Source: Elusimicrobiota bacterium (GTDB lineage: Bacteria; CG03; SLGR01; PWQF01). From it: 60,499 bases of DNA. Location: contig PWOI01000078.1 in NCBI GenBank assembly GCA_003557485.1, positions 1 to 60,499 on the forward strand, written 5' to 3'. The notes below the pieces were generated by a model. That model was not told where the DNA came from. It made no database searches and saw only the letters and a program-made list of their open reading frames with translations. Position numbers and translations under genes: made by a program. Below are positions 1 to 60,499 of this stretch, piece by piece (the stretch's first letter is position 1; the number at the start of each line of letters is the position of its first letter).

Positions 1-1
1 C

Positions 2-778
2 CTCATTGAATGGGATTATATTGGAGAACTTAAAGAAGTTGTCCTTGTTGTTGACCCCCTGCTAAGCAAAGAAATATCAGGCAACATTCTTTTTACCGCG
101 GAATTTCTTGATATAGATGAAATCACTAAAACTGAATTTGACCCGGATTACAATTATGGAATACTTGATGCAGGCAGTATGGGTGTTTTTGATATCGGGG
201 AAGCTTCCGGCATTACAAGTCGTATTTATGACGAGAAAAGAGACAAGTATGTAATAAAGTTTGATTTTAAAGTTGACGGCGATTCAGTTGTAGGCGTTTG
301 GACCCAAAACTATCCATTGGATATCTCTCCTGACCGATATGATGCCGTAAGAGCAGGGGTATACTCACCGTCTCAACGGGCGGCAGATTCTGTTTGGGTC
401 AAACTTGAAATTAAAGGCGATACGGGACAGCAGGACATCCCACTTGAACTTTCTAAGGGATGGGCGATCTTTAAGGAACCGATACAGTGGAATAAAGTTG
501 GATCTCTGAGGGAAGTTGTATTTGTTGTTTATCCTCAATCAACAATTAATTTTCAGGTCAGCCAGTTCGCAAGCCCTGTAGATCACGCGCCAAGCGCACC
601 TGAAGCTGTTGAGGGAACTTTACTGCTTGATATCGAATTTGAAACTCTTAACTTAATGGAAAAAACTGAGGGCAAACTATTTTTGGTATTTATGTTCGGA
701 TTTATTTTAACATTTCTCACTGGAACCGGACATAAAATTTTTGGACGCGGCAGAAAAAAGAATGTGAAAGACAAATGA
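2..778 (+). CDS. 5'-truncated protein with tandem extracytoplasmic beta-rich domains and a C-terminal TM helix; possibly the N-terminal part of the following GH94 gene
   Basis: The frame is open from base 2 (LIEWDYIGELKEVVLVVDP...), upstream of the track ATG at 179. That segment repeats as IQWNKVGSLREVVFVVYP. Hydrophobic LFLVFMFGFILTFLTG lies near the end. Confidence 0.75.
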   Translation, partial: LIEWDYIGELKEVVLVVDPLLSKEISGNILFTAEFLDIDEITKTEFDPDYNYGILDAGSMGVFDIGEASGITSRIYDEKRDKYVIKFDFKVDGDSVVGVWTQNYPLDISPDRYDAVRAGVYSPSQRAADSVWVKLEIKGDTGQQDIPLELSKGWAIFKEPIQWNKVGSLREVVFVVYPQSTINFQVSQFASPVDHAPSAPEAVEGTLLLDIEFETLNLMEKTEGKLFLVFMFGFILTFLTGTGHKIFGRGRKKNVKDK

Positions 779-984
779 ATAATAACTCTATAGGAATTTC
801 TTATCCGGCCGGAGGCAGGCTAAAAGGATTTAAACTGGACTTTTTATACGGCATATATACTCTTCTTATTGCTGCTTCGGCAATAGGAATATACATCCTT
901 GGAGCTGTATACAGAACAATGAGTGTTTTTGATGTCAACCTGACTATCATGACGATAGCTTTTACCGGAACACTTGCTGTGTAG
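775..984 (+). CDS. 69-aa two-TM segment in frame with the GH94 ORF, separated from it only by TAG 982-984
   Basis: Sequence GTG TAG ATA TTA AAA ATG GGA. Positions 775 and 994 are in the same frame and there is no SD before ATG 994. Confidence 0.6.
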   Translation: MNNNSIGISYPAGGRLKGFKLDFLYGIYTLLIAASAIGIYILGAVYRTMSVFDVNLTIMTIAFTGTLAV

Positions 985-993
985 ATATTAAAA

Positions 994-3900
994 ATGGGAC
1001 TTACCGGAAGAGGTTTGACTCCGGCGGAAGTATTTCAGAATTTTATTATCGCGGGTGTTATTTCAGCCACTTCAACTCCCAAGGCGCTGCTTCAGGTCCC
1101 GGGATCTTTCTCTCAAATATTTAATATAAGCCATATGACAGCTGCAATTGCGTTTACCATCTACTTTACGGTAAACGCCGCATATCTGGCAGTAAAGAAG
1201 AAACATGTAAAAACCCTGACCGGAATAATGATCCTGGGGACACCCTACCTGACCGGATGGCTACTTTTACTTGGAAACCCGGGATTTTTAAGACATATTA
1301 CCGGACTGCTGACATCAGGCGTTTTCTGGAAACATCCGGTTTTTCTTGAAATAACCGGGCGGTTACTTATTGTTTTTCTATTTAATGAAGTTGTTACCAA
1401 TGTAATACGACTGGCTACTAAGTCCGAAGTTCTGAAATCGTTTAAAGCTCACCTTTATTTATTCCTTATATCCCTTGCGGTCTGTCTCTCTCCGTATATA
1501 GCAGACGCAGGTTCTACCACAGCAGTAGCCGCCATGCCTTTTGCATGGCAATCCCTTATTGCGATTATAACTACAGTGCTGTCACACGGACCCCTTTGGG
1601 GAGTGACCTACCTTCTCACGGGAATGCTGTTGGACGGGGCCCAGGGCACTGCGCCTTCACAGGAAACTATTGCAGGAAATATTTCAAGGGGAATAAAAAA
1701 AGGAATGGCATTCAGCGGCATTTTTATGACGCTTTTATACCTTTTGAGAATGGTTTTAGCAGCTGACACTTCACAATTTTTAATAAACGCTCTACCTGTA
1801 ATCATAGGCACTGCTGCAGGGGCTCTTATTTTTCCATTTATAAAGAATGTAATTGAAACCTTTGACGGCAGTAAACCTTTCTTCATAAGGCTTCGTTACT
1901 CTTACCGCAACTGGATACTCTATCTGCGCGGTGCTGTATTCGGTTTCGGGATGGCATACGGAATAACTATCGGAATGTTTGATCTTCCCATGTCCTCAAG
2001 AATACCTTACGGACTGGCTGTGGGAATAGCTGCTTCCGGGCTGATCAGCCTTATCAGGGATGTGATTTACAAAGTCAGGGGGCAGGGAGATATACAGACC
2101 TGGAAACTTTATTTTTTTGATACTCTTATCGGCGGTTTTGTGGGTAGCGCCCTTGCTTTTTATCTTGACACTGCGCAGGTCCCGGTTGTCATTGAAAAAT
2201 TCTACCAGTATACAACCGCAGGTTTTGAAGGCCGGCCATACATAACATTTCCTTTGCTGAACAAATGGGGAATGATTGACCTGGGTGTCTATGCCGGCGG
2301 GGTAAAACTTCTTTATACCGAAGCTCTTGCGGGTGTTCTGAACTGGTCAGTGGCTGCCTGGCTTTTTGCAATTAACCGCGTATTAATGGAAGCATATTTT
2401 AAAAAGGACAAGTCGGTAATTAAAAACTTTTTTTCAAAGGAAGGGGCAGTGGACCTTGTAAAACACCTTGTGCGGGTCATGCGATGGGGACTTTGGATGG
2501 CGCCGATTATTTTTACTTTTCTTCGTATGATGCCCGAACCTACCTGGTATAACCAGGACGGACTTGTAAGGACATTTTTTGCTACTATTCAGAGCATAAC
2601 AAGTTCAACAGAATCATTCCATATCTGGAGCCTGAATGTTTTCCTTTATATTTTGATTTATGACTTTTTCCGGATTCTTATCTGGATAGATCATATGGGC
2701 CTTCGTGTTGCCACCCTTGTCAACTGGAGCTTTTTAGGGCTTGACCGCCTTGATGATAAAATTGCGCGCTTTATCGGCCCCATAACCGCCCAGAAATATA
2801 TACCGGAGGGAGTAAAACGTTTTGTAACATGGGCTCCACTGCTTATACCGTTTTATATGCCTGCCGGCGAAGCATGGGACTATCTTTGGACTTCTTCTCA
2901 GGCGATGCGTACGGCTCCAATGTACAGAACACTTCTTGATTTCTTTGGAACGCTTTCAGGAAACCAGATGTTTTTATTTTCCCTGGGGGCGCTTTTCCTG
3001 ACAACAGGAGCTTTTTCCGGGGCAAGATTCCTGAAGTCTAAAAGAAAAAAGAAAAAAACTTATACCCTCCGCAGCGGAGATTACAGCGTACGTGTTAATG
3101 AAAACGGCAGCCTTTACAGCTCCATCAGAAAGGAAGTATATAATAAATGGCAATCCCAGACTGATATTTTTGAATATGATATCAGCCGCCGTTCGTACGA
3201 CATAATAGATCCGTGCGGAAGAACGCTCTTTATAAAGGACAATGAAAACAACGGAGACTATTGGCCGGTAGCCGGGAATTATCCTGAAGACAAGTTTCAA
3301 AAATCGCATATTACCAGAAAAAATAACCGTATTAGTCTGGTTAATGTTCAAAACGGTATTAAAACAACTGTTAACATATCCATACCGGAAAAACGTCTCC
3401 ATGCTGAATTGTGGGACATAAAGATTGAAAACCTGACTGAAAGGAACCGCTCCATTAAACTTATTCCTTACCTGGAATGGGTCTTAAACAGTCCTAATGA
3501 CGACGTTTTCAACCCGCAATATACAAAAATGTTTTCTCAGGTAGAATACAATGCAGAATCAAATGCCATACTCTCATGGGAAAAGAAGAAGAAAATAATG
3601 GGATTCATGGCTATGGATGCTAGACCGGAGGGTTTTCTAAATTACAGGCTTGATTTTATAGGAAGAGCACGAAGTATCTGGAAACCCGAAGCGTTGGATA
3701 CCCTGGACTTTATGCAGCCGGCTGACACCCCCGGTTATCCTACGTTTGACCCCATAGGTTCAATGCTTATAGATTCTAATCTTAAATCCGGCGGAACAAA
3801 AAATTTCAAACTTATTATAGGATGCGCAGACAACAAAGATGAAGCGCTTTCTGTAATAAACAGAATAATAAAACCTGACGGACTTTCGGAAAATACTGCA

Positions 3901-6297
3901 GAAAGAATAAATACGGAAAAAAAGAGGCCACTTATCGGTCATGGCAAAATTCCTGCCGGCACCCCGCAGCCGTATCACAGCTACATAAATAACGGAAACA
4001 GCATGATTGTGAAAACGCCATATACACCCAGGCCATTTGACCATCAGATGTCTAATAAATTCAGCCATTCGGTTATGCTTACCAACAGGGGCCTGCACAC
4101 AACCTGCAACCATAATTCCCAGCAGAACCGCCTGACTCCTGACTGCGCAGATATTGTCACCCGCGAGATACCGGGTGAAGCATTCTATATATATGATATT
4201 GATTACGGCGACTGGCATTCTCCCACATATCATCCGCTGAACAATCCAGAAGCAGATTATGAAACAGAATTCAGCGTTGATGGAACCGCTGTTTACAGAA
4301 TGTCGCGCAAGGACATTGAAACTGAGCTGACTGTCTTTGTTCCGCCCGATGAGCCGGCCGGAATATATATGCTTAAAATTAAAAATAACAATGACTCACC
4401 AAAGAGACTGAGAATTTCTCCCTATTTCCAGATGGTGCTGGGTTTTGTCCCTTCACAGGGGCAGCCGGGTGCGTCGATGCCAGCCGGCCTCACTATAAAA
4501 AAAGACGGAAATAACGGGGCTTTGTACTTTGAAAATCCTTCAAACAGTTTCCGTCGCGGACCTGCATTTGTTTCGATGACAGTAAAGCCTGAAGTAACCG
4601 AAACACAAAGAGGAAAATTTTTCGGCGCCGGACGAGGGATAGACAATCCTGTACTGCTTCATCACGGAAAACCGGATTTATCATCCAATGATTATAAAAG
4701 GCCCATAGCTGCTTTGCTTAAAACTATAGTGGTTGCGCCGGGTCAGGAGTACACACTGGCAGCAATTATGGGTCAGACTGATACACAGAAAGATGCCGAA
4801 AGGATAGTACATAAGTACAGAGACCTTAAAAGTGTCAGATCCGCTCTTACTGAAACCCGCGACTGGTGGAACAACCTGATGTCAACTGTGGAAGTTCAGA
4901 CTAACAAGGAAGAGTTTGATCACATGTTGAACTGGCTTAAATACCAGGACATAGTTGACCGGGTATGGTCCAGAAGAGGGTTCTATCAGTCCAGCGGAGC
5001 TTACGGGTACCGCGACCAGCTTCAGGATACAATAAACATAATGTGGGTAGACCCTAAAATGGCCCGCAACCAGATTATACTCCATGCATCCCAGCAATTC
5101 ATAGAGGGAGATGTTTTCCACTGGTTTTTTACACTCCCGGACGGAAGTACAGCCTTCGCATGCCGCAGCAACGCTTCCGACAACCTGCTGTGGCTAGTTT
5201 GGGGTACTGTAGAGTATATTAAATCTACAGGTGACTATTCTATACTGGATGAAGTCACATCCTATGTATATTCAGAGGACCCCTTTGAGAAACTTCCTAA
5301 AAATCCTCACGGAGTAGGAGGGCTCTATGGAAGATCAACACGTTCGGACACTATATACAGGCACTGTTTGAAATCAATAGATCTTGTTTTTAATAATAGA
5401 ACAGGTATCAACGGCCTTCCGCTTATACAGACAGGTGACTGGAATGACGGCCTTGATGAAATAGGCAGCCAGGGTAAGGGCGAAAGTGTATGGCTGGGTA
5501 TTTTCCTTTTCTACAGCCTCACGGAAATGCTTCCTGTTATTGAAAAGAGGGATGGAAAAAAACAAAGGGATTACTATGAAGGAAAGCTTAACGGGCTTAA
5601 AGACTCCATAGAAAAAACCTGGAGAGAAGACCGGTATCTGAGAGCCTTCCATGATGATGGAACAGAAATAGGTATTAAGGGAAGCGGAATATGGGAAATT
5701 GACGCTCTTACTGCAGCCTGGGCCGTCATATCCGGGGTAAACCCTGAACGTTCGGAGATAATGTTTAATACAGCCCTAGATGTTCTTGAAAAAGGAAACC
5801 AGATTCTTCTTGGCTGGCCGGCTCTTAATGAAGACAGTAAACCTTACCTTGGAAGAAGCTGCGTTTATCCTGCCGGTGTACGGGAAAACGGTATGTATTG
5901 CCATGGAGTCCAGTGGCTGATACAAGCGGCAAGGATACTTGCGCGAAAGCATGAACAGCAGGGCAACACCGCTAAAGCCGACGAGTACAGGCAGACTACT
6001 TACAGACTGTGGAGGAAAATCACCCCTGTTGCCCATACTACTCCTGAAGAAATTGAAGTCTACGGCGGCCAGCCCAACAAACAGCAGGCAGATGTTTTGA
6101 CAAATTTTGATCCCGGAAGAATGATCTGGAACGGTTACACAGGTTCGGGAGGATGGCTTTTCAGGGATGCGATTGAAGGCGTTATAGGAGCATCTCTGAA
6201 AGAAAACAAGCCCGTTATGCCTGAAGACCTTGAGAAACCCCGGGGAGAACTTAAAATAATTAAATTAAAGCGGGATATAAAAAGAAGCCCGCTCTAA
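994..6297 (+). CDS. Polytopic membrane protein fused to a GH94 (glycosyltransferase-36-type) glycoside phosphorylase resembling the NdvB/Cgs C-terminal region
   Basis: About 680 aa of successive hydrophobic helices, then two GH94N-like beta-sandwich segments (TPRPF...NSQQNRLTP...PGEAFYI) and catalytic-domain motifs GFYQSSGAYGYRDQLQD, GDWNDG, GESVWLG, GVRENG and YTGSGGW. Confidence 0.88.
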   Translation: MGLTGRGLTPAEVFQNFIIAGVISATSTPKALLQVPGSFSQIFNISHMTAAIAFTIYFTVNAAYLAVKKKHVKTLTGIMILGTPYLTGWLLLLGNPGFLRHITGLLTSGVFWKHPVFLEITGRLLIVFLFNEVVTNVIRLATKSEVLKSFKAHLYLFLISLAVCLSPYIADAGSTTAVAAMPFAWQSLIAIITTVLSHGPLWGVTYLLTGMLLDGAQGTAPSQETIAGNISRGIKKGMAFSGIFMTLLYLLRMVLAADTSQFLINALPVIIGTAAGALIFPFIKNVIETFDGSKPFFIRLRYSYRNWILYLRGAVFGFGMAYGITIGMFDLPMSSRIPYGLAVGIAASGLISLIRDVIYKVRGQGDIQTWKLYFFDTLIGGFVGSALAFYLDTAQVPVVIEKFYQYTTAGFEGRPYITFPLLNKWGMIDLGVYAGGVKLLYTEALAGVLNWSVAAWLFAINRVLMEAYFKKDKSVIKNFFSKEGAVDLVKHLVRVMRWGLWMAPIIFTFLRMMPEPTWYNQDGLVRTFFATIQSITSSTESFHIWSLNVFLYILIYDFFRILIWIDHMGLRVATLVNWSFLGLDRLDDKIARFIGPITAQKYIPEGVKRFVTWAPLLIPFYMPAGEAWDYLWTSSQAMRTAPMYRTLLDFFGTLSGNQMFLFSLGALFLTTGAFSGARFLKSKRKKKKTYTLRSGDYSVRVNENGSLYSSIRKEVYNKWQSQTDIFEYDISRRSYDIIDPCGRTLFIKDNENNGDYWPVAGNYPEDKFQKSHITRKNNRISLVNVQNGIKTTVNISIPEKRLHAELWDIKIENLTERNRSIKLIPYLEWVLNSPNDDVFNPQYTKMFSQVEYNAESNAILSWEKKKKIMGFMAMDARPEGFLNYRLDFIGRARSIWKPEALDTLDFMQPADTPGYPTFDPIGSMLIDSNLKSGGTKNFKLIIGCADNKDEALSVINRIIKPDGLSENTAERINTEKKRPLIGHGKIPAGTPQPYHSYINNGNSMIVKTPYTPRPFDHQMSNKFSHSVMLTNRGLHTTCNHNSQQNRLTPDCADIVTREIPGEAFYIYDIDYGDWHSPTYHPLNNPEADYETEFSVDGTAVYRMSRKDIETELTVFVPPDEPAGIYMLKIKNNNDSPKRLRISPYFQMVLGFVPSQGQPGASMPAGLTIKKDGNNGALYFENPSNSFRRGPAFVSMTVKPEVTETQRGKFFGAGRGIDNPVLLHHGKPDLSSNDYKRPIAALLKTIVVAPGQEYTLAAIMGQTDTQKDAERIVHKYRDLKSVRSALTETRDWWNNLMSTVEVQTNKEEFDHMLNWLKYQDIVDRVWSRRGFYQSSGAYGYRDQLQDTINIMWVDPKMARNQIILHASQQFIEGDVFHWFFTLPDGSTAFACRSNASDNLLWLVWGTVEYIKSTGDYSILDEVTSYVYSEDPFEKLPKNPHGVGGLYGRSTRSDTIYRHCLKSIDLVFNNRTGINGLPLIQTGDWNDGLDEIGSQGKGESVWLGIFLFYSLTEMLPVIEKRDGKKQRDYYEGKLNGLKDSIEKTWREDRYLRAFHDDGTEIGIKGSGIWEIDALTAAWAVISGVNPERSEIMFNTALDVLEKGNQILLGWPALNEDSKPYLGRSCVYPAGVRENGMYCHGVQWLIQAARILARKHEQQGNTAKADEYRQTTYRLWRKITPVAHTTPEEIEVYGGQPNKQQADVLTNFDPGRMIWNGYTGSGGWLFRDAIEGVIGASLKENKPVMPEDLEKPRGELKIIKLKRDIKRSPL

Positions 6298-6398
6298 TAC
6301 AAATTATGAGCTTTGAAAAAAAATCCATTCTGTATCATATTTATATCATGGTTATTTAAGAATGTATTTTTGAGCTAGTAAAGAAAGGATTTTTTCAA

Positions 6399-8870
6399 AT
6401 GGTTTATTTATCAAAAATTATTATTATTGCCTATACTCTTCTGAGCATTGCAGGGTTTACCGTAAAAGCAGAGGAAATCCTCCTGATTGATGACTTCAGA
6501 AACGACCGCAGGGTAAACCTGCTTAATTCGCAGACTGGCCCCTGGGAAATGGACCCGCAGGATGAATCGGAATGGGCCTGCTGCCAGGCAGTTACAACCG
6601 AGAGAGACGGGCAGGAAACAAGAGCCCTTAAAATAGAATATAAAGTGTTTCCGGGAGCTTTCAACGGCTATTTCACAAAACTAAACGGAGTAGACGGAAG
6701 GTCCTATGAAAGACTGGAATTTTACGTGAAAGGGGGAGAAAGATTTCCCCGGCGCTTTAAACTGGAACTTAAGAATAAGGCGGGAGAAACGGGTAACTAC
6801 TATGTTTCGTCAATATCCGAAGACTGGGAAAAATATTCTGTGCCCTTTTACCAGTTCAGGGGGCTCAGAGATTTATCCGGACTTGATGAACTTGTAATTG
6901 TTTTTGAAGGAAATGTCGTCGGTGAACCCGAGGGTTCAATTTATATTGACAATCTTAAGCTGTCCGGCAGCAGAGAGAGGCATATAAAAGTATCCCAAAA
7001 AATACAAGACGAACAGCTTAAAAAACGCGGCGAAATAGATACTCTTCTTGCTATGGGGGAAGATGACCTCCTTGAAACAATATCAAAAAAAGTCTTTAAT
7101 TACTTCTGGGAAGAGACTGATCCGCAAACCGGCTTTATAAGAGACCGGTCGCGTACAAATGTCCCATCCAGTATAGCGGCAACCGGTTTCGGCCTGGCCG
7201 CAATATCTATAGGAGTCCATAGGGGATGGGTTGATTACGACAGGGCCCGGGAAAGAGTTATTAAAACTTTAAAAAACATCAAAAACAAGGCAGAAGGGCA
7301 TAAGGGTTATTTTTATCATTTCATTGATATGAGAACGGGAAAGAGAGCCTGGCAATGCGAACTTTCTTCGGTTGATACGGCTTTGCTTTTCGGCGGTATT
7401 ATAGTTGCCCGTGAGTATTTCGAATGTAACGAAATAACCGAATTGGCTGATGAACTCTACTATGCGGTAGAATGGCCCTTTATGGTAGAACCCAATACTA
7501 AGGGAGTTTATATGGGATGGGACCCGGAAAACGGTTTCGATGAGTATATATTGTGGGACATGTACGGGGAACAGATGTTAATGTATATACTGGGGCTGGG
7601 TTCTCCGACACATCCTTTTCCGCAGGAAACCTGGCATTCATTCCGGCGCCCCGTAAAGCTCTATGACGATATTGCCTATATCTATTGCGAAAGCGAGTCT
7701 CTTTTTGTATATCTCTTCTCCCATGCATTTATTGATTTCCGGGATAAGCATGATGATTACGCCGATTATTGGGTCAACAACAAAAACGCCGTAAAGGCGC
7801 ATATAGCCTTCTGCCGCAACAATCCGCTGGGGTTTGAAGTATTTGAAAAAGGATTATGGGGGATTTCGGCAAGCGACGGCCCTGACGGCTATAGAAATTA
7901 CGGGGCGACTGTCTTCACCACAGACGGGACCATAGCCCCTTATTCCGTACCCGGTTCCTATCCCTTTGTTCCCGAGGAAGCGCTGAGTACAATACGGCTT
8001 ATGGTTGATCTCTACGGGGAAAACATATGGGATGCTAACCGCTACGGTTTCGTAAGCGCTTTTAATCCTGAAAGAAACTGGTACTCGGGGGAATTTATTG
8101 GCATAGACCTGGGAATAATGCTTCTTATGATGGAAAACTACAGGAGCGAGTTCATCTGGGATCATTTTATGCGTAATGAATATGTTCAGCGCGGTATGGA
8201 GAAGGCCGGTTTTCGCGAGGGGACAAAAGAAATTGAGTATGACCCCGCTGATATGGAACAAATAGGGCTTGACAGGAGATCATACACTGCCAGAAGAATA
8301 GACAGCCATCAAGAACTTACTGAAGATGACTTTACCAGTATGGATGATACTATGTTCGAATTCGGAAAAACCGATTACCGCGGAGACCTCCAGGCTGAGT
8401 TTGCGCTGGGATGGAACCCCGAATACCTCTTTGTAACTGCAAATGTAAAGACTGACATTGTTATAGCTGATATGCCCCCCAACCGCATCTATCAGCATGA
8501 CTCCGTTGAAATATTTATTTCACCCAATGAATTTCTGACCTGGGCCTACCCGACGCACTTCCAGATTGGTTTTTCACCGTCAGGCCCGGATAACGTTCCG
8601 CAGGTATATTCTTATTTTCAGAATGAAATTCCGGAAAATTACGTAACAGTTGAATCGGAAATAACAGACCGGGGATATATAATAAACGCCGCGGTACAGT
8701 GGGAATACCTTCGCATTAACCCTGAAGCCAGAAACACAATAGGGTTTTCACTTGCGGTCCATGATATGGAAAGACCGCGCAGGGACGGCGCCGGCGGCGC
8801 AAAACTTAACTGGGCATTCAGCCAGACACCGGCAGGAATTCTTCTGGGAGAGCTTATACTTCAACAGTGA
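6399..8870 (+). CDS. Secreted glucoamylase-like (PF10091-type, GH144-like beta-1,2-glucanase) with N-terminal CBM11/CIA30-like and C-terminal CBM9/DOMON-like domains
   Basis: Signal peptide; motifs SSIAATGFGL, GYFYHFID, ELSSVDTALL, WGISASDGPDGY, DGTIAP and IGIDLGIMLLMMENYR; C-terminal WNPEYLFV...DSVEIFI...GYIINAAVQW; SD AAAGGA. Confidence 0.85.
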   Translation: MVYLSKIIIIAYTLLSIAGFTVKAEEILLIDDFRNDRRVNLLNSQTGPWEMDPQDESEWACCQAVTTERDGQETRALKIEYKVFPGAFNGYFTKLNGVDGRSYERLEFYVKGGERFPRRFKLELKNKAGETGNYYVSSISEDWEKYSVPFYQFRGLRDLSGLDELVIVFEGNVVGEPEGSIYIDNLKLSGSRERHIKVSQKIQDEQLKKRGEIDTLLAMGEDDLLETISKKVFNYFWEETDPQTGFIRDRSRTNVPSSIAATGFGLAAISIGVHRGWVDYDRARERVIKTLKNIKNKAEGHKGYFYHFIDMRTGKRAWQCELSSVDTALLFGGIIVAREYFECNEITELADELYYAVEWPFMVEPNTKGVYMGWDPENGFDEYILWDMYGEQMLMYILGLGSPTHPFPQETWHSFRRPVKLYDDIAYIYCESESLFVYLFSHAFIDFRDKHDDYADYWVNNKNAVKAHIAFCRNNPLGFEVFEKGLWGISASDGPDGYRNYGATVFTTDGTIAPYSVPGSYPFVPEEALSTIRLMVDLYGENIWDANRYGFVSAFNPERNWYSGEFIGIDLGIMLLMMENYRSEFIWDHFMRNEYVQRGMEKAGFREGTKEIEYDPADMEQIGLDRRSYTARRIDSHQELTEDDFTSMDDTMFEFGKTDYRGDLQAEFALGWNPEYLFVTANVKTDIVIADMPPNRIYQHDSVEIFISPNEFLTWAYPTHFQIGFSPSGPDNVPQVYSYFQNEIPENYVTVESEITDRGYIINAAVQWEYLRINPEARNTIGFSLAVHDMERPRRDGAGGAKLNWAFSQTPAGILLGELILQQ

Positions 8871-10810
8871 AAAAGACAGCTATATTACTTTTTCTAGTCA
8901 GCTTTTTGTTCCGTTATGCGGACGCCGATAGGGTTTTAATTGACACTATTCACCCCGACAATTGGAATGTTGCAACAGAAACTGACACGATTACTTCCAG
9001 TTATGACGAAAGTGCTGATTGGATGAAAGTAGAATATGAACTTGACGGTGGAAAATGGATAGCTGTTTATCCCTCAACAAACACCAAAGAAAGGGAAATG
9101 GGACTTCTGAATGCCTCTGCCGGAGATGCAGTAAGCTTCCGGGCCAGGGGAACCGGTTTTACGAATAACTTACAGATTCAAATTCACGATTCCAACGGCA
9201 ACGTGCATGCGCGCAATATTAATAATATAACAGGTTTAACCCGGTGGAATAAATTTGTGGTTCCTTTTGATTCTCTTGATATCTGGGAGGGAGAAAGCCT
9301 TCAAAAAGAAAAAATCACAAAAATGGCTTTTGCCGTTACACCTTCAGACGGGAGATACGGGACAGTAACTATTGATGACATAAAGTCATACCGGCTCCAG
9401 ACTCCTGAAAAACTAACCGTAAGCAGCTTCGATTTCGGAACACCGCCCAACGAACTCGGCGGCAATGAAGGGGAGATGTCACATGATGGTCTATATGATC
9501 CTGATGTTTCATACAGCAGGGATACGGCTAACGGGGGTATCTTCTCTTTGAAACTTGATTATGATTTACCTTCTGACTGGTGCGGATACTGGATCCATCT
9601 TGGACCCGACGAAGACCCGGATGAGGGGAATGAAGATATTAAACATCTGGATGTTTCAGGATATACCTCTCTGGATTTTTATATTAAAACCACCGTACCA
9701 GGATTAAACATAAAAATTGAAGTAGAGGATGAGGACGGTAAAGATGAAGCACTGCTCAATGATCATCTTGCCGGTGGCGCCACTACATCCTGGCAATCCG
9801 TAAGTATTCCTGTAAGCTCTTTTACAGCTGTTGACAGCAGTAAATTAATAACTCTTGCATTTGTTATTGACGACACCCCATCCAGCGGTACGGTTTACAT
9901 AGATGAAATAATGTTCGTAACAGGGGATCCCTATACCGGCGGCTCGGAAGAAGTGCTTGATCCAATGGATATGCCTGCCCGTATTTCCGGCTGGCAGAAT
10001 TTTGGACTTGATGAAGACAGCGGCATTACAAAAACCTCTCTTGAAAGCGTTGCCGGCCGAAAGGGCGGCAATGCCATAAGACTGAACTATGAATTCAATA
10101 GGAAGTCCGGCGCTCGGGAAACCGACTGGGTTGTAATGGAAAGGGACTGGGGGCTTAATTTTTCCAAAGCTACTCACTTCGGCCTGGAATACCGCGGGCG
10201 AGGAGATTCAAATAACCTGGAATTTAAAATTGCCGATAAAAACGGTACAATTTACTGGCGCAAATTCTTTTCTATTACAGATACAGGCGGAGAATGGAAA
10301 GAACTTGTAATACCCGTTAAAGAACTCGTACTGTTTGAAAAAGGAAGTGATAACGGGAATGTTTTTACTGCCCTGGACCTTACTAAAATAAACAAGTTTG
10401 AGTTTGCTGTTTCAGGAAAGGAAGGTTCAAAAGGATTGATCGAATTTAGAAACCTTGCAGCTTACTACAGCAGCGATTTCAGTGAAAAGCGCAGAGGCAA
10501 AATTCTAGAGGAAGTGAAAGTTACAAACAACCCTTTTGCGCCCAACAGCGACGGCATTAAAGATACCACGGAATTTATTTATATTCTTTCTACTTTTGCA
10601 ACCGTAGAACTTCAAATTTTCTCCCTCAAAGGAGACTTGATATATGATGACGACACAACTTTTTTTGTAAGAGGTAAAAACTCCTTTAAATGGGACGGGA
10701 AAGATAATTCGGGAAAATTAGTCCCGAACGGCCTTTATTTTTACGTTCTTGAAGCTAACTGCGTTGTTAGCTCTGATATTTTTAAACATGTGATAGCGGT
10801 TATACGATGA
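8867..10810 (+). CDS. Secreted protein with three CBM11/CIA30-like domains and a FlgD-Ig/T9SS-like C-terminal sorting domain
   Basis: Signal peptide; three repeats of the pattern F..G..NNL.I.I.D...W..V.IP...G.V.ID; C-terminal NNPFAPNSDGIKD...WDGKDNSGKLVPNGLYFY...IAVIR. Confidence 0.8.
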   Translation: MKKTAILLFLVSFLFRYADADRVLIDTIHPDNWNVATETDTITSSYDESADWMKVEYELDGGKWIAVYPSTNTKEREMGLLNASAGDAVSFRARGTGFTNNLQIQIHDSNGNVHARNINNITGLTRWNKFVVPFDSLDIWEGESLQKEKITKMAFAVTPSDGRYGTVTIDDIKSYRLQTPEKLTVSSFDFGTPPNELGGNEGEMSHDGLYDPDVSYSRDTANGGIFSLKLDYDLPSDWCGYWIHLGPDEDPDEGNEDIKHLDVSGYTSLDFYIKTTVPGLNIKIEVEDEDGKDEALLNDHLAGGATTSWQSVSIPVSSFTAVDSSKLITLAFVIDDTPSSGTVYIDEIMFVTGDPYTGGSEEVLDPMDMPARISGWQNFGLDEDSGITKTSLESVAGRKGGNAIRLNYEFNRKSGARETDWVVMERDWGLNFSKATHFGLEYRGRGDSNNLEFKIADKNGTIYWRKFFSITDTGGEWKELVIPVKELVLFEKGSDNGNVFTALDLTKINKFEFAVSGKEGSKGLIEFRNLAAYYSSDFSEKRRGKILEEVKVTNNPFAPNSDGIKDTTEFIYILSTFATVELQIFSLKGDLIYDDDTTFFVRGKNSFKWDGKDNSGKLVPNGLYFYVLEANCVVSSDIFKHVIAVIR

Positions 10811-11667
10811 AGAAGATAATTTATATTTTCATATTATTTTTGAGTTTTCCTTCTTTTGCCGGAGCGGGGGCCTTCAACACTCTTCCTCCAAATGCCCTTT
10901 CTGCGGGAATGGGAGGGTCCCGTGTAGCGGGTAGAGGAGAAGTAAGCTGCCTGGATTATAATCCTGCAGGGCTTTCTTGCATTGATAATTTAAACCTGTC
11001 TTTTTCGTACAGGGATTACTATTCTCTGGGACTTGTAGGTCATTCATATGCAGGACTGGCTTACCCCGTGGGGCAAGGTGTCGGATTTGCTTTTTCCCTT
11101 GACAGGGTTGGCACTACCAGGAATATTGAATTTTTAGATTACTCAGAAGAGAAATATTCATTGGGAGTAGGCGCTGATGTTAATAGTATACCGGGCCTTT
11201 CGGCAGGCGGCGCTTTTACTTTCTACCGTGTTGTATCGGAGGAAAACGCTTCCGGCTGGGGGCTTTCAGGAGGACTGCTCTGGACTCCGCAGAATCTAAA
11301 AGAACTAAGTTTAGGCCTTTCTTTAAGAAACCTTAATAACCCGGCAATAACCTGGACAACCGGGGCGGAAGACAGGCTTTCGCCGTCTTTTGCAACCGGC
11401 CTTGAATACAGGCATTTTTCAGGACTTTCCGGGGCATTGAGCCTGGGAGACGGGCTTAAAACCGGAGTTCAATACGATTTTCCCGGAAACATCTTTTCCC
11501 TCAGGGCGGGCTATCGCGGGCTTGCAGATTTCAGAGGGACTTTATCGGCAGGGTTAAGCGTTGCTTACAGCTTCTTCAGAATAGATTACGCCGCCGAAAG
11601 CCATGCAGCCCTTGGTTTATCCCATTTCTTTACGGTAAACACATACATAGACAGAATCAGAATGTAG
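10807..11667 (+). CDS. PorV/PorQ/PorP-like outer-membrane beta-barrel
   Basis: Signal peptide, ALSAGMGG...YNPAGL N-terminal motif, amphipathic strands, RIDYA...LGLSHFFTV end. Confidence 0.8.
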   Translation: MKKIIYIFILFLSFPSFAGAGAFNTLPPNALSAGMGGSRVAGRGEVSCLDYNPAGLSCIDNLNLSFSYRDYYSLGLVGHSYAGLAYPVGQGVGFAFSLDRVGTTRNIEFLDYSEEKYSLGVGADVNSIPGLSAGGAFTFYRVVSEENASGWGLSGGLLWTPQNLKELSLGLSLRNLNNPAITWTTGAEDRLSPSFATGLEYRHFSGLSGALSLGDGLKTGVQYDFPGNIFSLRAGYRGLADFRGTLSAGLSVAYSFFRIDYAAESHAALGLSHFFTVNTYIDRIRM

Positions 11668-11690
11668 TAAAATATATATCGGAGGATTAT

Positions 11691-13772
11691 ATGAAATATT
11701 TATTTAAATTTGTTTTCTGCGCTTTAGTTATTACAGCTTTTTCTACTGTAGCACTGCAAGCCAGGACATTGAAAGTTGAAGACTTCAACCGAACAAGTTT
11801 TGTAGGCCCACTAGGCCCCCATAATGTCTGGATGATGGATGAGGATGATCCCACAAGCGGGATCAGGGCCGATTTTGCAAGAACCCGGGACGGCCATGCG
11901 CTTAAACTCACATATAGTGTCGATTCTCCTGCAACAACGATATGGGGATCCGCATTTATTCCGGATTACTCGGAGTTTAATATTATAGGAATGGCTGACG
12001 GACTTCCACATGTCAGTCCCTGCGGATATTTCTTTAAACTTGGCAATGCCAATCTGACCAGGTATGAATACCTGGTTTTTTCTGCCCGCGGCGATGAGTT
12101 TGATGGTTTTACGCGCAAGATACAGATTGAACTTAAAACAGCAAACCGTACAAGCTCATTCATTTTGGACGGAATAGGCCCCACGTGGCGTAAATTTGCC
12201 GTTCCCCTGTCTGTTTTTGACCGTATTGATGACTGGACCAATGTTTCTGAATTAGCCATAGCTTTCAATGAAATAGCAACTGCTGAGCGCGGTACAATTT
12301 ATCTTGACAATATTTATTTTGCCGTCAATCCTGATCATGTGCCCGCATCCGATGGCGGATACGGCAGGCCTGTAGAAGAAAAAGATGTTTTTGATTACCG
12401 TCTCTACCAGATAGTTGAAACCGGGGTCAACTTCCGCCAGACTCCGGAGCGCGGCGCAGAACTTTTTTCTTCGGCCGGAGGAGTAATCCAGGGAAAACAC
12501 GGGCCGCTTACGGGCCGCCTGCGTTTTTCTGTTGACGCAACTGAATTCGGGGCGGCAGGGTTCCGGAGGCCCCTTGACGATTATCCCTATAGCCGTTTTG
12601 AACAGCCTTCCAGAGACATCTACTTTCCTACGGTACAGCTCAAGGTGCACGGTCTGACTCCCCTTGCTGCACGGATAACGCTGGGTCATCTTTACCTGGG
12701 ATATTCGCCGTATGTTTTCAGCCCGTTTTTCGGGTATAAGGGATTGAAAGTTGAAGGGTCAAAAGAACTATTTGACCATTCAACCTTTGTTATTAAAAAA
12801 CCTCTTAACTCATTCTCTGTCGGCAGCCAGATGGCTGCTTATATCGGAGACCATAGGCTGCAGCTTCTTGGTGTATATGACTATGAAACTGCTAAACTGC
12901 CGTCATCTTCTTCGGGACCCGGTTTTCTTCAGGAAGGGGAGATGGATATAAAAGAAGTTTCAAATGAGTTTGCCTGGGAACTAGGAGCCCTTTTAAGGCT
13001 GCTGGATTACCGGCTTAACTTTGAACTCAAGTATGCTGATTTCCGGTTTAAACAGCGTGCCCATGCAGATTACGAATTTCCTGAAGAACCCGCATACAGC
13101 CATAATATATCTTCTCCGACTTTGACCGACAATATGTATGAGGCTAATCTCTATCTTACAGGACTTCCTATTTACGGTTCCAGGCTGCTTTTTTCCTACA
13201 GAGAGGTCGGAACTGATTTTATTCCCGCGTACAGGCAGGAACCAGGTGTCTTTGAAAACATATTTGCTGATTCCAGGGGTTTTCTTTTGAGGGGAGAACA
13301 GTGGTACGAAGATTACGGCGCCCGTCTCTGGTGGGAGACCAGGGACCGGATATCCGACAGTGATTACGGTATTGATGTCATAAGTTACGGGCTTATGTAC
13401 CGGGGCCCGAGTGAAATGGAGCTTGCTCTGAGCATGGAGCATAAAAAGGAGAGCTACGAATACCTTCCCAGGAAAATAGATCTTCGTGACCTAAAAATGA
13501 CCAGCCTCATTTTCGCGGGTAGATATAATTTTTTCTATGCAGACACACCGGGCATAAGGTTTCCGCTTACCTTAACTTTTGAATTCAGAGAAGACAGGAT
13601 AGATAACCGCGTTGAAAAAAAGGATGAAGTTAATCACGTTATGCGCCTGGGGCTGGAGTACCAGCTAAGGTCAAACCTGGGTTTTTCTGCCGACCTTCGC
13701 GCCTCTACACGCAATAATCCGGCTGATTTAACCGACAATGCTTTTAATATGTACCTTAACGGTACGTTCTGA
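11691..13772 (+). CDS. CBM-like domain fused to a probable outer-membrane beta-barrel
   Basis: SD GGAGG; signal peptide; N-domain similar to the GH144 N-domain (YEYLVF..G...F.R...ELK...W.K..VP...GTIYLDNI); strand-rich C-region ending YLNGTF. Confidence 0.7.
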   Translation: MKYLFKFVFCALVITAFSTVALQARTLKVEDFNRTSFVGPLGPHNVWMMDEDDPTSGIRADFARTRDGHALKLTYSVDSPATTIWGSAFIPDYSEFNIIGMADGLPHVSPCGYFFKLGNANLTRYEYLVFSARGDEFDGFTRKIQIELKTANRTSSFILDGIGPTWRKFAVPLSVFDRIDDWTNVSELAIAFNEIATAERGTIYLDNIYFAVNPDHVPASDGGYGRPVEEKDVFDYRLYQIVETGVNFRQTPERGAELFSSAGGVIQGKHGPLTGRLRFSVDATEFGAAGFRRPLDDYPYSRFEQPSRDIYFPTVQLKVHGLTPLAARITLGHLYLGYSPYVFSPFFGYKGLKVEGSKELFDHSTFVIKKPLNSFSVGSQMAAYIGDHRLQLLGVYDYETAKLPSSSSGPGFLQEGEMDIKEVSNEFAWELGALLRLLDYRLNFELKYADFRFKQRAHADYEFPEEPAYSHNISSPTLTDNMYEANLYLTGLPIYGSRLLFSYREVGTDFIPAYRQEPGVFENIFADSRGFLLRGEQWYEDYGARLWWETRDRISDSDYGIDVISYGLMYRGPSEMELALSMEHKKESYEYLPRKIDLRDLKMTSLIFAGRYNFFYADTPGIRFPLTLTFEFREDRIDNRVEKKDEVNHVMRLGLEYQLRSNLGFSADLRASTRNNPADLTDNAFNMYLNGTF

Positions 13773-13807
13773 TAAAGAAAAACTTATATCAACGCTTTCA
13801 GCTCTGT

Positions 13808-13836
13808 TTGAAGGGCCGCTGAATATTTAGTAATAT
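13808..13836 (+). promoter_or_regulatory. Putative sigma70 promoter, leaderless geometry
   Basis: TTGAAG-17bp-TAATAT, 6 nt before ATG 13843, no SD. Confidence 0.5.
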
Positions 13837-13842
13837 ATTTTT

Positions 13843-15504
13843 ATGAATATACTTGATATCGCAAAACTCGGCGGCCGGGAAATAAAGCGGCTTAAAGATA
13901 TTGTATCTGTTCTGGCCCGTTATGGTTTCGGAGAGGCCTTCAGACATCTTCCCCTGCCCGGGAAATTTATTCTTCCGGGAACTCATAAAGAAATAGCTTC
14001 CCATTCACCGGAAGAAAGGCTCAGAATGGCTCTTGAAGAACTTGGCACTACCTATATAAAGCTAGGCCAGTTCGCCTCTACAAGGCCGGATATTGTCCCC
14101 AGCAACTATATTAAACAGCTCACTCTTCTTCAGGACAGCGTAACTCCCGCTCCTCTGGACGAGGTTGAAGAAATTTTCAAAAAAGACCTGGGAGACAACT
14201 GGAAAGAAAAATTTATCACATTTTTCGAGGACCCGATAGCATCTGCCTCAATAGCACAGGTATATAAAGCTCGTACTCTAGAAGGCGAAACAGTGGCTCT
14301 TAAAGTCCTCCGGCCAGGCGTGAGGGAAAAAGTAAAATCTGATATTAAAATTATAACTATGCTGGCGCTTTTTCTGGAAGAAAAGATACCTGATGCCGCC
14401 GAATTCCAGGTTTTGCGCCTGGTAAATGAATTTACCACCACACTTAAGCGGGAACTGGACTTCAAAAGGGAAGCAATAATTCTTAACGCAATAAAAGAAA
14501 ACCACAAAGACATGAAAGAAGTCGTTATCCCATCCGTAAAAAAAGATCTCTGCAGTGAAAATATACTTGCTATGGATTTTATAGAAGGGCTGCCTCTCAA
14601 TAAGGCTGTAATGACAAGGACTGAAAAAAAGAAAACAGCTCTTCTGGGGATCAAAACCTTTTTCAGGCAGGCTTTGAGGGACGGCCTTTTTCATGCGGAT
14701 CCCCATCCGGGAAATATACTCTACACTTCCGATGGTAAAATATCCTATCTTGATTTTGGAATGATCGGCAGATTAAGTTTTACTATGAGAAAGCAGCTTA
14801 TTGATCTTTTACTTGCACTTCATGCTTCAAAGCCGGAACTGGTTCTGCAGGAAATGCTTTCTATAGGAGAATTCCGCGAAGAATTAGACAGGGAATCACT
14901 TATAAGGGATATAATGGAAATAACCGACCGATATATTAAAGTTCCGATCAGTGAAATGTCCGTTGGAAAGGCTGCAATGAGCGTCGCCGAAATTATGAAA
15001 AAATATAAATTAACGGTCAATCCCGTATACGCTCTTGTTGCGCGCGCTCTTTCAATGGCGGAAGAAACCGGAAGGGCGCTTGACCCTGACATTAATCCTT
15101 TTTCCACACTTGAGCCGGAACTAAGGAAAGTATACCTTGAAAGATTTGAACCTCGAAATCTTATTATGTCCTGGCGGCTTACAGGAAAAAGCTTCGGCAG
15201 GTTCATTACGGAACTTCCTTATCACCTTGGACAGATACTTAAAAAACTGAAAACAGGGCAGCTTGAAATAGAATTCAGGCATGTAGGGCTGGAAGGATTG
15301 ATAAAAACTCTGGACAAGCTTTCCAACCGGCTTACCTTTGGAATAATAATAGCGGCCCTTATAGTGGGCTCATCGCTTGTAATACAGATAGATAAGGGCC
15401 CGATGCTCTATGATATACCTCTGCTGGGATTTGCGGGTTTTATAATAGCAAGCATAATGGGTGTATGGCTTCTATGGTCCATAATACGCTCAGGAAGGCT
15501 ATAG
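13843..15504 (+). CDS. ABC1/AarF/UbiB family atypical kinase
   Basis: LGTTYIKLGQ, ASASIAQVYKA, VALKVLRPG, FHADPHPGN, YLDFGMIG; two C-terminal TM helices. Confidence 0.93.
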   Translation: MNILDIAKLGGREIKRLKDIVSVLARYGFGEAFRHLPLPGKFILPGTHKEIASHSPEERLRMALEELGTTYIKLGQFASTRPDIVPSNYIKQLTLLQDSVTPAPLDEVEEIFKKDLGDNWKEKFITFFEDPIASASIAQVYKARTLEGETVALKVLRPGVREKVKSDIKIITMLALFLEEKIPDAAEFQVLRLVNEFTTTLKRELDFKREAIILNAIKENHKDMKEVVIPSVKKDLCSENILAMDFIEGLPLNKAVMTRTEKKKTALLGIKTFFRQALRDGLFHADPHPGNILYTSDGKISYLDFGMIGRLSFTMRKQLIDLLLALHASKPELVLQEMLSIGEFREELDRESLIRDIMEITDRYIKVPISEMSVGKAAMSVAEIMKKYKLTVNPVYALVARALSMAEETGRALDPDINPFSTLEPELRKVYLERFEPRNLIMSWRLTGKSFGRFITELPYHLGQILKKLKTGQLEIEFRHVGLEGLIKTLDKLSNRLTFGIIIAALIVGSSLVIQIDKGPMLYDIPLLGFAGFIIASIMGVWLLWSIIRSGRL

Positions 15505-15526
15505 AAAAGAAAAGGAGAGATAGAAA

Positions 15527-15688
15527 ATGACAAGTTACGAATGCACAGTATGCGGTTACGTTTACGAACCTGAAAACGGCGATCCGGACAACAATATTCC
15601 TGCGGGGACACCTTTTGAGGATCTCCCGGAAGACTGGACTTGCCCGGTATGCGGCGCCGGCAAGGACGTTTTCGAACCGGTCGGCTGA
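15527..15688 (+). CDS. Rubredoxin (53 aa, absent from the ORF track)
   Basis: Translates to [53 protein letters not shown]; two CxxC motifs; SD AAGGAG. Confidence 0.97.
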
Positions 15689-15717
15689 CAATAAATTTTC
15701 CGTTCCGGTACATCTAT

Positions 15718-15746
15718 TTGAAATTAAAAAGCTAATTAGTTAATAT
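15718..15746 (+). promoter_or_regulatory. Putative sigma70 promoter, leaderless geometry
   Basis: TTGAAA-17bp-TAATAT, 8 nt before ATG 15755, no SD. Confidence 0.5.
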
Positions 15747-15754
15747 TAGCACGT

Positions 15755-16426
15755 ATGGATAGAGAAAAGATTATAAAATATGTACTGGCGGCTACAAAAA
15801 TACTGAGGATGCCCCGGCAGAGTATAGCTACTTTCGGAGCATCCGAAATTGATTATTATTTCCTTTCCTCCATAGACGGAACTACAAAAGTCCGTGAAGG
15901 AAAAGTATTATCAAAAAAACCTGAAATTATAACCGCCGCCGGAACAGAAGAAATATTCGAGGGATTTGGAGATTATCCTCAGGAATATACCGAAGAGATA
16001 AGCAGGCAGCTTGGAAAGGATATACGGGTTTTAAATTACCGCTTCAAGAACAAGCTTGAAAATGTTTACCAGTCCTCTGAGCCGCTGCGGACTGTATACG
16101 AAAGAATTGTAAATGAAATTAAAAACAAGAAACCCAAGCGTTCCACGGTTATAAAAGGCAGCGAGATAGCATGGCAGATTGCAGTTATGAAATTCATAAT
16201 TGATTATACTGTGAGCTCGGCGCCCCGGAACGTAAGGGAGCTACAGGAAAAGGCGATGTTTCCTGACGAACATGGTATTCCGGAATATGTCAGAAACAGA
16301 ATTGAATATCTTTTCAGGGAGGCTGAAAAAAAACCGCAGGCGCTGGATGAACTTGGACGTTATCTTCAGGAAAAAGGCCTTTTCGAGCAATACGAAGACC
16401 GTTTTTTTAAACTATTCAGTTTGTGA
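15755..16426 (+). CDS. Hypothetical cytoplasmic protein
   Basis: 223-aa ORF with a distinctive PRQSIATFG..IDYYFL N-terminus and LFEQYEDRFF C-terminus; no recognisable catalytic motif. Confidence 0.8.
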   Translation: MDREKIIKYVLAATKILRMPRQSIATFGASEIDYYFLSSIDGTTKVREGKVLSKKPEIITAAGTEEIFEGFGDYPQEYTEEISRQLGKDIRVLNYRFKNKLENVYQSSEPLRTVYERIVNEIKNKKPKRSTVIKGSEIAWQIAVMKFIIDYTVSSAPRNVRELQEKAMFPDEHGIPEYVRNRIEYLFREAEKKPQALDELGRYLQEKGLFEQYEDRFFKLFSL

Positions 16427-16467
16427 ACCTGCCGAAGTAAGGTAAAAAAAATAAGAAAGGAGCTTAT

Positions 16468-16563
16468 ATGGTTAAGGGAAGAAGAGCAAAACTTAGAAAA
16501 GTTAAAACTCATAAAAGAAAAAAAGCCAGAAAAAAGAACAGACATAAAAAGAAAAAGAGATAG
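16468..16563 (+). CDS. bS22 / AURKAIP1-COX24 (mS38-like) small basic ribosomal protein (31 aa, absent from the ORF track)
   Basis: MVKGRRAKLRKVKTHKRKKARKKNRHKKKKR; strong SD AAAGGAG; THKRKK..R..RHKKK pattern typical of this family. Confidence 0.8.
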   Translation: MVKGRRAKLRKVKTHKRKKARKKNRHKKKKR

Positions 16564-16572
16564 TATCCTAAT

Positions 16573-17545
<973 letters not shown>

Positions 17546-17556
<11 letters not shown>

Positions 17557-18433
17557 GCTTGACGCAGCGCTTTTAAAGAAAATTTCAACTATGACCCTCA
17601 GGGCGCGTTATGTTGCTGAGGGGTACATATCCGGACTTCACCAAAGCCCTTTCAGAGGACACAGCCTGGAATTTTCCCAGCACCGGCAATACACTCCCGG
17701 AGACGGACTTAAATACCTTGACTGGAAGGTATACGGCCGCAGTGACCGTTTCTACATAAAGCAATTCCAGGAAGAGACAAATCTGCGAGGCTACTCTATA
17801 ATAGATGTATCAGAATCTATGGGATACAGTACTTCTCAGGTCACTAAACTTGAGTACGCTTCTTTTCTTGCTGCAGGAATAACCTATCTGATGATAAAAC
17901 AGCGCGACTCGGCGGGCCTTATAACATTTTCCGAAAACATAGAAGAATTTATGCCGCCTAGAGATTTTCAGGCTCACATGCACCATGTGATGGAGAAGCT
18001 TGACAGACTTAAAAGTAAAGGTAAAACCGACTTCAGAAACTCCTTCACAGAAATAGGGAAGAGAATAAAAAAAAGGAGCATGCTTATTATTTTTTCGGAT
18101 TTTCTTCATGATCCCGAAGACCTGATTAAATCCCTTAAATTTTTTCCATACAGAAAAAACGATGTAATTGCCTTCAATATCCTTGACCCGGGTGAACTCT
18201 CCCTTCAGCATCAGGGCAGCGTTGAATATGTTGATTCAGAAACAGGAGAAAAGTTCAGAACCATACCTTCTGTCATAGGCAGACAGTACTCGGAAAGAAT
18301 GAGAGAACACCTTAAAAAGCTGGAAGATGGATTGCGCCGCCACGGAATAGATTTTTACCCTGTAACCACCGATACTCCTCTGGACAGGGCTTTCGCGGCA
18401 TTTATGGAGGGAAGAAAGAACCTTGCAGTATGA
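17546..18433 (+). CDS. DUF58 domain protein (vWA-like MoxR partner)
   Basis: GLHQSPFRGHSLEFSQHRQYTPGD...DWKVYGRSDR..IKQFQEETN; DVSESM. Confidence 0.93.
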
Positions 18434-20424
18434 GCTTCCTTAATCCTTCATTTCTCTGGCTGGCCCCGCTTGCAGCACTGCCTGTAATTATCCATTTTCT
18501 CAACAGGCCCAAGACAAAAAGCGTTGAGTTTCCCACAATACGCTTTCTCTTGACTGCTACAAGGAAGGTTCTAAGAAAATTTAAAATCCTTCAGCTGCTG
18601 CTTCTTCTTTTAAGGGTCGCTTTTATATTAATGCTTCTAATTGCTTTTGCCCGTCCGGTGCGCAGAGCCCCCCTGGCGGACGAAGCGGTAGATAATATAA
18701 TACTTATAGACACCTCATACAGTATGTCTTTTGTTACGGGAAGAGACAGGGCAATAGATTCTGCAAAAAGACTTGCTGCCGCTCTTACAGATAATCTCGC
18801 AGGGCGCTTTGCTCTTGCTACATTTAACAGAAAACTGGAACTGCATATTTATCCTACCGATGACAAAAACAGGATAAAGAATGCAATATTGGATATAGAA
18901 CTTTCACCTTATCCTTCTGATTTTAATAACAGTTTAAATGAACTGGCGGAATCGGATATAGTGTCAGATCCCGGAGCAAAGAATATAATAATATTTTCAG
19001 ATTTTATCTCTTCCGGTTTTGCCGGCGGCGAGATACCTGATATAGAAAATGCGGAATATATGCTTGTTGAAGTAACAGGTTCAGGTGAAAACGTCTGGAT
19101 AGAAGAAGCGCGCGCCGGATATGCCTATGAACAAACTCCTATTGAAATTATCTGCCTGACGGATGCCACAGAAACCTCTCAGGCCAGGATTGATCTTTAC
19201 ATAGACGGGGAAAGGGTAAGGCGCAAGGAAATAAATGTTTCCGGTTTAAAAGAACTTAGATTCAGCCATACCTTTGAGTATCCCGGAAAGTATACCGGTT
19301 ATCTTTCCATTCACTCCCCACCGGAAAAAAACCGAATTGCCCCTGACAGCGTAAGCTATTTTACCATAAACGTCAGGCCCCGGATAAACGTGCTTCTGGT
19401 AGACGGAAAACCCGGATATACACTTATGGGAGGAGAGAGTTATTTTATAGAAAGGGCTCTTTCACCGCGGCGTTACCGTTCACCCGCTTCGGGAAGAGTT
19501 GTAACAGCCCGGGAACTCATAGATACAGATCTCGAAAACTATGACATTGTCTATCTTTTAAACGTCTCCGTTGACACCGATATCGAACGAAAAATAACAG
19601 ATTACGCCGCATCCGGAGGCTCTGTAGGGATATTTGCAGGAGACAATACAGAAACCGCCGCTTATAACAGGATACTCAGGCATCTTATGCCCCTGGATAT
19701 TTTAAGCAGCAACCCGGCTTCTGCCGGAACTTCAATTGAGCCGTATGAAGGTTCCGCTTTAGATGAAATTTTTTCTGACTCATCCAACCAGATAGAAATA
19801 AAAAAACTAATTCCGGCATCAGGCGCAGCAGGGCTTGAACCTGTGCTGAAATCCGGCTCGTACCCCTTGCTTTTTAAATATCCCTCCCCGGACGGTATTC
19901 AGGGAAACATGGCGTTCTTCGCATCACCCTTATCTGTAAAGTGGGGAAGTTTTCCGCTTTCGGCTCAGTTCCCTGTTTTTGTACATAAGCTCACCTCCTT
20001 TCTGGCAGGCAGAGATGAGGAAGAAGGCTTACTCTATATAAGCGGAGAGGCCCTTCCGCTCAGGCCGGAAAGCAGAGTAAGGTTTGAAACAATGTGGGAG
20101 GAATCTGAAGCTGACCCGCAGCCATATTTGCCGGACTCTTCCTTTCCGGGCCATTATTTCTCAAACGGAGAAATATATGCCGTAAACCTGCAGGGGGGCG
20201 GAGAGTCCCGCATTGAAAAGCTTTCTCCCTCGGAGATACGCAGGTCTTTTCCTTCGGGATCGCATTTTATACCGTATTCTCCATCACTTGAATCAGATAT
20301 GCTTAACGCTGTACTGGGCAGCGAAAAAAGCTCCTTTTTTCTGGCTCTTGCCGCCGCATTCCTTGTAGGAGAAGAGTTTCTTAGAAAATACATCAAAAGA
20401 AAAACTACAGGTGCTGATCAGTGA
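18430..20424 (+). CDS. BatA-domain / vWA membrane-anchored protein
   Basis: MSFLNP..LW...LPVIIH....FPT..FL BatA N-terminus, MIDAS DTSYS, RINVLLVDG...ESYFI, C-terminal TM. Confidence 0.88.
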   Translation: MSFLNPSFLWLAPLAALPVIIHFLNRPKTKSVEFPTIRFLLTATRKVLRKFKILQLLLLLLRVAFILMLLIAFARPVRRAPLADEAVDNIILIDTSYSMSFVTGRDRAIDSAKRLAAALTDNLAGRFALATFNRKLELHIYPTDDKNRIKNAILDIELSPYPSDFNNSLNELAESDIVSDPGAKNIIIFSDFISSGFAGGEIPDIENAEYMLVEVTGSGENVWIEEARAGYAYEQTPIEIICLTDATETSQARIDLYIDGERVRRKEINVSGLKELRFSHTFEYPGKYTGYLSIHSPPEKNRIAPDSVSYFTINVRPRINVLLVDGKPGYTLMGGESYFIERALSPRRYRSPASGRVVTARELIDTDLENYDIVYLLNVSVDTDIERKITDYAASGGSVGIFAGDNTETAAYNRILRHLMPLDILSSNPASAGTSIEPYEGSALDEIFSDSSNQIEIKKLIPASGAAGLEPVLKSGSYPLLFKYPSPDGIQGNMAFFASPLSVKWGSFPLSAQFPVFVHKLTSFLAGRDEEEGLLYISGEALPLRPESRVRFETMWEESEADPQPYLPDSSFPGHYFSNGEIYAVNLQGGGESRIEKLSPSEIRRSFPSGSHFIPYSPSLESDMLNAVLGSEKSSFFLALAAAFLVGEEFLRKYIKRKTTGADQ

Positions 20425-21158
20425 ATTTTAAAAAATTTCTTTTAATTCTGTTATTATTACTTTTATTTTTGCCGGGTAACTTCTACGGAGAAGGCCAGGG
20501 TTCCTGGTTTGTAATATCCCAGCTGAAATTCCCGGGCAACTGGGATCCCCACCCGGGGTTTTTTTCACAGGTACGCCACTACCTGATGAATACAACCTCA
20601 CTGAGGGTAACGGAAGAAAGAAGGGTCCTCACTCTCCAGGATGAAGAGCTTTTTTATTCTCCGTTTCTTATCCTGACCGGGAGAGGCTCATATCCTCAAT
20701 TCTCAGAATCAGAGATAATAAACCTGCGCAGGTATATTACCGGAGGCGGCCTTCTTTTTATAGATACTGCATCTGATGGCGCATTTTCGGAATCGGTAAT
20801 GCGGACAGTTGAAAGATTGTTTCCTGAAAGGCAATTTACCAGAATACCGGACGATCATGCAGTCTTCAGATCCTTTTACCTGATTGAATACGTATCCGGC
20901 CTTAACATCAGAAAACCCTATCTCGAGGGAATAGAAATCGACGGCAGAATCGCCATCCTGAAATCAGAGAACAATATATTCGGAGTATGGGAAAGAGACC
21001 GTCTGGGCAATTTCTACCATGATCCGGTCCCTGGCCGTACCGGGCAGAGAAAAGAAGCAATAAAACTTACTCTTAACATTGCCATGTACTCGGTATGCGG
21101 AACCTATAAGAGCGACCCGGTTCACCAGCCCCATATAGAACGAAAACTGGGAAGATGA
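20421..21158 (+). CDS. DUF4159 domain secreted protein
   Basis: Signal peptide; GNWDP, YSPFLILTG, LRRYITGGGLLFID, IPDDHAVFRSFYL, YKSDPVH. Confidence 0.85.
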   Translation: MNFKKFLLILLLLLLFLPGNFYGEGQGSWFVISQLKFPGNWDPHPGFFSQVRHYLMNTTSLRVTEERRVLTLQDEELFYSPFLILTGRGSYPQFSESEIINLRRYITGGGLLFIDTASDGAFSESVMRTVERLFPERQFTRIPDDHAVFRSFYLIEYVSGLNIRKPYLEGIEIDGRIAILKSENNIFGVWERDRLGNFYHDPVPGRTGQRKEAIKLTLNIAMYSVCGTYKSDPVHQPHIERKLGR

Positions 21159-23278
21159 ATATACAGGCAGCACCGTTAAACCTTTTTTTCATACTTATTG
21201 CAGCTGCATCTGCGGCCGCACTGGCTATACGCCCCTTAAACCGCTATCCGCTCTTAAGGGCTGCAGCATACTCACTGATCCTTTTTCTTCTTCTTACGCC
21301 GGTAATTGAAACCGGAATAAGAAAAACAAGGAAGCCCTTAATAAATATATACGTAGACTATTCCAGATCCATGTCCGTTGAAAACAGGTTTAACGCAGCT
21401 CTCGGTGCCGCACGGGAATTGTATTCCGAATTAAGAGGAAGCGCTGATATTTCCTTCTTTAAGCTCTCCTCAGAGGCAGAAAAAGTCTCTCTTGAACAGC
21501 TCTCTCACCTCTCACCCGACGGTAAATCGACAAACCTTTCTTCCATACTTGAGGGGGATTCCCCCAATGGCAGAATAGTGATTACTGACGGAAGGCATAA
21601 TCTTGGCCCCAACCCTCTGGGGCTGCGGGAACTTGCAGCAGCGCCCGTCTTTGCCATTGGCACAGGCTCGGATTATGAAGTACCTGACCTTGCAATAATG
21701 CGCCCGAGAGTTCCTCCTATAGCATACAGGGGCCGGGAGATAAAGGTGGAGTTTAAAATAAGTAATGCTGCGCCGTCCTCCGGAAATACGGGAGTTTACC
21801 TTAAGAGGGAAGGATCCCTGATAGCATCTAAATCCGTTGATCTGGCCCGCAGAAGTGAAATACCGGTTGAGTTTACTTTTACCCCCACGGAAGCCGGCCT
21901 TAAGGAATATACCCTTGAAGTAGATAGTATTGACGGGGAAATCAATACGGCAAATAACAGAAGAACATTTCATTTAAATGTTAAAAGAGACAGAATACGA
22001 ATCCTTTATGTTTCGGGACAGCCTTCATGGGAATACTCCTTTCTGAGGCGGCTTCTTCTATCCGATCCTCATGTTGAACTGGTATCTTTTCTTATCTTGC
22101 GCAATCCTGACAATGTAACAATAGTTCCTGAAACAGAACTTTCTCTCATACACTTTCCCGCCCGGGAGATGTTTACTGAGGAGATATATAATTTCGACCT
22201 TCTTTTTTATGATAATTTTTCCTATAGGAGATTTTTTCCCTCAGCATACCTTGACCACATAAAGAATTTTGTTGAGCAGGGCGGGGGATTCATTATGCTG
22301 GGCGGTGAAGATTCTTTCGGCAGGGGAGGATACGCAGAAACTTCTATAGAGGAAATTCTTCCCGTAAAAATTGACCCTGGATCTAACTGGGTACGGGAAA
22401 GGGTCTCTCCGGTTGTTGCCGGAGAGCTTTCACACCCCATCCTTGAACTGGCCGCTGATATAACTACTTCAAAAAAGATATGGTCTGAAATGCCGGATAT
22501 GGAAGGCTATGACCCGAAAATAAAGGCCTCCGGCAACGCAGAGGTACTTGTTGAGTCTCCCGAAGGCCTTCCCCTTATAGTTTCAGGTTCTCACGGAAAA
22601 GGAAGAGTTCTTGTATTTAATTCCAACTCAACCTGGAGGTGGGCAATGGGCCTGAGCGGGCAGGGTAAAACACCATATTACTATAACAGGTTCTGGCAGA
22701 ATACCCTCCGGTACGCCATGCAGTCCCCTGAAACAGAACAGGTAAGGATTTTCCCGGAAAAAGACGCCGCCGCTATTGGAGAAACTATTACTATAAATAT
22801 AAAGGTACTGGACAGCAGCTTTGAGCCGGCAGAGGATTCTGCCGTAAGGCTTGCACTGACACTGCCGGACGGATCTTCATCGCCTCTTCCCGGCGCACGC
22901 CCATCCGATCAGCAAGGATGGTACGAAAGCAGACTGCCGGTAGAACTACCGGGAACCCATATAATCAATGCGCAGGCATACAACAGCAACGGTATGCTTT
23001 TAGGACGGGGCCGTGCTGAATTCAGGGGAGTTGAAATAGATATGGAAATGGCCCGCGTTTCAATCAACAGAAACCTGCTTAAAGAAATGGCTGCCCGTTC
23101 CGGCGGAAGCTATTTCAGGCCGGGAGAAATTGATCCGGAAGCAATACTATCGGCACTCGCCGGTTTTGCCGAGACAGAACCGGAGAGAACTTTTCCATGG
23201 CACTTAACACCGGTATTTATTTTCATTCTTCTTTTAATCGTCCTGGAATGGTACTTTTCAGAGAGGGCATCTGAATGA
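21155..23278 (+). CDS. vWA + Ig-like + GATase-like (DUF1355-type) membrane protein
   Basis: DYSRSM and ITDGRHN vWA motifs; RILYVSGQPSWEYSFLRR; GGGFIMLGGEDSFG.GGY; TWRW; C-terminal TM with LEW. Confidence 0.85.
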   Translation: MNIQAAPLNLFFILIAAASAAALAIRPLNRYPLLRAAAYSLILFLLLTPVIETGIRKTRKPLINIYVDYSRSMSVENRFNAALGAARELYSELRGSADISFFKLSSEAEKVSLEQLSHLSPDGKSTNLSSILEGDSPNGRIVITDGRHNLGPNPLGLRELAAAPVFAIGTGSDYEVPDLAIMRPRVPPIAYRGREIKVEFKISNAAPSSGNTGVYLKREGSLIASKSVDLARRSEIPVEFTFTPTEAGLKEYTLEVDSIDGEINTANNRRTFHLNVKRDRIRILYVSGQPSWEYSFLRRLLLSDPHVELVSFLILRNPDNVTIVPETELSLIHFPAREMFTEEIYNFDLLFYDNFSYRRFFPSAYLDHIKNFVEQGGGFIMLGGEDSFGRGGYAETSIEEILPVKIDPGSNWVRERVSPVVAGELSHPILELAADITTSKKIWSEMPDMEGYDPKIKASGNAEVLVESPEGLPLIVSGSHGKGRVLVFNSNSTWRWAMGLSGQGKTPYYYNRFWQNTLRYAMQSPETEQVRIFPEKDAAAIGETITINIKVLDSSFEPAEDSAVRLALTLPDGSSSPLPGARPSDQQGWYESRLPVELPGTHIINAQAYNSNGMLLGRGRAEFRGVEIDMEMARVSINRNLLKEMAARSGGSYFRPGEIDPEAILSALAGFAETEPERTFPWHLTPVFIFILLLIVLEWYFSERASE

Positions 23279-26200
23279 ATAAAGAAAGAGCCGCTAAAAT
23301 TAAAAACTTGAAATCGCTGGCCCGCCGCCTTGCCGTCAGGCAATTTTTCCGCACATATGGCTGCGCCTTTATGAAACCGCTTTATACGGCAGCCGCTTGC
23401 TTCACATTTATCTTTATCTTTACCTGGGCAGGACTGCTTGGAGACCGTTTCGCAGGCGCGGCGTCTTCTGCCGTCTTTTTCGGATTCATCTGCTGGACTA
23501 TTATCCGGGTATTAAAAACAAAGAAAGACAGTCCCCTCTCACTTAAATCAGTCACCGCGTCACTGCAACAGGAGTACCCTGATATGGAAGATAGAATAAT
23601 AAACGCCATTTCACTGTTAAAAGACTCAGACAGTTATCACACCGGTACGGCTCAGGCAGTAATTGACGGACTTGCCCGCGAGACCATGAAAAAAGCCCGG
23701 CTTATGCCCCGCGGAGTCCTTTCTATTAAAAATTTCTACAGGCACCTTCTTTATTTTATCTCTATTACAGTTCTTTTTTCTGCTATTTTCACCCTTGATA
23801 CCTATGAGTCCCAACGCGTTCTCAGAACCATAATCTCTGCAGCAGCAGGGCGAAGCGAGTACCGCCTTGATGTGGAACCGGGAGACATACAGGTTCTGCC
23901 TGGCCGCGATCTTGAAATTACCGCTTACACCGATGCGCCCGGCACTCCGGTACTTGAATACCGCATGCTTTCAGGACGCTACAGTATACGTTTAAGTGAA
24001 AGCCAGACCGGTTTATACAGCGGTTTAATAGAGAAAATCAATTCATCTGTATACTACAGCGTCTCGGCTGACCGGGGCAGGCTAAAAAGCCCTGTTTATA
24101 AAGTATCTGTACTACCGCCGCCTGAGGCCCACAGCATAGAAATAACTTATAATTATCCTGCATATACCGGTATGGCTCCGGAGGTTTCAGAAGATCCTGC
24201 TATAACTGCTTTAAAAGGAACTGTTGTTACAATAAAAGCTGTTTCCCGGACCCCTGTTAAGGAAGCTTTAATTGTAACCGACAGGGATGAGATAAGAATG
24301 GAGATCAAGGACGGTAATACCTTTACGGGACGAATGACAATAAGGGATCAGTCTTTTTACGAAATACGTCTTCGAGGAAGCCAGGGCAGTGTTAACGAAC
24401 CTGTGCGTCATATGGTAACGGTGATAGAGGATACCCCTCCGGAAGTTGAACTTATAATGCCTGTTCAGGATCTTGTTGCCGCTCCTGATGCTAAAATTGA
24501 AATAAGAGGACGCGCCGATGACGGTTTTGGCCTCAGCAGAATATATATACGATATTACATTGGCGTAGGAGGGGAATATAAAGAAGAACATATTAAAAGA
24601 GCAGCATCCAGAAGCGAAACCTTTTCATATGTGTGGAATATAGAAAATACCGGGGCGCCTGAAGGATCGGTAATTACCTATTCTGTAGCAGCCGATGATA
24701 TAAACACTCTCTACGGGCCGGGAACGGGATTCTCCCGGCAGCTGCGGATAGAGATTGAAGATTTCCGTGAACATCACCGAAAAATACTTGATGATACCGA
24801 AGAATTTTCCGAATCACTTATGGAAATGCTTGAAAAAAGCTATGATGCCTCTCTACTACTTGATGAAACAGATTTTAGTGAAGCTTTAAAAGAAATAGAA
24901 GAACTCGGAGACTTACTGGAAAGCAGGCTTGAATTACTGCATTCATTGCTGGAACGGATGGAAGAAAATCCTTACCAGGACATCTCTGTAATGGAAGAGT
25001 TTTCAGGCATAGAAAACAGGCTCTCCAGAATTGCGCAAAAAGATATCCCAGGGCTTTTAGAAATGACAGAGCAGAAAGAGGAGGGTTCGGCAGAAAAGTC
25101 CTGGCAGATTGCTGACGAACTTGGAAAGCTTGCCTCTCTGTCCGAGCATGCCCTGTCACGGCAGCGTATGAGTGATGTTCTTTCAGCCGCTGACGAGACA
25201 ATTGATATGACTTCAGCGCTGGCTGATATGCTAGAGGGAGACCCCGCTCCTGAAGATATTATGCAGGCATTGAACAACCTTCATCAATTGATGAGCAGCC
25301 TTATGGAGTCCCTTATGGAATACCCCGACAGGCTTCCCGATGAATTTATCCATCAAGAAAGTATGCAGAAGATTGATTTCGAAGAAACCGCCGGACAGTT
25401 TGAAGAGATTTACCAGGCCATAAAAGACGGAGATTACGACAGGGCGCGCCAGCTTCTGAAAGAGTTTACCGAATCACTAAGGAATATGCTTGACGCAATG
25501 CACGGCGCGGCCGGAAGTTCTTACACTGATGAACTGGAAGACCTTAACCTGCGGCTTCTGGCACTTCTTGAGGAAATAAAAAAAACTGCCGAAAGACAGG
25601 AGAAACTTATCGGAAAGACCGAAGCCTCTTTTGAAAAACTAGGTGCTCTCAGGGACGACTTTGACAGAAAAAAAATCAGGGAACTTCATGATCATTTCCG
25701 TATTCTTGTCTCTACGGTCAATATGCGTTTTCCAGAAATTGAAAGTGAATTCAGGCAGGGATACCTATACAGGACTGAAGAATTCCTTAACAAAGCGATT
25801 GAAAATACTGACGAAGAATGGAAAAAAGATAAAATACGCGAGTTTTTGTCACGGATAAAGGATGTTCCGCCTGATGAAAAATTTATCACAGAAGATATAA
25901 GAGAGGATTTTCTCAGCCAGAAACTGGAGCAGGAGGAAATAAGAAAGATCACCAAAAATATAAAACTGGGGTTTGAATCACTGTCGCACCAGACGGCTAT
26001 GATGGATATGGAAATAATTAAAAATCTTGAAGGTGCAGAAACTCATATGGAACTGGCTGAAGAAGAGCTCTCCAAACCCTCACCGCGGGCTGCCTTGCAG
26101 AACGAAAGAATAGCATATGCATACCTGCTAGACTCTCTTTCCGGCTCAGAGCAGCTTGCTGAAAAACTCATGTCCCTGCCCGGGAGCATGGATGCGTCCC

Positions 26201-26400
26201 GTCCTTCAGGGTTTCAGAGAATGCCTTCCGGTGAGGCCGGAGCAAGAGGATTCAGGGAAGGTTACGTTGAAATACCGGCGCCCGGCGAAGATATTACGGG
26301 AGAAGAATTCAGGCGGCGGTTGACCGAAGCACTTCAGCAGGAGTTTCCGATGCAGTACCGCAGCCTTATAGAAGAATACTTCAGAACCCTGACTGAATAA
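23275..26400 (+). CDS. DUF4175-like membrane protein with Ig-like domains and a long coiled coil
   Basis: N-terminal TMs, YPAYTG, DTPPEV, ADDGFGL, acidic coiled-coil C-half, terminal P..YR.LIEEYF. Confidence 0.8.
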   Translation: MNKERAAKIKNLKSLARRLAVRQFFRTYGCAFMKPLYTAAACFTFIFIFTWAGLLGDRFAGAASSAVFFGFICWTIIRVLKTKKDSPLSLKSVTASLQQEYPDMEDRIINAISLLKDSDSYHTGTAQAVIDGLARETMKKARLMPRGVLSIKNFYRHLLYFISITVLFSAIFTLDTYESQRVLRTIISAAAGRSEYRLDVEPGDIQVLPGRDLEITAYTDAPGTPVLEYRMLSGRYSIRLSESQTGLYSGLIEKINSSVYYSVSADRGRLKSPVYKVSVLPPPEAHSIEITYNYPAYTGMAPEVSEDPAITALKGTVVTIKAVSRTPVKEALIVTDRDEIRMEIKDGNTFTGRMTIRDQSFYEIRLRGSQGSVNEPVRHMVTVIEDTPPEVELIMPVQDLVAAPDAKIEIRGRADDGFGLSRIYIRYYIGVGGEYKEEHIKRAASRSETFSYVWNIENTGAPEGSVITYSVAADDINTLYGPGTGFSRQLRIEIEDFREHHRKILDDTEEFSESLMEMLEKSYDASLLLDETDFSEALKEIEELGDLLESRLELLHSLLERMEENPYQDISVMEEFSGIENRLSRIAQKDIPGLLEMTEQKEEGSAEKSWQIADELGKLASLSEHALSRQRMSDVLSAADETIDMTSALADMLEGDPAPEDIMQALNNLHQLMSSLMESLMEYPDRLPDEFIHQESMQKIDFEETAGQFEEIYQAIKDGDYDRARQLLKEFTESLRNMLDAMHGAAGSSYTDELEDLNLRLLALLEEIKKTAERQEKLIGKTEASFEKLGALRDDFDRKKIRELHDHFRILVSTVNMRFPEIESEFRQGYLYRTEEFLNKAIENTDEEWKKDKIREFLSRIKDVPPDEKFITEDIREDFLSQKLEQEEIRKITKNIKLGFESLSHQTAMMDMEIIKNLEGAETHMELAEEELSKPSPRAALQNERIAYAYLLDSLSGSEQLAEKLMSLPGSMDASRPSGFQRMPSGEAGARGFREGYVEIPAPGEDITGEEFRRRLTEALQQEFPMQYRSLIEEYFRTLTE

Positions 26401-26438
26401 AAACAGAAGACAACATAACTGTTTTTCATTTTGTGGTG

Positions 26439-26468
26439 TTTACTTAATGCAAATTGAATTGTTATAAT
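26439..26468 (+). promoter_or_regulatory. Putative extended -10 promoter, leaderless geometry
   Basis: TTTACT-18bp-TATAAT with TG at 26460-26461; 8 nt before ATG 26477; no SD. Confidence 0.55.
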
Positions 26469-26476
26469 TAAAAATT

Positions 26477-27976
26477 ATGAAAATCATTATATTATTACTT
26501 GCATTTCTCTTTATAACGGGCATACCCTGCAGCGCCGGTTTTGCAGACCGTGAAATAGTTTCCCTTATTCACTCATGGAAACTCCGGCAGGCAAGAGAGC
26601 TTGCGGAAAGAGAAAATATTGATTCTCCTGCCGTAATGGGACTGCTGGAGTTTTACAGCGGCAACTACTCCAGGGCCCGCTCTTATCTTGAGATGGGGGA
26701 TTTGCCTGAGGAAAGAGAAAGTGAAATTTTTTCAATAATTAACAATACGTACCTGGCAACACGGGATTTTGAAGAAATAGAATCTGAAAGGACGATAATA
26801 AGATATTCGGGCATAGATAAAATTGTTGCGCTTTATCTCGAGGAAATCATGGACAAAGCCATTAAGTCCCTTGAAAATCATCTTAACTGGCAGATAGAGG
26901 ATAAACCCGTAATTGAAATATATCCAGACCGGGAAAGTTTTATGGCAGCTTCCACTCTTACCGAACAGCATATAAAGGTTTCCGGCGCCGTCGGCATATG
27001 TAAATTTAACCGCATGATGATAATCTCTCCGCGTGTGCTGCAGTTCGGTTACAGGTGGCCGGATACAGCTGTTCACGAATTGGTTCATCTTTTTGTAGGC
27101 AGAATATCCGCCAATAGCGGAGTACCTCTATGGCTCAATGAAGGTTTTGCCACAAACCTTGAGGAGGTATGGCGCAACGATATAAGCACACTTAAACCAT
27201 ATGAGATAAACAATCTTGCTGAAGGGCTCCGTAGCGGCAGCTGGGTTGAACTTGATAAAATGAAATACGGAATGCCCACTCTTGATTCGCGTTCGGAGGT
27301 AGCCCTGGCTTTTGCGCAGGTAAAGTCAATGACACGGAAACTGGCCGAGCTGTACGGATGGGAGACACTGGCTTCTTATCTTTACAGAACGAGAACTGAA
27401 AAGGACGCATTTCAGAAAACTTTTGGCCTTACCGAGAATGAATTTAAAGAGATCTGGAAAAAAGATATGGAAACATCCGGGATCAAGCCTCTGCCGGGAG
27501 CCGCCGATCCGGTGTATTCTTTTGCCGATGACCCGGTCAGCGCTGTTGCGCAATGGGTTTCTGAAACCGCGCGCCGGCAGGTCAGCAACGCTGACCGAAT
27601 GGCCGAAAGGGGAAGGCACGACCTTGCAGTACGGATATACTCCGATGCTCTGCGGAACGACCCCGGCAACTCCGTCATACTCAACAGAAAGGGAAGAAGC
27701 TACACGGAACTGGGAGATTATGTAAAGGCCCTTGAATGCTTTGAAAAAGCTTTTGGGCTCAACCCCTCATATCCTCCGCCGTATATCCACGCGGCCCGGA
27801 TATACATCCAGAAGCATAACTGGAAATCTGCAAAAGAGCTGCTCCTTGAGTATATCTACAGAATTCCTTTTAATCCCGAGGCAAGAAAGATGCTGCTTGC
27901 CGCCGCCCGTGAAAGCGGTGACGAACGAACGGCTCATATTGAAAAAAAGGTCATTGAAATTTTAAATGAAAATTAA
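26477..27976 (+). CDS. Secreted peptidase-MA-like zinc metalloprotease with TPR repeats
   Basis: Signal peptide; HELVH...PLWLNEG; C-terminal TPRs. Confidence 0.85.
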   Translation: MKIIILLLAFLFITGIPCSAGFADREIVSLIHSWKLRQARELAERENIDSPAVMGLLEFYSGNYSRARSYLEMGDLPEERESEIFSIINNTYLATRDFEEIESERTIIRYSGIDKIVALYLEEIMDKAIKSLENHLNWQIEDKPVIEIYPDRESFMAASTLTEQHIKVSGAVGICKFNRMMIISPRVLQFGYRWPDTAVHELVHLFVGRISANSGVPLWLNEGFATNLEEVWRNDISTLKPYEINNLAEGLRSGSWVELDKMKYGMPTLDSRSEVALAFAQVKSMTRKLAELYGWETLASYLYRTRTEKDAFQKTFGLTENEFKEIWKKDMETSGIKPLPGAADPVYSFADDPVSAVAQWVSETARRQVSNADRMAERGRHDLAVRIYSDALRNDPGNSVILNRKGRSYTELGDYVKALECFEKAFGLNPSYPPPYIHAARIYIQKHNWKSAKELLLEYIYRIPFNPEARKMLLAAARESGDERTAHIEKKVIEILNEN

Positions 27977-29885
27977 ACATATAAGAAACAAAAGTAACAA
28001 CGAAATTTCGCCTTTTAAGAAAATTGAGGGAGTGCAGCTTGTTGATGAAACGTCAGATGCCGACCGAATAATAATTGAGGCGCGCAACAGAGGTGAATTA
28101 GAGAGCCTCGATGCGCAAAACTATGCAAACCCGCTTCTCTGGTGGAGATCGGAAGACAACCCTCCGCTCTCCGTATCTGAATCCATGGATGTAGTCTTTG
28201 CGCGCAATGCCGGGCAGGTTATCTACCACCTTTTGCAAGGCAGAGAAAAAAAACCCGTACCTGACCTAAATCCTCTTACGGGACTGCCTGCAAACAAGGC
28301 GGTATTCAACGATCTCCGGCAAATATCAAATAAACCCCGAACCGCCGCATGTTATCTGGACCTGACGGATTTTAAACCATATAACGAAGTTTACGGTTTC
28401 ACATCGGGAGACAGGGTTATTGCAGGTTTTGCAGATATGCTTTCGGACTGCCTTGAAAAAATATGCGGCAGCGGCGCCTATTTTCTCGGGCATATAGGAG
28501 GAGACGATTTTTACGCTTCAGCGCCTGTCGATAAAATAGAAGCTCTTTTTGAAAAAATAAACTCCGCCTTTCTTATACTGAGAGAAAGCTTTTATACTCC
28601 GGCAGATAAATCCAGAGGAGAAATAGTAGCTTTCAACAGAAAAGGGGAAAGGGAAAAATTCAGGCTGATGGGCATTTGCGGCGTAGCTTTTTCACCGGCA
28701 TCTGAAAATATTTCTTCTCCCGAAAGAGCTGCCGCCTTTGCCACATACCTCAAAGAAACAGCAAAAAGCCTGCGGGTCTCGGATAATGTTTTCATAACTC
28801 CTTCTCAAATAGATTTTATCCCCGGAGGACTCGTTAAGTTTTCACTCAATACCCGCATTCCCCTTGCCCGAAGGAGAGCTGCAATTGAGGCTATGGGACA
28901 GAGCGGTATGGCGCACTACGGAAGGTCACTTATTCAGATATATGAGCAATCCTGTGAAGTTATGGTAAGAAAAAGCGTTCTCTATTCCTTGGGCCGGCTC
29001 AGGTTTCTCCCGGCCCTTAATCTGATAACCGAGGCACTCAATGACGTTAATCCTCATATAAGAACCCGGGCAGTTGAGGCCCTGGGGAATATAGGGGGCG
29101 CCGGCGAGGTGGAACGAATAGGAGAAATGCTTTCCGACCCTAACCGGTATACGGCAATTATGGCGGCAAAATCACTAGGACATATCGGTCATCCCGATGG
29201 ACTTAAATATTTAAAAAACCTGCCCGAAAACGCCTCACGATGGCTTAAGATGGAGGCTGCCCACTCCAGATGTATACTTAGAGATTATGACGCGCTGGAG
29301 TTGCTTGAAAAAATGCTTAAAGACCTTAACTACATACTCAGAAAAAAAGCCTCTTTGACAATTTCGTTTATAAAGACGCCAAGAGCCCTGGAAATATTAC
29401 TTAAATATTTTTTTCGCGAAAAAAATCCCGATGTGCGAGAATCACAGATTATTTCGGCGCTAAGAATTATCAAAAAGATTGACCCCGGTGAACTTGAGAA
29501 ATTCTCATTTAAACTCTGGAAAATGTACCGAAAAACTCCAGATAAACTAAAAGCAGCTTTTCTTTCGGCAGCAGCGAGAACCGGTTCGAAAAAATTCATA
29601 AAGGAGGCGGAAAAACGAAAAGGATCCCTGTCGGGTGAAGTGAGAAGAGAGGTTACGGGGGCTTTAGCGTTTTCTGGCGATCCTGGACATCGCGAATATG
29701 TTCTAAGCCGCCTTCAGGATGAGTGCGCACCGGCACGGGAAAAGAGTGCCGAGATACTGGGAGAAATGAAAAACCTTTCATGCATTGAAGGACTGAGGCA
29801 GGCCCTCAAGGACAGGAATTCCGGCGTACGCAAGACAGCAGCCCGGTCTATAATAAGGCTTGTAACAGAGAATAATGAACCCTGA
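27966..29885 (+). CDS. GGDEF-family (GGDDF) domain fused to HEAT repeats
   Basis: NPLTGLPAN, DLTDFKPYNEVYGF..GD and GHIGGDDF, followed by repeats of the L.D....R..A..ALG.IG type. Confidence 0.85.
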   Translation: MKIKHIRNKSNNEISPFKKIEGVQLVDETSDADRIIIEARNRGELESLDAQNYANPLLWWRSEDNPPLSVSESMDVVFARNAGQVIYHLLQGREKKPVPDLNPLTGLPANKAVFNDLRQISNKPRTAACYLDLTDFKPYNEVYGFTSGDRVIAGFADMLSDCLEKICGSGAYFLGHIGGDDFYASAPVDKIEALFEKINSAFLILRESFYTPADKSRGEIVAFNRKGEREKFRLMGICGVAFSPASENISSPERAAAFATYLKETAKSLRVSDNVFITPSQIDFIPGGLVKFSLNTRIPLARRRAAIEAMGQSGMAHYGRSLIQIYEQSCEVMVRKSVLYSLGRLRFLPALNLITEALNDVNPHIRTRAVEALGNIGGAGEVERIGEMLSDPNRYTAIMAAKSLGHIGHPDGLKYLKNLPENASRWLKMEAAHSRCILRDYDALELLEKMLKDLNYILRKKASLTISFIKTPRALEILLKYFFREKNPDVRESQIISALRIIKKIDPGELEKFSFKLWKMYRKTPDKLKAAFLSAAARTGSKKFIKEAEKRKGSLSGEVRREVTGALAFSGDPGHREYVLSRLQDECAPAREKSAEILGEMKNLSCIEGLRQALKDRNSGVRKTAARSIIRLVTENNEP

Positions 29886-30393
29886 AAAAACAAAACTGAT
29901 ATGTGGAGTCATTTTTAACAATGAAGTTTCACCGGGGTTAATAAGAAAAACCCTTGAAAAAAAACTCGGCCCCATTGATTTTGAAAGCAGCGTTCTGGAT
30001 TTCACCTATACCGATTATTACACCCCTGAGATGGGGACTCCGCTTAAAAGAATTTTTTACGCATTCCGCAGGCTAAGAAACGCAGACGGCCTTTATAAAA
30101 TAAAGATTAAAACAAATCGCATAGAAAGGATGTTCACCAAAACCGGCAGGCGCAGGGTAAATATTGATCCGGGATATCTTACCCCGGCAAAACTTGTACT
30201 CTTTTCCACTAAAAATTTTAGCCACCGGATATATATGGGTAAATCAATATTCTCAGAACTGACCCTTAGGTACGAAAAAGGAGAATTTACTTCGCTTCCC
30301 TGGACTTTCCCGGATTATTCAACCGCCTCTTACAGCCGTATTCTCCATGCAATAAGGGATCTTTATACGAAACAGGTTAAAAATGGGGATTAA
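29875..30393 (+). CDS. DUF4416 family protein
   Basis: F.YTDYY..EMG, IKIKTNRIE, RRVNIDPGY, L.STKNFSHRIY, LPWTFPDY. Confidence 0.88.
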   Translation: MNPEKTKLICGVIFNNEVSPGLIRKTLEKKLGPIDFESSVLDFTYTDYYTPEMGTPLKRIFYAFRRLRNADGLYKIKIKTNRIERMFTKTGRRRVNIDPGYLTPAKLVLFSTKNFSHRIYMGKSIFSELTLRYEKGEFTSLPWTFPDYSTASYSRILHAIRDLYTKQVKNGD

Positions 30394-32905
30394 AATTGTA
30401 ACAACCCATTCGGGAGCCGATTTTGACGCCCTTGCATCGCTGCTTGCAGCAAGTAAGCTCTACCGAGACGCTTTTGTTTTCCTTCCGGGTTCGCCCGAAA
30501 GGAAAGTCAGGAACTACCTTGAGACAGAAAAATTTCCAGGAAAACTTTGCCAGTTCCGTGAGATAAAAAATAAAACCGTTGACCTTCTTGTAGTCACAGA
30601 CACGCGCCACGCATCCAGAATAGGCAGAATAAAAGAACTCATTGACAAAAACACCCGCATACACCTGTATGACCATCACCCCGAAACAGAGAAGGATATG
30701 AATGGGGAAATAAACGAAAAAAAGAAATACGGGGCAACTACCACCATAATGGTTGAAAAACTTAAACAAGAGGCAATACCGCTGAGCCCTCACGAGGCCA
30801 CTCTGATGACAATGGGGATATATGAGGATACCGGGTGCCTGACTTACCCTATGACAACCCCTGAAGACCTTATGGCTGTATCGTATCTTCTGACCAGGGG
30901 AGCGGACCTGAGCGTTGTCTCTTCGCACGTAATAAATACTTTGACAGAAGAGCAGGTTATGATCCTTAATACCTTCCTTCAGAACAAGGAAATATTTAAA
31001 CATCCGCAGGGAACTATTGCTTTTGTCAGCGCCAGCCCGGAGAAATATGTTGAAGACCTTTCTGTTGCGGTCCAGAAAGCCGCAGAAATACTCAAACCTA
31101 GGGCTATTTTTGCCCTTGTAAAACTTGAAAGTAAAGTTTTATGCGTTATGCGCTCTGACGGCAGGAAGTTTAATGCGGGTAATATACTCAAAAACTTTGG
31201 AGGGGGAGGGCACCGCACAGCGGCCAGCGCAATATTTGAGGATACTTCTATAGCGGATGTAAAAGAGAAAATACTTAAATTTCTGAAGCAGAAAAACATA
31301 GGCAGTGAATTTTCCATATTAAAACCTCCCGTAAAGGTGATTCCCGAAAATGATACGGTACTTGAAGCTTACAGGGCCCTGATACATATGGGTTGGGATT
31401 TTGCGCCAGCAGGCAACGAGGCAGGACTGCTCCGGGGGATAATAGAAAAGGATGACCTTGAAAAAGCTATCAGGCACGGCCTTGCCAACCATCCCGCAAT
31501 AGAGTTTATGCATACCGGAATTGTAACGGTTGACCGCGAAGACAGAAAAGAAATAATGCGGAAATTCGCCGATACAGGCAGCCCATTCGTAATAATAAAA
31601 AAAGACGGGAAGATCAAGTCCTTTGCCGCTAGAAACCGGCCCATTGAGGTAAAGGATAATAAGGCAAAGCAGTCAAACCTCAGAAAAATGCTGGAAAAAC
31701 TTCCGGAAGGTGTTTATAAAATACTTGACGTCTCGGCCGGAATCGCACTACGGGAAGGTATATCAATATACTGCGCCGGCGGAATGGTGCGTGATATTCT
31801 TATGGGAATAGAGCATAAGGATGTCGATATCGTAGCGGAAAAGAACGGCATTGAGTTTGCAAAAAAACTGGGCGCAAAACTCGGGGGAAGGGTTCACTCT
31901 CACAAAAAATTTAACACGGCAGTGATAGACCTTCCGGACAGGAAGATAGATATCGCCACCTTAAGAAAAGAGTACTATACCCTGCCGGCAGCTCTGCCTG
32001 ACATTGAAACAGGAACCCTGCTCCAGGACCTTAAGAGGAGGGATTTTACAATTAACGCTATGGCAATGCAGTTAAGCCCTGAAAAAGATTTTGGCCGCCT
32101 GATAGATTTTTTCGGGGGGAAGAAGGATATAGAAGAGGGGGTTATAAGAATACTATACCCCTTGAGCTTTGTTGAAGACCCCACAAGAATATTCAGGGCA
32201 GTGAGGTTCAGTAAAAGATTCGGATTCAGGATAAGTTCCGAAACTATGAAACAGATAAAAAAGAGTATACATATGGAGATTCATCTCGGCCTTTCCTCTG
32301 ACAGGGTAAAAGAAGAGATACTCAATATAATGAACGAAAACAATCCGCATCGGATATTTAAAACTCTATACAGTTTGGGAGCCCTTGATTATCTGCACAG
32401 AGACATAAAAATAACCCCGGAAATATCATCTCTGCTCAAAAAGCTTTCCGGGACTGCAGATTACATAGCTATGATATCGGTTCTTCTTAAAGAACTTCCG
32501 GAAGAAGAAGGACTCTCTGTGCTGAAAAAATTCAATTTTTCAAAAAAATATATCGAGACTTACCAGCAGCTTAAAAGAAAACTTAAAGAAGCTGAAAAAA
32601 TACTTGAAGTTTCAATAAGTCCCGCGCGCATCTATAAAACCTGCAGCGTTCTCACGGAAAGCGCCCTTGAAATACTCCTCAATTCCGATGATCCCCGGGT
32701 CAGAAAAAATGTGCGGCTTTACAAAAATAAACTAAAGGGGATAAAACCTCTGACAGGAGGAAAAAAACTTATGGAAATGGGGTATAAACCCTCCCCGCTG
32801 CTCTCTGAAATAACCAATACTCTGAAAGCGGCAAAGCTGAACGGAAAAATAAAGACAGCCGGAGAAGAAGAATTATTTATAAAGGAAAACTTCCCTAGGA
32901 GTTGA
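30383..32905 (+). CDS. DHH-DHHA1-CBS-fused tRNA nucleotidyltransferase (A- or CCA-adding)
   Basis: THSGADFD, YDHH, GGGGH..AAS, CBS-like segment, GGMVRD..DVD, DLKRRDFTINA, EDPTRIFRAVRF. Confidence 0.9.
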   Translation: MGIKIVTTHSGADFDALASLLAASKLYRDAFVFLPGSPERKVRNYLETEKFPGKLCQFREIKNKTVDLLVVTDTRHASRIGRIKELIDKNTRIHLYDHHPETEKDMNGEINEKKKYGATTTIMVEKLKQEAIPLSPHEATLMTMGIYEDTGCLTYPMTTPEDLMAVSYLLTRGADLSVVSSHVINTLTEEQVMILNTFLQNKEIFKHPQGTIAFVSASPEKYVEDLSVAVQKAAEILKPRAIFALVKLESKVLCVMRSDGRKFNAGNILKNFGGGGHRTAASAIFEDTSIADVKEKILKFLKQKNIGSEFSILKPPVKVIPENDTVLEAYRALIHMGWDFAPAGNEAGLLRGIIEKDDLEKAIRHGLANHPAIEFMHTGIVTVDREDRKEIMRKFADTGSPFVIIKKDGKIKSFAARNRPIEVKDNKAKQSNLRKMLEKLPEGVYKILDVSAGIALREGISIYCAGGMVRDILMGIEHKDVDIVAEKNGIEFAKKLGAKLGGRVHSHKKFNTAVIDLPDRKIDIATLRKEYYTLPAALPDIETGTLLQDLKRRDFTINAMAMQLSPEKDFGRLIDFFGGKKDIEEGVIRILYPLSFVEDPTRIFRAVRFSKRFGFRISSETMKQIKKSIHMEIHLGLSSDRVKEEILNIMNENNPHRIFKTLYSLGALDYLHRDIKITPEISSLLKKLSGTADYIAMISVLLKELPEEEGLSVLKKFNFSKKYIETYQQLKRKLKEAEKILEVSISPARIYKTCSVLTESALEILLNSDDPRVRKNVRLYKNKLKGIKPLTGGKKLMEMGYKPSPLLSEITNTLKAAKLNGKIKTAGEEELFIKENFPRS

Positions 32906-32936
32906 ATTTTAATGAAAATAAGCTTATGTATATAAA

Positions 32937-34736
32937 ATGAGCAGAAAATTAATCGTATCAGCAATAATCTTTGCCTGCTGCCTCTCCTCTCCTTTAGCAG
33001 CTGCCGGCGAATATGATGCGATAGGATGGCAGTTAGCTGAATCCTCAGCTGCATGGACTGCCAGAAAAGGCCATCAAGTTCTTGTTTTCAATGATGAGCT
33101 CTTTCTTGTAGCCGGGAACGATTCGACAACAAAAAATGATGTCTGGAAATCAACGAATGGTTGGAGTTGGAAAAAAATAGAACAAGATCCTGAAAATCCT
33201 TTCCTTCCAATCCGCAGTGATTTTCAGGCGCTTGAATTCGACAACAGAATATTGATACTCGGCGGTCTTCCTGAACTTAACGATATATGGTCATCAACGG
33301 ACGGATTCAAGTGGACACAGGAAACCTCATCAGCAGCATGGTCTGAGAGAAATAGTTTTCAGGCTGTGGTTTTCAATGATAAAATCTGGATTATGGGCGG
33401 AAGAGAAGGAACAACAAGATTTAATGATATATGGTCATCTACCGATGGCGTTAAATGGAGTTCTGCCACCATTAAAGGTGATTTATGGTCCATGCGTTCA
33501 GGACATCAAACGCTGGTTTTCAATGATAAAATCTGGGTATTAGGTGGCTATGACGGAACCAACAACCTTAATGACTTATGGTATTCATCAGACGGGAAGA
33601 AATGGGAAGAAATAACTCCTTCGCCTGCCTGGCCCGGAAGAGAAGGACATCAGGCACTTGTCTATGATGATAAGATGTGGATTATAGGCGGTAGAGACAA
33701 TGATGGAAACTACTTATCCGATATATGGTACACCAAAAACGGTGTAGCTTGGTCAATGGCATCAAATGGAATATTTCCGGGAAGGACCTATCATCAGGCA
33801 GTTGTTTTCAGGGATGAAATATGGGTTCTTGGAGGAGAAATAGACGGACCGGAATATATAAATGATATATGGATTACAATATACCCGCCCAGAGCTCTGG
33901 GTTTTTCGGGGACCGGAATTACAACAGAGTCTATTGAGTGGACATGGAAAATGCCACTAAGCTGGAGCGAGGACGAACCCAACAGCCCTGAAGACAGCGG
34001 GTATTTTTTTAGAATTACCGGACCCGGTAAAGATTTAGTGATTCCGATGTCTTGGGAAAACTATATATGGTTAACAGAAGGGCTGGATCCACTGACTGAG
34101 TATAAGGTTGACTTACAGTTATATTACAGCACGGGAAGTGTGAGACATTATTTAAAGCCAGTTCCAGCTTTTGCATCTACACTTTCTACCCCACTGACAG
34201 AGCCTGATTTTTTTATTGACCCGAGGGTAAAACCGGTTCCGGGCGCCACCAGGGCCGTTATAAAATGGCAGGCCGTGGCGGGAGTTACGCATTACAGGAT
34301 TGTCAGGGACGGAAATTTAATAGAAGAGCAATATAAGCATTCTAACCCTCCGGAAATAGTTTCCTATACCGATGCAGGGCTGAAACCTTCAACGAACTAC
34401 ACTTATAAAATATTCCCGCTCAATAAAGATATGAACTATGACGAATCATCCCCGCTTAAGATAACGATAATGACAACCTCGGAAAATCATTACAAGCCGT
34501 CACATAAATTCATAACTCCTTCACAGCGCAGCGTCAGTTTCGGAGAAAACGCCAAAGAAGTAATTATAACCGATATCCGAGGACGGACTGTTGCAAGACT
34601 GAAACAGCGGGACCCGTTTATTGAATGGACGCCTGACGATGAGGTCAGGGGCTCTCTGGAGAGCGGTATTTACATATACCAGGTAACGACAAGAGACGGG
34701 GAAACAAAGAACGGAACGATAGTGATAGCAAGATGA
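32937..34736 (+). CDS. Secreted Kelch beta-propeller + FN3-like protein with T9SS-like C-terminal domain
   Basis: Signal peptide; six repeats of the W..R..HQ..VFNDKIW..GG...ND.W.S.DG..W type; YTDAGLKPSTNYTYKI; C-terminal FITP...SGIYIYQV...GTIVIAR. Confidence 0.85.
   Translation: MSRKLIVSAIIFACCLSSPLAAAGEYDAIGWQLAESSAAWTARKGHQVLVFNDELFLVAGNDSTTKNDVWKSTNGWSWKKIEQDPENPFLPIRSDFQALEFDNRILILGGLPELNDIWSSTDGFKWTQETSSAAWSERNSFQAVVFNDKIWIMGGREGTTRFNDIWSSTDGVKWSSATIKGDLWSMRSGHQTLVFNDKIWVLGGYDGTNNLNDLWYSSDGKKWEEITPSPAWPGREGHQALVYDDKMWIIGGRDNDGNYLSDIWYTKNGVAWSMASNGIFPGRTYHQAVVFRDEIWVLGGEIDGPEYINDIWITIYPPRALGFSGTGITTESIEWTWKMPLSWSEDEPNSPEDSGYFFRITGPGKDLVIPMSWENYIWLTEGLDPLTEYKVDLQLYYSTGSVRHYLKPVPAFASTLSTPLTEPDFFIDPRVKPVPGATRAVIKWQAVAGVTHYRIVRDGNLIEEQYKHSNPPEIVSYTDAGLKPSTNYTYKIFPLNKDMNYDESSPLKITIMTTSENHYKPSHKFITPSQRSVSFGENAKEVIITDIRGRTVARLKQRDPFIEWTPDDEVRGSLESGIYIYQVTTRDGETKNGTIVIAR
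33367..33536 (+). repeat. 23-bp exact direct repeat within the Kelch blades
   Basis: TGGTTTTCAATGATAAAATCTGG at 33367-33389 and 33514-33536, 147 bp apart (one blade). Confidence 0.8.
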
Positions 34737-35662
34737 TTAAGTTTAAGAAAACATTTCTTATTTTCTCCTTTTTTATACTCTCCGGAGCTGCAGTTTCGGA
34801 ATCGGCCTTTATCGGACCGCTTCCCGGCAGTAGAGCGGCGGGTAAAGGAGGAGCTTTTGTTGCGGGGGCCGACGATGCTTCAGCTTCAGCCTGGAATCCG
34901 GCCTTACTGGTTTCCGTGAAGAGGACCGAAGCAATGGCGGAATATTACAAGCCTTTTGCAGGCCTTGACGGAGTAAATCTTGCAAACGGCTATGCTTCAC
35001 TTGTTTACCCCGGATGGGATTTCGGAACCGCGGGTGCTTCGTGGAGCTATTTTTACGGGGACGGCTATTATACGGAAAGCGTTTTTATGGTAAGCGGAGC
35101 TCGGACTGTTTACGGAGACCTTGATGCGGGAATTAATTTAAAATACCTCTACAGGGGATACGACTGGGGAGACCTGGAGGATCCGATTGTGAAAAAAGGT
35201 GACGGAGCCGGCGCTTTTACTTTTGACCTCGGAACTTCATACAGACATAATTCCCGCCTGCGCAGCGGCCTTGTCCTGAGAAATTTTCTTTCCGCTGACG
35301 TAGGAGTCCAGAAAACAGATAATGTTCCTTTTGAAGTTTCAGCCGGCCTTGCATGCTATGCCGGTTCAGTAGGGGGGTTCTCCGAGATTATACCCGAAAT
35401 TTCACTTAACTACAGGGACCAGAGCTGGGGAGATGCTGCCGATAAAATTAATTATGCCCTAGGAGTCGAAGGATGGACCGAAGGAAGAGTTTTCGGTCTG
35501 CGATGCGGCATAAACAGCTTTGAAGCGGCTTTGGGAGGCAGCTACCTTGTCAATATTAGGGGAATGCTTGTAAGGTTTGATTATACTGCCCTTTTTCCGT
35601 TTACCGATATAGTCTCCCATGCCGGCCATCACAGGTTTTCTCTTTCAATAAAAAATTTCTGA
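34733..35662 (+). CDS. PorV/PorQ/PorP-like outer-membrane beta-barrel
   Basis: Signal peptide; GSRAAGKGGAFVAGADDASASAWNPAL; RFDY...HRFSLSIKNF ending in Phe. Confidence 0.85.
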   Translation: MIKFKKTFLIFSFFILSGAAVSESAFIGPLPGSRAAGKGGAFVAGADDASASAWNPALLVSVKRTEAMAEYYKPFAGLDGVNLANGYASLVYPGWDFGTAGASWSYFYGDGYYTESVFMVSGARTVYGDLDAGINLKYLYRGYDWGDLEDPIVKKGDGAGAFTFDLGTSYRHNSRLRSGLVLRNFLSADVGVQKTDNVPFEVSAGLACYAGSVGGFSEIIPEISLNYRDQSWGDAADKINYALGVEGWTEGRVFGLRCGINSFEAALGGSYLVNIRGMLVRFDYTALFPFTDIVSHAGHHRFSLSIKNF

Positions 35663-35681
35663 CCCTTCTGTCTGTAAAAAA

Positions 35682-35710
35682 TTGACATTTACATCAAAAA
35701 TCAGTAGATT
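35682..35710 (+). promoter_or_regulatory. Sigma70 promoter, leaderless geometry
   Basis: TTGACA-17bp-TAGATT, 8 nt before ATG 35719; no SD. Confidence 0.65.
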
Positions 35711-35718
35711 TTAACAGT

Positions 35719-36423
35719 ATGCAATACTACAGAATATTATACCAGAGCCTGGTTGTTCCGCTGTCTCTTTTAATGGGGGAGTTTATTCATCTTCTTCCAT
35801 TGTGGATAGTTTTGTTTTTCTTCTCGGTTGTAATGCACGAGATTGCGCACGGTTATGCGGCGCTTAAATGCGGAGACGACACTGCAAGTTTAATGGGTAG
35901 GCTGACGCTTAACCCTATTCCACATATAGATCCGGTCGGGACAATACTTCTTCCTCTTATGCTTATTATATTCAGGGCAGGAATTATTTTCGGATGGGCG
36001 AAACCCGTTCCGATAAACCCTTATAATTTTTACAACTACCGTGATGGAATGATAAAAGTTTCTCTTTCAGGCGTTATGACTAACTTTGCCATTGCAACGC
36101 TGCTGGCTGCTTTTGTTTATATTATTAACATCACCGGACTCCAAAACACTGCAGCCGGTGCAAATATAATAGTTTTGCTGACGGCAACCGCTTCAATTAA
36201 CATAATCCTGGGGGTATTTAACCTTGTTCCCATACCACCCCTGGACGGTTCCAACTTTCTCAGCGTTATACTCCCTGACGATCTGGCCCGGAAATATGAA
36301 AGTATAAAACCGTACGGGTTTTTCATAATTATTTTTCTTTTTATGCTCGGTATTCTGGGCTTTGTAATAATGTTTTTCGGAAACATTATATACCGACTGC
36401 TTTTTATGGGGCTTCCGCTTTAA
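35719..36423 (+). CDS. Site-2 protease, peptidase M50 family
   Basis: HEIAH, GRLTLNP..HID, GWAKPVP, FNLVPIPPLDG. Confidence 0.93.
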   Translation: MQYYRILYQSLVVPLSLLMGEFIHLLPLWIVLFFFSVVMHEIAHGYAALKCGDDTASLMGRLTLNPIPHIDPVGTILLPLMLIIFRAGIIFGWAKPVPINPYNFYNYRDGMIKVSLSGVMTNFAIATLLAAFVYIINITGLQNTAAGANIIVLLTATASINIILGVFNLVPIPPLDGSNFLSVILPDDLARKYESIKPYGFFIIIFLFMLGILGFVIMFFGNIIYRLLFMGLPL

Positions 36424-36424
36424 A

Positions 36425-37417
36425 ATGTCCGAAAGAAAAGTCATACTTAGCGGAATGCGACCAACAGGAAGGCTCCACCTTGGAAATTACCTGGGAGCTC
36501 TTCAGAACTGGGTAAAACTTCAGGACGAGTACCAGTGTTTTTTTGAGATAGCGGACTGGCATGCTCTTATGAGTGATTATAAAAACCCCTCGGACGTGTG
36601 CGAATTCGGCTTTGATATGGCCTGCGTATGGCTTGCCGTAGGGCTTGATCCTGAGCGCTGCGTTATCTTCCGCCAGTCAGATGTCAAAGAGCATCTTGAA
36701 TTATTTTTTATTCTATCTACCATTACGCCTCTCGGCTGGCTGCAGAGATGCCCGACATACAAGGAGGCTCTTGAAAACCTTAAGGAAAGCGAAGAGATAA
36801 GGAATTATTCCTTCCTCGGCTATCCGGCTCTTCAGGCTGCGGATATTGCACTTTACAGGGCTAACTTCGTACCGGTAGGAGTAGACCAGCTCCCCCACCT
36901 TGAGTTTACCAGGGAACTGGTACGGAGATTTAATCATCTCTATAAAACGGATATCATGGTAGAACCGAATGAAATTTTAAATAAGGTTGATAAACTCTCC
37001 GGAACCGATGGACGTAAAATGTCAAAAAGCTACGGAAACACCATATACCTCACGGAAGAAGAAAAAGACATAAAAAAGAAGATAAACTCCATGGTTACAG
37101 ACCCGGCCCGTATTCATCCGACCGATAAGGGTCATCCGCAGGTATGTACCGTTTTCAACTATCAGTCTATCTTTTCAGAGGATGAAAAAGACGAGATTGA
37201 AAAAAAGTGCCTGGAAGGTAAAATAGGCTGTGTTGAATGTAAAAAAATACTCAACGAAAAGCTTTCCGGACTAATCACTCCTATAAGGGAAAAATACAAG
37301 GAATTCAAGAAAAATCCGGAAAAAGTTAACAATATACTTGAAGAAGGCAACCGGCAGGCGGCCGGGCAGGCCTGCAAAAACCTGGCTGCCTTTAAAAAAG
37401 AAATGGGTTATGGCTAA
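36425..37417 (+). CDS. trpS: Tryptophan--tRNA ligase
   Basis: SGMRPTGRLHLGNYLG, VPVGVDQLPH, KMSKS. Confidence 0.97.
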   Translation: MSERKVILSGMRPTGRLHLGNYLGALQNWVKLQDEYQCFFEIADWHALMSDYKNPSDVCEFGFDMACVWLAVGLDPERCVIFRQSDVKEHLELFFILSTITPLGWLQRCPTYKEALENLKESEEIRNYSFLGYPALQAADIALYRANFVPVGVDQLPHLEFTRELVRRFNHLYKTDIMVEPNEILNKVDKLSGTDGRKMSKSYGNTIYLTEEEKDIKKKINSMVTDPARIHPTDKGHPQVCTVFNYQSIFSEDEKDEIEKKCLEGKIGCVECKKILNEKLSGLITPIREKYKEFKKNPEKVNNILEEGNRQAAGQACKNLAAFKKEMGYG

Positions 37418-38159
37418 CCCTCAGCCCAGCAATGACAGTTCCGCCCGTAATGAAATATTTGAAGGGTGGCGCGTAGAACTTGAAACTTTTGAAGGGCCCC
37501 TGGACCTTCTTCTGCATTTAATCAGGAAAAAGAATCTTGACATATACGATATCCCTATAGCCGAAATAACCGAGGAATACCTTAAGTACATCGACCTCAT
37601 ACATCATCTTGATATAGACAGGGCCGGGGAATTTCTTGAAATGGCTTCATACCTGATGAGAATGAAGTCAAAGATGCTTCTTCCTGTAGAAGAAACTGCA
37701 GAGGACGGAGAAGAAACCGCTGAAGAAATGAAAATGCGGCTTATTGAGCGCCTTACCGAGTACAGAAAATTTAAGGAATCAACGGATTTTTTTCAGGCAA
37801 GGGAACAGCAGTTTGACGGTGTAGTCGGCCTTAAACAGTATCCGGTAAACGAGTTCGGACATGAAGTTGAAGCCACACTCTTTGATCTTGTAGATGCATT
37901 TCAAAAGCTTGTTGAAAGGGCTACTACGGAAGTCAAGGACATTATAGCCGAAGAAATATCCGTAGCCGAAAAAATAAGAGATATACTTTCAGCTGTTGAG
38001 AAAGTAAAACGAGTAAAAATTCAGGACCTGGCCGGAGAAAAACCATCTTTAATGGAGCTTATTGCTCTGCTTCTGGGTGTACTTGAACTTGTAAAGTCCT
38101 CACAGGTGAGGGCTATTCAGAAATTCAGGTTCGGTGATATATACATAGAGAAAAGATAA
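37410..38159 (+). CDS. scpA: Segregation and condensation protein A
   Basis: FEGPLDLLLHLI...IYDIPI..IT, KSKMLLP; likely start is ATG 37410, overlapping the trpS stop. Confidence 0.93.
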   Translation: MANPQPSNDSSARNEIFEGWRVELETFEGPLDLLLHLIRKKNLDIYDIPIAEITEEYLKYIDLIHHLDIDRAGEFLEMASYLMRMKSKMLLPVEETAEDGEETAEEMKMRLIERLTEYRKFKESTDFFQAREQQFDGVVGLKQYPVNEFGHEVEATLFDLVDAFQKLVERATTEVKDIIAEEISVAEKIRDILSAVEKVKRVKIQDLAGEKPSLMELIALLLGVLELVKSSQVRAIQKFRFGDIYIEKR

Positions 38160-38759
38160 GTGGAAAAAACAGAACTTAAAAATATTGTTGAGTGCCTTCT
38201 TTTTGTTTCTTCAAAGCCGCTGAGGGTTGATAAGCTAGCTGCCATCGTGGAGGTGCCAAGAGAAGATATCGAAGAGTCCCTCCAGGCACTTACCCTTGAA
38301 TATTCTTCCGGAAACCGTCCTGTTTTCATACAGGAGGTCGCAGGCGGCGTCAGAATAGCTTCCCGCCAGAAATACGGGCCGTATGTCAAGAAACTGTTTG
38401 AAGGGCGCCTGACATATAATTTATCAGCGGCGGCCCTTGAAACTCTTGCGATTATTGCTTACCGCCAGCCGGTAACCATGCAGGATATAGAACAGATAAG
38501 GGGTGTTTCCTCTTCAGGTGTTGTAAGAGGCCTTCTGGAAAAACGCCTCATAAAACTGGCAGGAAGGAAAGAAGCCCTAGGCAGGCCTCTCCTCTATAGA
38601 ACAAGTGAAGAATTCCTGGAGTATTTCGGCCTGCAGTCTCTCTCTGACATTCCTCCACTTGAGGAACTCGGGATAGAAGAAGAAGTAGAAGGTCTGGCCG
38701 CCGGGAAGCAGGAAGAAAGTCATGTGGAGGTTGCTGAAGATAATGAAAGAAATACGTAA
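38160..38759 (+). CDS. scpB: Segregation and condensation protein B
   Basis: LSAAALETLAIIAYRQPVT..IEQIRGV, GRPLLY.T..FL.YFGL. Confidence 0.96.
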   Translation: MEKTELKNIVECLLFVSSKPLRVDKLAAIVEVPREDIEESLQALTLEYSSGNRPVFIQEVAGGVRIASRQKYGPYVKKLFEGRLTYNLSAAALETLAIIAYRQPVTMQDIEQIRGVSSSGVVRGLLEKRLIKLAGRKEALGRPLLYRTSEEFLEYFGLQSLSDIPPLEELGIEEEVEGLAAGKQEESHVEVAEDNERNT

Positions 38760-39840
38760 GAAAATAGATAATATAGATACTCAACTGGCTGATTTGCTTG
38801 ACAAAAGGGCTGATCTGGTCAGAGAAATAGGAAAAATGAAGAAAGATTCCGGTGAACCTGTATTTGCACCTGGACGGGAAAAGAAGATTATAGAGAAAAT
38901 CCTGACGGCATCAGAAACGGAAAGAGGGCTTCCGGCACATGCAAAAATTAATATTTTCAGCGAAATAATGGCTGCATGCCGAGCCTTGCAGAAAGAGCTG
39001 AGAATAAGTTTCCTCGGCCCGGAGGCCACATTTACCCATCAGGCGGCTGTGCAGCAATTCTCTGACTACTGCATATATCTGCCCGCTTCTACTATAAGGG
39101 GAGTATTCAGAGAAGTTGAAAATAAAAGGGCTGACTACGGCGTTGTACCGGTTGAGAACTCAAGCGAAGGCATAGTTTCGCACACTCTTGACATGTTTTT
39201 TGATTCCGAATGCAAAATATGCGCGGAAATGCTTATGAAAATATCCCATAATTTGCTCTCTAAAGAAAAAGATTTAAGCGATATAAAAACGGTTTATTCA
39301 AAGGACCAGGCACTGGCCCAATGCAGCATCTGGCTGGAAGAACATCTTCCCGGAGCCAGCTATGTTGAGGTTTCTTCAACTGCAGAAGCGGCCAAAAAGG
39401 CGGCTTCCGAAAAAAACGCGGCGGCTATTGCGTCTATAGCGGCAAAAGATGTTTACGGGCTGCAGCTGCTTGAAGAAAACATAGAAGATGCAAGTGAAAA
39501 CATAACACGTTTTTTTGTTATCGGCAGAGATTACACACCCCCGTCGGGAGACGATAAGACATCGATAATGTTTTCAATAAAGGATAGAGTAGGGGCGCTT
39601 CACGACATGCTGGCACCCTTCAGGAAAAACTCAATTAACCTTACAAAAATCGAATCCAGGCCTTCAAAGATAAAGGCATGGGAATATTTATTCTTTATAG
39701 ATATGCAGGGGCATATAGAAGAGGAAAAAGTTAAAAAAGCCGTAAACTCCCTTGAAAAAGACAGCGTTTTTCTCAAGGTTTTGGGTTCCTATCCTCTTGC
39801 CAAAAGCCTTTCCGGAGAAAACCCGCAGAAAAACCAATGA
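38743..39840 (+). CDS. pheA: Chorismate mutase / prephenate dehydratase (P-protein)
   Basis: R..ID.ID chorismate mutase domain, FLGPEATF, VPVENSSEG, NITRF, INLTKIESRP; likely start ATG 38743. Confidence 0.96.
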   Translation: MKEIRKKIDNIDTQLADLLDKRADLVREIGKMKKDSGEPVFAPGREKKIIEKILTASETERGLPAHAKINIFSEIMAACRALQKELRISFLGPEATFTHQAAVQQFSDYCIYLPASTIRGVFREVENKRADYGVVPVENSSEGIVSHTLDMFFDSECKICAEMLMKISHNLLSKEKDLSDIKTVYSKDQALAQCSIWLEEHLPGASYVEVSSTAEAAKKAASEKNAAAIASIAAKDVYGLQLLEENIEDASENITRFFVIGRDYTPPSGDDKTSIMFSIKDRVGALHDMLAPFRKNSINLTKIESRPSKIKAWEYLFFIDMQGHIEEEKVKKAVNSLEKDSVFLKVLGSYPLAKSLSGENPQKNQ

Positions 39841-40955
39841 GCCTTCCCGCCCTCAGAAAAGGAATAGATAAACTGAGCCCCTATACCGCCGGGAAAGGCA
39901 TAGAGGAGATCAGGAAGAAATATAATCTTGAGGAGGCATTAAAACTTGCCTCCAATGAAAATCTCTGGGGAACATCGGAGGCAGCGCGCCTGGCCATAGA
40001 GAGAGAGCTTGATAAAATTAATATATACCCGGATCCGGGTGCAAAAACGCTTACGGAGGCCCTGGCCGAAAAGCATTCTGTAAACCCGGAGAATATAATA
40101 AACGGTAACGGTACCGATGAAATAATTGAATTGGCCGCAAAGGCTTTCCTGGACAGGGGAGACAGTGTTGTTACTGCTTCCGGGTCATTTGTTCGCTATA
40201 AAATGGCGGCAATGCTTATGGGATGCAACTGCGCCGAGGCACCCAGGAAGGATCATAGAATATCGGTAGATGCTTTGTGCGCTGAAATGGACTCTTCCAC
40301 AAAACTTATATTTATTGATAATCCATCAAACCCACAGGGAACCTATATCACAGGAGAAGAGATAGAAAAGATTATAAATAATATTAAAAACACCGGAATA
40401 AACGCCTTACTTGTAATTGACGAAGCTTACTACGAATATGCAGAAAGCGAACCGGGTTACAAAAGCGCCCTTAATTATTTAAACTCCGGCATCCCCATAA
40501 TGGTACTTAGGACTTTTTCCAAAGCGTACGGACTTGCCGGGTTAAGAATAGGTTACGGAATATCATCTCCTGAGATAATTTCGGCTCTGGGAAGAGTAAA
40601 ACCTCCTTTCAACACAAACCGTCTTGCCCAGGCCGCCGCGACGGCAGCGCTTACCGATACCGCGTTCATAAGAAAAACAGTAGAGGAAACTAAAAAAGAA
40701 AAAGAATTTCTCTACGCAGAATTTAAGAAACTGGGATTTGAGAGCGTACCGTCTGCTGCTAACTTCATACTGACCAAGGTAGGTGAAGAGTATGCAGAAG
40801 AAATCTGCGCTTTTCTCGAAAAAAAGGGGATTATTGTAAGGCCGCTGGCCGGATACTACTATCCCGGATATTTAAGGTTTACTATAGGGACGAGGCCGCA
40901 TAATGTAAAACTTCTGAAAGCAGTTAAAGATTATTTTGCCTCAGGGAAACAGTAG
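39837..40955 (+). CDS. hisC: Histidinol-phosphate / aromatic aminotransferase
   Basis: KLASNEN, GNGTDE, DEAYYEY, RTFSKAYGLAGLRIGY. Confidence 0.93.
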   Translation: MSLPALRKGIDKLSPYTAGKGIEEIRKKYNLEEALKLASNENLWGTSEAARLAIERELDKINIYPDPGAKTLTEALAEKHSVNPENIINGNGTDEIIELAAKAFLDRGDSVVTASGSFVRYKMAAMLMGCNCAEAPRKDHRISVDALCAEMDSSTKLIFIDNPSNPQGTYITGEEIEKIINNIKNTGINALLVIDEAYYEYAESEPGYKSALNYLNSGIPIMVLRTFSKAYGLAGLRIGYGISSPEIISALGRVKPPFNTNRLAQAAATAALTDTAFIRKTVEETKKEKEFLYAEFKKLGFESVPSAANFILTKVGEEYAEEICAFLEKKGIIVRPLAGYYYPGYLRFTIGTRPHNVKLLKAVKDYFASGKQ

Positions 40956-40983
40956 GGTTATTTAAGAAAGGAGAATATGTAAA

Positions 40984-41994
40984 GTGATACTTACGCTAAA
41001 AAACACCGCCACAGAAAAACAGATACAGGAAATAGAGGAAAGGATAAAGCAGCTTGGCTGCGTTCCTGAAATTTCAAAAGGAGAAGAGAAAGTAATAATA
41101 CTGGTCAAAGGGGAACACGCAAGCGTCCATAAAGATATATTTGACGCCTATTCTGCCGTCGATTTCATAACGGTAATATCCGAACCGTACAAACTGGTAT
41201 CTAAGCACTGGAAAGAAAAACATGTTGTTGATGTATGCGGGATAAAAATTGGAGAAAAAAAGATTCCGGTAGCCGGCGGCCCCTGTTCGGTGGAGAGCTA
41301 TGAATCAACGCTTGAAATAGCAAACCTCATAAAAAAATCCGGCGCTGTATTTTTAAGAGGCGGAGCTTACAAGCCGAGAACCTCGCCGTATTCCTTTCAG
41401 GGAATGAGGGAAGAAGGACTGAAAATACTCCAGGAAGTAAGCCGTAAGACAGGCCTTAAAATCATAACCGAAGCTATGGACATAAGCCAGATAGAATATG
41501 TGGAAAAATATGCTGATGTAATACAGATAGGTGCGCGCAATATGCAGAATTTTGAACTTCTTAAAGCCTGCGGAAAGTCTTCCAAACCGGTTCTTCTGAA
41601 AAGAGGGTTTTCCAATACTGTAACAGAACTTCTCATGAGCGCCGAATATATTGCTTCAGAGGGGAACACCGACATAATACTCTGTGAGAGGGGAATCAGA
41701 ACTTTTTCCGACCACACAAGGTTTACCCTTGACATATCTGCTGTCCCTGTGCTTAAGAAGATGTCAAACCTTCCCGTTGTTGTAGACCCATCACACCCGG
41801 CTGGGAAAAGAGACCTGGTTGAGCCTCTGACCCTGGCCTCCGTGGCTGCCGGAGCGGACGGGCTTCTTATAGAAGTACATACCGACCCGGAACATGCCGC
41901 CTCCGACGGAGCACAGACAGTTAACCCGGAGCAATTTGAAGAGATAATGAAAAAATCCGCCAGGATAGCTGCCGTGGTGGGAAGGACTCTGTGA
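40984..41994 (+). CDS. aroF: DAHP synthase, class I-beta, with N-terminal regulatory domain
   Basis: GPCSVE, RGGAYKPRTSPYSFQG, QIGARNMQNF, CERGIRTF, DPSH. Confidence 0.95.
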   Translation: MILTLKNTATEKQIQEIEERIKQLGCVPEISKGEEKVIILVKGEHASVHKDIFDAYSAVDFITVISEPYKLVSKHWKEKHVVDVCGIKIGEKKIPVAGGPCSVESYESTLEIANLIKKSGAVFLRGGAYKPRTSPYSFQGMREEGLKILQEVSRKTGLKIITEAMDISQIEYVEKYADVIQIGARNMQNFELLKACGKSSKPVLLKRGFSNTVTELLMSAEYIASEGNTDIILCERGIRTFSDHTRFTLDISAVPVLKKMSNLPVVVDPSHPAGKRDLVEPLTLASVAAGADGLLIEVHTDPEHAASDGAQTVNPEQFEEIMKKSARIAAVVGRTL

Positions 41995-42862
41995 AGTATA
42001 AAAAAGTTTCAATCCTGGGAGTAGGACTTATAGGGGGATCGTTAGGCAGAGACCTGCTAAAAAAGGGACTGGCCGGAGAAGTCGCCGGATGGGGCCGCTG
42101 CCAACAGCGACTTGACAAAGCAGTTAAAGCAGGAGCCTGCAGCAGCGCAGTCACTTCAATGATGGAAGTGCTCAAAGGTGCTGACGTAGTAATACTCTGC
42201 ACTCCGGTTGAGATAATTGCAAAACATTTAAGGGAAATAGGACCCCTTGTAAAAGAAGGAGCTCTTCTTATGGATGTTGGGAGCGTAAAGGAATCTATAG
42301 TAGACACAGCGGCCGGTGCCGGCCTTATAAGCGCGGGTAAAGAATTTGTCGGCACCCACCCCATGGCAGGATCCGAAAAATCCGGAGTAGAAAGCTCTCG
42401 GGAAGGACTTTTCCGCGGGGCGCCATGCATAATAACTCCACATAAAAAAAATTCACCTTCCGCAATTGAAAAGGCTGTTCAATTCTGGAAGGAACTGGAT
42501 GCTAAAGTAATACAGATGACTCCCGCCCAGCATGACCTTACGGTGGGTTTTGTAAGCCACCTGCCGCACATAGTCTCAACAGTTCTTTCTAAAGTCTGCG
42601 GGGGTTCCCTGGAAAATATTGAAGATGCCGCAATAGCGGCAGGGCCGAGTTTCAGTGACCTTACAAGGATTGCAGGTGCATCGCCTCAACTGTGGTCCCA
42701 GATTTACCTTCAAAACAGAGACCAGGTTCTCAAGGCTGTGGATGAGTTTCTAAATTCGCTAAAGGATTTCAAGAAAATACTGAAAAAAACAACAGAGAAG
42801 AGGTTGAGCGTTTTATAGAGGAAGGCGTACGCTTAAGGAACAGGGAAAACCAGGGAGAATAA
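41991..42862 (+). CDS. tyrA: Prephenate/arogenate dehydrogenase; as sequenced ends at 42818, probable frameshift in A7 at 42783-42789
   Basis: GVGLIGGS, DVGSVK, HPMAGSE.SG, HD....SHLPH, TRIA. Adding one A gives the helical end NNREEVERFIEEGVRLRNRENQGE* with TAA at 42860-42862. Confidence 0.9.
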
Positions 42863-42866
42863 GAAA

Positions 42867-44165
42867 ATTTCAGAAAAACTAAAAACAATCAGTCCCGCTG
42901 TAAGGATTTCCGGGAAGATCCGGGTAAGCCCGGATAAATCCATATCACACCGAGCTGCAATTTTTTCCGCACTGGCAAGCGGACGCTCCCGGATTAAGAA
43001 CTTCTTAAAGGCAGAAGACTGCCTGAATACACTCAGGGTTCTGAAGAAACTGGGTGTTCGGATAGAAGAAGAGGATGACGGAACCCTTATTGTAGACGGA
43101 GAAGGGCGAAGTTCACTTAAAAAACCTCACGGCAAACTGAATTTCGGCAACTCTGCAACGGGAATGAGACTGATGGCCGGGGTACTTGCCGGACAGAATT
43201 TTCCTTCTACTTTGACCGGGGACAAATCTCTTTCGGGAAGGCCTATGCAGCGTATAACTTCACCCCTCACAAAAATGGGAGCAGATGTGACCGCGCGCGA
43301 AGGGTTCTATCCTCCCTTGAAAATAAAACCGGCAACTTTAAAGAGCATTGATTATACAACGCCCATTCCCAGCGCGCAGATAAAATCCTGTGTTCTTCTT
43401 GCCGGACTCTTTGCTAATGGAAAAACTTCGGTTACCGAAGAGTATAAATCGCGTGACCATACCGAAAGAATGATGAGATACTTTGAAATACCGGTAGATA
43501 TAAACGAAAACACCGTTTCTGTAACAGGCGGCGTTAACTGGCCCGGCAAATCAATAACAATTCCGGGAGATTTTTCTTCCGCAGCTTTTTTTATTGCCGC
43601 GACCCTTCTTCTTGAAGACAGCCGCCTGCTAATAAAAGATGTAAATCTTAATCCAACACGTACCGGTTTTATGAACGCAGCAATGAAAATGGGCGCGGAG
43701 ATTCAGATTTTAAATGAAAAGACCATATGCGGAGAACATGCCGGTGACATTGAAATTAAAAGCAGTCACCTTAAAGGAATAAGAATTTCAGGTGCGGATA
43801 TCCCGGCAGTCATAGATGAAGTTCCTCTTCTAGCACTGCTTGCCTCAAAAGCCTCCGGAAAAACTGTAATCGAAGACGCCGGAGAGCTGAGAAAAAAAGA
43901 AACAGACCGTCTTCATGCAACTGCAACCCAACTCAACAATATGGGAGTAAACATAGATGAACAAGCTGATTCCCTGATAATAACCGGCAACCCCGGCGCC
44001 TTAAGAGGCTCGCGTGTTGACAGTTATGAGGATCACCGGATAGCTATGATGCTTTCGGTTGCCGCGCTGGCTGCTCACGGCGACACTTTCATAGAAAAAG
44101 CGGATTGTGTAAATGTTTCTTTTCCGGATTTTTATTCAATTCTTGAGGAATGCATTGAAAGATAG
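42867..44165 (+). CDS. aroA: 3-phosphoshikimate 1-carboxyvinyltransferase; true start lies about 300 bp upstream of the track ORF, at an ATT codon
   Basis: The in-frame upstream sequence encodes PDKSISHRA and GNSATGMRL; RPM, SAQIKS, RDHTE, KETDR and DHRIAM follow. SD AGGGAG lies 9 nt before ATT 42867. Confidence 0.92.
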   Translation: MSEKLKTISPAVRISGKIRVSPDKSISHRAAIFSALASGRSRIKNFLKAEDCLNTLRVLKKLGVRIEEEDDGTLIVDGEGRSSLKKPHGKLNFGNSATGMRLMAGVLAGQNFPSTLTGDKSLSGRPMQRITSPLTKMGADVTAREGFYPPLKIKPATLKSIDYTTPIPSAQIKSCVLLAGLFANGKTSVTEEYKSRDHTERMMRYFEIPVDINENTVSVTGGVNWPGKSITIPGDFSSAAFFIAATLLLEDSRLLIKDVNLNPTRTGFMNAAMKMGAEIQILNEKTICGEHAGDIEIKSSHLKGIRISGADIPAVIDEVPLLALLASKASGKTVIEDAGELRKKETDRLHATATQLNNMGVNIDEQADSLIITGNPGALRGSRVDSYEDHRIAMMLSVAALAAHGDTFIEKADCVNVSFPDFYSILEECIER

Positions 44166-44823
44166 GGTTATTATTACCATAGACGGACCGGCAGGCGCCG
44201 GCAAAACAACCATAGCCAAAAAGGTTGCCGGCAGATTGGGTTTCCGATACATAGATACCGGGGCAATGTACCGGGCAGCAACACTTAAGGTTCTGGAGTC
44301 AAAGATCCCCTTTAACAATACGGAAGAAATCGCAAAGGCTGTTAACAAAAGCGAGATTTCTCTGGATTTCTCCGGAGATGAAATGCAGGTTTTTCTGGAT
44401 GGAAAAGATGTCAGTGAAAAAATAAGGAGCGAAGAAGTTACAGAAAACACATCACTGATAGCAGCTATGGGCCCTATACGTGGAAAACTTGTGGCGATAC
44501 AGCGCAGCAGCGCGGAAAAATTCAAAAAAGCAGTTTTTGAAGGAAGAGATACCGGAACGATTGTTTTTCCCGACGCCGACCTTAAAATTTATCTTGATGC
44601 GGGAATACTCCAGCGCGCCCAACGACGCTGCAGGGAAATTGAAAGCCGGGGGGAAACAGTAGATCTGGATAAACTGCAGCGGCAGATAAAGGAAAGAGAC
44701 AGAAAGGATTCCTCCCGGGGTATTGCTCCTTTAAGAGTGCCGGAAGACGCAGTAATAATAGATTCAACCAGTATGACAATAGAGCAGGTAACGGATAAAA
44801 TCGTTGAACTTCTGGATCAGTAA
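44155..44823 (+). CDS. cmk: Cytidylate kinase
   Basis: ITIDGPAGAGKTT, DTGAMYRA, EGRDTGTIVFPDA; likely TTG start at 44155. Confidence 0.95.
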   Translation: MKDRVIITIDGPAGAGKTTIAKKVAGRLGFRYIDTGAMYRAATLKVLESKIPFNNTEEIAKAVNKSEISLDFSGDEMQVFLDGKDVSEKIRSEEVTENTSLIAAMGPIRGKLVAIQRSSAEKFKKAVFEGRDTGTIVFPDADLKIYLDAGILQRAQRRCREIESRGETVDLDKLQRQIKERDRKDSSRGIAPLRVPEDAVIIDSTSMTIEQVTDKIVELLDQ

Positions 44824-45388
44824 GTATTTCTCATATATTATCTTTAAGCTTTTTTACCGGTTGAAAATAAACGGCCATGATAATCTGCCATCCAGCGGCG
44901 GCTATATACTGGCCGCAAACCATAACTCCCTGGCAGACCCTCCTCTTGTAGCTGCTGCTGTAAAAACAAAACTTAACTTTATGGCTAAAGAAGAACTTTT
45001 CCGTATTCCTTTTTTCGGATCATTCATACGCAACGCAAATGCTTTTCCGGTTAAGAGGGATGTAACTGATAAAAAAGCAATAAAGAGGTCCCTTAAAATA
45101 CTCAGGAGCGGAGAAAGGCTTCTTATTTTTCCGGAAGGCGGAAGATTTGACTCGGGAAAAGCTTTAACGGGCATATCATACCTTGCCCATAAAACAGGCG
45201 TACCTGTAATTCCTGTTGGGCTGGTCAACAATTATGATTTTCATCTTCTGAAACGAATATATGTAAACATTGGACTACCCGTAAATTTCGAGAAACCTCC
45301 GCATAAAAAATCCCAAAAAAAGGAATACGATTTTTTTGCCTCACATATACTGAAGGAAATTTATAAACTGTCCGCCAATACCGTATAA
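44804..45388 (+). CDS. plsC: 1-acyl-sn-glycerol-3-phosphate acyltransferase
   Basis: NH.S.AD, FMAKEELF, IFPEG.R, VPVIPV. Confidence 0.9.
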   Translation: MNFWISKYFSYIIFKLFYRLKINGHDNLPSSGGYILAANHNSLADPPLVAAAVKTKLNFMAKEELFRIPFFGSFIRNANAFPVKRDVTDKKAIKRSLKILRSGERLLIFPEGGRFDSGKALTGISYLAHKTGVPVIPVGLVNNYDFHLLKRIYVNIGLPVNFEKPPHKKSQKKEYDFFASHILKEIYKLSANTV

Positions 45389-45393
45389 CTTTT

Positions 45394-45422
45394 TTGTCTT
45401 AAAATATATTTATAGTTATAGT
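45394..45422 (+). promoter_or_regulatory. Putative sigma70 promoter for the Arg-repeat microprotein
   Basis: TTGTCT-17bp-TATAGT followed by SD GGGAGG. Confidence 0.5.
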
Positions 45423-45448
45423 CAGTATGAGCAGGGGAGGGCATTACT

Positions 45449-45607
45449 ATGAAAGAAAGACGGGTATCCGGAGAACGCAGAAAAAAACAGAGAAGAAGCG
45501 GTGAATGCAGGCGCAAGGAAAATAAAAAGGACTGCTGTGAAAAACGTTCTGGAAAAGACAGAAGAAAAGGCGACAGACGGAGCGGAAAAGACAGAAGAAA
45601 GAATTAA
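45449..45607 (+). CDS. 52-aa Arg-rich tandem-repeat microprotein (absent from the ORF track)
   Basis: MKERRVSGERRKKQRRSGECRRKENKKDCCEKRSGKDRRKGDRRSGKDRRKN; strong SD; fills the plsC-activase gap. Confidence 0.75.
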   Translation: MKERRVSGERRKKQRRSGECRRKENKKDCCEKRSGKDRRKGDRRSGKDRRKN

Positions 45608-45625
45608 TCCCGCCAGATCTCTATC

Positions 45626-48600
45626 TTATAAAAGATGGGTAAACCCCTCCAATATGTCTCTATCTGGCGCTTCACCATAATAGGAAAGGCTTAAGACCGG
45701 AAACCTGTATTGACGTGCAATACGGTTTAGCTGTGTCTCACCTATTCTTGTAGGCATACACTCAAAAGGTCCCACCACAACCGCTGCATCTATTTCTTTC
45801 TTTTTCCATAAAAGCAGGGGAAGCCCTATCGTCAATGCCGCCTCACCAAGAGGCTTGAGGTCTTTAAGATAATCGCGGGCCTCTTCAAGAATTTCTACCA
45901 CCGGATGGTCCTCAGGCCAGTCAAGGGCATCGGCAAAAATACCGTATATTTTTCTCTCTATCATTTCCTGAACAGCAGTACCCGCCCTTATTTTAAAGGG
46001 ATTAGACTTTGGGAGGGTGAGTCCTTGACGGCGAAGCCAGTTTACATAGTTAATCCACTCCCTGAAGGGAGCAAGCTTTATTTTAACACCCAGGCTCTCA
46101 AGCTCACCGATCACATTATTATTTGAGAAACTGTTGAGCCGTAGAAATATTTCCCCGGTCACGAGAACAGTCGGCTTATTCATCTTGGAATCATCCCTCA
46201 ATATTTCCTTAAAGGATTTTGCCGCTTTGCGTGAGAGTTCTTCAATGCCCCACAGGGTTCTCACTCCTTTCCAGCTGCAACTGTTTTTATTAGCAGTCTT
46301 TTCAATTTCTGAAAGATATAAGTCAAATATTTTCTGCGTTGAACCTTCATTTTTTTCTTCAGGGCGGATATCAAGAAGAGCGTCCCTCAAAATGTCGGTA
46401 AATACGGTAGCCGCCCATGCTTTTGCCATTGAAGGTCCGTTTATCTGCTGGTTGTACCCGGAAACAGAAGATGGAGATATTATTTCAACCCGCTGGCCGA
46501 ATCCGGCTTTTTCCAGCGCAATACGGAAAAGAAGATGATATTTACCGAACCTGCAGGGTCCATCGGCGCGGGGCATCATGTAATAGTAACTCCCTTCATT
46601 ATTTTCCAGAAACTTAAGAAGCCCTCCTAGGGTTATTATCATAGGAAGGCACTCTTTACCCGATGTATACCTGCGGCCCAATTCAAGGTGTTCCTTTGTG
46701 TCGGGAGGCAGGGCTAAAGCATTTGCTCCTATTGAATTCAATACAGCAGCCGCCGTTGAAGATGTCTCTCCCATGTTCGGGATGAGGATTTTCCCGCCGT
46801 TATTCATCGCAGCGGAAACCGTAACAGTAGAGCAAAGGTCTTCAAAATCCGTGTAATCTTCCTTTTCCGGATAGACATAATTCCGTATGCCGTATATGAA
46901 AGCTTCAATGCGTGTGTTAAACCCGGCCTGCCCGGTATATGCATCGGATTCAAGTATTGCATAAGGTTTGCCGTGGCATATGTACTGAAAAAAATGAATC
47001 AGGAAACTGTCCGGCCCGCAGGAATATACCGACAGCCACAGCGGGTAGACTCCACGGGTTTTCCTTATGTCCTGCGCTGCCTGAAGAAGGTCGCGTCCGT
47101 AACCCCAGAAAATACGGTTAAAACCTTTCAAGCCGCTTTTAAACGGATAACATGAGGCCGGTATTGCTACCGCTCCGCTCTGGCGGATTGAATCCGGTAT
47201 TCCTGATGAAATAAGGGGGGAATTAACTATGTAGGGATGGCCCAGAACAACAACTGCAGGAAGATTATTTTTCTCAGCGAATTCAAGGGCGTTTCTTCCC
47301 GTTTCAAGGCAGTCTCTAACGAATGCCTGCTGCGCGGCAAGGCCGGCCCTGAAAGCGGAACGTATAGAAGAAGATGAAACCTTAAGTATTTTTCTCAGCC
47401 TGAGAAACTCTTTCAGATTTTTTTTCAGTCCGTTTTTTAAATTGAGAACCGGACTGACAACGCAGCCTGTAAGCCTGGGAGATAGCATATCAGGCGCAGC
47501 CTGCGAAAGAGGACAGGCGTAACAGCGTCCTTCGTTATTACTGTTATTTCTGGATGATACCTCCAGAATCTTGGGCAGGAATATAAAATTTTCATTTTCC
47601 TGTACTTTTGCCTGACCGGCTACAATCTGGAGCGGAGCGCAGAAAGTTGAATCGCAAAGCCCTGCGCCTTTTTCAATAAGAGACATACCCCAATCTTCTA
47701 TAATTTTAACCTGAAATCCCAAACTCCTGAAAAAGGCAGCCGAAAAGGGGAGTATTTCTTCTGTTTCCAGCCCGCGCGGTATCCCTACTGTTTCAGCTTT
47801 GCCAGAGCCCTTATCCGTATAACTGCGTATAAGCTTCTCCCTTTCCGCAAAAACATCAGGAATCTTTGCAGCAAGAGCTTTTTCTCCGGAAGCGCTTTCA
47901 AACTTATCACAGGCGCCGCCCCAGAAAAAAATTTTTTCTTTTCCTGAAAGACTAACCTTTATTCTGTGTATGGTACAAAGGTTTCCGTCTGTACATCCGG
48001 TCGTGGAAGTGCACCTGAAGGTTTTTCGCTCTGTTATGCGGCTTTCAAGAAACTGTCCAAAGTCCGGTAAAACCCCGCCGGCAAATTTTCCGCTAAGTTC
48101 TTTTGCGGTAAGAACAGCTATACCCAGAGCGCCCGGTGTTCCCGGAGAAGGAGGAACAGTTATTTCTCTTTCGGTAACCGCCGACAGGGCGGCGGCAAGT
48201 GCTATATTGGTTGCAGGCTTGCCCTGAAGAAATATTTTTTTGCCGTATTCCCTCCCTCCCTTTACCCGGTTATCGTAATTAAGAACAATTGAATAATACA
48301 GGCCTGCCACAATCTCGTCGATAGCTGCTCCTTTACGTTTTACCTCGTCTATCTGCTCCGATATAAATACTGCACAATGCTGGCCAAGATCAACAGCCCT
48401 GGGGGCCTGCAGAGCCATTTCACCGAACTTTTCAACATTTTCAATTCCCAGGCAGCTTAACTGTTCCGCAAGGAATGATCCGGTTCCTGCGGAACAAACG
48501 GTATTCATACAGGAATCAATAACCCGGCCGGAATCCAGCCTTACATATTTGGCATCCTGTCCGCCTATATCAACAACAGTGTCTACACTGTTGTCGTAAA

Positions 48601-49789
48601 AATGCGCACCGGCTGCATGGGCTGCAATCTCGTTAAGGACAAAAATATTGTCGCGCTCCTTTTCAGGAAGCGAGGCCTTTATTGCCCCCGAGACAATATC
48701 CCGTCCGGAACCCGTAAGCCCTAACGCAGCAACCGAACGGAAAAGCCCGGCCGGAATCTTTTTCAGAAGGGTTTTTGCGGCCTCAATGGGCTGTCCGGAC
48801 GTTTCTGTATATGATTCAAAAACCGGCCGGCCCCCTTTAATCACTACAAGCTTGCTTCCGGTAGACCCGATATCAAGTCCGGCTATCGTTTCAGAGGGAA
48901 GGTCTGTATTTGTCAAGGAAGGTTCCATTCGGCGCACCCTGGTAAGTGCTTCTGAAAGAGGAGGTAGATACTTAAGGGAAGAATCCGTTTTTCCCTCAAC
49001 ACCCGTCTTTTTAGTTTTGCCTGATATTCCCTCAAGCGCTGCTCCGAGCGCTTCAAAGTAAAGATGATTTTCAGGTATTACTATTTTCGTATTTTCCGGC
49101 AGATTGCGTTCAATTGCATTTTTTATTCTATTGAGGCCGGCAAGCCCGCCGATCAAAATAAGCAGGGGCTTAATTTCTTTTTTGAGTGCCAGCTCAAGAG
49201 CACTTTTTGCTGTTGCGTCCAGTATTCCTGCGGTAACTTCCTCAATACTGTGACCAGTATTCAGAAGGTGTGTAAAGTCCGTTTTCATTGTAACACCGCA
49301 GCGTTTTGTAATATCTGTTCCCTCAGCGGCCCCGGCCAGTCTGTCGGCCTGTTCCATAGTCAGGTCGACTCTCCTTAAAATCTGGTCCAAAAAACTTCCT
49401 GCGCCGGCAGCGCACCGGGGATTCCGGCTATATTCAGATATTCCCGTACTTTCAATATTAAGTACGGAAAAACCGCCGCCCCCAAGCCTTATGACAGTAA
49501 GGTCCCGGTCTGGATATAGGAAGCGGGCTGCTCTTTCCTGGGCCGGGCGTTCAACTATGGAGGGAAAAGGAATATTAGCCCTGAACTTGCCTGTAGCAGT
49601 AACAATATCACTTTTTTTAATATTCCATAATTTTTCAAGCTGCTGGAAATGCTTTTCTACTTCCTGTTTATGTGCGGCAAAATATTTATCGCTTATGCGT
49701 ATGTTTTTACCGTCCGATTCAAGAAGAACAGCCTTGAAGTTGATTTTTCCCGCATCTATTCCTATTAAACGTTTATTTTTATGATTCAT
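45626..49789 (-). CDS. Multidomain 2-hydroxyacyl-CoA dehydratase activase-like protein (two BcrAD/BadFG ASKHA domains, DUF2229, dehydratase-like C-terminus)
   Basis: CAAGAGSFL; LDIGSTGSK, NEIAAH, DIGGQDAK, CSAGTGSFL, CAVF; SCGPDSF, GKECLP, GPCRFG.Y, GPFECMP. Confidence 0.9.
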   Translation of the reverse strand: MNHKNKRLIGIDAGKINFKAVLLESDGKNIRISDKYFAAHKQEVEKHFQQLEKLWNIKKSDIVTATGKFRANIPFPSIVERPAQERAARFLYPDRDLTVIRLGGGGFSVLNIESTGISEYSRNPRCAAGAGSFLDQILRRVDLTMEQADRLAGAAEGTDITKRCGVTMKTDFTHLLNTGHSIEEVTAGILDATAKSALELALKKEIKPLLILIGGLAGLNRIKNAIERNLPENTKIVIPENHLYFEALGAALEGISGKTKKTGVEGKTDSSLKYLPPLSEALTRVRRMEPSLTNTDLPSETIAGLDIGSTGSKLVVIKGGRPVFESYTETSGQPIEAAKTLLKKIPAGLFRSVAALGLTGSGRDIVSGAIKASLPEKERDNIFVLNEIAAHAAGAHFYDNSVDTVVDIGGQDAKYVRLDSGRVIDSCMNTVCSAGTGSFLAEQLSCLGIENVEKFGEMALQAPRAVDLGQHCAVFISEQIDEVKRKGAAIDEIVAGLYYSIVLNYDNRVKGGREYGKKIFLQGKPATNIALAAALSAVTEREITVPPSPGTPGALGIAVLTAKELSGKFAGGVLPDFGQFLESRITERKTFRCTSTTGCTDGNLCTIHRIKVSLSGKEKIFFWGGACDKFESASGEKALAAKIPDVFAEREKLIRSYTDKGSGKAETVGIPRGLETEEILPFSAAFFRSLGFQVKIIEDWGMSLIEKGAGLCDSTFCAPLQIVAGQAKVQENENFIFLPKILEVSSRNNSNNEGRCYACPLSQAAPDMLSPRLTGCVVSPVLNLKNGLKKNLKEFLRLRKILKVSSSSIRSAFRAGLAAQQAFVRDCLETGRNALEFAEKNNLPAVVVLGHPYIVNSPLISSGIPDSIRQSGAVAIPASCYPFKSGLKGFNRIFWGYGRDLLQAAQDIRKTRGVYPLWLSVYSCGPDSFLIHFFQYICHGKPYAILESDAYTGQAGFNTRIEAFIYGIRNYVYPEKEDYTDFEDLCSTVTVSAAMNNGGKILIPNMGETSSTAAAVLNSIGANALALPPDTKEHLELGRRYTSGKECLPMIITLGGLLKFLENNEGSYYYMMPRADGPCRFGKYHLLFRIALEKAGFGQRVEIISPSSVSGYNQQINGPSMAKAWAATVFTDILRDALLDIRPEEKNEGSTQKIFDLYLSEIEKTANKNSCSWKGVRTLWGIEELSRKAAKSFKEILRDDSKMNKPTVLVTGEIFLRLNSFSNNNVIGELESLGVKIKLAPFREWINYVNWLRRQGLTLPKSNPFKIRAGTAVQEMIERKIYGIFADALDWPEDHPVVEILEEARDYLKDLKPLGEAALTIGLPLLLWKKKEIDAAVVVGPFECMPTRIGETQLNRIARQYRFPVLSLSYYGEAPDRDILEGFTHLL

Positions 49790-49809
49790 ATATACCTTCT
49801 TTATGAATG

Positions 49810-49838
49810 ATTCTATAGAAAGTCATCGCGCTTGTCAA
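49810..49838 (-). promoter_or_regulatory. Sigma70 promoter of the activase gene
   Basis: Minus strand TTGACA-17bp-TAGAAT, then SD AGAAGG before ATG 49789. Confidence 0.7.
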
Positions 49839-49885
49839 AATAAGTGTTTCAAAAACCATACACAGTAATTATTGCTACAATCTTC

Positions 49886-49913
49886 TTGAATAGAAAATCT
49901 AAATTTGTATAAT
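49886..49913 (+). promoter_or_regulatory. Putative sigma70 promoter of ispH-rpsA
   Basis: TTGAAT-16bp-TATAAT, divergent from the activase promoter. Confidence 0.55.
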
Positions 49914-49949
49914 TTGGCGTATGACAGCTAATGAAAAAAGAGGACTCAC

Positions 49950-50807
49950 GTGGCAAAAATTTTAAAAAGCCGGCACTGCGGTTTCTGTTCCGGCGTAACG
50001 CTTGCAATAAAAAAAGCCCGTGCAGCTGCAGCCGGGGGCAAGATATATACTTTAGGGCCTATAATACACAACCCTCAGGTAGTTGAAAATTTGAGAAGAA
50101 ATAATATAATAGACAAAAGCAGTTCACCCGCAGGCATAAACTCCGGAAGCTGCGTATTGATAAGAAGTCACGGCATACCTCTCAACACAGAAAGGGAACT
50201 GGAAAAGAAAAACTGCCGTATTGTGGACGCCACATGTCCCAAAGTTAAAAAAGCCCAGGAAATTTTCAGCGGGCTGGCTGAGAAATATGGTAAGGTTTTT
50301 ATTGTAGGCAAAAAAACCCACCCTGAGGTTAAGGGTATTATATCCAGGGTGCCTCTAAAGGGTATTGTTCTGCTGTCCCCGGAAGAGGCAAAAAAAATTA
50401 AGCCAGGGAAAAAAGCGGGAATTATAGCCCAGACAACATTCAGACGGGAAGTTTTTTTTGCGACGGTATTTGAAATAATTAAAAAGTTTGACGTGGTTGA
50501 AGTTCATAATACTATATGTCAGGAAACTGTATGCCGGCAGGAGGAACTGAAAAAACTCGCGAATAAGGTTGATGTCCTTTTTATTGCCGGCGGCAAAAAC
50601 AGTTCAAACACAAAAAGGCTTTTTGAACTGGGGTGTGAGATAGTAGACACATACCACGTAGAAACACCGGAAGAGATTAAGCCGTCCCATCTGATGGGCC
50701 GGGTAAACATAGGTATAGCGACGGGAGCTTCAACTCCTGTAGAGATTGTGGAAGAACTTGAAAAGAAAATCAAAGAAATAAAAAATCTAAACAAGGAGAA
50801 TATGTAA
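49950..50807 (+). CDS. ispH: 4-hydroxy-3-methylbut-2-enyl diphosphate reductase
   Basis: GFCSGV, IIHNP, IRSHG, DATCP.V, HPEV, AQTT, NTIC, GG.NSSNT, GASTP. Confidence 0.96.
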   Translation: MAKILKSRHCGFCSGVTLAIKKARAAAAGGKIYTLGPIIHNPQVVENLRRNNIIDKSSSPAGINSGSCVLIRSHGIPLNTERELEKKNCRIVDATCPKVKKAQEIFSGLAEKYGKVFIVGKKTHPEVKGIISRVPLKGIVLLSPEEAKKIKPGKKAGIIAQTTFRREVFFATVFEIIKKFDVVEVHNTICQETVCRQEELKKLANKVDVLFIAGGKNSSNTKRLFELGCEIVDTYHVETPEEIKPSHLMGRVNIGIATGASTPVEIVEELEKKIKEIKNLNKENM

Positions 50808-50812
50808 CGGTT

Positions 50813-52486
50813 ATGGTAGAAAAAAAATTGAGTATGGAGGATGTAGTAAGGCATGTCGAAGAGCAGACAAGCCAGGGACGGGTAATCATTGGTACCATTA
50901 TTGACATAGATAAGAAAAAAAATGTGGTAATGGTTGACACGGGACAGAAGGCCGAAGGGGTTATAGACCTCGAAGAATTTGAAGGCGAGGAAATAAACGT
51001 TGGTGACGAGGTTGAAGTTTATGTCATAAAAAAGAGCCATGACTACGAACACCCGCCCATTCTATCACACAGAAAAGCAAAACTTGAAAAGAAAATTGAG
51101 GATATAGAAAAGGCGTTCAGGGAAGAACTTGTCCTTGATGCGAAACTTGAAAAGAAAATAAAAGGGGGAATCATAGCTGATATAGGCGGCGTTAAGGCTT
51201 TTATGCCCGCTTCTCTTGTGGGCTATCCTATGGTAAAAGACCTTGATACTGTCGTGGGAGAAACCGTACCGTGCCGTATAATAGATTTTGAACGCGACAA
51301 AAAAAATGTTGTCGTTTCCTGGAAAAAAGCGATCGAAGAAGATGTCCGCAGGCAAAGGGAAGAACTCTTTGAACAGCTTTACCCCGGAAAACTTGTAAAA
51401 GGTGTCGTTTCCGGAATAAAAAGTTTTGGCGCTTTTGTGGACCTTGGGGGAATAGATGGCCTTCTTCACATAAGTGAACTGTCCTGGGGACATGTTGACC
51501 GGGTGGAAGATATGCTTGAAGTAGGACAGGAAGTCGAAGTAAAAATCAAAAATTTCAACCCTAAATCAAACAAAATTTCACTCAGCCTGAAGGATACAAT
51601 GCCCAATCCATGGGAAGATATCGAAGAAAAATATGCTATTGGTTCGGTTTTTGAGGGGAAAATAACCGGCGTTACTTCCTACGGCGCTTTCGTGGAACTG
51701 GAACCCGGTGTCGAAGGGCTTGTCCGGACAGAAGAAATTTCCTGGACAGAAAATGTGAAACATCCTAATTCCGTATTAAACAATGGCGACGAGGTACAGG
51801 TAAAAGTAATTTCCATAGAAAAAGAAGGCGAAAAGATGGCTCTCAGCATCAAGCAGACCCAGGCAAACCCATGGGAAGAGATCGCCGAAAAATATCAGGT
51901 TGGAAACGTATTTGAGGGAGAGATAACGCATATTACCGATTTCGGCGCTTTTGTTATGATTGAACAGGGAGTGGAAGGGCTCATACACATAAGCGATATA
52001 ACCTGGGAAAAAGAGATTAACCATCCAGAAGAAACTCTGGAAGTGGGACAGAAGGTCAAAGCAAAAATACTCAATATAGATCCGGACAAGCAGAAGGTTT
52101 CTCTGGGCCTTAAACAGCTTGAAGACAATCCTTACAACGATTATCCCGCAGGCTCTGAAATTGAGGCAAAGATTAAGGATGTCCAGCGCGGCGGGGCCTA
52201 TCTTGAACTTGAAAACGGCCTTGAGGCTTACCTTCACATATCAAACTATGATTCGGAAAGAACCGATGATCTGAGGGAAGTCCTGAATGAAGGTGACGAA
52301 CTTAAGGCGAAAGTTATAAAAAACGATCCGGAAAAGAAATATATAGAACTCAGCAGGAAAGCCCTCATTGTATCCAAAGAAAAGGAAAACATGGAAAAAT
52401 ACATGGATCCTTCTTCAGGCCAGGGAGCTTCTATTAAAGATATTCTGGGAGATAAATTCAAAGGGTTAAAAAAAGACGAAGAATAA
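50813..52486 (+). CDS. rpsA: 30S ribosomal protein S1
   Basis: Six S1 domains (FGAFVDLGGIDGLLHISELSW and similar). Confidence 0.97.
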   Translation: MVEKKLSMEDVVRHVEEQTSQGRVIIGTIIDIDKKKNVVMVDTGQKAEGVIDLEEFEGEEINVGDEVEVYVIKKSHDYEHPPILSHRKAKLEKKIEDIEKAFREELVLDAKLEKKIKGGIIADIGGVKAFMPASLVGYPMVKDLDTVVGETVPCRIIDFERDKKNVVVSWKKAIEEDVRRQREELFEQLYPGKLVKGVVSGIKSFGAFVDLGGIDGLLHISELSWGHVDRVEDMLEVGQEVEVKIKNFNPKSNKISLSLKDTMPNPWEDIEEKYAIGSVFEGKITGVTSYGAFVELEPGVEGLVRTEEISWTENVKHPNSVLNNGDEVQVKVISIEKEGEKMALSIKQTQANPWEEIAEKYQVGNVFEGEITHITDFGAFVMIEQGVEGLIHISDITWEKEINHPEETLEVGQKVKAKILNIDPDKQKVSLGLKQLEDNPYNDYPAGSEIEAKIKDVQRGGAYLELENGLEAYLHISNYDSERTDDLREVLNEGDELKAKVIKNDPEKKYIELSRKALIVSKEKENMEKYMDPSSGQGASIKDILGDKFKGLKKDEE

Positions 52487-52490
52487 CTAA

Positions 52491-55261
52491 ATGAAAAAAC
52501 TCCATCTTTTTCTCCTGATTTTTTTTTAACTTCACACCATCTTTACGGTGCTTTTCAGCTCAGGAGAGAAAAATTTGACTGGACAGAAGCCCATACACCC
52601 AACTTCATAGTATATAATTACATTACCGGAGAGGCAGATCAAGAACTGCTTCTTGACCTGCTAAACCGTCTTGAGCTTATCAGTGATGATATAAGCGATA
52701 TTCTCAACCTGGAATTCCCGGGTAAAAATGTCGTTTTCATATACAATAACCACACCCATTTCAGACAGAACAGAATAGCCGCTGTAGGTGAAGGAACTCT
52801 AGGTTTTGCCGACAAATTTAAAAGCCGCCTTGTAATTCCTTACATGTCGTCTCCTTATGAACTTGAACACCTGATGGCCCATGAATTCACCCATATAGCG
52901 CAGTTCGAAGCTCTTTACGGAGGATTCTGGCGTTCCGCACGCCTTATAAAAGGGCTTTCCGGTATGGAACCTCTCTGGATAATGGAGGGTATGGCAGAAA
53001 CCATAGCGCACGACATCCTTGAAAAAGACTGGACCTCATACGACAGGATGATAATCCGCGACGCCTATCTTTACGACAGGCTTTATACTTTCAGAGAACT
53101 TCAGAACTTTGCTCCTCTTTACAAGGATATTTACCTGGGATACAAGCAGGGTCATTCGGGAATGGACTTTCTTGTTGAAAAGGAAGGGCGTAATATTCAC
53201 CAGCGGCTACTGAAGTCAATGCGCAACAACTTTGACCCTCTGAAGGCTTTCGAAACCGCCGTAACCCAGTTCAGGGACTTAAGAGACTTTAATTCTAAAT
53301 GGAAAGAATGGCTTGGAGAGCAGGTTGAAGAAGAAATTCAGGGAAGGGACCGCGCTGAAGAAACCTACACCTCACTTCTGAAAGATGACGGCGACACCAG
53401 AAATCCCGCACATGTTTCTCCCGGAAGCTTTTATTATGTAAGCGACCGTTGGGGATTAAACGAGATTTATCTGCACACAAAAGGTCAAGACAGAAAAATA
53501 CTTTCGAATCTTTTTGTATCCGGGGCTGACAATCTTATAACAGGCGACCGCATATATGACAGAATCATAGATTACTGCCCGCAATCAGAAACTCTTGTTT
53601 TTGCTGCCAGAAGAAACCAGCGTCCCTATCTGTATATTTATAGCGCTGGCTCCGGCAGTCTTGAAAGAATAGATACAGGCCTTGAAGAAATACGTTCACC
53701 GGCCGTTGCCCCGGGCGGAAAAATGATAGCCTTTACAGCAAGGGAAGGATTTAACAGGAATATATATATTTATGATTCGGCTACAGGAAAAACCAGGGCT
53801 GTCACAAATGACCGCTACCCGGATTTCGGACCGATTTTTTCTCCAGACGGCAGCAAAATAATTTCCGCCTCAGAGAGGTATTACAAAAAAGACCTCAGAG
53901 AAATAGAGATTGAAACAGGCAGTTACACCTGGCTTACCGATACTCCGCACAACGATTTTCATCCTTCCTATGCCGGAGACGATAAAATAATATACATATC
54001 CGATAAAAACGGAGTAAACAATATATATTCCCTTAATTCTTCAACTACGGCTTTAAGAGTTACAAATATTGAAAGCGGCGCTTTTTACCCGGTTTCCGCC
54101 GGAAACGGCAAAATCCTGGCATCTCTCTATTATGACGGAAAACACAGGGTTTCGGAAATACCTTTTATCGGTGAAGACACAGTTTTGCCCGAGGAGGAAA
54201 AAGTATTCACTGACCCTCTTGGAGAAATCGTCATAAGTACCGCTAGCGTCTCAAAGCGGAGGGCTCGCGGAAGATTTTCCACGGATTTCTTTTTTCCCAG
54301 CTTCCTTTACGCGACAGATATTGGTTTTGTGGGGGGAGGGGTTATAAGAATGTCTGATTATTTTGCCCATAACACCGTAGAGGCCTACGGCTGGGCCTGG
54401 CCCGGTTCTTACGAAACCACTCTTCAATATATTAACAGTAAATATCGACCTGACCTGTTTGTTGCGCTTTCAGCTGACAGAACAGAATACAGGGCAATTG
54501 ACCGTAACAAGTACAGGCGTACGCGGCTTGGCGCACAGACAGGCTACAGGTATCCGCTGACAAGGTATACGGCATTCACCCATTACTTTCAGGCCTCAAG
54601 CCGGGAAGTTCAAAACCTCGATGAGAAAGAAACAACTTCATACCGCAGCGATACTGGAACCGGTTTCATCCTTCAGCGAAATACTGCAATACTGAAACCG
54701 TTTCAGGCCATAAGGGGCGGACGTATTTCTGTTGGAGCATACCTTTCCCGGCCAATGGAAAAAGACGGACTTGACTATAATACATATTCTTTATCAGCGG
54801 CAAGATACACTCCGCTGAGAAGAAATCTTATCATGGCTAAAAGAGGAGACTTTGTGAAATCCGAAAGAGAAGATGCCAGAAGATACGGACTCGGTGGAAC
54901 CAGCCTTAGGGGATATTCAAGTAATTCCTTTACGGGAAGGAACGCTGCTGTTTTCAGTACGGAGCTAAGGGCAATGCTCTTTCCCCGGATGAACTGGCAC
55001 ATTCCATTTATGTGGCCGGATATAAATTTATACAGTTTTTCCGCGAAAGTCTTTACCGATGCCGGAACCGCTTTCAATGACAGCAATCCGCCTGATACAG
55101 CGGAGAAGTGGGGTTTTTCTTACGGCTTCGGATTCAAACTTAATTTTTATATGCTTCAGCTTGCTCCCGGATTTCTAAGCGTAGAGTTAGCAACACCATA
55201 TAAGGACAGTGATACCTGGAGAGTATACTGGAGTTTCGCTGCCGGCCATATAGCATGGTAG
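52491..55261 (+). CDS. Peptidase-MA-like + PD40/TolB propeller + Omp85-like C-terminal barrel; frameshift in T9 tract at 52519-52527
   Basis: ATG 52491 MKKLHLFLLIFF hits TAA right after T9. The shifted frame is open from there (LTSHHLYGAFQLRREKFDWTEAHTPNF...) into the 805-aa ORF. HEFTH...WIMEG, SPAVAPGG/PIFSPDG repeats, GG..LRGY, FTDAG, terminal Trp. Confidence 0.8.
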
Positions 55262-56835
55262 ACGGAGGCAATAACCATTCCCATTCGGATGTAGTAAACA
55301 CGGCAACTTCGGTCTCTTCCGCAACACTTATATCCCGTGTTCTTGGATATACCAGGGATATGCTTATAGCAAATTTTTTCGGGGCATCAATGGTTGCCGA
55401 TGCTTTTTTCGTGGCATATAAAATACCTAACCTTCTGCGGCGGCTTCTCGGTGAAGGATCGCTCTCTACATCCTTTATACCGGTATATACAGAATACCTT
55501 ACTAACAGAACAGAAGAGGAATCACAGAAACTGATTAAGGCGGTTTTCGGCGCTTTTACCGTACTTTTTATAATTCTCACCGTTGCAGGAATAATTTTCG
55601 CTCCTCAGATTGTAAGGGTAATAGCCCCGGGATTTGCCGACTCTCACCAGCAGCTTCAGTTGACTGTACTACTGACCAGGATAATGTTTCCATTTTTAAT
55701 GGCAATAGGGCTTGGCGCAATAACCCTGGGCATACTCAATTCCTGGCGAAAGTTTTTTCTGCCGGCAGTTGCTCCGTCAATGCTCAGCATATCGGAAATA
55801 CTCTTCATTCTTTTTCTTACTCCTTTTATGGAGCCTCCTATAAAGGCTCTGGCTATCGGAGTTGTAGTAGGGGGATTCTCCCAATTTGCAGTGCAGGCAG
55901 TGCCGATAATAAAAAGACATTCAATAATGCCGGTTATAAACCTTAAGCACCCGGGACTGAGACGGATTATCCGACTTATGCTGCCGGCGGCTATAGGACT
56001 TGCAGTTTTTCAGGTAAATTCTCTTGTTGACACCATCTGCGCCACTATGCTGGATCCGGGCAGCGTAAGTTTTCTTTATTACGGGAACCGCCTTGTACAG
56101 TTCCCGCTTGCTCTTTTCGGCACCGCAGTGGCAACGGTTGCCTTGCCGATGATGTCGGAAAATGCCGCGCGCAAGCAGATGACAGAACTGAAAGATACCT
56201 TTTCTTTCTCTCTTCGGAGTATATCTTTTCTGATACTTCCCGCGGCGGTAGGCCTTATAATATTCGGAGAACCCATAGTGCGGCTTCTTTTTCAGCGCGG
56301 CGAGTTCACTTCCGCCCACACTTCCCAAACTTCCTGGGTCCTTATCTTTTATTCCACAGGACTCATATTCTTTGCAGGAGTTAAGGTAGCCACCAGCGCT
56401 TTCCATTCCCTGCAGGACACAAAAACACCTGTTATAGTTGCCTCGGCAGCCATGATCTTAAATGTGGGCCTTAATTTGACAGTTGTTTTTGTTGAGCCGG
56501 TAAAAAACTATTTCGCTGCAGGCGGGCTTGCCCTGGCAACTTCAATAGCATCGGCTCTTAATTTTATCCTTCTCGTAATAATTTTCCGCTACAGGAACGG
56601 ACTCATAGGAGGAAAACGAATAACTAAATCCGTTTTTTCTCATATATTCGCATCTGCGGTTCTTGGCATTTTTCTTATTTACTCAAGGAACTGGACTGAA
56701 ACCTGGAACATCTTTATAAGGGTTCCGGCAGTCATAGCAGCTGCCGCAGCTCTTTATACATCGGTATCTCTTATGCTTGGAATCCCGGAAATTGAAAGGA
56801 TAAAGACAACATATATGAAAAAAAATGAAAATTAG
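55255..56835 (+). CDS. murJ: Lipid II flippase MurJ
   Basis: SRVLGY.RD, ADAFFVAYKIPNLLRRLLGEG, RLVQFP, LFQRGEF, DTKTP. Confidence 0.96.
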   Translation: MVDGGNNHSHSDVVNTATSVSSATLISRVLGYTRDMLIANFFGASMVADAFFVAYKIPNLLRRLLGEGSLSTSFIPVYTEYLTNRTEEESQKLIKAVFGAFTVLFIILTVAGIIFAPQIVRVIAPGFADSHQQLQLTVLLTRIMFPFLMAIGLGAITLGILNSWRKFFLPAVAPSMLSISEILFILFLTPFMEPPIKALAIGVVVGGFSQFAVQAVPIIKRHSIMPVINLKHPGLRRIIRLMLPAAIGLAVFQVNSLVDTICATMLDPGSVSFLYYGNRLVQFPLALFGTAVATVALPMMSENAARKQMTELKDTFSFSLRSISFLILPAAVGLIIFGEPIVRLLFQRGEFTSAHTSQTSWVLIFYSTGLIFFAGVKVATSAFHSLQDTKTPVIVASAAMILNVGLNLTVVFVEPVKNYFAAGGLALATSIASALNFILLVIIFRYRNGLIGGKRITKSVFSHIFASAVLGIFLIYSRNWTETWNIFIRVPAVIAAAAALYTSVSLMLGIPEIERIKTTYMKKNEN

Positions 56836-58075
56836 GGACCTTCCTTCAAAACCCGGCGTATATATTTTCATGGACTCCGCCGGAAAAGCAATATATACCG
56901 GTAAAGCTGCCGACATAAAAAAAAGAGTCCGCTCTCACTTCTCCGGAGGCGGCGGGCCGCGCCAGTTCGCTATGATTTCCAGGGTAAGAACCGTTGATTT
57001 CATAACAACTAAAAACGAGCAGGAAGCCCTGGTTTTGGAGGACCGCCTGATTAAGGAACTCCAACCCCGCTACAATATACTTCTCAGAGACGATAAAACA
57101 TACCCGTTTATGGAAATAACGCTGGGAGAAAAATACCCTGTCCTAAAAATAACAAGAGAAAAGCCAGAAAAAAAATCCCGTGTTTTTGGACCCTTCCCTA
57201 ATACTGCCGACGCGCGGAGGGCAGCAAGGATACTTGAAGACATCTTCCTGCTTAGAAAGTGCAAAAAATTTACCTCTAAAGAAAAACCCTGCCTTAACTG
57301 GCAGATAAAAAAATGTCTCTCTCCCTGCACCTCACAAACCGACCCCGACGAGTACAGCCGTAATATTGAAGAACTCCTTATGTTTCTTGAGGGTAACAGG
57401 AAAAAACTGCTTCAGCGTCTAAAAAAAACAATGAATAAGTATAAAAAAAATTTACAATATGAAAAGGCAGCGAGGGCAAGGGACAGGATTACCGCACTGG
57501 AAAGTATTTTTCCGATGGTTAATTTCAGAAAAATAAACGCTGAAAAAATTAAGGCGCTGAGAAAAATAGATCCCCTTGAGGATATTAAAAATATAATAAA
57601 GCTTAAAACAAAACCCGTTGTGATAGAGGGTTTTGACATCTCTCATACATCATCCGGGCAGGCCGCCGGATCTTCGGTCCGTTTCACAGCAGCAGTTCCG
57701 GACAAACCCCATTACAGAAAATATAATATAAAGCAGCAGCGCACTTCCGATGACCTCAAAATGATTAAGGAAGTAGTCTACAGGCGGATGAAACGCCTTA
57801 AGGAAGAAAAAGCCCAATTACCCGACATTATACTTATTGATGGCGGAAAAGGGCAGGAGGAAGCGGCAAAACAGGCCCTTAAACTCTTGAACATAGAAAA
57901 AATAAAAGTTCTTGCTTTGGCAAAAGAAAAGGGGAACATCTACTACAATGGTAAAATTCTTGATATGAATAAGAACTCGGAAGCCTTTAAACTCCTTAAA
58001 AGAATAGACAAGGAAGCCCACAGATTCGCTCATAGCCACCATCTGAAAAGAAGGAAAAAGGAAAGCGAGAATTGA
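56825..58075 (+). CDS. uvrC: Excinuclease ABC subunit C, short form
   Basis: PGVYIF...YTGKA GIY-YIG, PRYNILLRDDK.YP, Cys cluster, YEKAA..RD UVR, EGFDISH, LIDGGKGQ, EAHRFA; no HhH tail. Confidence 0.88.
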   Translation: MKIRDLPSKPGVYIFMDSAGKAIYTGKAADIKKRVRSHFSGGGGPRQFAMISRVRTVDFITTKNEQEALVLEDRLIKELQPRYNILLRDDKTYPFMEITLGEKYPVLKITREKPEKKSRVFGPFPNTADARRAARILEDIFLLRKCKKFTSKEKPCLNWQIKKCLSPCTSQTDPDEYSRNIEELLMFLEGNRKKLLQRLKKTMNKYKKNLQYEKAARARDRITALESIFPMVNFRKINAEKIKALRKIDPLEDIKNIIKLKTKPVVIEGFDISHTSSGQAAGSSVRFTAAVPDKPHYRKYNIKQQRTSDDLKMIKEVVYRRMKRLKEEKAQLPDIILIDGGKGQEEAAKQALKLLNIEKIKVLALAKEKGNIYYNGKILDMNKNSEAFKLLKRIDKEAHRFAHSHHLKRRKKESEN

Positions 58076-58100
58076 TTTTGGCAATACTAAGTGGTAATAT
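58072..58100 (+). promoter_or_regulatory. Putative sigma70 promoter (extended -10)
   Basis: TTGATT-17bp-TAATAT with TG at 58092-58093; SD GGAGG before ATG 58145. Confidence 0.5.
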
Positions 58101-58144
58101 TCCATTAAAGTTCAGTGTATTTCTCAATAAACGGAGGCATATCA

Positions 58145-59284
58145 ATGAAAAGAAAAAATACTGTATTATTAATTGCGGCAATGGTATTTACAACCGGAAT
58201 TCTTGTTCCGGCTGCAGAAACACAGATGCCCCGGGAAATCAACTTCCAGGGACGGCTACTTGATTCAGATGGAAATCCGGCAACGGGTACTGCTGAAATA
58301 ACTTTCAGGATTTACAATGCCGAAACCGAAGGTGACATCATTGTTATTCATCCAGAAACCGTTACAATTGACGACGAAGGTTTCTATCAGACAACTATAG
58401 ATCTAACCGGTATTGACGATTTTGACAGGCCGCTTTATCTCTCTGTTCAGGTAGATGGAGACGATGAAATGTCGCCCAGGCTGCAGATGCTTCCTTCGGC
58501 AACCGCTATCTACGCCTCATACGCAGCAGAATCAAGCACAGCTTCTTATGCGCTATATGCCGCAACAGCAAGTTTTATGCTTGGTCACATATCAACAGCA
58601 GCATATTCCCATAATGCCGCAACCGCAACCTATGCGCTTCACGCGGCAACGGCTTCCCACCTTTTGGGAGACATAGATACCGCCTTATTTGCCAACGAAG
58701 CCTCAACGGCAAGTTACTCTCTTAAAGCGGCAACTGCCTCCTATGCAGACTATTCGTACCAGGCCGGTTACTCTCTTATCTCCGCTACGGCGAATTACGC
58801 CCTTAGCGCGGCAACGGCAAGTTTCCTGCTGGGAGAGGTATCAACGGCTGCATATTCGCACATGTCAGCCACAGCAGCTTATTCCATGCATGCTGCAACC
58901 GCATCGTACTCACTCTATTCAGGTACTGCCTCTTTTGCCTACAGTAGTTCTCTGCTGGGTGGAAAAAGTTACGAAGCGTTTTTATCGACTTCCGGAGGAC
59001 AGCTGGGAGGGGATATTGATATGGACTCACACAATATCGCTAATGTTTCTTCCATCAGTTCTCCAGACCTGGTGACAATAATAGCTTCTACTGTCGCGGT
59101 AAACGGGGATTTTGTTTTAAAAGAACCTCCCGGGGGCGATGACCTTGAACTTATATTCAGGGTAAATATCGATACAATGTCTGCCCCCGGAAGAGCCGGC
59201 ATACTGGGAACCGACAGTAAGTGGAACGTCTATATATCCACCGGAAGCGAGGAAGGGCAGTGGAGCAGGCTCAACAACCCCTGA
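58145..59284 (+). CDS. Secreted fibre-like protein with 9-10-residue (A/S)TAS(Y/F) repeats
   Basis: SD GGAGG and ATG 58145; signal peptide; INFQGRLLDSDGNP...FRIY...LSVQV...EMSPR N-domain; repeat tract ending LLGG. Confidence 0.8.
   Translation: MKRKNTVLLIAAMVFTTGILVPAAETQMPREINFQGRLLDSDGNPATGTAEITFRIYNAETEGDIIVIHPETVTIDDEGFYQTTIDLTGIDDFDRPLYLSVQVDGDDEMSPRLQMLPSATAIYASYAAESSTASYALYAATASFMLGHISTAAYSHNAATATYALHAATASHLLGDIDTALFANEASTASYSLKAATASYADYSYQAGYSLISATANYALSAATASFLLGEVSTAAYSHMSATAAYSMHAATASYSLYSGTASFAYSSSLLGGKSYEAFLSTSGGQLGGDIDMDSHNIANVSSISSPDLVTIIASTVAVNGDFVLKEPPGGDDLELIFRVNIDTMSAPGRAGILGTDSKWNVYISTGSEEGQWSRLNNP
58510..58963 (+). repeat. Degenerate 27-30-bp coding tandem repeat, about 15 units
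   Basis: Protein units STASYALYA / ATASFMLGH / ISTAAYSHNA / ATATYALHA / ATASHLLGD ... GTASFAYSS. Confidence 0.85.
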
Positions 59285-59847
59285 TGAAAAAGTTTTCCGG
59301 AAAAAGAAGAAATGTAGCCCTGATATTGCTGCTGGCCTGCGTGGCCGCTGCAGTTGCCTATTCGACTGACTCCTATACTTTAAGCCGTTTTATTGCAGCT
59401 TTCAACGCAGGAGGAAATATATCTTCGGGCAATTACGAAATGCAATCTTCTGCGGGAGAGAGCGTGTCCGGGCAAACTTCCAGCGGAAAATATCAAATGT
59501 CTGCCGGTTTCCTTACCTACTCTGCGCCGATTCCTGTTGACGTAGAACCCGAAGACGACCTGCCGGATTATATCTATGTATATCCGAATCCTTTCAGGCC
59601 GGGCTCCGGAACCGAATACGATGCGGATTTCATAACCTTTGCAAACATACCGGATGTTGATGAAATAAAAATCTATAGCCTTGCCGGGGAGCTGCTGAAT
59701 ACAATCAGGAAAGAACCGGATAACGGCAATGTAAGGTGGAAGCCCGCAAACAGGGCGGGAAGGCGGCTTGCCAGCGGCGTTTATATTTACCATATACACA
59801 GAAAGCAGGGCAAAATTGTAAGCGGAAAATTTTCTGTGATATACTGA
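59284..59847 (+). CDS. Small secreted protein with T9SS type-A-like / FlgD-like C-terminal domain
   Basis: ATG 59284 overlaps the upstream TGA; signal peptide; SS..Y....S.GE...SS..Y....GF; YVYPNPFRP...IKIYSLAGEL...LASGVYIY...GKFSVIY. Confidence 0.8.
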   Translation: MKKFSGKRRNVALILLLACVAAAVAYSTDSYTLSRFIAAFNAGGNISSGNYEMQSSAGESVSGQTSSGKYQMSAGFLTYSAPIPVDVEPEDDLPDYIYVYPNPFRPGSGTEYDADFITFANIPDVDEIKIYSLAGELLNTIRKEPDNGNVRWKPANRAGRRLASGVYIYHIHRKQGKIVSGKFSVIY

Positions 59848-60338
59848 TGAAAATATCGTTCATATTAATATTTCTGCTGAGTTTTTTAACTTTCCCCGCA
59901 ATCTCAAATGATTGGAACTGGGAATATGATCTCTGGGTAAAAGAGTTCTCACGCAGGAATGATGTCTGTCCGCGCCTGGTTCTTGCCGTTATTGAAGTGG
60001 AATCAAATTTCAGGCATTCTTCCGTTTCCCCGGCCGGGGCTGTCGGATTTATGCAGCTGATGCCCTCAACAGCGCTTATGCTTGGGATTGCCGACCCCAG
60101 CGACCCGATTGAAAATCTGAGAGGAGGGATAAAATATCTCGGAATTCTGAAAAAACAGTTTGACCGTAATATCCCTATGGCGCTTGCAGCATACAACGCA
60201 GGGCCGACTGCTGTAAGAAGATACGGCAGCATACCACCTTTTAAGGAGACCCATAATTTTGTTTTCAGGGTTCTTGACAGGTACGAATACTATAATAGAG
60301 AGGGAACCGGCTCGGCTATATTCAGTATAACTCCCTGA
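59847..60338 (+). CDS. Lytic transglycosylase (SLT/GH23)
   Basis: ATG 59847 overlaps the upstream TGA; AVIEVESNF, SPAGAVGFMQLMP, ALAAYNAG, IPPFKET. Confidence 0.92.
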   Translation: MKISFILIFLLSFLTFPAISNDWNWEYDLWVKEFSRRNDVCPRLVLAVIEVESNFRHSSVSPAGAVGFMQLMPSTALMLGIADPSDPIENLRGGIKYLGILKKQFDRNIPMALAAYNAGPTAVRRYGSIPPFKETHNFVFRVLDRYEYYNREGTGSAIFSITP

Positions 60339-60499
60339 CAGTTCAGCTGCACCCAAACCGCCATCAAACAGAAGGGTAATAGGAATATATTATTATCAAA
60401 GGGTTTGTAACGCCCCCCATAAACCTCTCTATACAATCCGCAGCCTAAAGTGGAATTACTTCTGAATTTATATTATTAATTAGATTAAAAATGAATTAA

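What the first reader, a model, noticed from the sequence alone, without database searches (positions are those of the whole stretch)
2..13772. Candidate SusC/D-free beta-1,2-glucan system spanning both membranes
Seen: adjacent co-oriented genes encode a membrane-embedded GH94, a secreted CBM-GH144-CBM9-like enzyme, a triple-CBM protein with a secretion CTD, a PorV/PorP-like barrel and a CBM-capped outer-membrane barrel. No TonB receptor, SusD, ABC transporter or GT84 synthase motif is visible in the locus, although its left end is cut off. Known: GH144 enzymes are beta-1,2-glucanases, and double-GH94N phosphorylases (Cgs C-terminal domain, SOGP) act on beta-1,2-glucans. Inference: the set forms an alternative capture-import-phosphorolysis machine, or a phosphorylase-driven synthesis/export machine, that I do not recognise as described. 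This is the strongest candidate for a new system in the window.
Basis: partly seen in the sequence, partly recalled or inferred. Interest (0 to 1): 0.85.

Follow-up and report, generated by a model that had tools for sequence, protein, structure and literature searches.

The report
Membrane-embedded phosphorylase in beta-1,2-glucan locus
This gene cluster most likely lets an uncultured salt-lake bacterium capture and break down the rare sugar polymer beta-1,2-glucan, and at its centre sits a widespread but unstudied protein that joins a large membrane domain of unknown fold to a sugar-splitting phosphorylase.

Summary
Window 2-13772 is a tight, co-oriented cluster. It encodes an inner-membrane-anchored periplasmic repeat protein and a ~760-aa polytopic membrane domain fused to a Cgs-type GH94 phosphorylase. 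It also encodes a CBM-GH144-CBM9 beta-1,2-glucanase homologue, a 3xCBM protein with a T9SS-type C-terminal domain, a weak PorV/PorQ-like protein and a CBM-capped putative outer-membrane protein.

The left end continues on contig C146 with LacI, two CBM lipoproteins and two LysM-CBM proteins. No GT84, SusC/D or ABC genes lie there. A relative (G009) keeps the whole order.

The membrane domain has no Pfam family and no PDB fold match. It occurs in at least 573 species genomes, mostly Omnitrophota. Every full-length homologue I examined carries it fused to GH94.

In most homologues one CBM-like periplasmic domain is fused in front of it. Here that domain is a separate upstream gene.

GH144 co-occurs with the fusion at genome level. 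The two outer-membrane genes are lineage-specific.

The genome is not ABC-free. A Lin1841-type sophoro-oligosaccharide ABC importer and an IaSGT-type GH35 lie on other contigs.

Best reading: a beta-1,2-glucan utilisation locus. The role of the membrane domain is inferred, not shown; import channel is favoured and synthesis/export is the rival.

The parts
2..778 (+). 3' part of a gene for an inner-membrane-anchored periplasmic repeat protein. It holds ~160-aa CBM11-like repeats, then one C-terminal TM helix and a basic tail. The 5' part lies at the end of contig C146.
   Evidence: Window 1-121 matches C146:19505-19625 at 92%. The repeat unit and TM tail are seen. Orthologues with 4-5 repeats lie directly upstream of the GH94 gene in G009, G006 and G008. 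The repeat is a distant relative of the locus CBM module (hhalign 96.4%, E 1e-9).
775..981 (+). True 5' end of the membrane-GH94 gene: 69 codons with two TM helices, in frame with 994-6297.
   Evidence: Frame translation. It is 44% identical to residues 13-66 of the G009 orthologue P0003 (E 2e-11).
982..984 (+). In-frame TAG that splits the gene in this assembly. The site is polymorphic.
   Evidence: One search shows Q at this site in G009. The contig of run X1 (depth 7) reads G at 983, giving TGG. The contig of run X2 (same sample, depth 3.65) reads A.
994..3063 (+). Conserved polytopic membrane domain (residues 1-690 of P0001) with no known family or fold. It has 14 invariant Trp and many invariant charged residues.
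   Evidence: No Pfam or NCBIfam hit. It is 50-70% identical in the 119 listed homologues. The AF2 model has pLDDT 80.2 and pTM 0.77. Foldseek against PDB gave 0 hits at E<=0.001, with best TM-score 0.10. No internal repeat was found.
3064..6297 (+). Cytoplasmic Cgs-type GH94 phosphorylase module: two supersandwich domains plus a catalytic domain. The predicted catalytic Asp is D1485 (codon 5446-5448).
   Evidence: Pfam hits and PDB 8rf9 at E 8e-114. The GDWNDG Asp aligns with chain residue D2509, which I equate with the D2528 the review names for RrCGS by a 19-residue numbering offset that I inferred from the two chain lengths. A basic stretch KSKRKKKK follows the last TM.
6399..8870 (+). Secreted CBM11-like / GH144 / CBM9 enzyme, predicted to be an endo-beta-1,2-glucanase.
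   Evidence: The signal peptide is seen.
8867..10810 (+). Protein with three CBM11-like modules and a T9SS-type C-terminal domain, predicted to be a surface glycan-binding protein.
10807..11667 (+). PorV/PorQ-family-like outer-membrane protein (weak match), one of about 20 paralogues in the genome.
   Evidence: The orthologue in G009 is 54% identical. No homologue was found in the 80 distant loci.
11691..13772 (+). Signal peptide, one CBM11-like module and a ~480-aa beta-rich region ending in Phe. This is a putative CBM-capped outer-membrane barrel.
   Evidence: Only 6 homologues were found. The AF2 model has low confidence.

Best explanation
The cluster is a LacI-headed beta-1,2-glucan capture and utilisation locus of an uncultured non-Bacteroidota bacterium. 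One ~165-aa CBM11-like module decorates proteins predicted for every cell layer:
- a T9SS-type surface protein (three copies);
- a putative outer-membrane barrel;
- two lipoproteins;
- two LysM (peptidoglycan-binding) proteins;
- the GH144 glucanase.

A distant version of the module forms the repeats of an inner-membrane-anchored periplasmic protein.

Shown:
- domain content;
- synteny in G009;
- genome-level coupling of GH144 with the membrane-GH94 fusion;
- a conserved catalytic Asp;
- fusion of the periplasmic domain to the membrane domain in most homologues.

Inferred pathway:
1. Glucan is bound at the surface and crosses the outer membrane.
2. It is cut by GH144 in the periplasm or at the surface.
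3. Chains are handed by the periplasmic repeat protein to the polytopic domain.
4. That domain passes them across the inner membrane directly into the GH94 module tethered beneath it.
5. GH94 releases glucose 1-phosphate, which can feed the adjacent glycogen genes.
6. Short oligosaccharides enter in parallel through the Lin1841-type ABC importer encoded elsewhere.

I put the catabolic direction at about 0.65. I put the specific claim that the membrane domain is the glucan conduit at about 0.4.
For: Substrate evidence:
- The GH144 is closest to characterised beta-1,2-glucanases.
- The GH94 is closest to the Cgs GH94.

Catabolic context in G000 and G009:
- A LacI regulator heads the locus.
- The 2.07-Mb genome has three GH144 genes, two carrying CBM or PA14 domains.
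- A Lin1841-type SBP-permease (5ysb, E 1e-86) and an IaSGT-type GH35 (7vkx, E 1e-100) lie 12 kb downstream in G009. G000 has orthologues at 55-86% identity.
- This is the same enzyme set that the I. album paper speculates to be catabolic (passages read, PMC8861115).

Wider context:
- The Omnitrophota operon type holds an SBP, two ABC permeases and ROK beside the fusion.
- No Cgs N-terminal/GT84 region was found in G000 (86.6% complete) or in 25 phylum relatives. No large GT2 was found.
- In 151 Omnitrophota, 37 of 81 genomes with strong GH144 have neither the fusion nor Cgs. The glucanases therefore do not depend on the fusion as a source of polymer.
- Cgs and the fusion are not mutually exclusive: 6 of 15 Cgs genomes also carry the fusion.

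Evidence for a conduit role:
- The periplasmic CBM-like domain is fused in front of the membrane domain in 66 of 80 loci.
- GH94 follows the last TM helix without a linker.
- The membrane domain has 14 invariant Trp.
Against: - Nothing shows transport. The direction of flow is not determined by any result.
- The cell already has an ABC importer for sophoro-oligosaccharides, so a second import route is not required.
- In 21 of 31 loci with at least 5 kb on both flanks, no GH144 lies within 10 kb. Some of those loci sit among envelope and housekeeping genes such as Acyl_transf_3, polysaccharide deacetylase, D-Ala-D-Ala carboxypeptidase, Maf and PrmA.
- Two GGDEF genes precede LacI on C146. The glycogen genes could supply glucose 1-phosphate as well as consume it.
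- No GH3 beta-glucosidase was found for the sophorose end product (the genome is 86.6% complete).
- The join of C146 to C130 is inferred from a 92% repeat overlap and from G009 synteny. It is not assembled.
- Sugar binding by the CBM11-like module is untested.
- The window allele carries a stop codon in the gene.
Confidence: 0.5

Rival explanations
1. Synthesis and export. The fusion is a GT84-independent beta-1,2-glucan synthase-translocase. GH94 runs in reverse on glucose 1-phosphate. The polytopic domain extrudes the chain, and the anchored periplasmic CBM protein guides it as BcsB does for BcsA. GH144 then acts as the trimming hydrolase that synthase-dependent exopolysaccharide operons usually carry. 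The outer-membrane proteins export or hold the polymer as periplasmic or surface glucan.
For: - SOGP-type GH94 enzymes are reversible in vitro (abstract of PMC3960220).
- No Cgs or large GT2 was found in G000 or in the four related genomes that carry the fusion.
- The repeat protein (signal peptide, carbohydrate-binding-like domains, one C-terminal TM anchor) has the BcsB layout. That layout is recalled, not tested.
- A TPR protein sits directly upstream of the fusion in the Omnitrophota operon.
- Envelope-type neighbours (Acyl_transf_3, deacetylase, DacA-like) occur in other loci.
- Two GGDEF genes lie upstream in G000 and one lies near the fusion in G008.
- One homologue (P0012) carries a GH144-like domain after GH94, recalling the GH189-GH94 order of Cgs.
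Against: - Cellular phosphate and glucose 1-phosphate levels normally drive phosphorylases towards breakdown (general knowledge).
- LacI, ROK, SBP and ABC-importer genes and an IaSGT-type GH35 accompany the locus.
- The CBM-rich secreted glucanases and a surface CBM protein look like capture gear.
- 37 of 81 strong-GH144 Omnitrophota genomes lack both the fusion and Cgs.
- The fusion is not anticorrelated with Cgs (6 of 15).
Confidence: 0.25
2. The locus is catabolic, but the polytopic domain is not a conduit. It only anchors or regulates the phosphorylase at the membrane. It might act as a sensor of periplasmic glucan through the CBM-like domain, or as a scaffold next to the ABC importer. All substrate would then enter through the ABC system.
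For: - A Lin1841-type ABC importer is present in G000 and G009, and ABC permeases lie in the same operon in Omnitrophota.
- No transporter-like internal repeat was found and there is no fold match to any transporter.
Against: - A mere anchor would not need about 700 residues that stay 50-57% identical across phyla, with dozens of invariant polar and aromatic residues.
- The domain is fused to GH94 in every full-length homologue I examined: 5 by Pfam scan and 103 of the 119 listed homologues by precomputed GH94 catalytic domain.
Confidence: 0.2

Closest known systems
[quoted passage not shown]
   Same: Both are large inner-membrane proteins. The C-terminal ~1080 aa here match the Cgs GH94 region, including the duplicated N-terminal sandwich and the catalytic Asp.
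   Different: This protein has no GT84/GT2 domain and no GH189 cyclisation domain. The N-terminal ~1000 aa of a true Cgs (G038, E 1.7e-178 to 8rf9) find nothing in G000. The membrane domain here is unrelated in sequence and in predicted fold.
SGL/SOGP beta-1,2-glucan degradation gene clusters (Listeria innocua, Chitinophaga pinensis, Ignavibacterium album; PMC8861115 passages read)
   Same: Both combine GH144 glucanases, a GH94 phosphorylase of the Cgs-C-terminal type, an IaSGT-type GH35, a Lin1841-type ABC importer and a LacI-type regulator.
   Different: Here the phosphorylase is fused to a polytopic membrane domain. There is no TonB-dependent receptor or GH3 in the locus. Outer-membrane passage would use unrelated proteins. 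One CBM module is spread over seven proteins. Whether IALB_1177 carries the membrane domain could not be checked, because the supplementary figure is closed.
BcsA-BcsB cellulose synthase translocon (recalled, not tested)
   Same: Both pair a cytoplasmic catalytic module directly under a polytopic domain with a periplasmic carbohydrate-binding partner held by a single C-terminal TM helix.
   Different: The catalytic module here is a phosphorylase, not a GT2. No sequence or fold similarity was found, and the direction of flow is unknown.
Bacteroidota polysaccharide utilisation loci with T9SS-secreted enzymes
   Same: Both have surface glycan-binding proteins, a secreted endo-glycanase, a regulator and co-oriented genes.
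   Different: There is no SusC/SusD pair. The two Plug-domain proteins of the genome lie on other contigs.

Membership tests
GH94 glycoside phosphorylase | GH94 supersandwich and (alpha/alpha)6 catalytic domains above Pfam cut-offs | tested here: met
   PF06165 scores 240 bits against a cut-off of 23. PF17167 scores 224 bits against a cut-off of 27.
GH94 glycoside phosphorylase | Catalytic Asp in the DWND motif | tested here: met
   D1485 aligns with chain residue D2509 of 8rf9. I equate this with the D2528 of RrCGS named in PMC11842490, using a 19-residue offset inferred from the chain lengths.
GH94 glycoside phosphorylase | Phosphorolysis of beta-1,2-glucooligosaccharides | not testable with these tools
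   Specificity is inferred only from the closest relative (Cgs) and from GH144 neighbours.
[quoted passage not shown] | N-terminal domain plus GT84/GT2 polymerase | tested here: not met
   Residues 1-690 give no PDB or Pfam match. The Cgs N-terminal query finds nothing in G000.
[quoted passage not shown] | Middle GH189 cyclisation domain (hits PF10091 in a true Cgs, G038) | tested here: not met
   P0001 has no PF10091 match.
GH144 endo-beta-1,2-glucanase | GH144 catalytic domain above cut-off and similarity to characterised SGLs | tested here: met
   PF10091 scores 220 bits against a cut-off of 27. PDB matches are 8xul (XcSGL) at 2e-64 and 5gzh (CpSGL) at 2.4e-47.
GH144 endo-beta-1,2-glucanase | Catalytic residues and endo action | not tested
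   Residue-level comparison was not done.
Sus-like PUL | Adjacent SusC (TonB-dependent) and SusD genes | tested here: not met
   There are none in window 1-16 kb or on C146. Plug domains occur only on C31 and C43.
T9SS cargo | C-terminal sorting domain | tested here: met
   CHU_C scores 40.1 bits against a cut-off of 27 and FlgD_ig scores 41.9 against 27. TIGR04131 scores 24.7, below its cut-off of 35.
T9SS cargo | T9SS translocon in the genome | tested here: inconclusive
   SprA model TIGR04189 gives only sub-cut-off pieces (86 bits against 200) in a 1731-aa ORF on C42.
PorV/PorQ family | Score above the NF033709 cut-off | tested here: inconclusive
   The score is 43.6 bits against a cut-off of 90. 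Seven other paralogues in G000 pass the cut-off.
Synthase-dependent exopolysaccharide secretion (Bcs/Alg/Pga type) | Membrane GT2 synthase | tested here: not met
   The locus has no GT2. The genome has only two weak PF13632 matches in ~310-aa ORFs.

The most novel reading that the evidence does not exclude
The ~700-aa polytopic domain is a new class of inner-membrane glycan translocase, mechanically coupled to a phosphorylase. A periplasmic CBM-like domain feeds a beta-1,2-glucan chain through the membrane into the GH94 active site. Successive phosphorolysis then pulls the chain in and conserves the bond energy as glucose 1-phosphate without ATP. This would be the functional mirror image of synthase-dependent polysaccharide secretion. 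Run in reverse, it would be a nucleotide-sugar-independent synthase-exporter. The shared CBM11-like module would then be a new beta-1,2-glucan-binding CBM family.
Probability: 0.35. Interest if true: 0.9.

Novelty: new variant of a known kind. Interest (0 to 1): 0.72.

Why it matters
Beta-1,2-glucans are symbiosis, virulence and osmoprotection factors. The papers read here describe their transporters as poorly characterised (abstract of PMC13731917).

This locus points to a protein family found in at least 573 species-level genomes, and in 46 of 151 sampled Omnitrophota. The family ties a Cgs-type phosphorylase to a strongly conserved membrane domain with no family name and no fold match.

If the domain moves glucan chains, it would be a new way to couple polymer transport to energy-conserving cleavage or to synthesis. 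It would also explain why small-genome, energy-limited lineages keep a 1,800-2,700-aa protein.

Three clean biochemical targets follow:
- the fusion with its periplasmic partner;
- a candidate beta-1,2-glucan CBM family;
- a non-Sus outer-membrane route.

Tried and rejected
- Complex prediction of the membrane domain (A1, 1-690) with the C-terminal 258 aa of the repeat protein (A3) gave no verdict (score 0.02). It is not used as evidence either way.
- The protein atlas did not hold the window protein. The homologue P0029 returned only generic (alpha/alpha)6 hydrolase clusters at scores <= 0.87.
- hhalign self-comparison of the membrane domain found no internal repeat.
- The AF2 model of the CBM-capped outer-membrane protein was too poor (pLDDT 52.7) for a fold search. 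'Barrel' therefore remains a prediction.
- Promoter and terminator scans were no better than shuffles: 29 against 30.2 and 20 against 17.3.
- The Omnitrophota SBP (L049) is not specifically Lin1841-like. Its best match is an arabino-oligosaccharide SBP, and Lin1841 scores only 2e-14.
- The Kelch protein at 32937-34736 shows no detectable sorting domain like that of the 3xCBM protein.
- Run X3 (soda lake) holds only bases 600-698 of the stretch laid. It is not used.
- I considered a reassigned TAG codon and rejected it. One contig of the same sample reads TGG and the orthologue has CAG, so a point polymorphism or an assembly error is simpler.

Full report
**What is there**

The window is the first 60.5 kb of contig C130 of a 2.07-Mb, 86.6%-complete assembly. 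Positions 2-13772 hold six co-oriented ORFs with gaps of -4 to 216 nt.

- **GH94 fusion.** The 1767-aa product of 994-6297 has a hydrophobic N-terminal ~690 aa. A complete Cgs-type GH94 module follows. Its best solved relative is 8rf9/8rf0 at E 8e-114, against 8e-44 for cellobiose phosphorylase. The DWND catalytic Asp is conserved as D1485.
- **GH144 enzyme.** 6399-8870 is a signal-peptide protein with a CBM11-like module, a GH144 domain and a CBM9 domain. The GH144 domain is closest to the characterised beta-1,2-glucanases XcSGL (8xul) and CpSGL (5gzh).
- **3xCBM protein.** 8867-10810 has three CBM11-like modules and a CHU_C/FlgD_ig C-terminal domain.
- **PorV-like protein.** 10807-11667 is a sub-threshold PorV/PorQ-family match.
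- **CBM-capped protein.** 11691-13772 has a signal peptide, one CBM module, a beta-rich remainder and a terminal Phe. Its AF2 model is poor, so the barrel is unproven.

**Corrections to the gene models**

The GH94 gene starts at 775, overlapping the upstream stop as ATGA. Bases 775-981 encode two further TM helices that match the N-terminus of the G009 orthologue.

The window carries an in-frame TAG at 982-984, and G009 has Gln at that site. A contig of run X1 (depth 7) reads TGG. A contig of run X2 from the same sample reads TAG. An intact allele therefore exists in the population, and the stop may be a minor variant or an error.

ORF 2-778 is the end of a periplasmic protein made of ~160-aa repeats. 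It finishes with one TM helix and a basic tail.

**The cut-off left end**

Window 1-121 matches the last bases of contig C146 at 92%, inside the same repeat gene.

In relative G009 (same order, different family) one contig carries the following order:

1. LacI
2. a small CBM lipoprotein
3. a CBM11-like lipoprotein
4. one LysM/CBM-like gene (G000 has two)
5. a 4-repeat protein
6. the membrane-GH94 gene (70% identity)
7. GH144 (56%)
8. the 3xCBM protein (39%)
9. the PorV-like gene (54%)
10. the CBM-capped protein (58%)

C146 therefore almost certainly precedes C130. Upstream of LacI, C146 carries two GGDEF genes, a ROK kinase, three GH57 genes, GT5 and GT4 genes (glycogen-type) and a PA14-GH144. 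No GT84, SusC/D or ABC gene lies there.

**One module everywhere**

Pairwise BLAST and an HMM show the same ~165-aa CBM11-like module nine times in seven proteins of the reconstructed locus. The HMM was built partly from these same proteins.

The repeats of the periplasmic protein are a distant branch of the same fold family (hhalign 96.4%, E 1e-9).

**The membrane domain is a widespread, unnamed family**

- A word-indexed search gave 1134 hits at E <= 0.001 among 8000 scored candidates. The 119 listed homologues are 50-70% identical over the domain. They are annotated 'hypothetical' or given an automatic 'cyclic beta-1,2-glucan synthetase' label.
- Exhaustive phmmer over 1.84 billion representatives gave 421 clusters at E <= 0.001. 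Among the 150 listed, proteins of 1650 aa or more carry the domain in their N-terminal half; only 2 of the 150 (P0007, P0051) also carry precomputed GH94 annotations. The short hits look like fragments, so stand-alone forms are not excluded.
Most are Omnitrophota. Others are labelled Elusimicrobiota, Sumerlaeota, Planctomycetota, Auribacterota and Limisphaerales.
- The domain has no Pfam or NCBIfam match.
- Its AF2 model is decent (pLDDT 80.2, pTM 0.77). It has no PDB fold match: 0 hits at E <= 0.001 and best TM-score 0.10.
- No internal repeat was detected.
- The alignment shows 14 invariant Trp and many invariant Asp, Glu, Arg, Lys, Asn, Gln and His residues.
- GH94 follows the last TM helix directly after a KSKRKKKK stretch, so it is cytoplasmic and tightly tethered.

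**Rosetta-stone link**

In 66 of 80 loci the CBM-like periplasmic domain is part of the same ORF, N-terminal to the membrane domain. In G000, G006, G008 and G009 it is a separate upstream gene with several repeats. One homologue, P0012, adds a GH144-like domain after GH94.

**Co-occurrence**

- *Relatives.* Among 41 relatives, the fusion occurs in G000, G005, G006, G008 and G009. All five have GH144. Of the nine other same-order genomes searched, eight show no PF10091 match and one shows only a weak one.
- *Omnitrophota.* Among 151 sampled genomes, 46 match the domain (43 strongly) and 90 match PF10091, usually with 3-8 copies. All 43 strong carriers have a PF10091 match.
- *Adjacency.* Adjacency is weaker. 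A GH144 catalytic homologue lies within 10 kb in 15 of 80 loci, and in 10 of the 31 loci with at least 5 kb on both flanks. CBM11-like proteins are present in 12 of 31 and ABC permeases in 9 of 31.
- *Omnitrophota operon type.* One operon type reads RR, HK, CBM11-like protein, CBM-GH144, TPR protein, fusion, CBM11-GH144-like protein, two ABC permeases, an unknown gene and ROK. An SBP lies upstream.
- *Other loci.* Other loci sit among housekeeping or envelope genes.
- *Outer-membrane genes.* The PorV-like gene has no homologue in the 80 distant loci. The CBM-capped protein has one homologue there (L092, 27%) and only five others in 5.8 billion clusters.

**Import or export**

For catabolism:
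- LacI heads the locus.
- The glucanases are CBM-rich.
- G009 has an IaSGT-type GH35 (7vkx, E 1e-100), a second LacI and a Lin1841-type SBP-permease (5ysb, E 1e-86) 12 kb downstream. G000 has orthologues on C41/C87/C132.
- This is the enzyme set that Kobayashi et al. speculate to degrade beta-1,2-glucan in I. album (PMC8861115, passages read).
- A true Cgs N-terminal query (G038, E 1.7e-178 to 8rf9) finds nothing in G000 or in the 25 phylum relatives.
- In Omnitrophota, Cgs occurs in 15 of 151 genomes and 6 of those also carry the fusion. Of the 81 strong-GH144 genomes, 37 have neither. The glucanases therefore do not depend on the fusion for substrate, and the fusion does not replace Cgs.

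For synthesis:
- GH94 enzymes are reversible.
- No known synthase was found in G000.
- The architecture resembles BcsA/BcsB.
- There is a TPR neighbour, envelope-type neighbours and GGDEF genes.

No result fixes the direction. I rate catabolism at about 0.65.

**Comparison with known systems**

The protein is not a Cgs, because the GT84 and GH189 domains were tested and are absent. The locus is not a Sus-type PUL.

It is closest in content to the SGL/SOGP clusters. It differs in three ways: the membrane-fused phosphorylase, the CBM relay and the outer-membrane parts.

The answered searches of the held library for GH94 with transmembrane, membrane-bound, Omnitrophota, Sumerlaeota or GH144 gene-cluster terms found no description of the fusion. 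Passages read did not mention it either. Supplementary figures, including Fig. S1 of PMC8861115, were closed, so a prior drawing of such a fusion cannot be excluded.

**Verdict**

The locus is a new variant of beta-1,2-glucan utilisation loci. Its central protein family is widespread, uncharacterised and possibly a new kind of glycan translocase.

Noticed in passing
window 982-984: An in-frame TAG splits the membrane-GH94 gene in this assembly. One contig of run X1 reads TGG at this codon and one contig of run X2 (same sample) reads TAG. The G009 orthologue has Gln there.
   Followed up: yes
window 32937-35662: A Kelch/fn3 protein (599 aa) is followed, with a 4-nt overlap, by another PorV/PorQ-like gene (309 aa). 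This is the same pairing as the 3xCBM protein with its PorV-like gene. G000 has 27 PorV_fam matches (7 over cut-off) in 2.07 Mb, which suggests a lineage habit of pairing secreted proteins with dedicated PorV-like barrels.
   Followed up: partly
G008:C47:62928-68186 and G003:C25:20476-25758 (L015, L010): Open frames reported as 32335 aa and 11860 aa contain both GH94-catalytic-like and GH144-like stretches. These would be giant multi-domain proteins with beta-1,2-glucan enzyme modules.
   Followed up: no
Omnitrophota sample G041-G193: PF10091 (GH144-like) matches occur in 90 of 151 genomes, typically 3-8 copies in genomes of 1.4-3 Mb. The same search matches 1 of 14 well-known control genomes. 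This is an unexplained enrichment of beta-1,2-glucan enzymes in the phylum.
   Followed up: partly
window 16573-23278: The genes following the locus look like a MoxR/DUF58/Bat-type cluster. A GATase1-like domain protein lies at 21155-23278. Only that last gene was scanned; the earlier genes are judged from their N-terminal sequences.
   Followed up: no
window 27966-29885: A protein combines a partial GGDEF match (residues 103-183) with HEAT repeats.
   Followed up: no
window 45626-49789 (- strand): A 1387-aa BcrAD/BadFG ATPase fused to a DUF2229 CoA-enzyme-activase domain.
   Followed up: no
L003 (G000:C146) 2522-10937: A glycogen-type gene set (GT4, three GH57, GT5-like synthase) lies between a PA14-GH144 and the ROK/GGDEF/LacI genes that head the locus. 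It is a possible sink or source for glucose 1-phosphate.
   Followed up: partly
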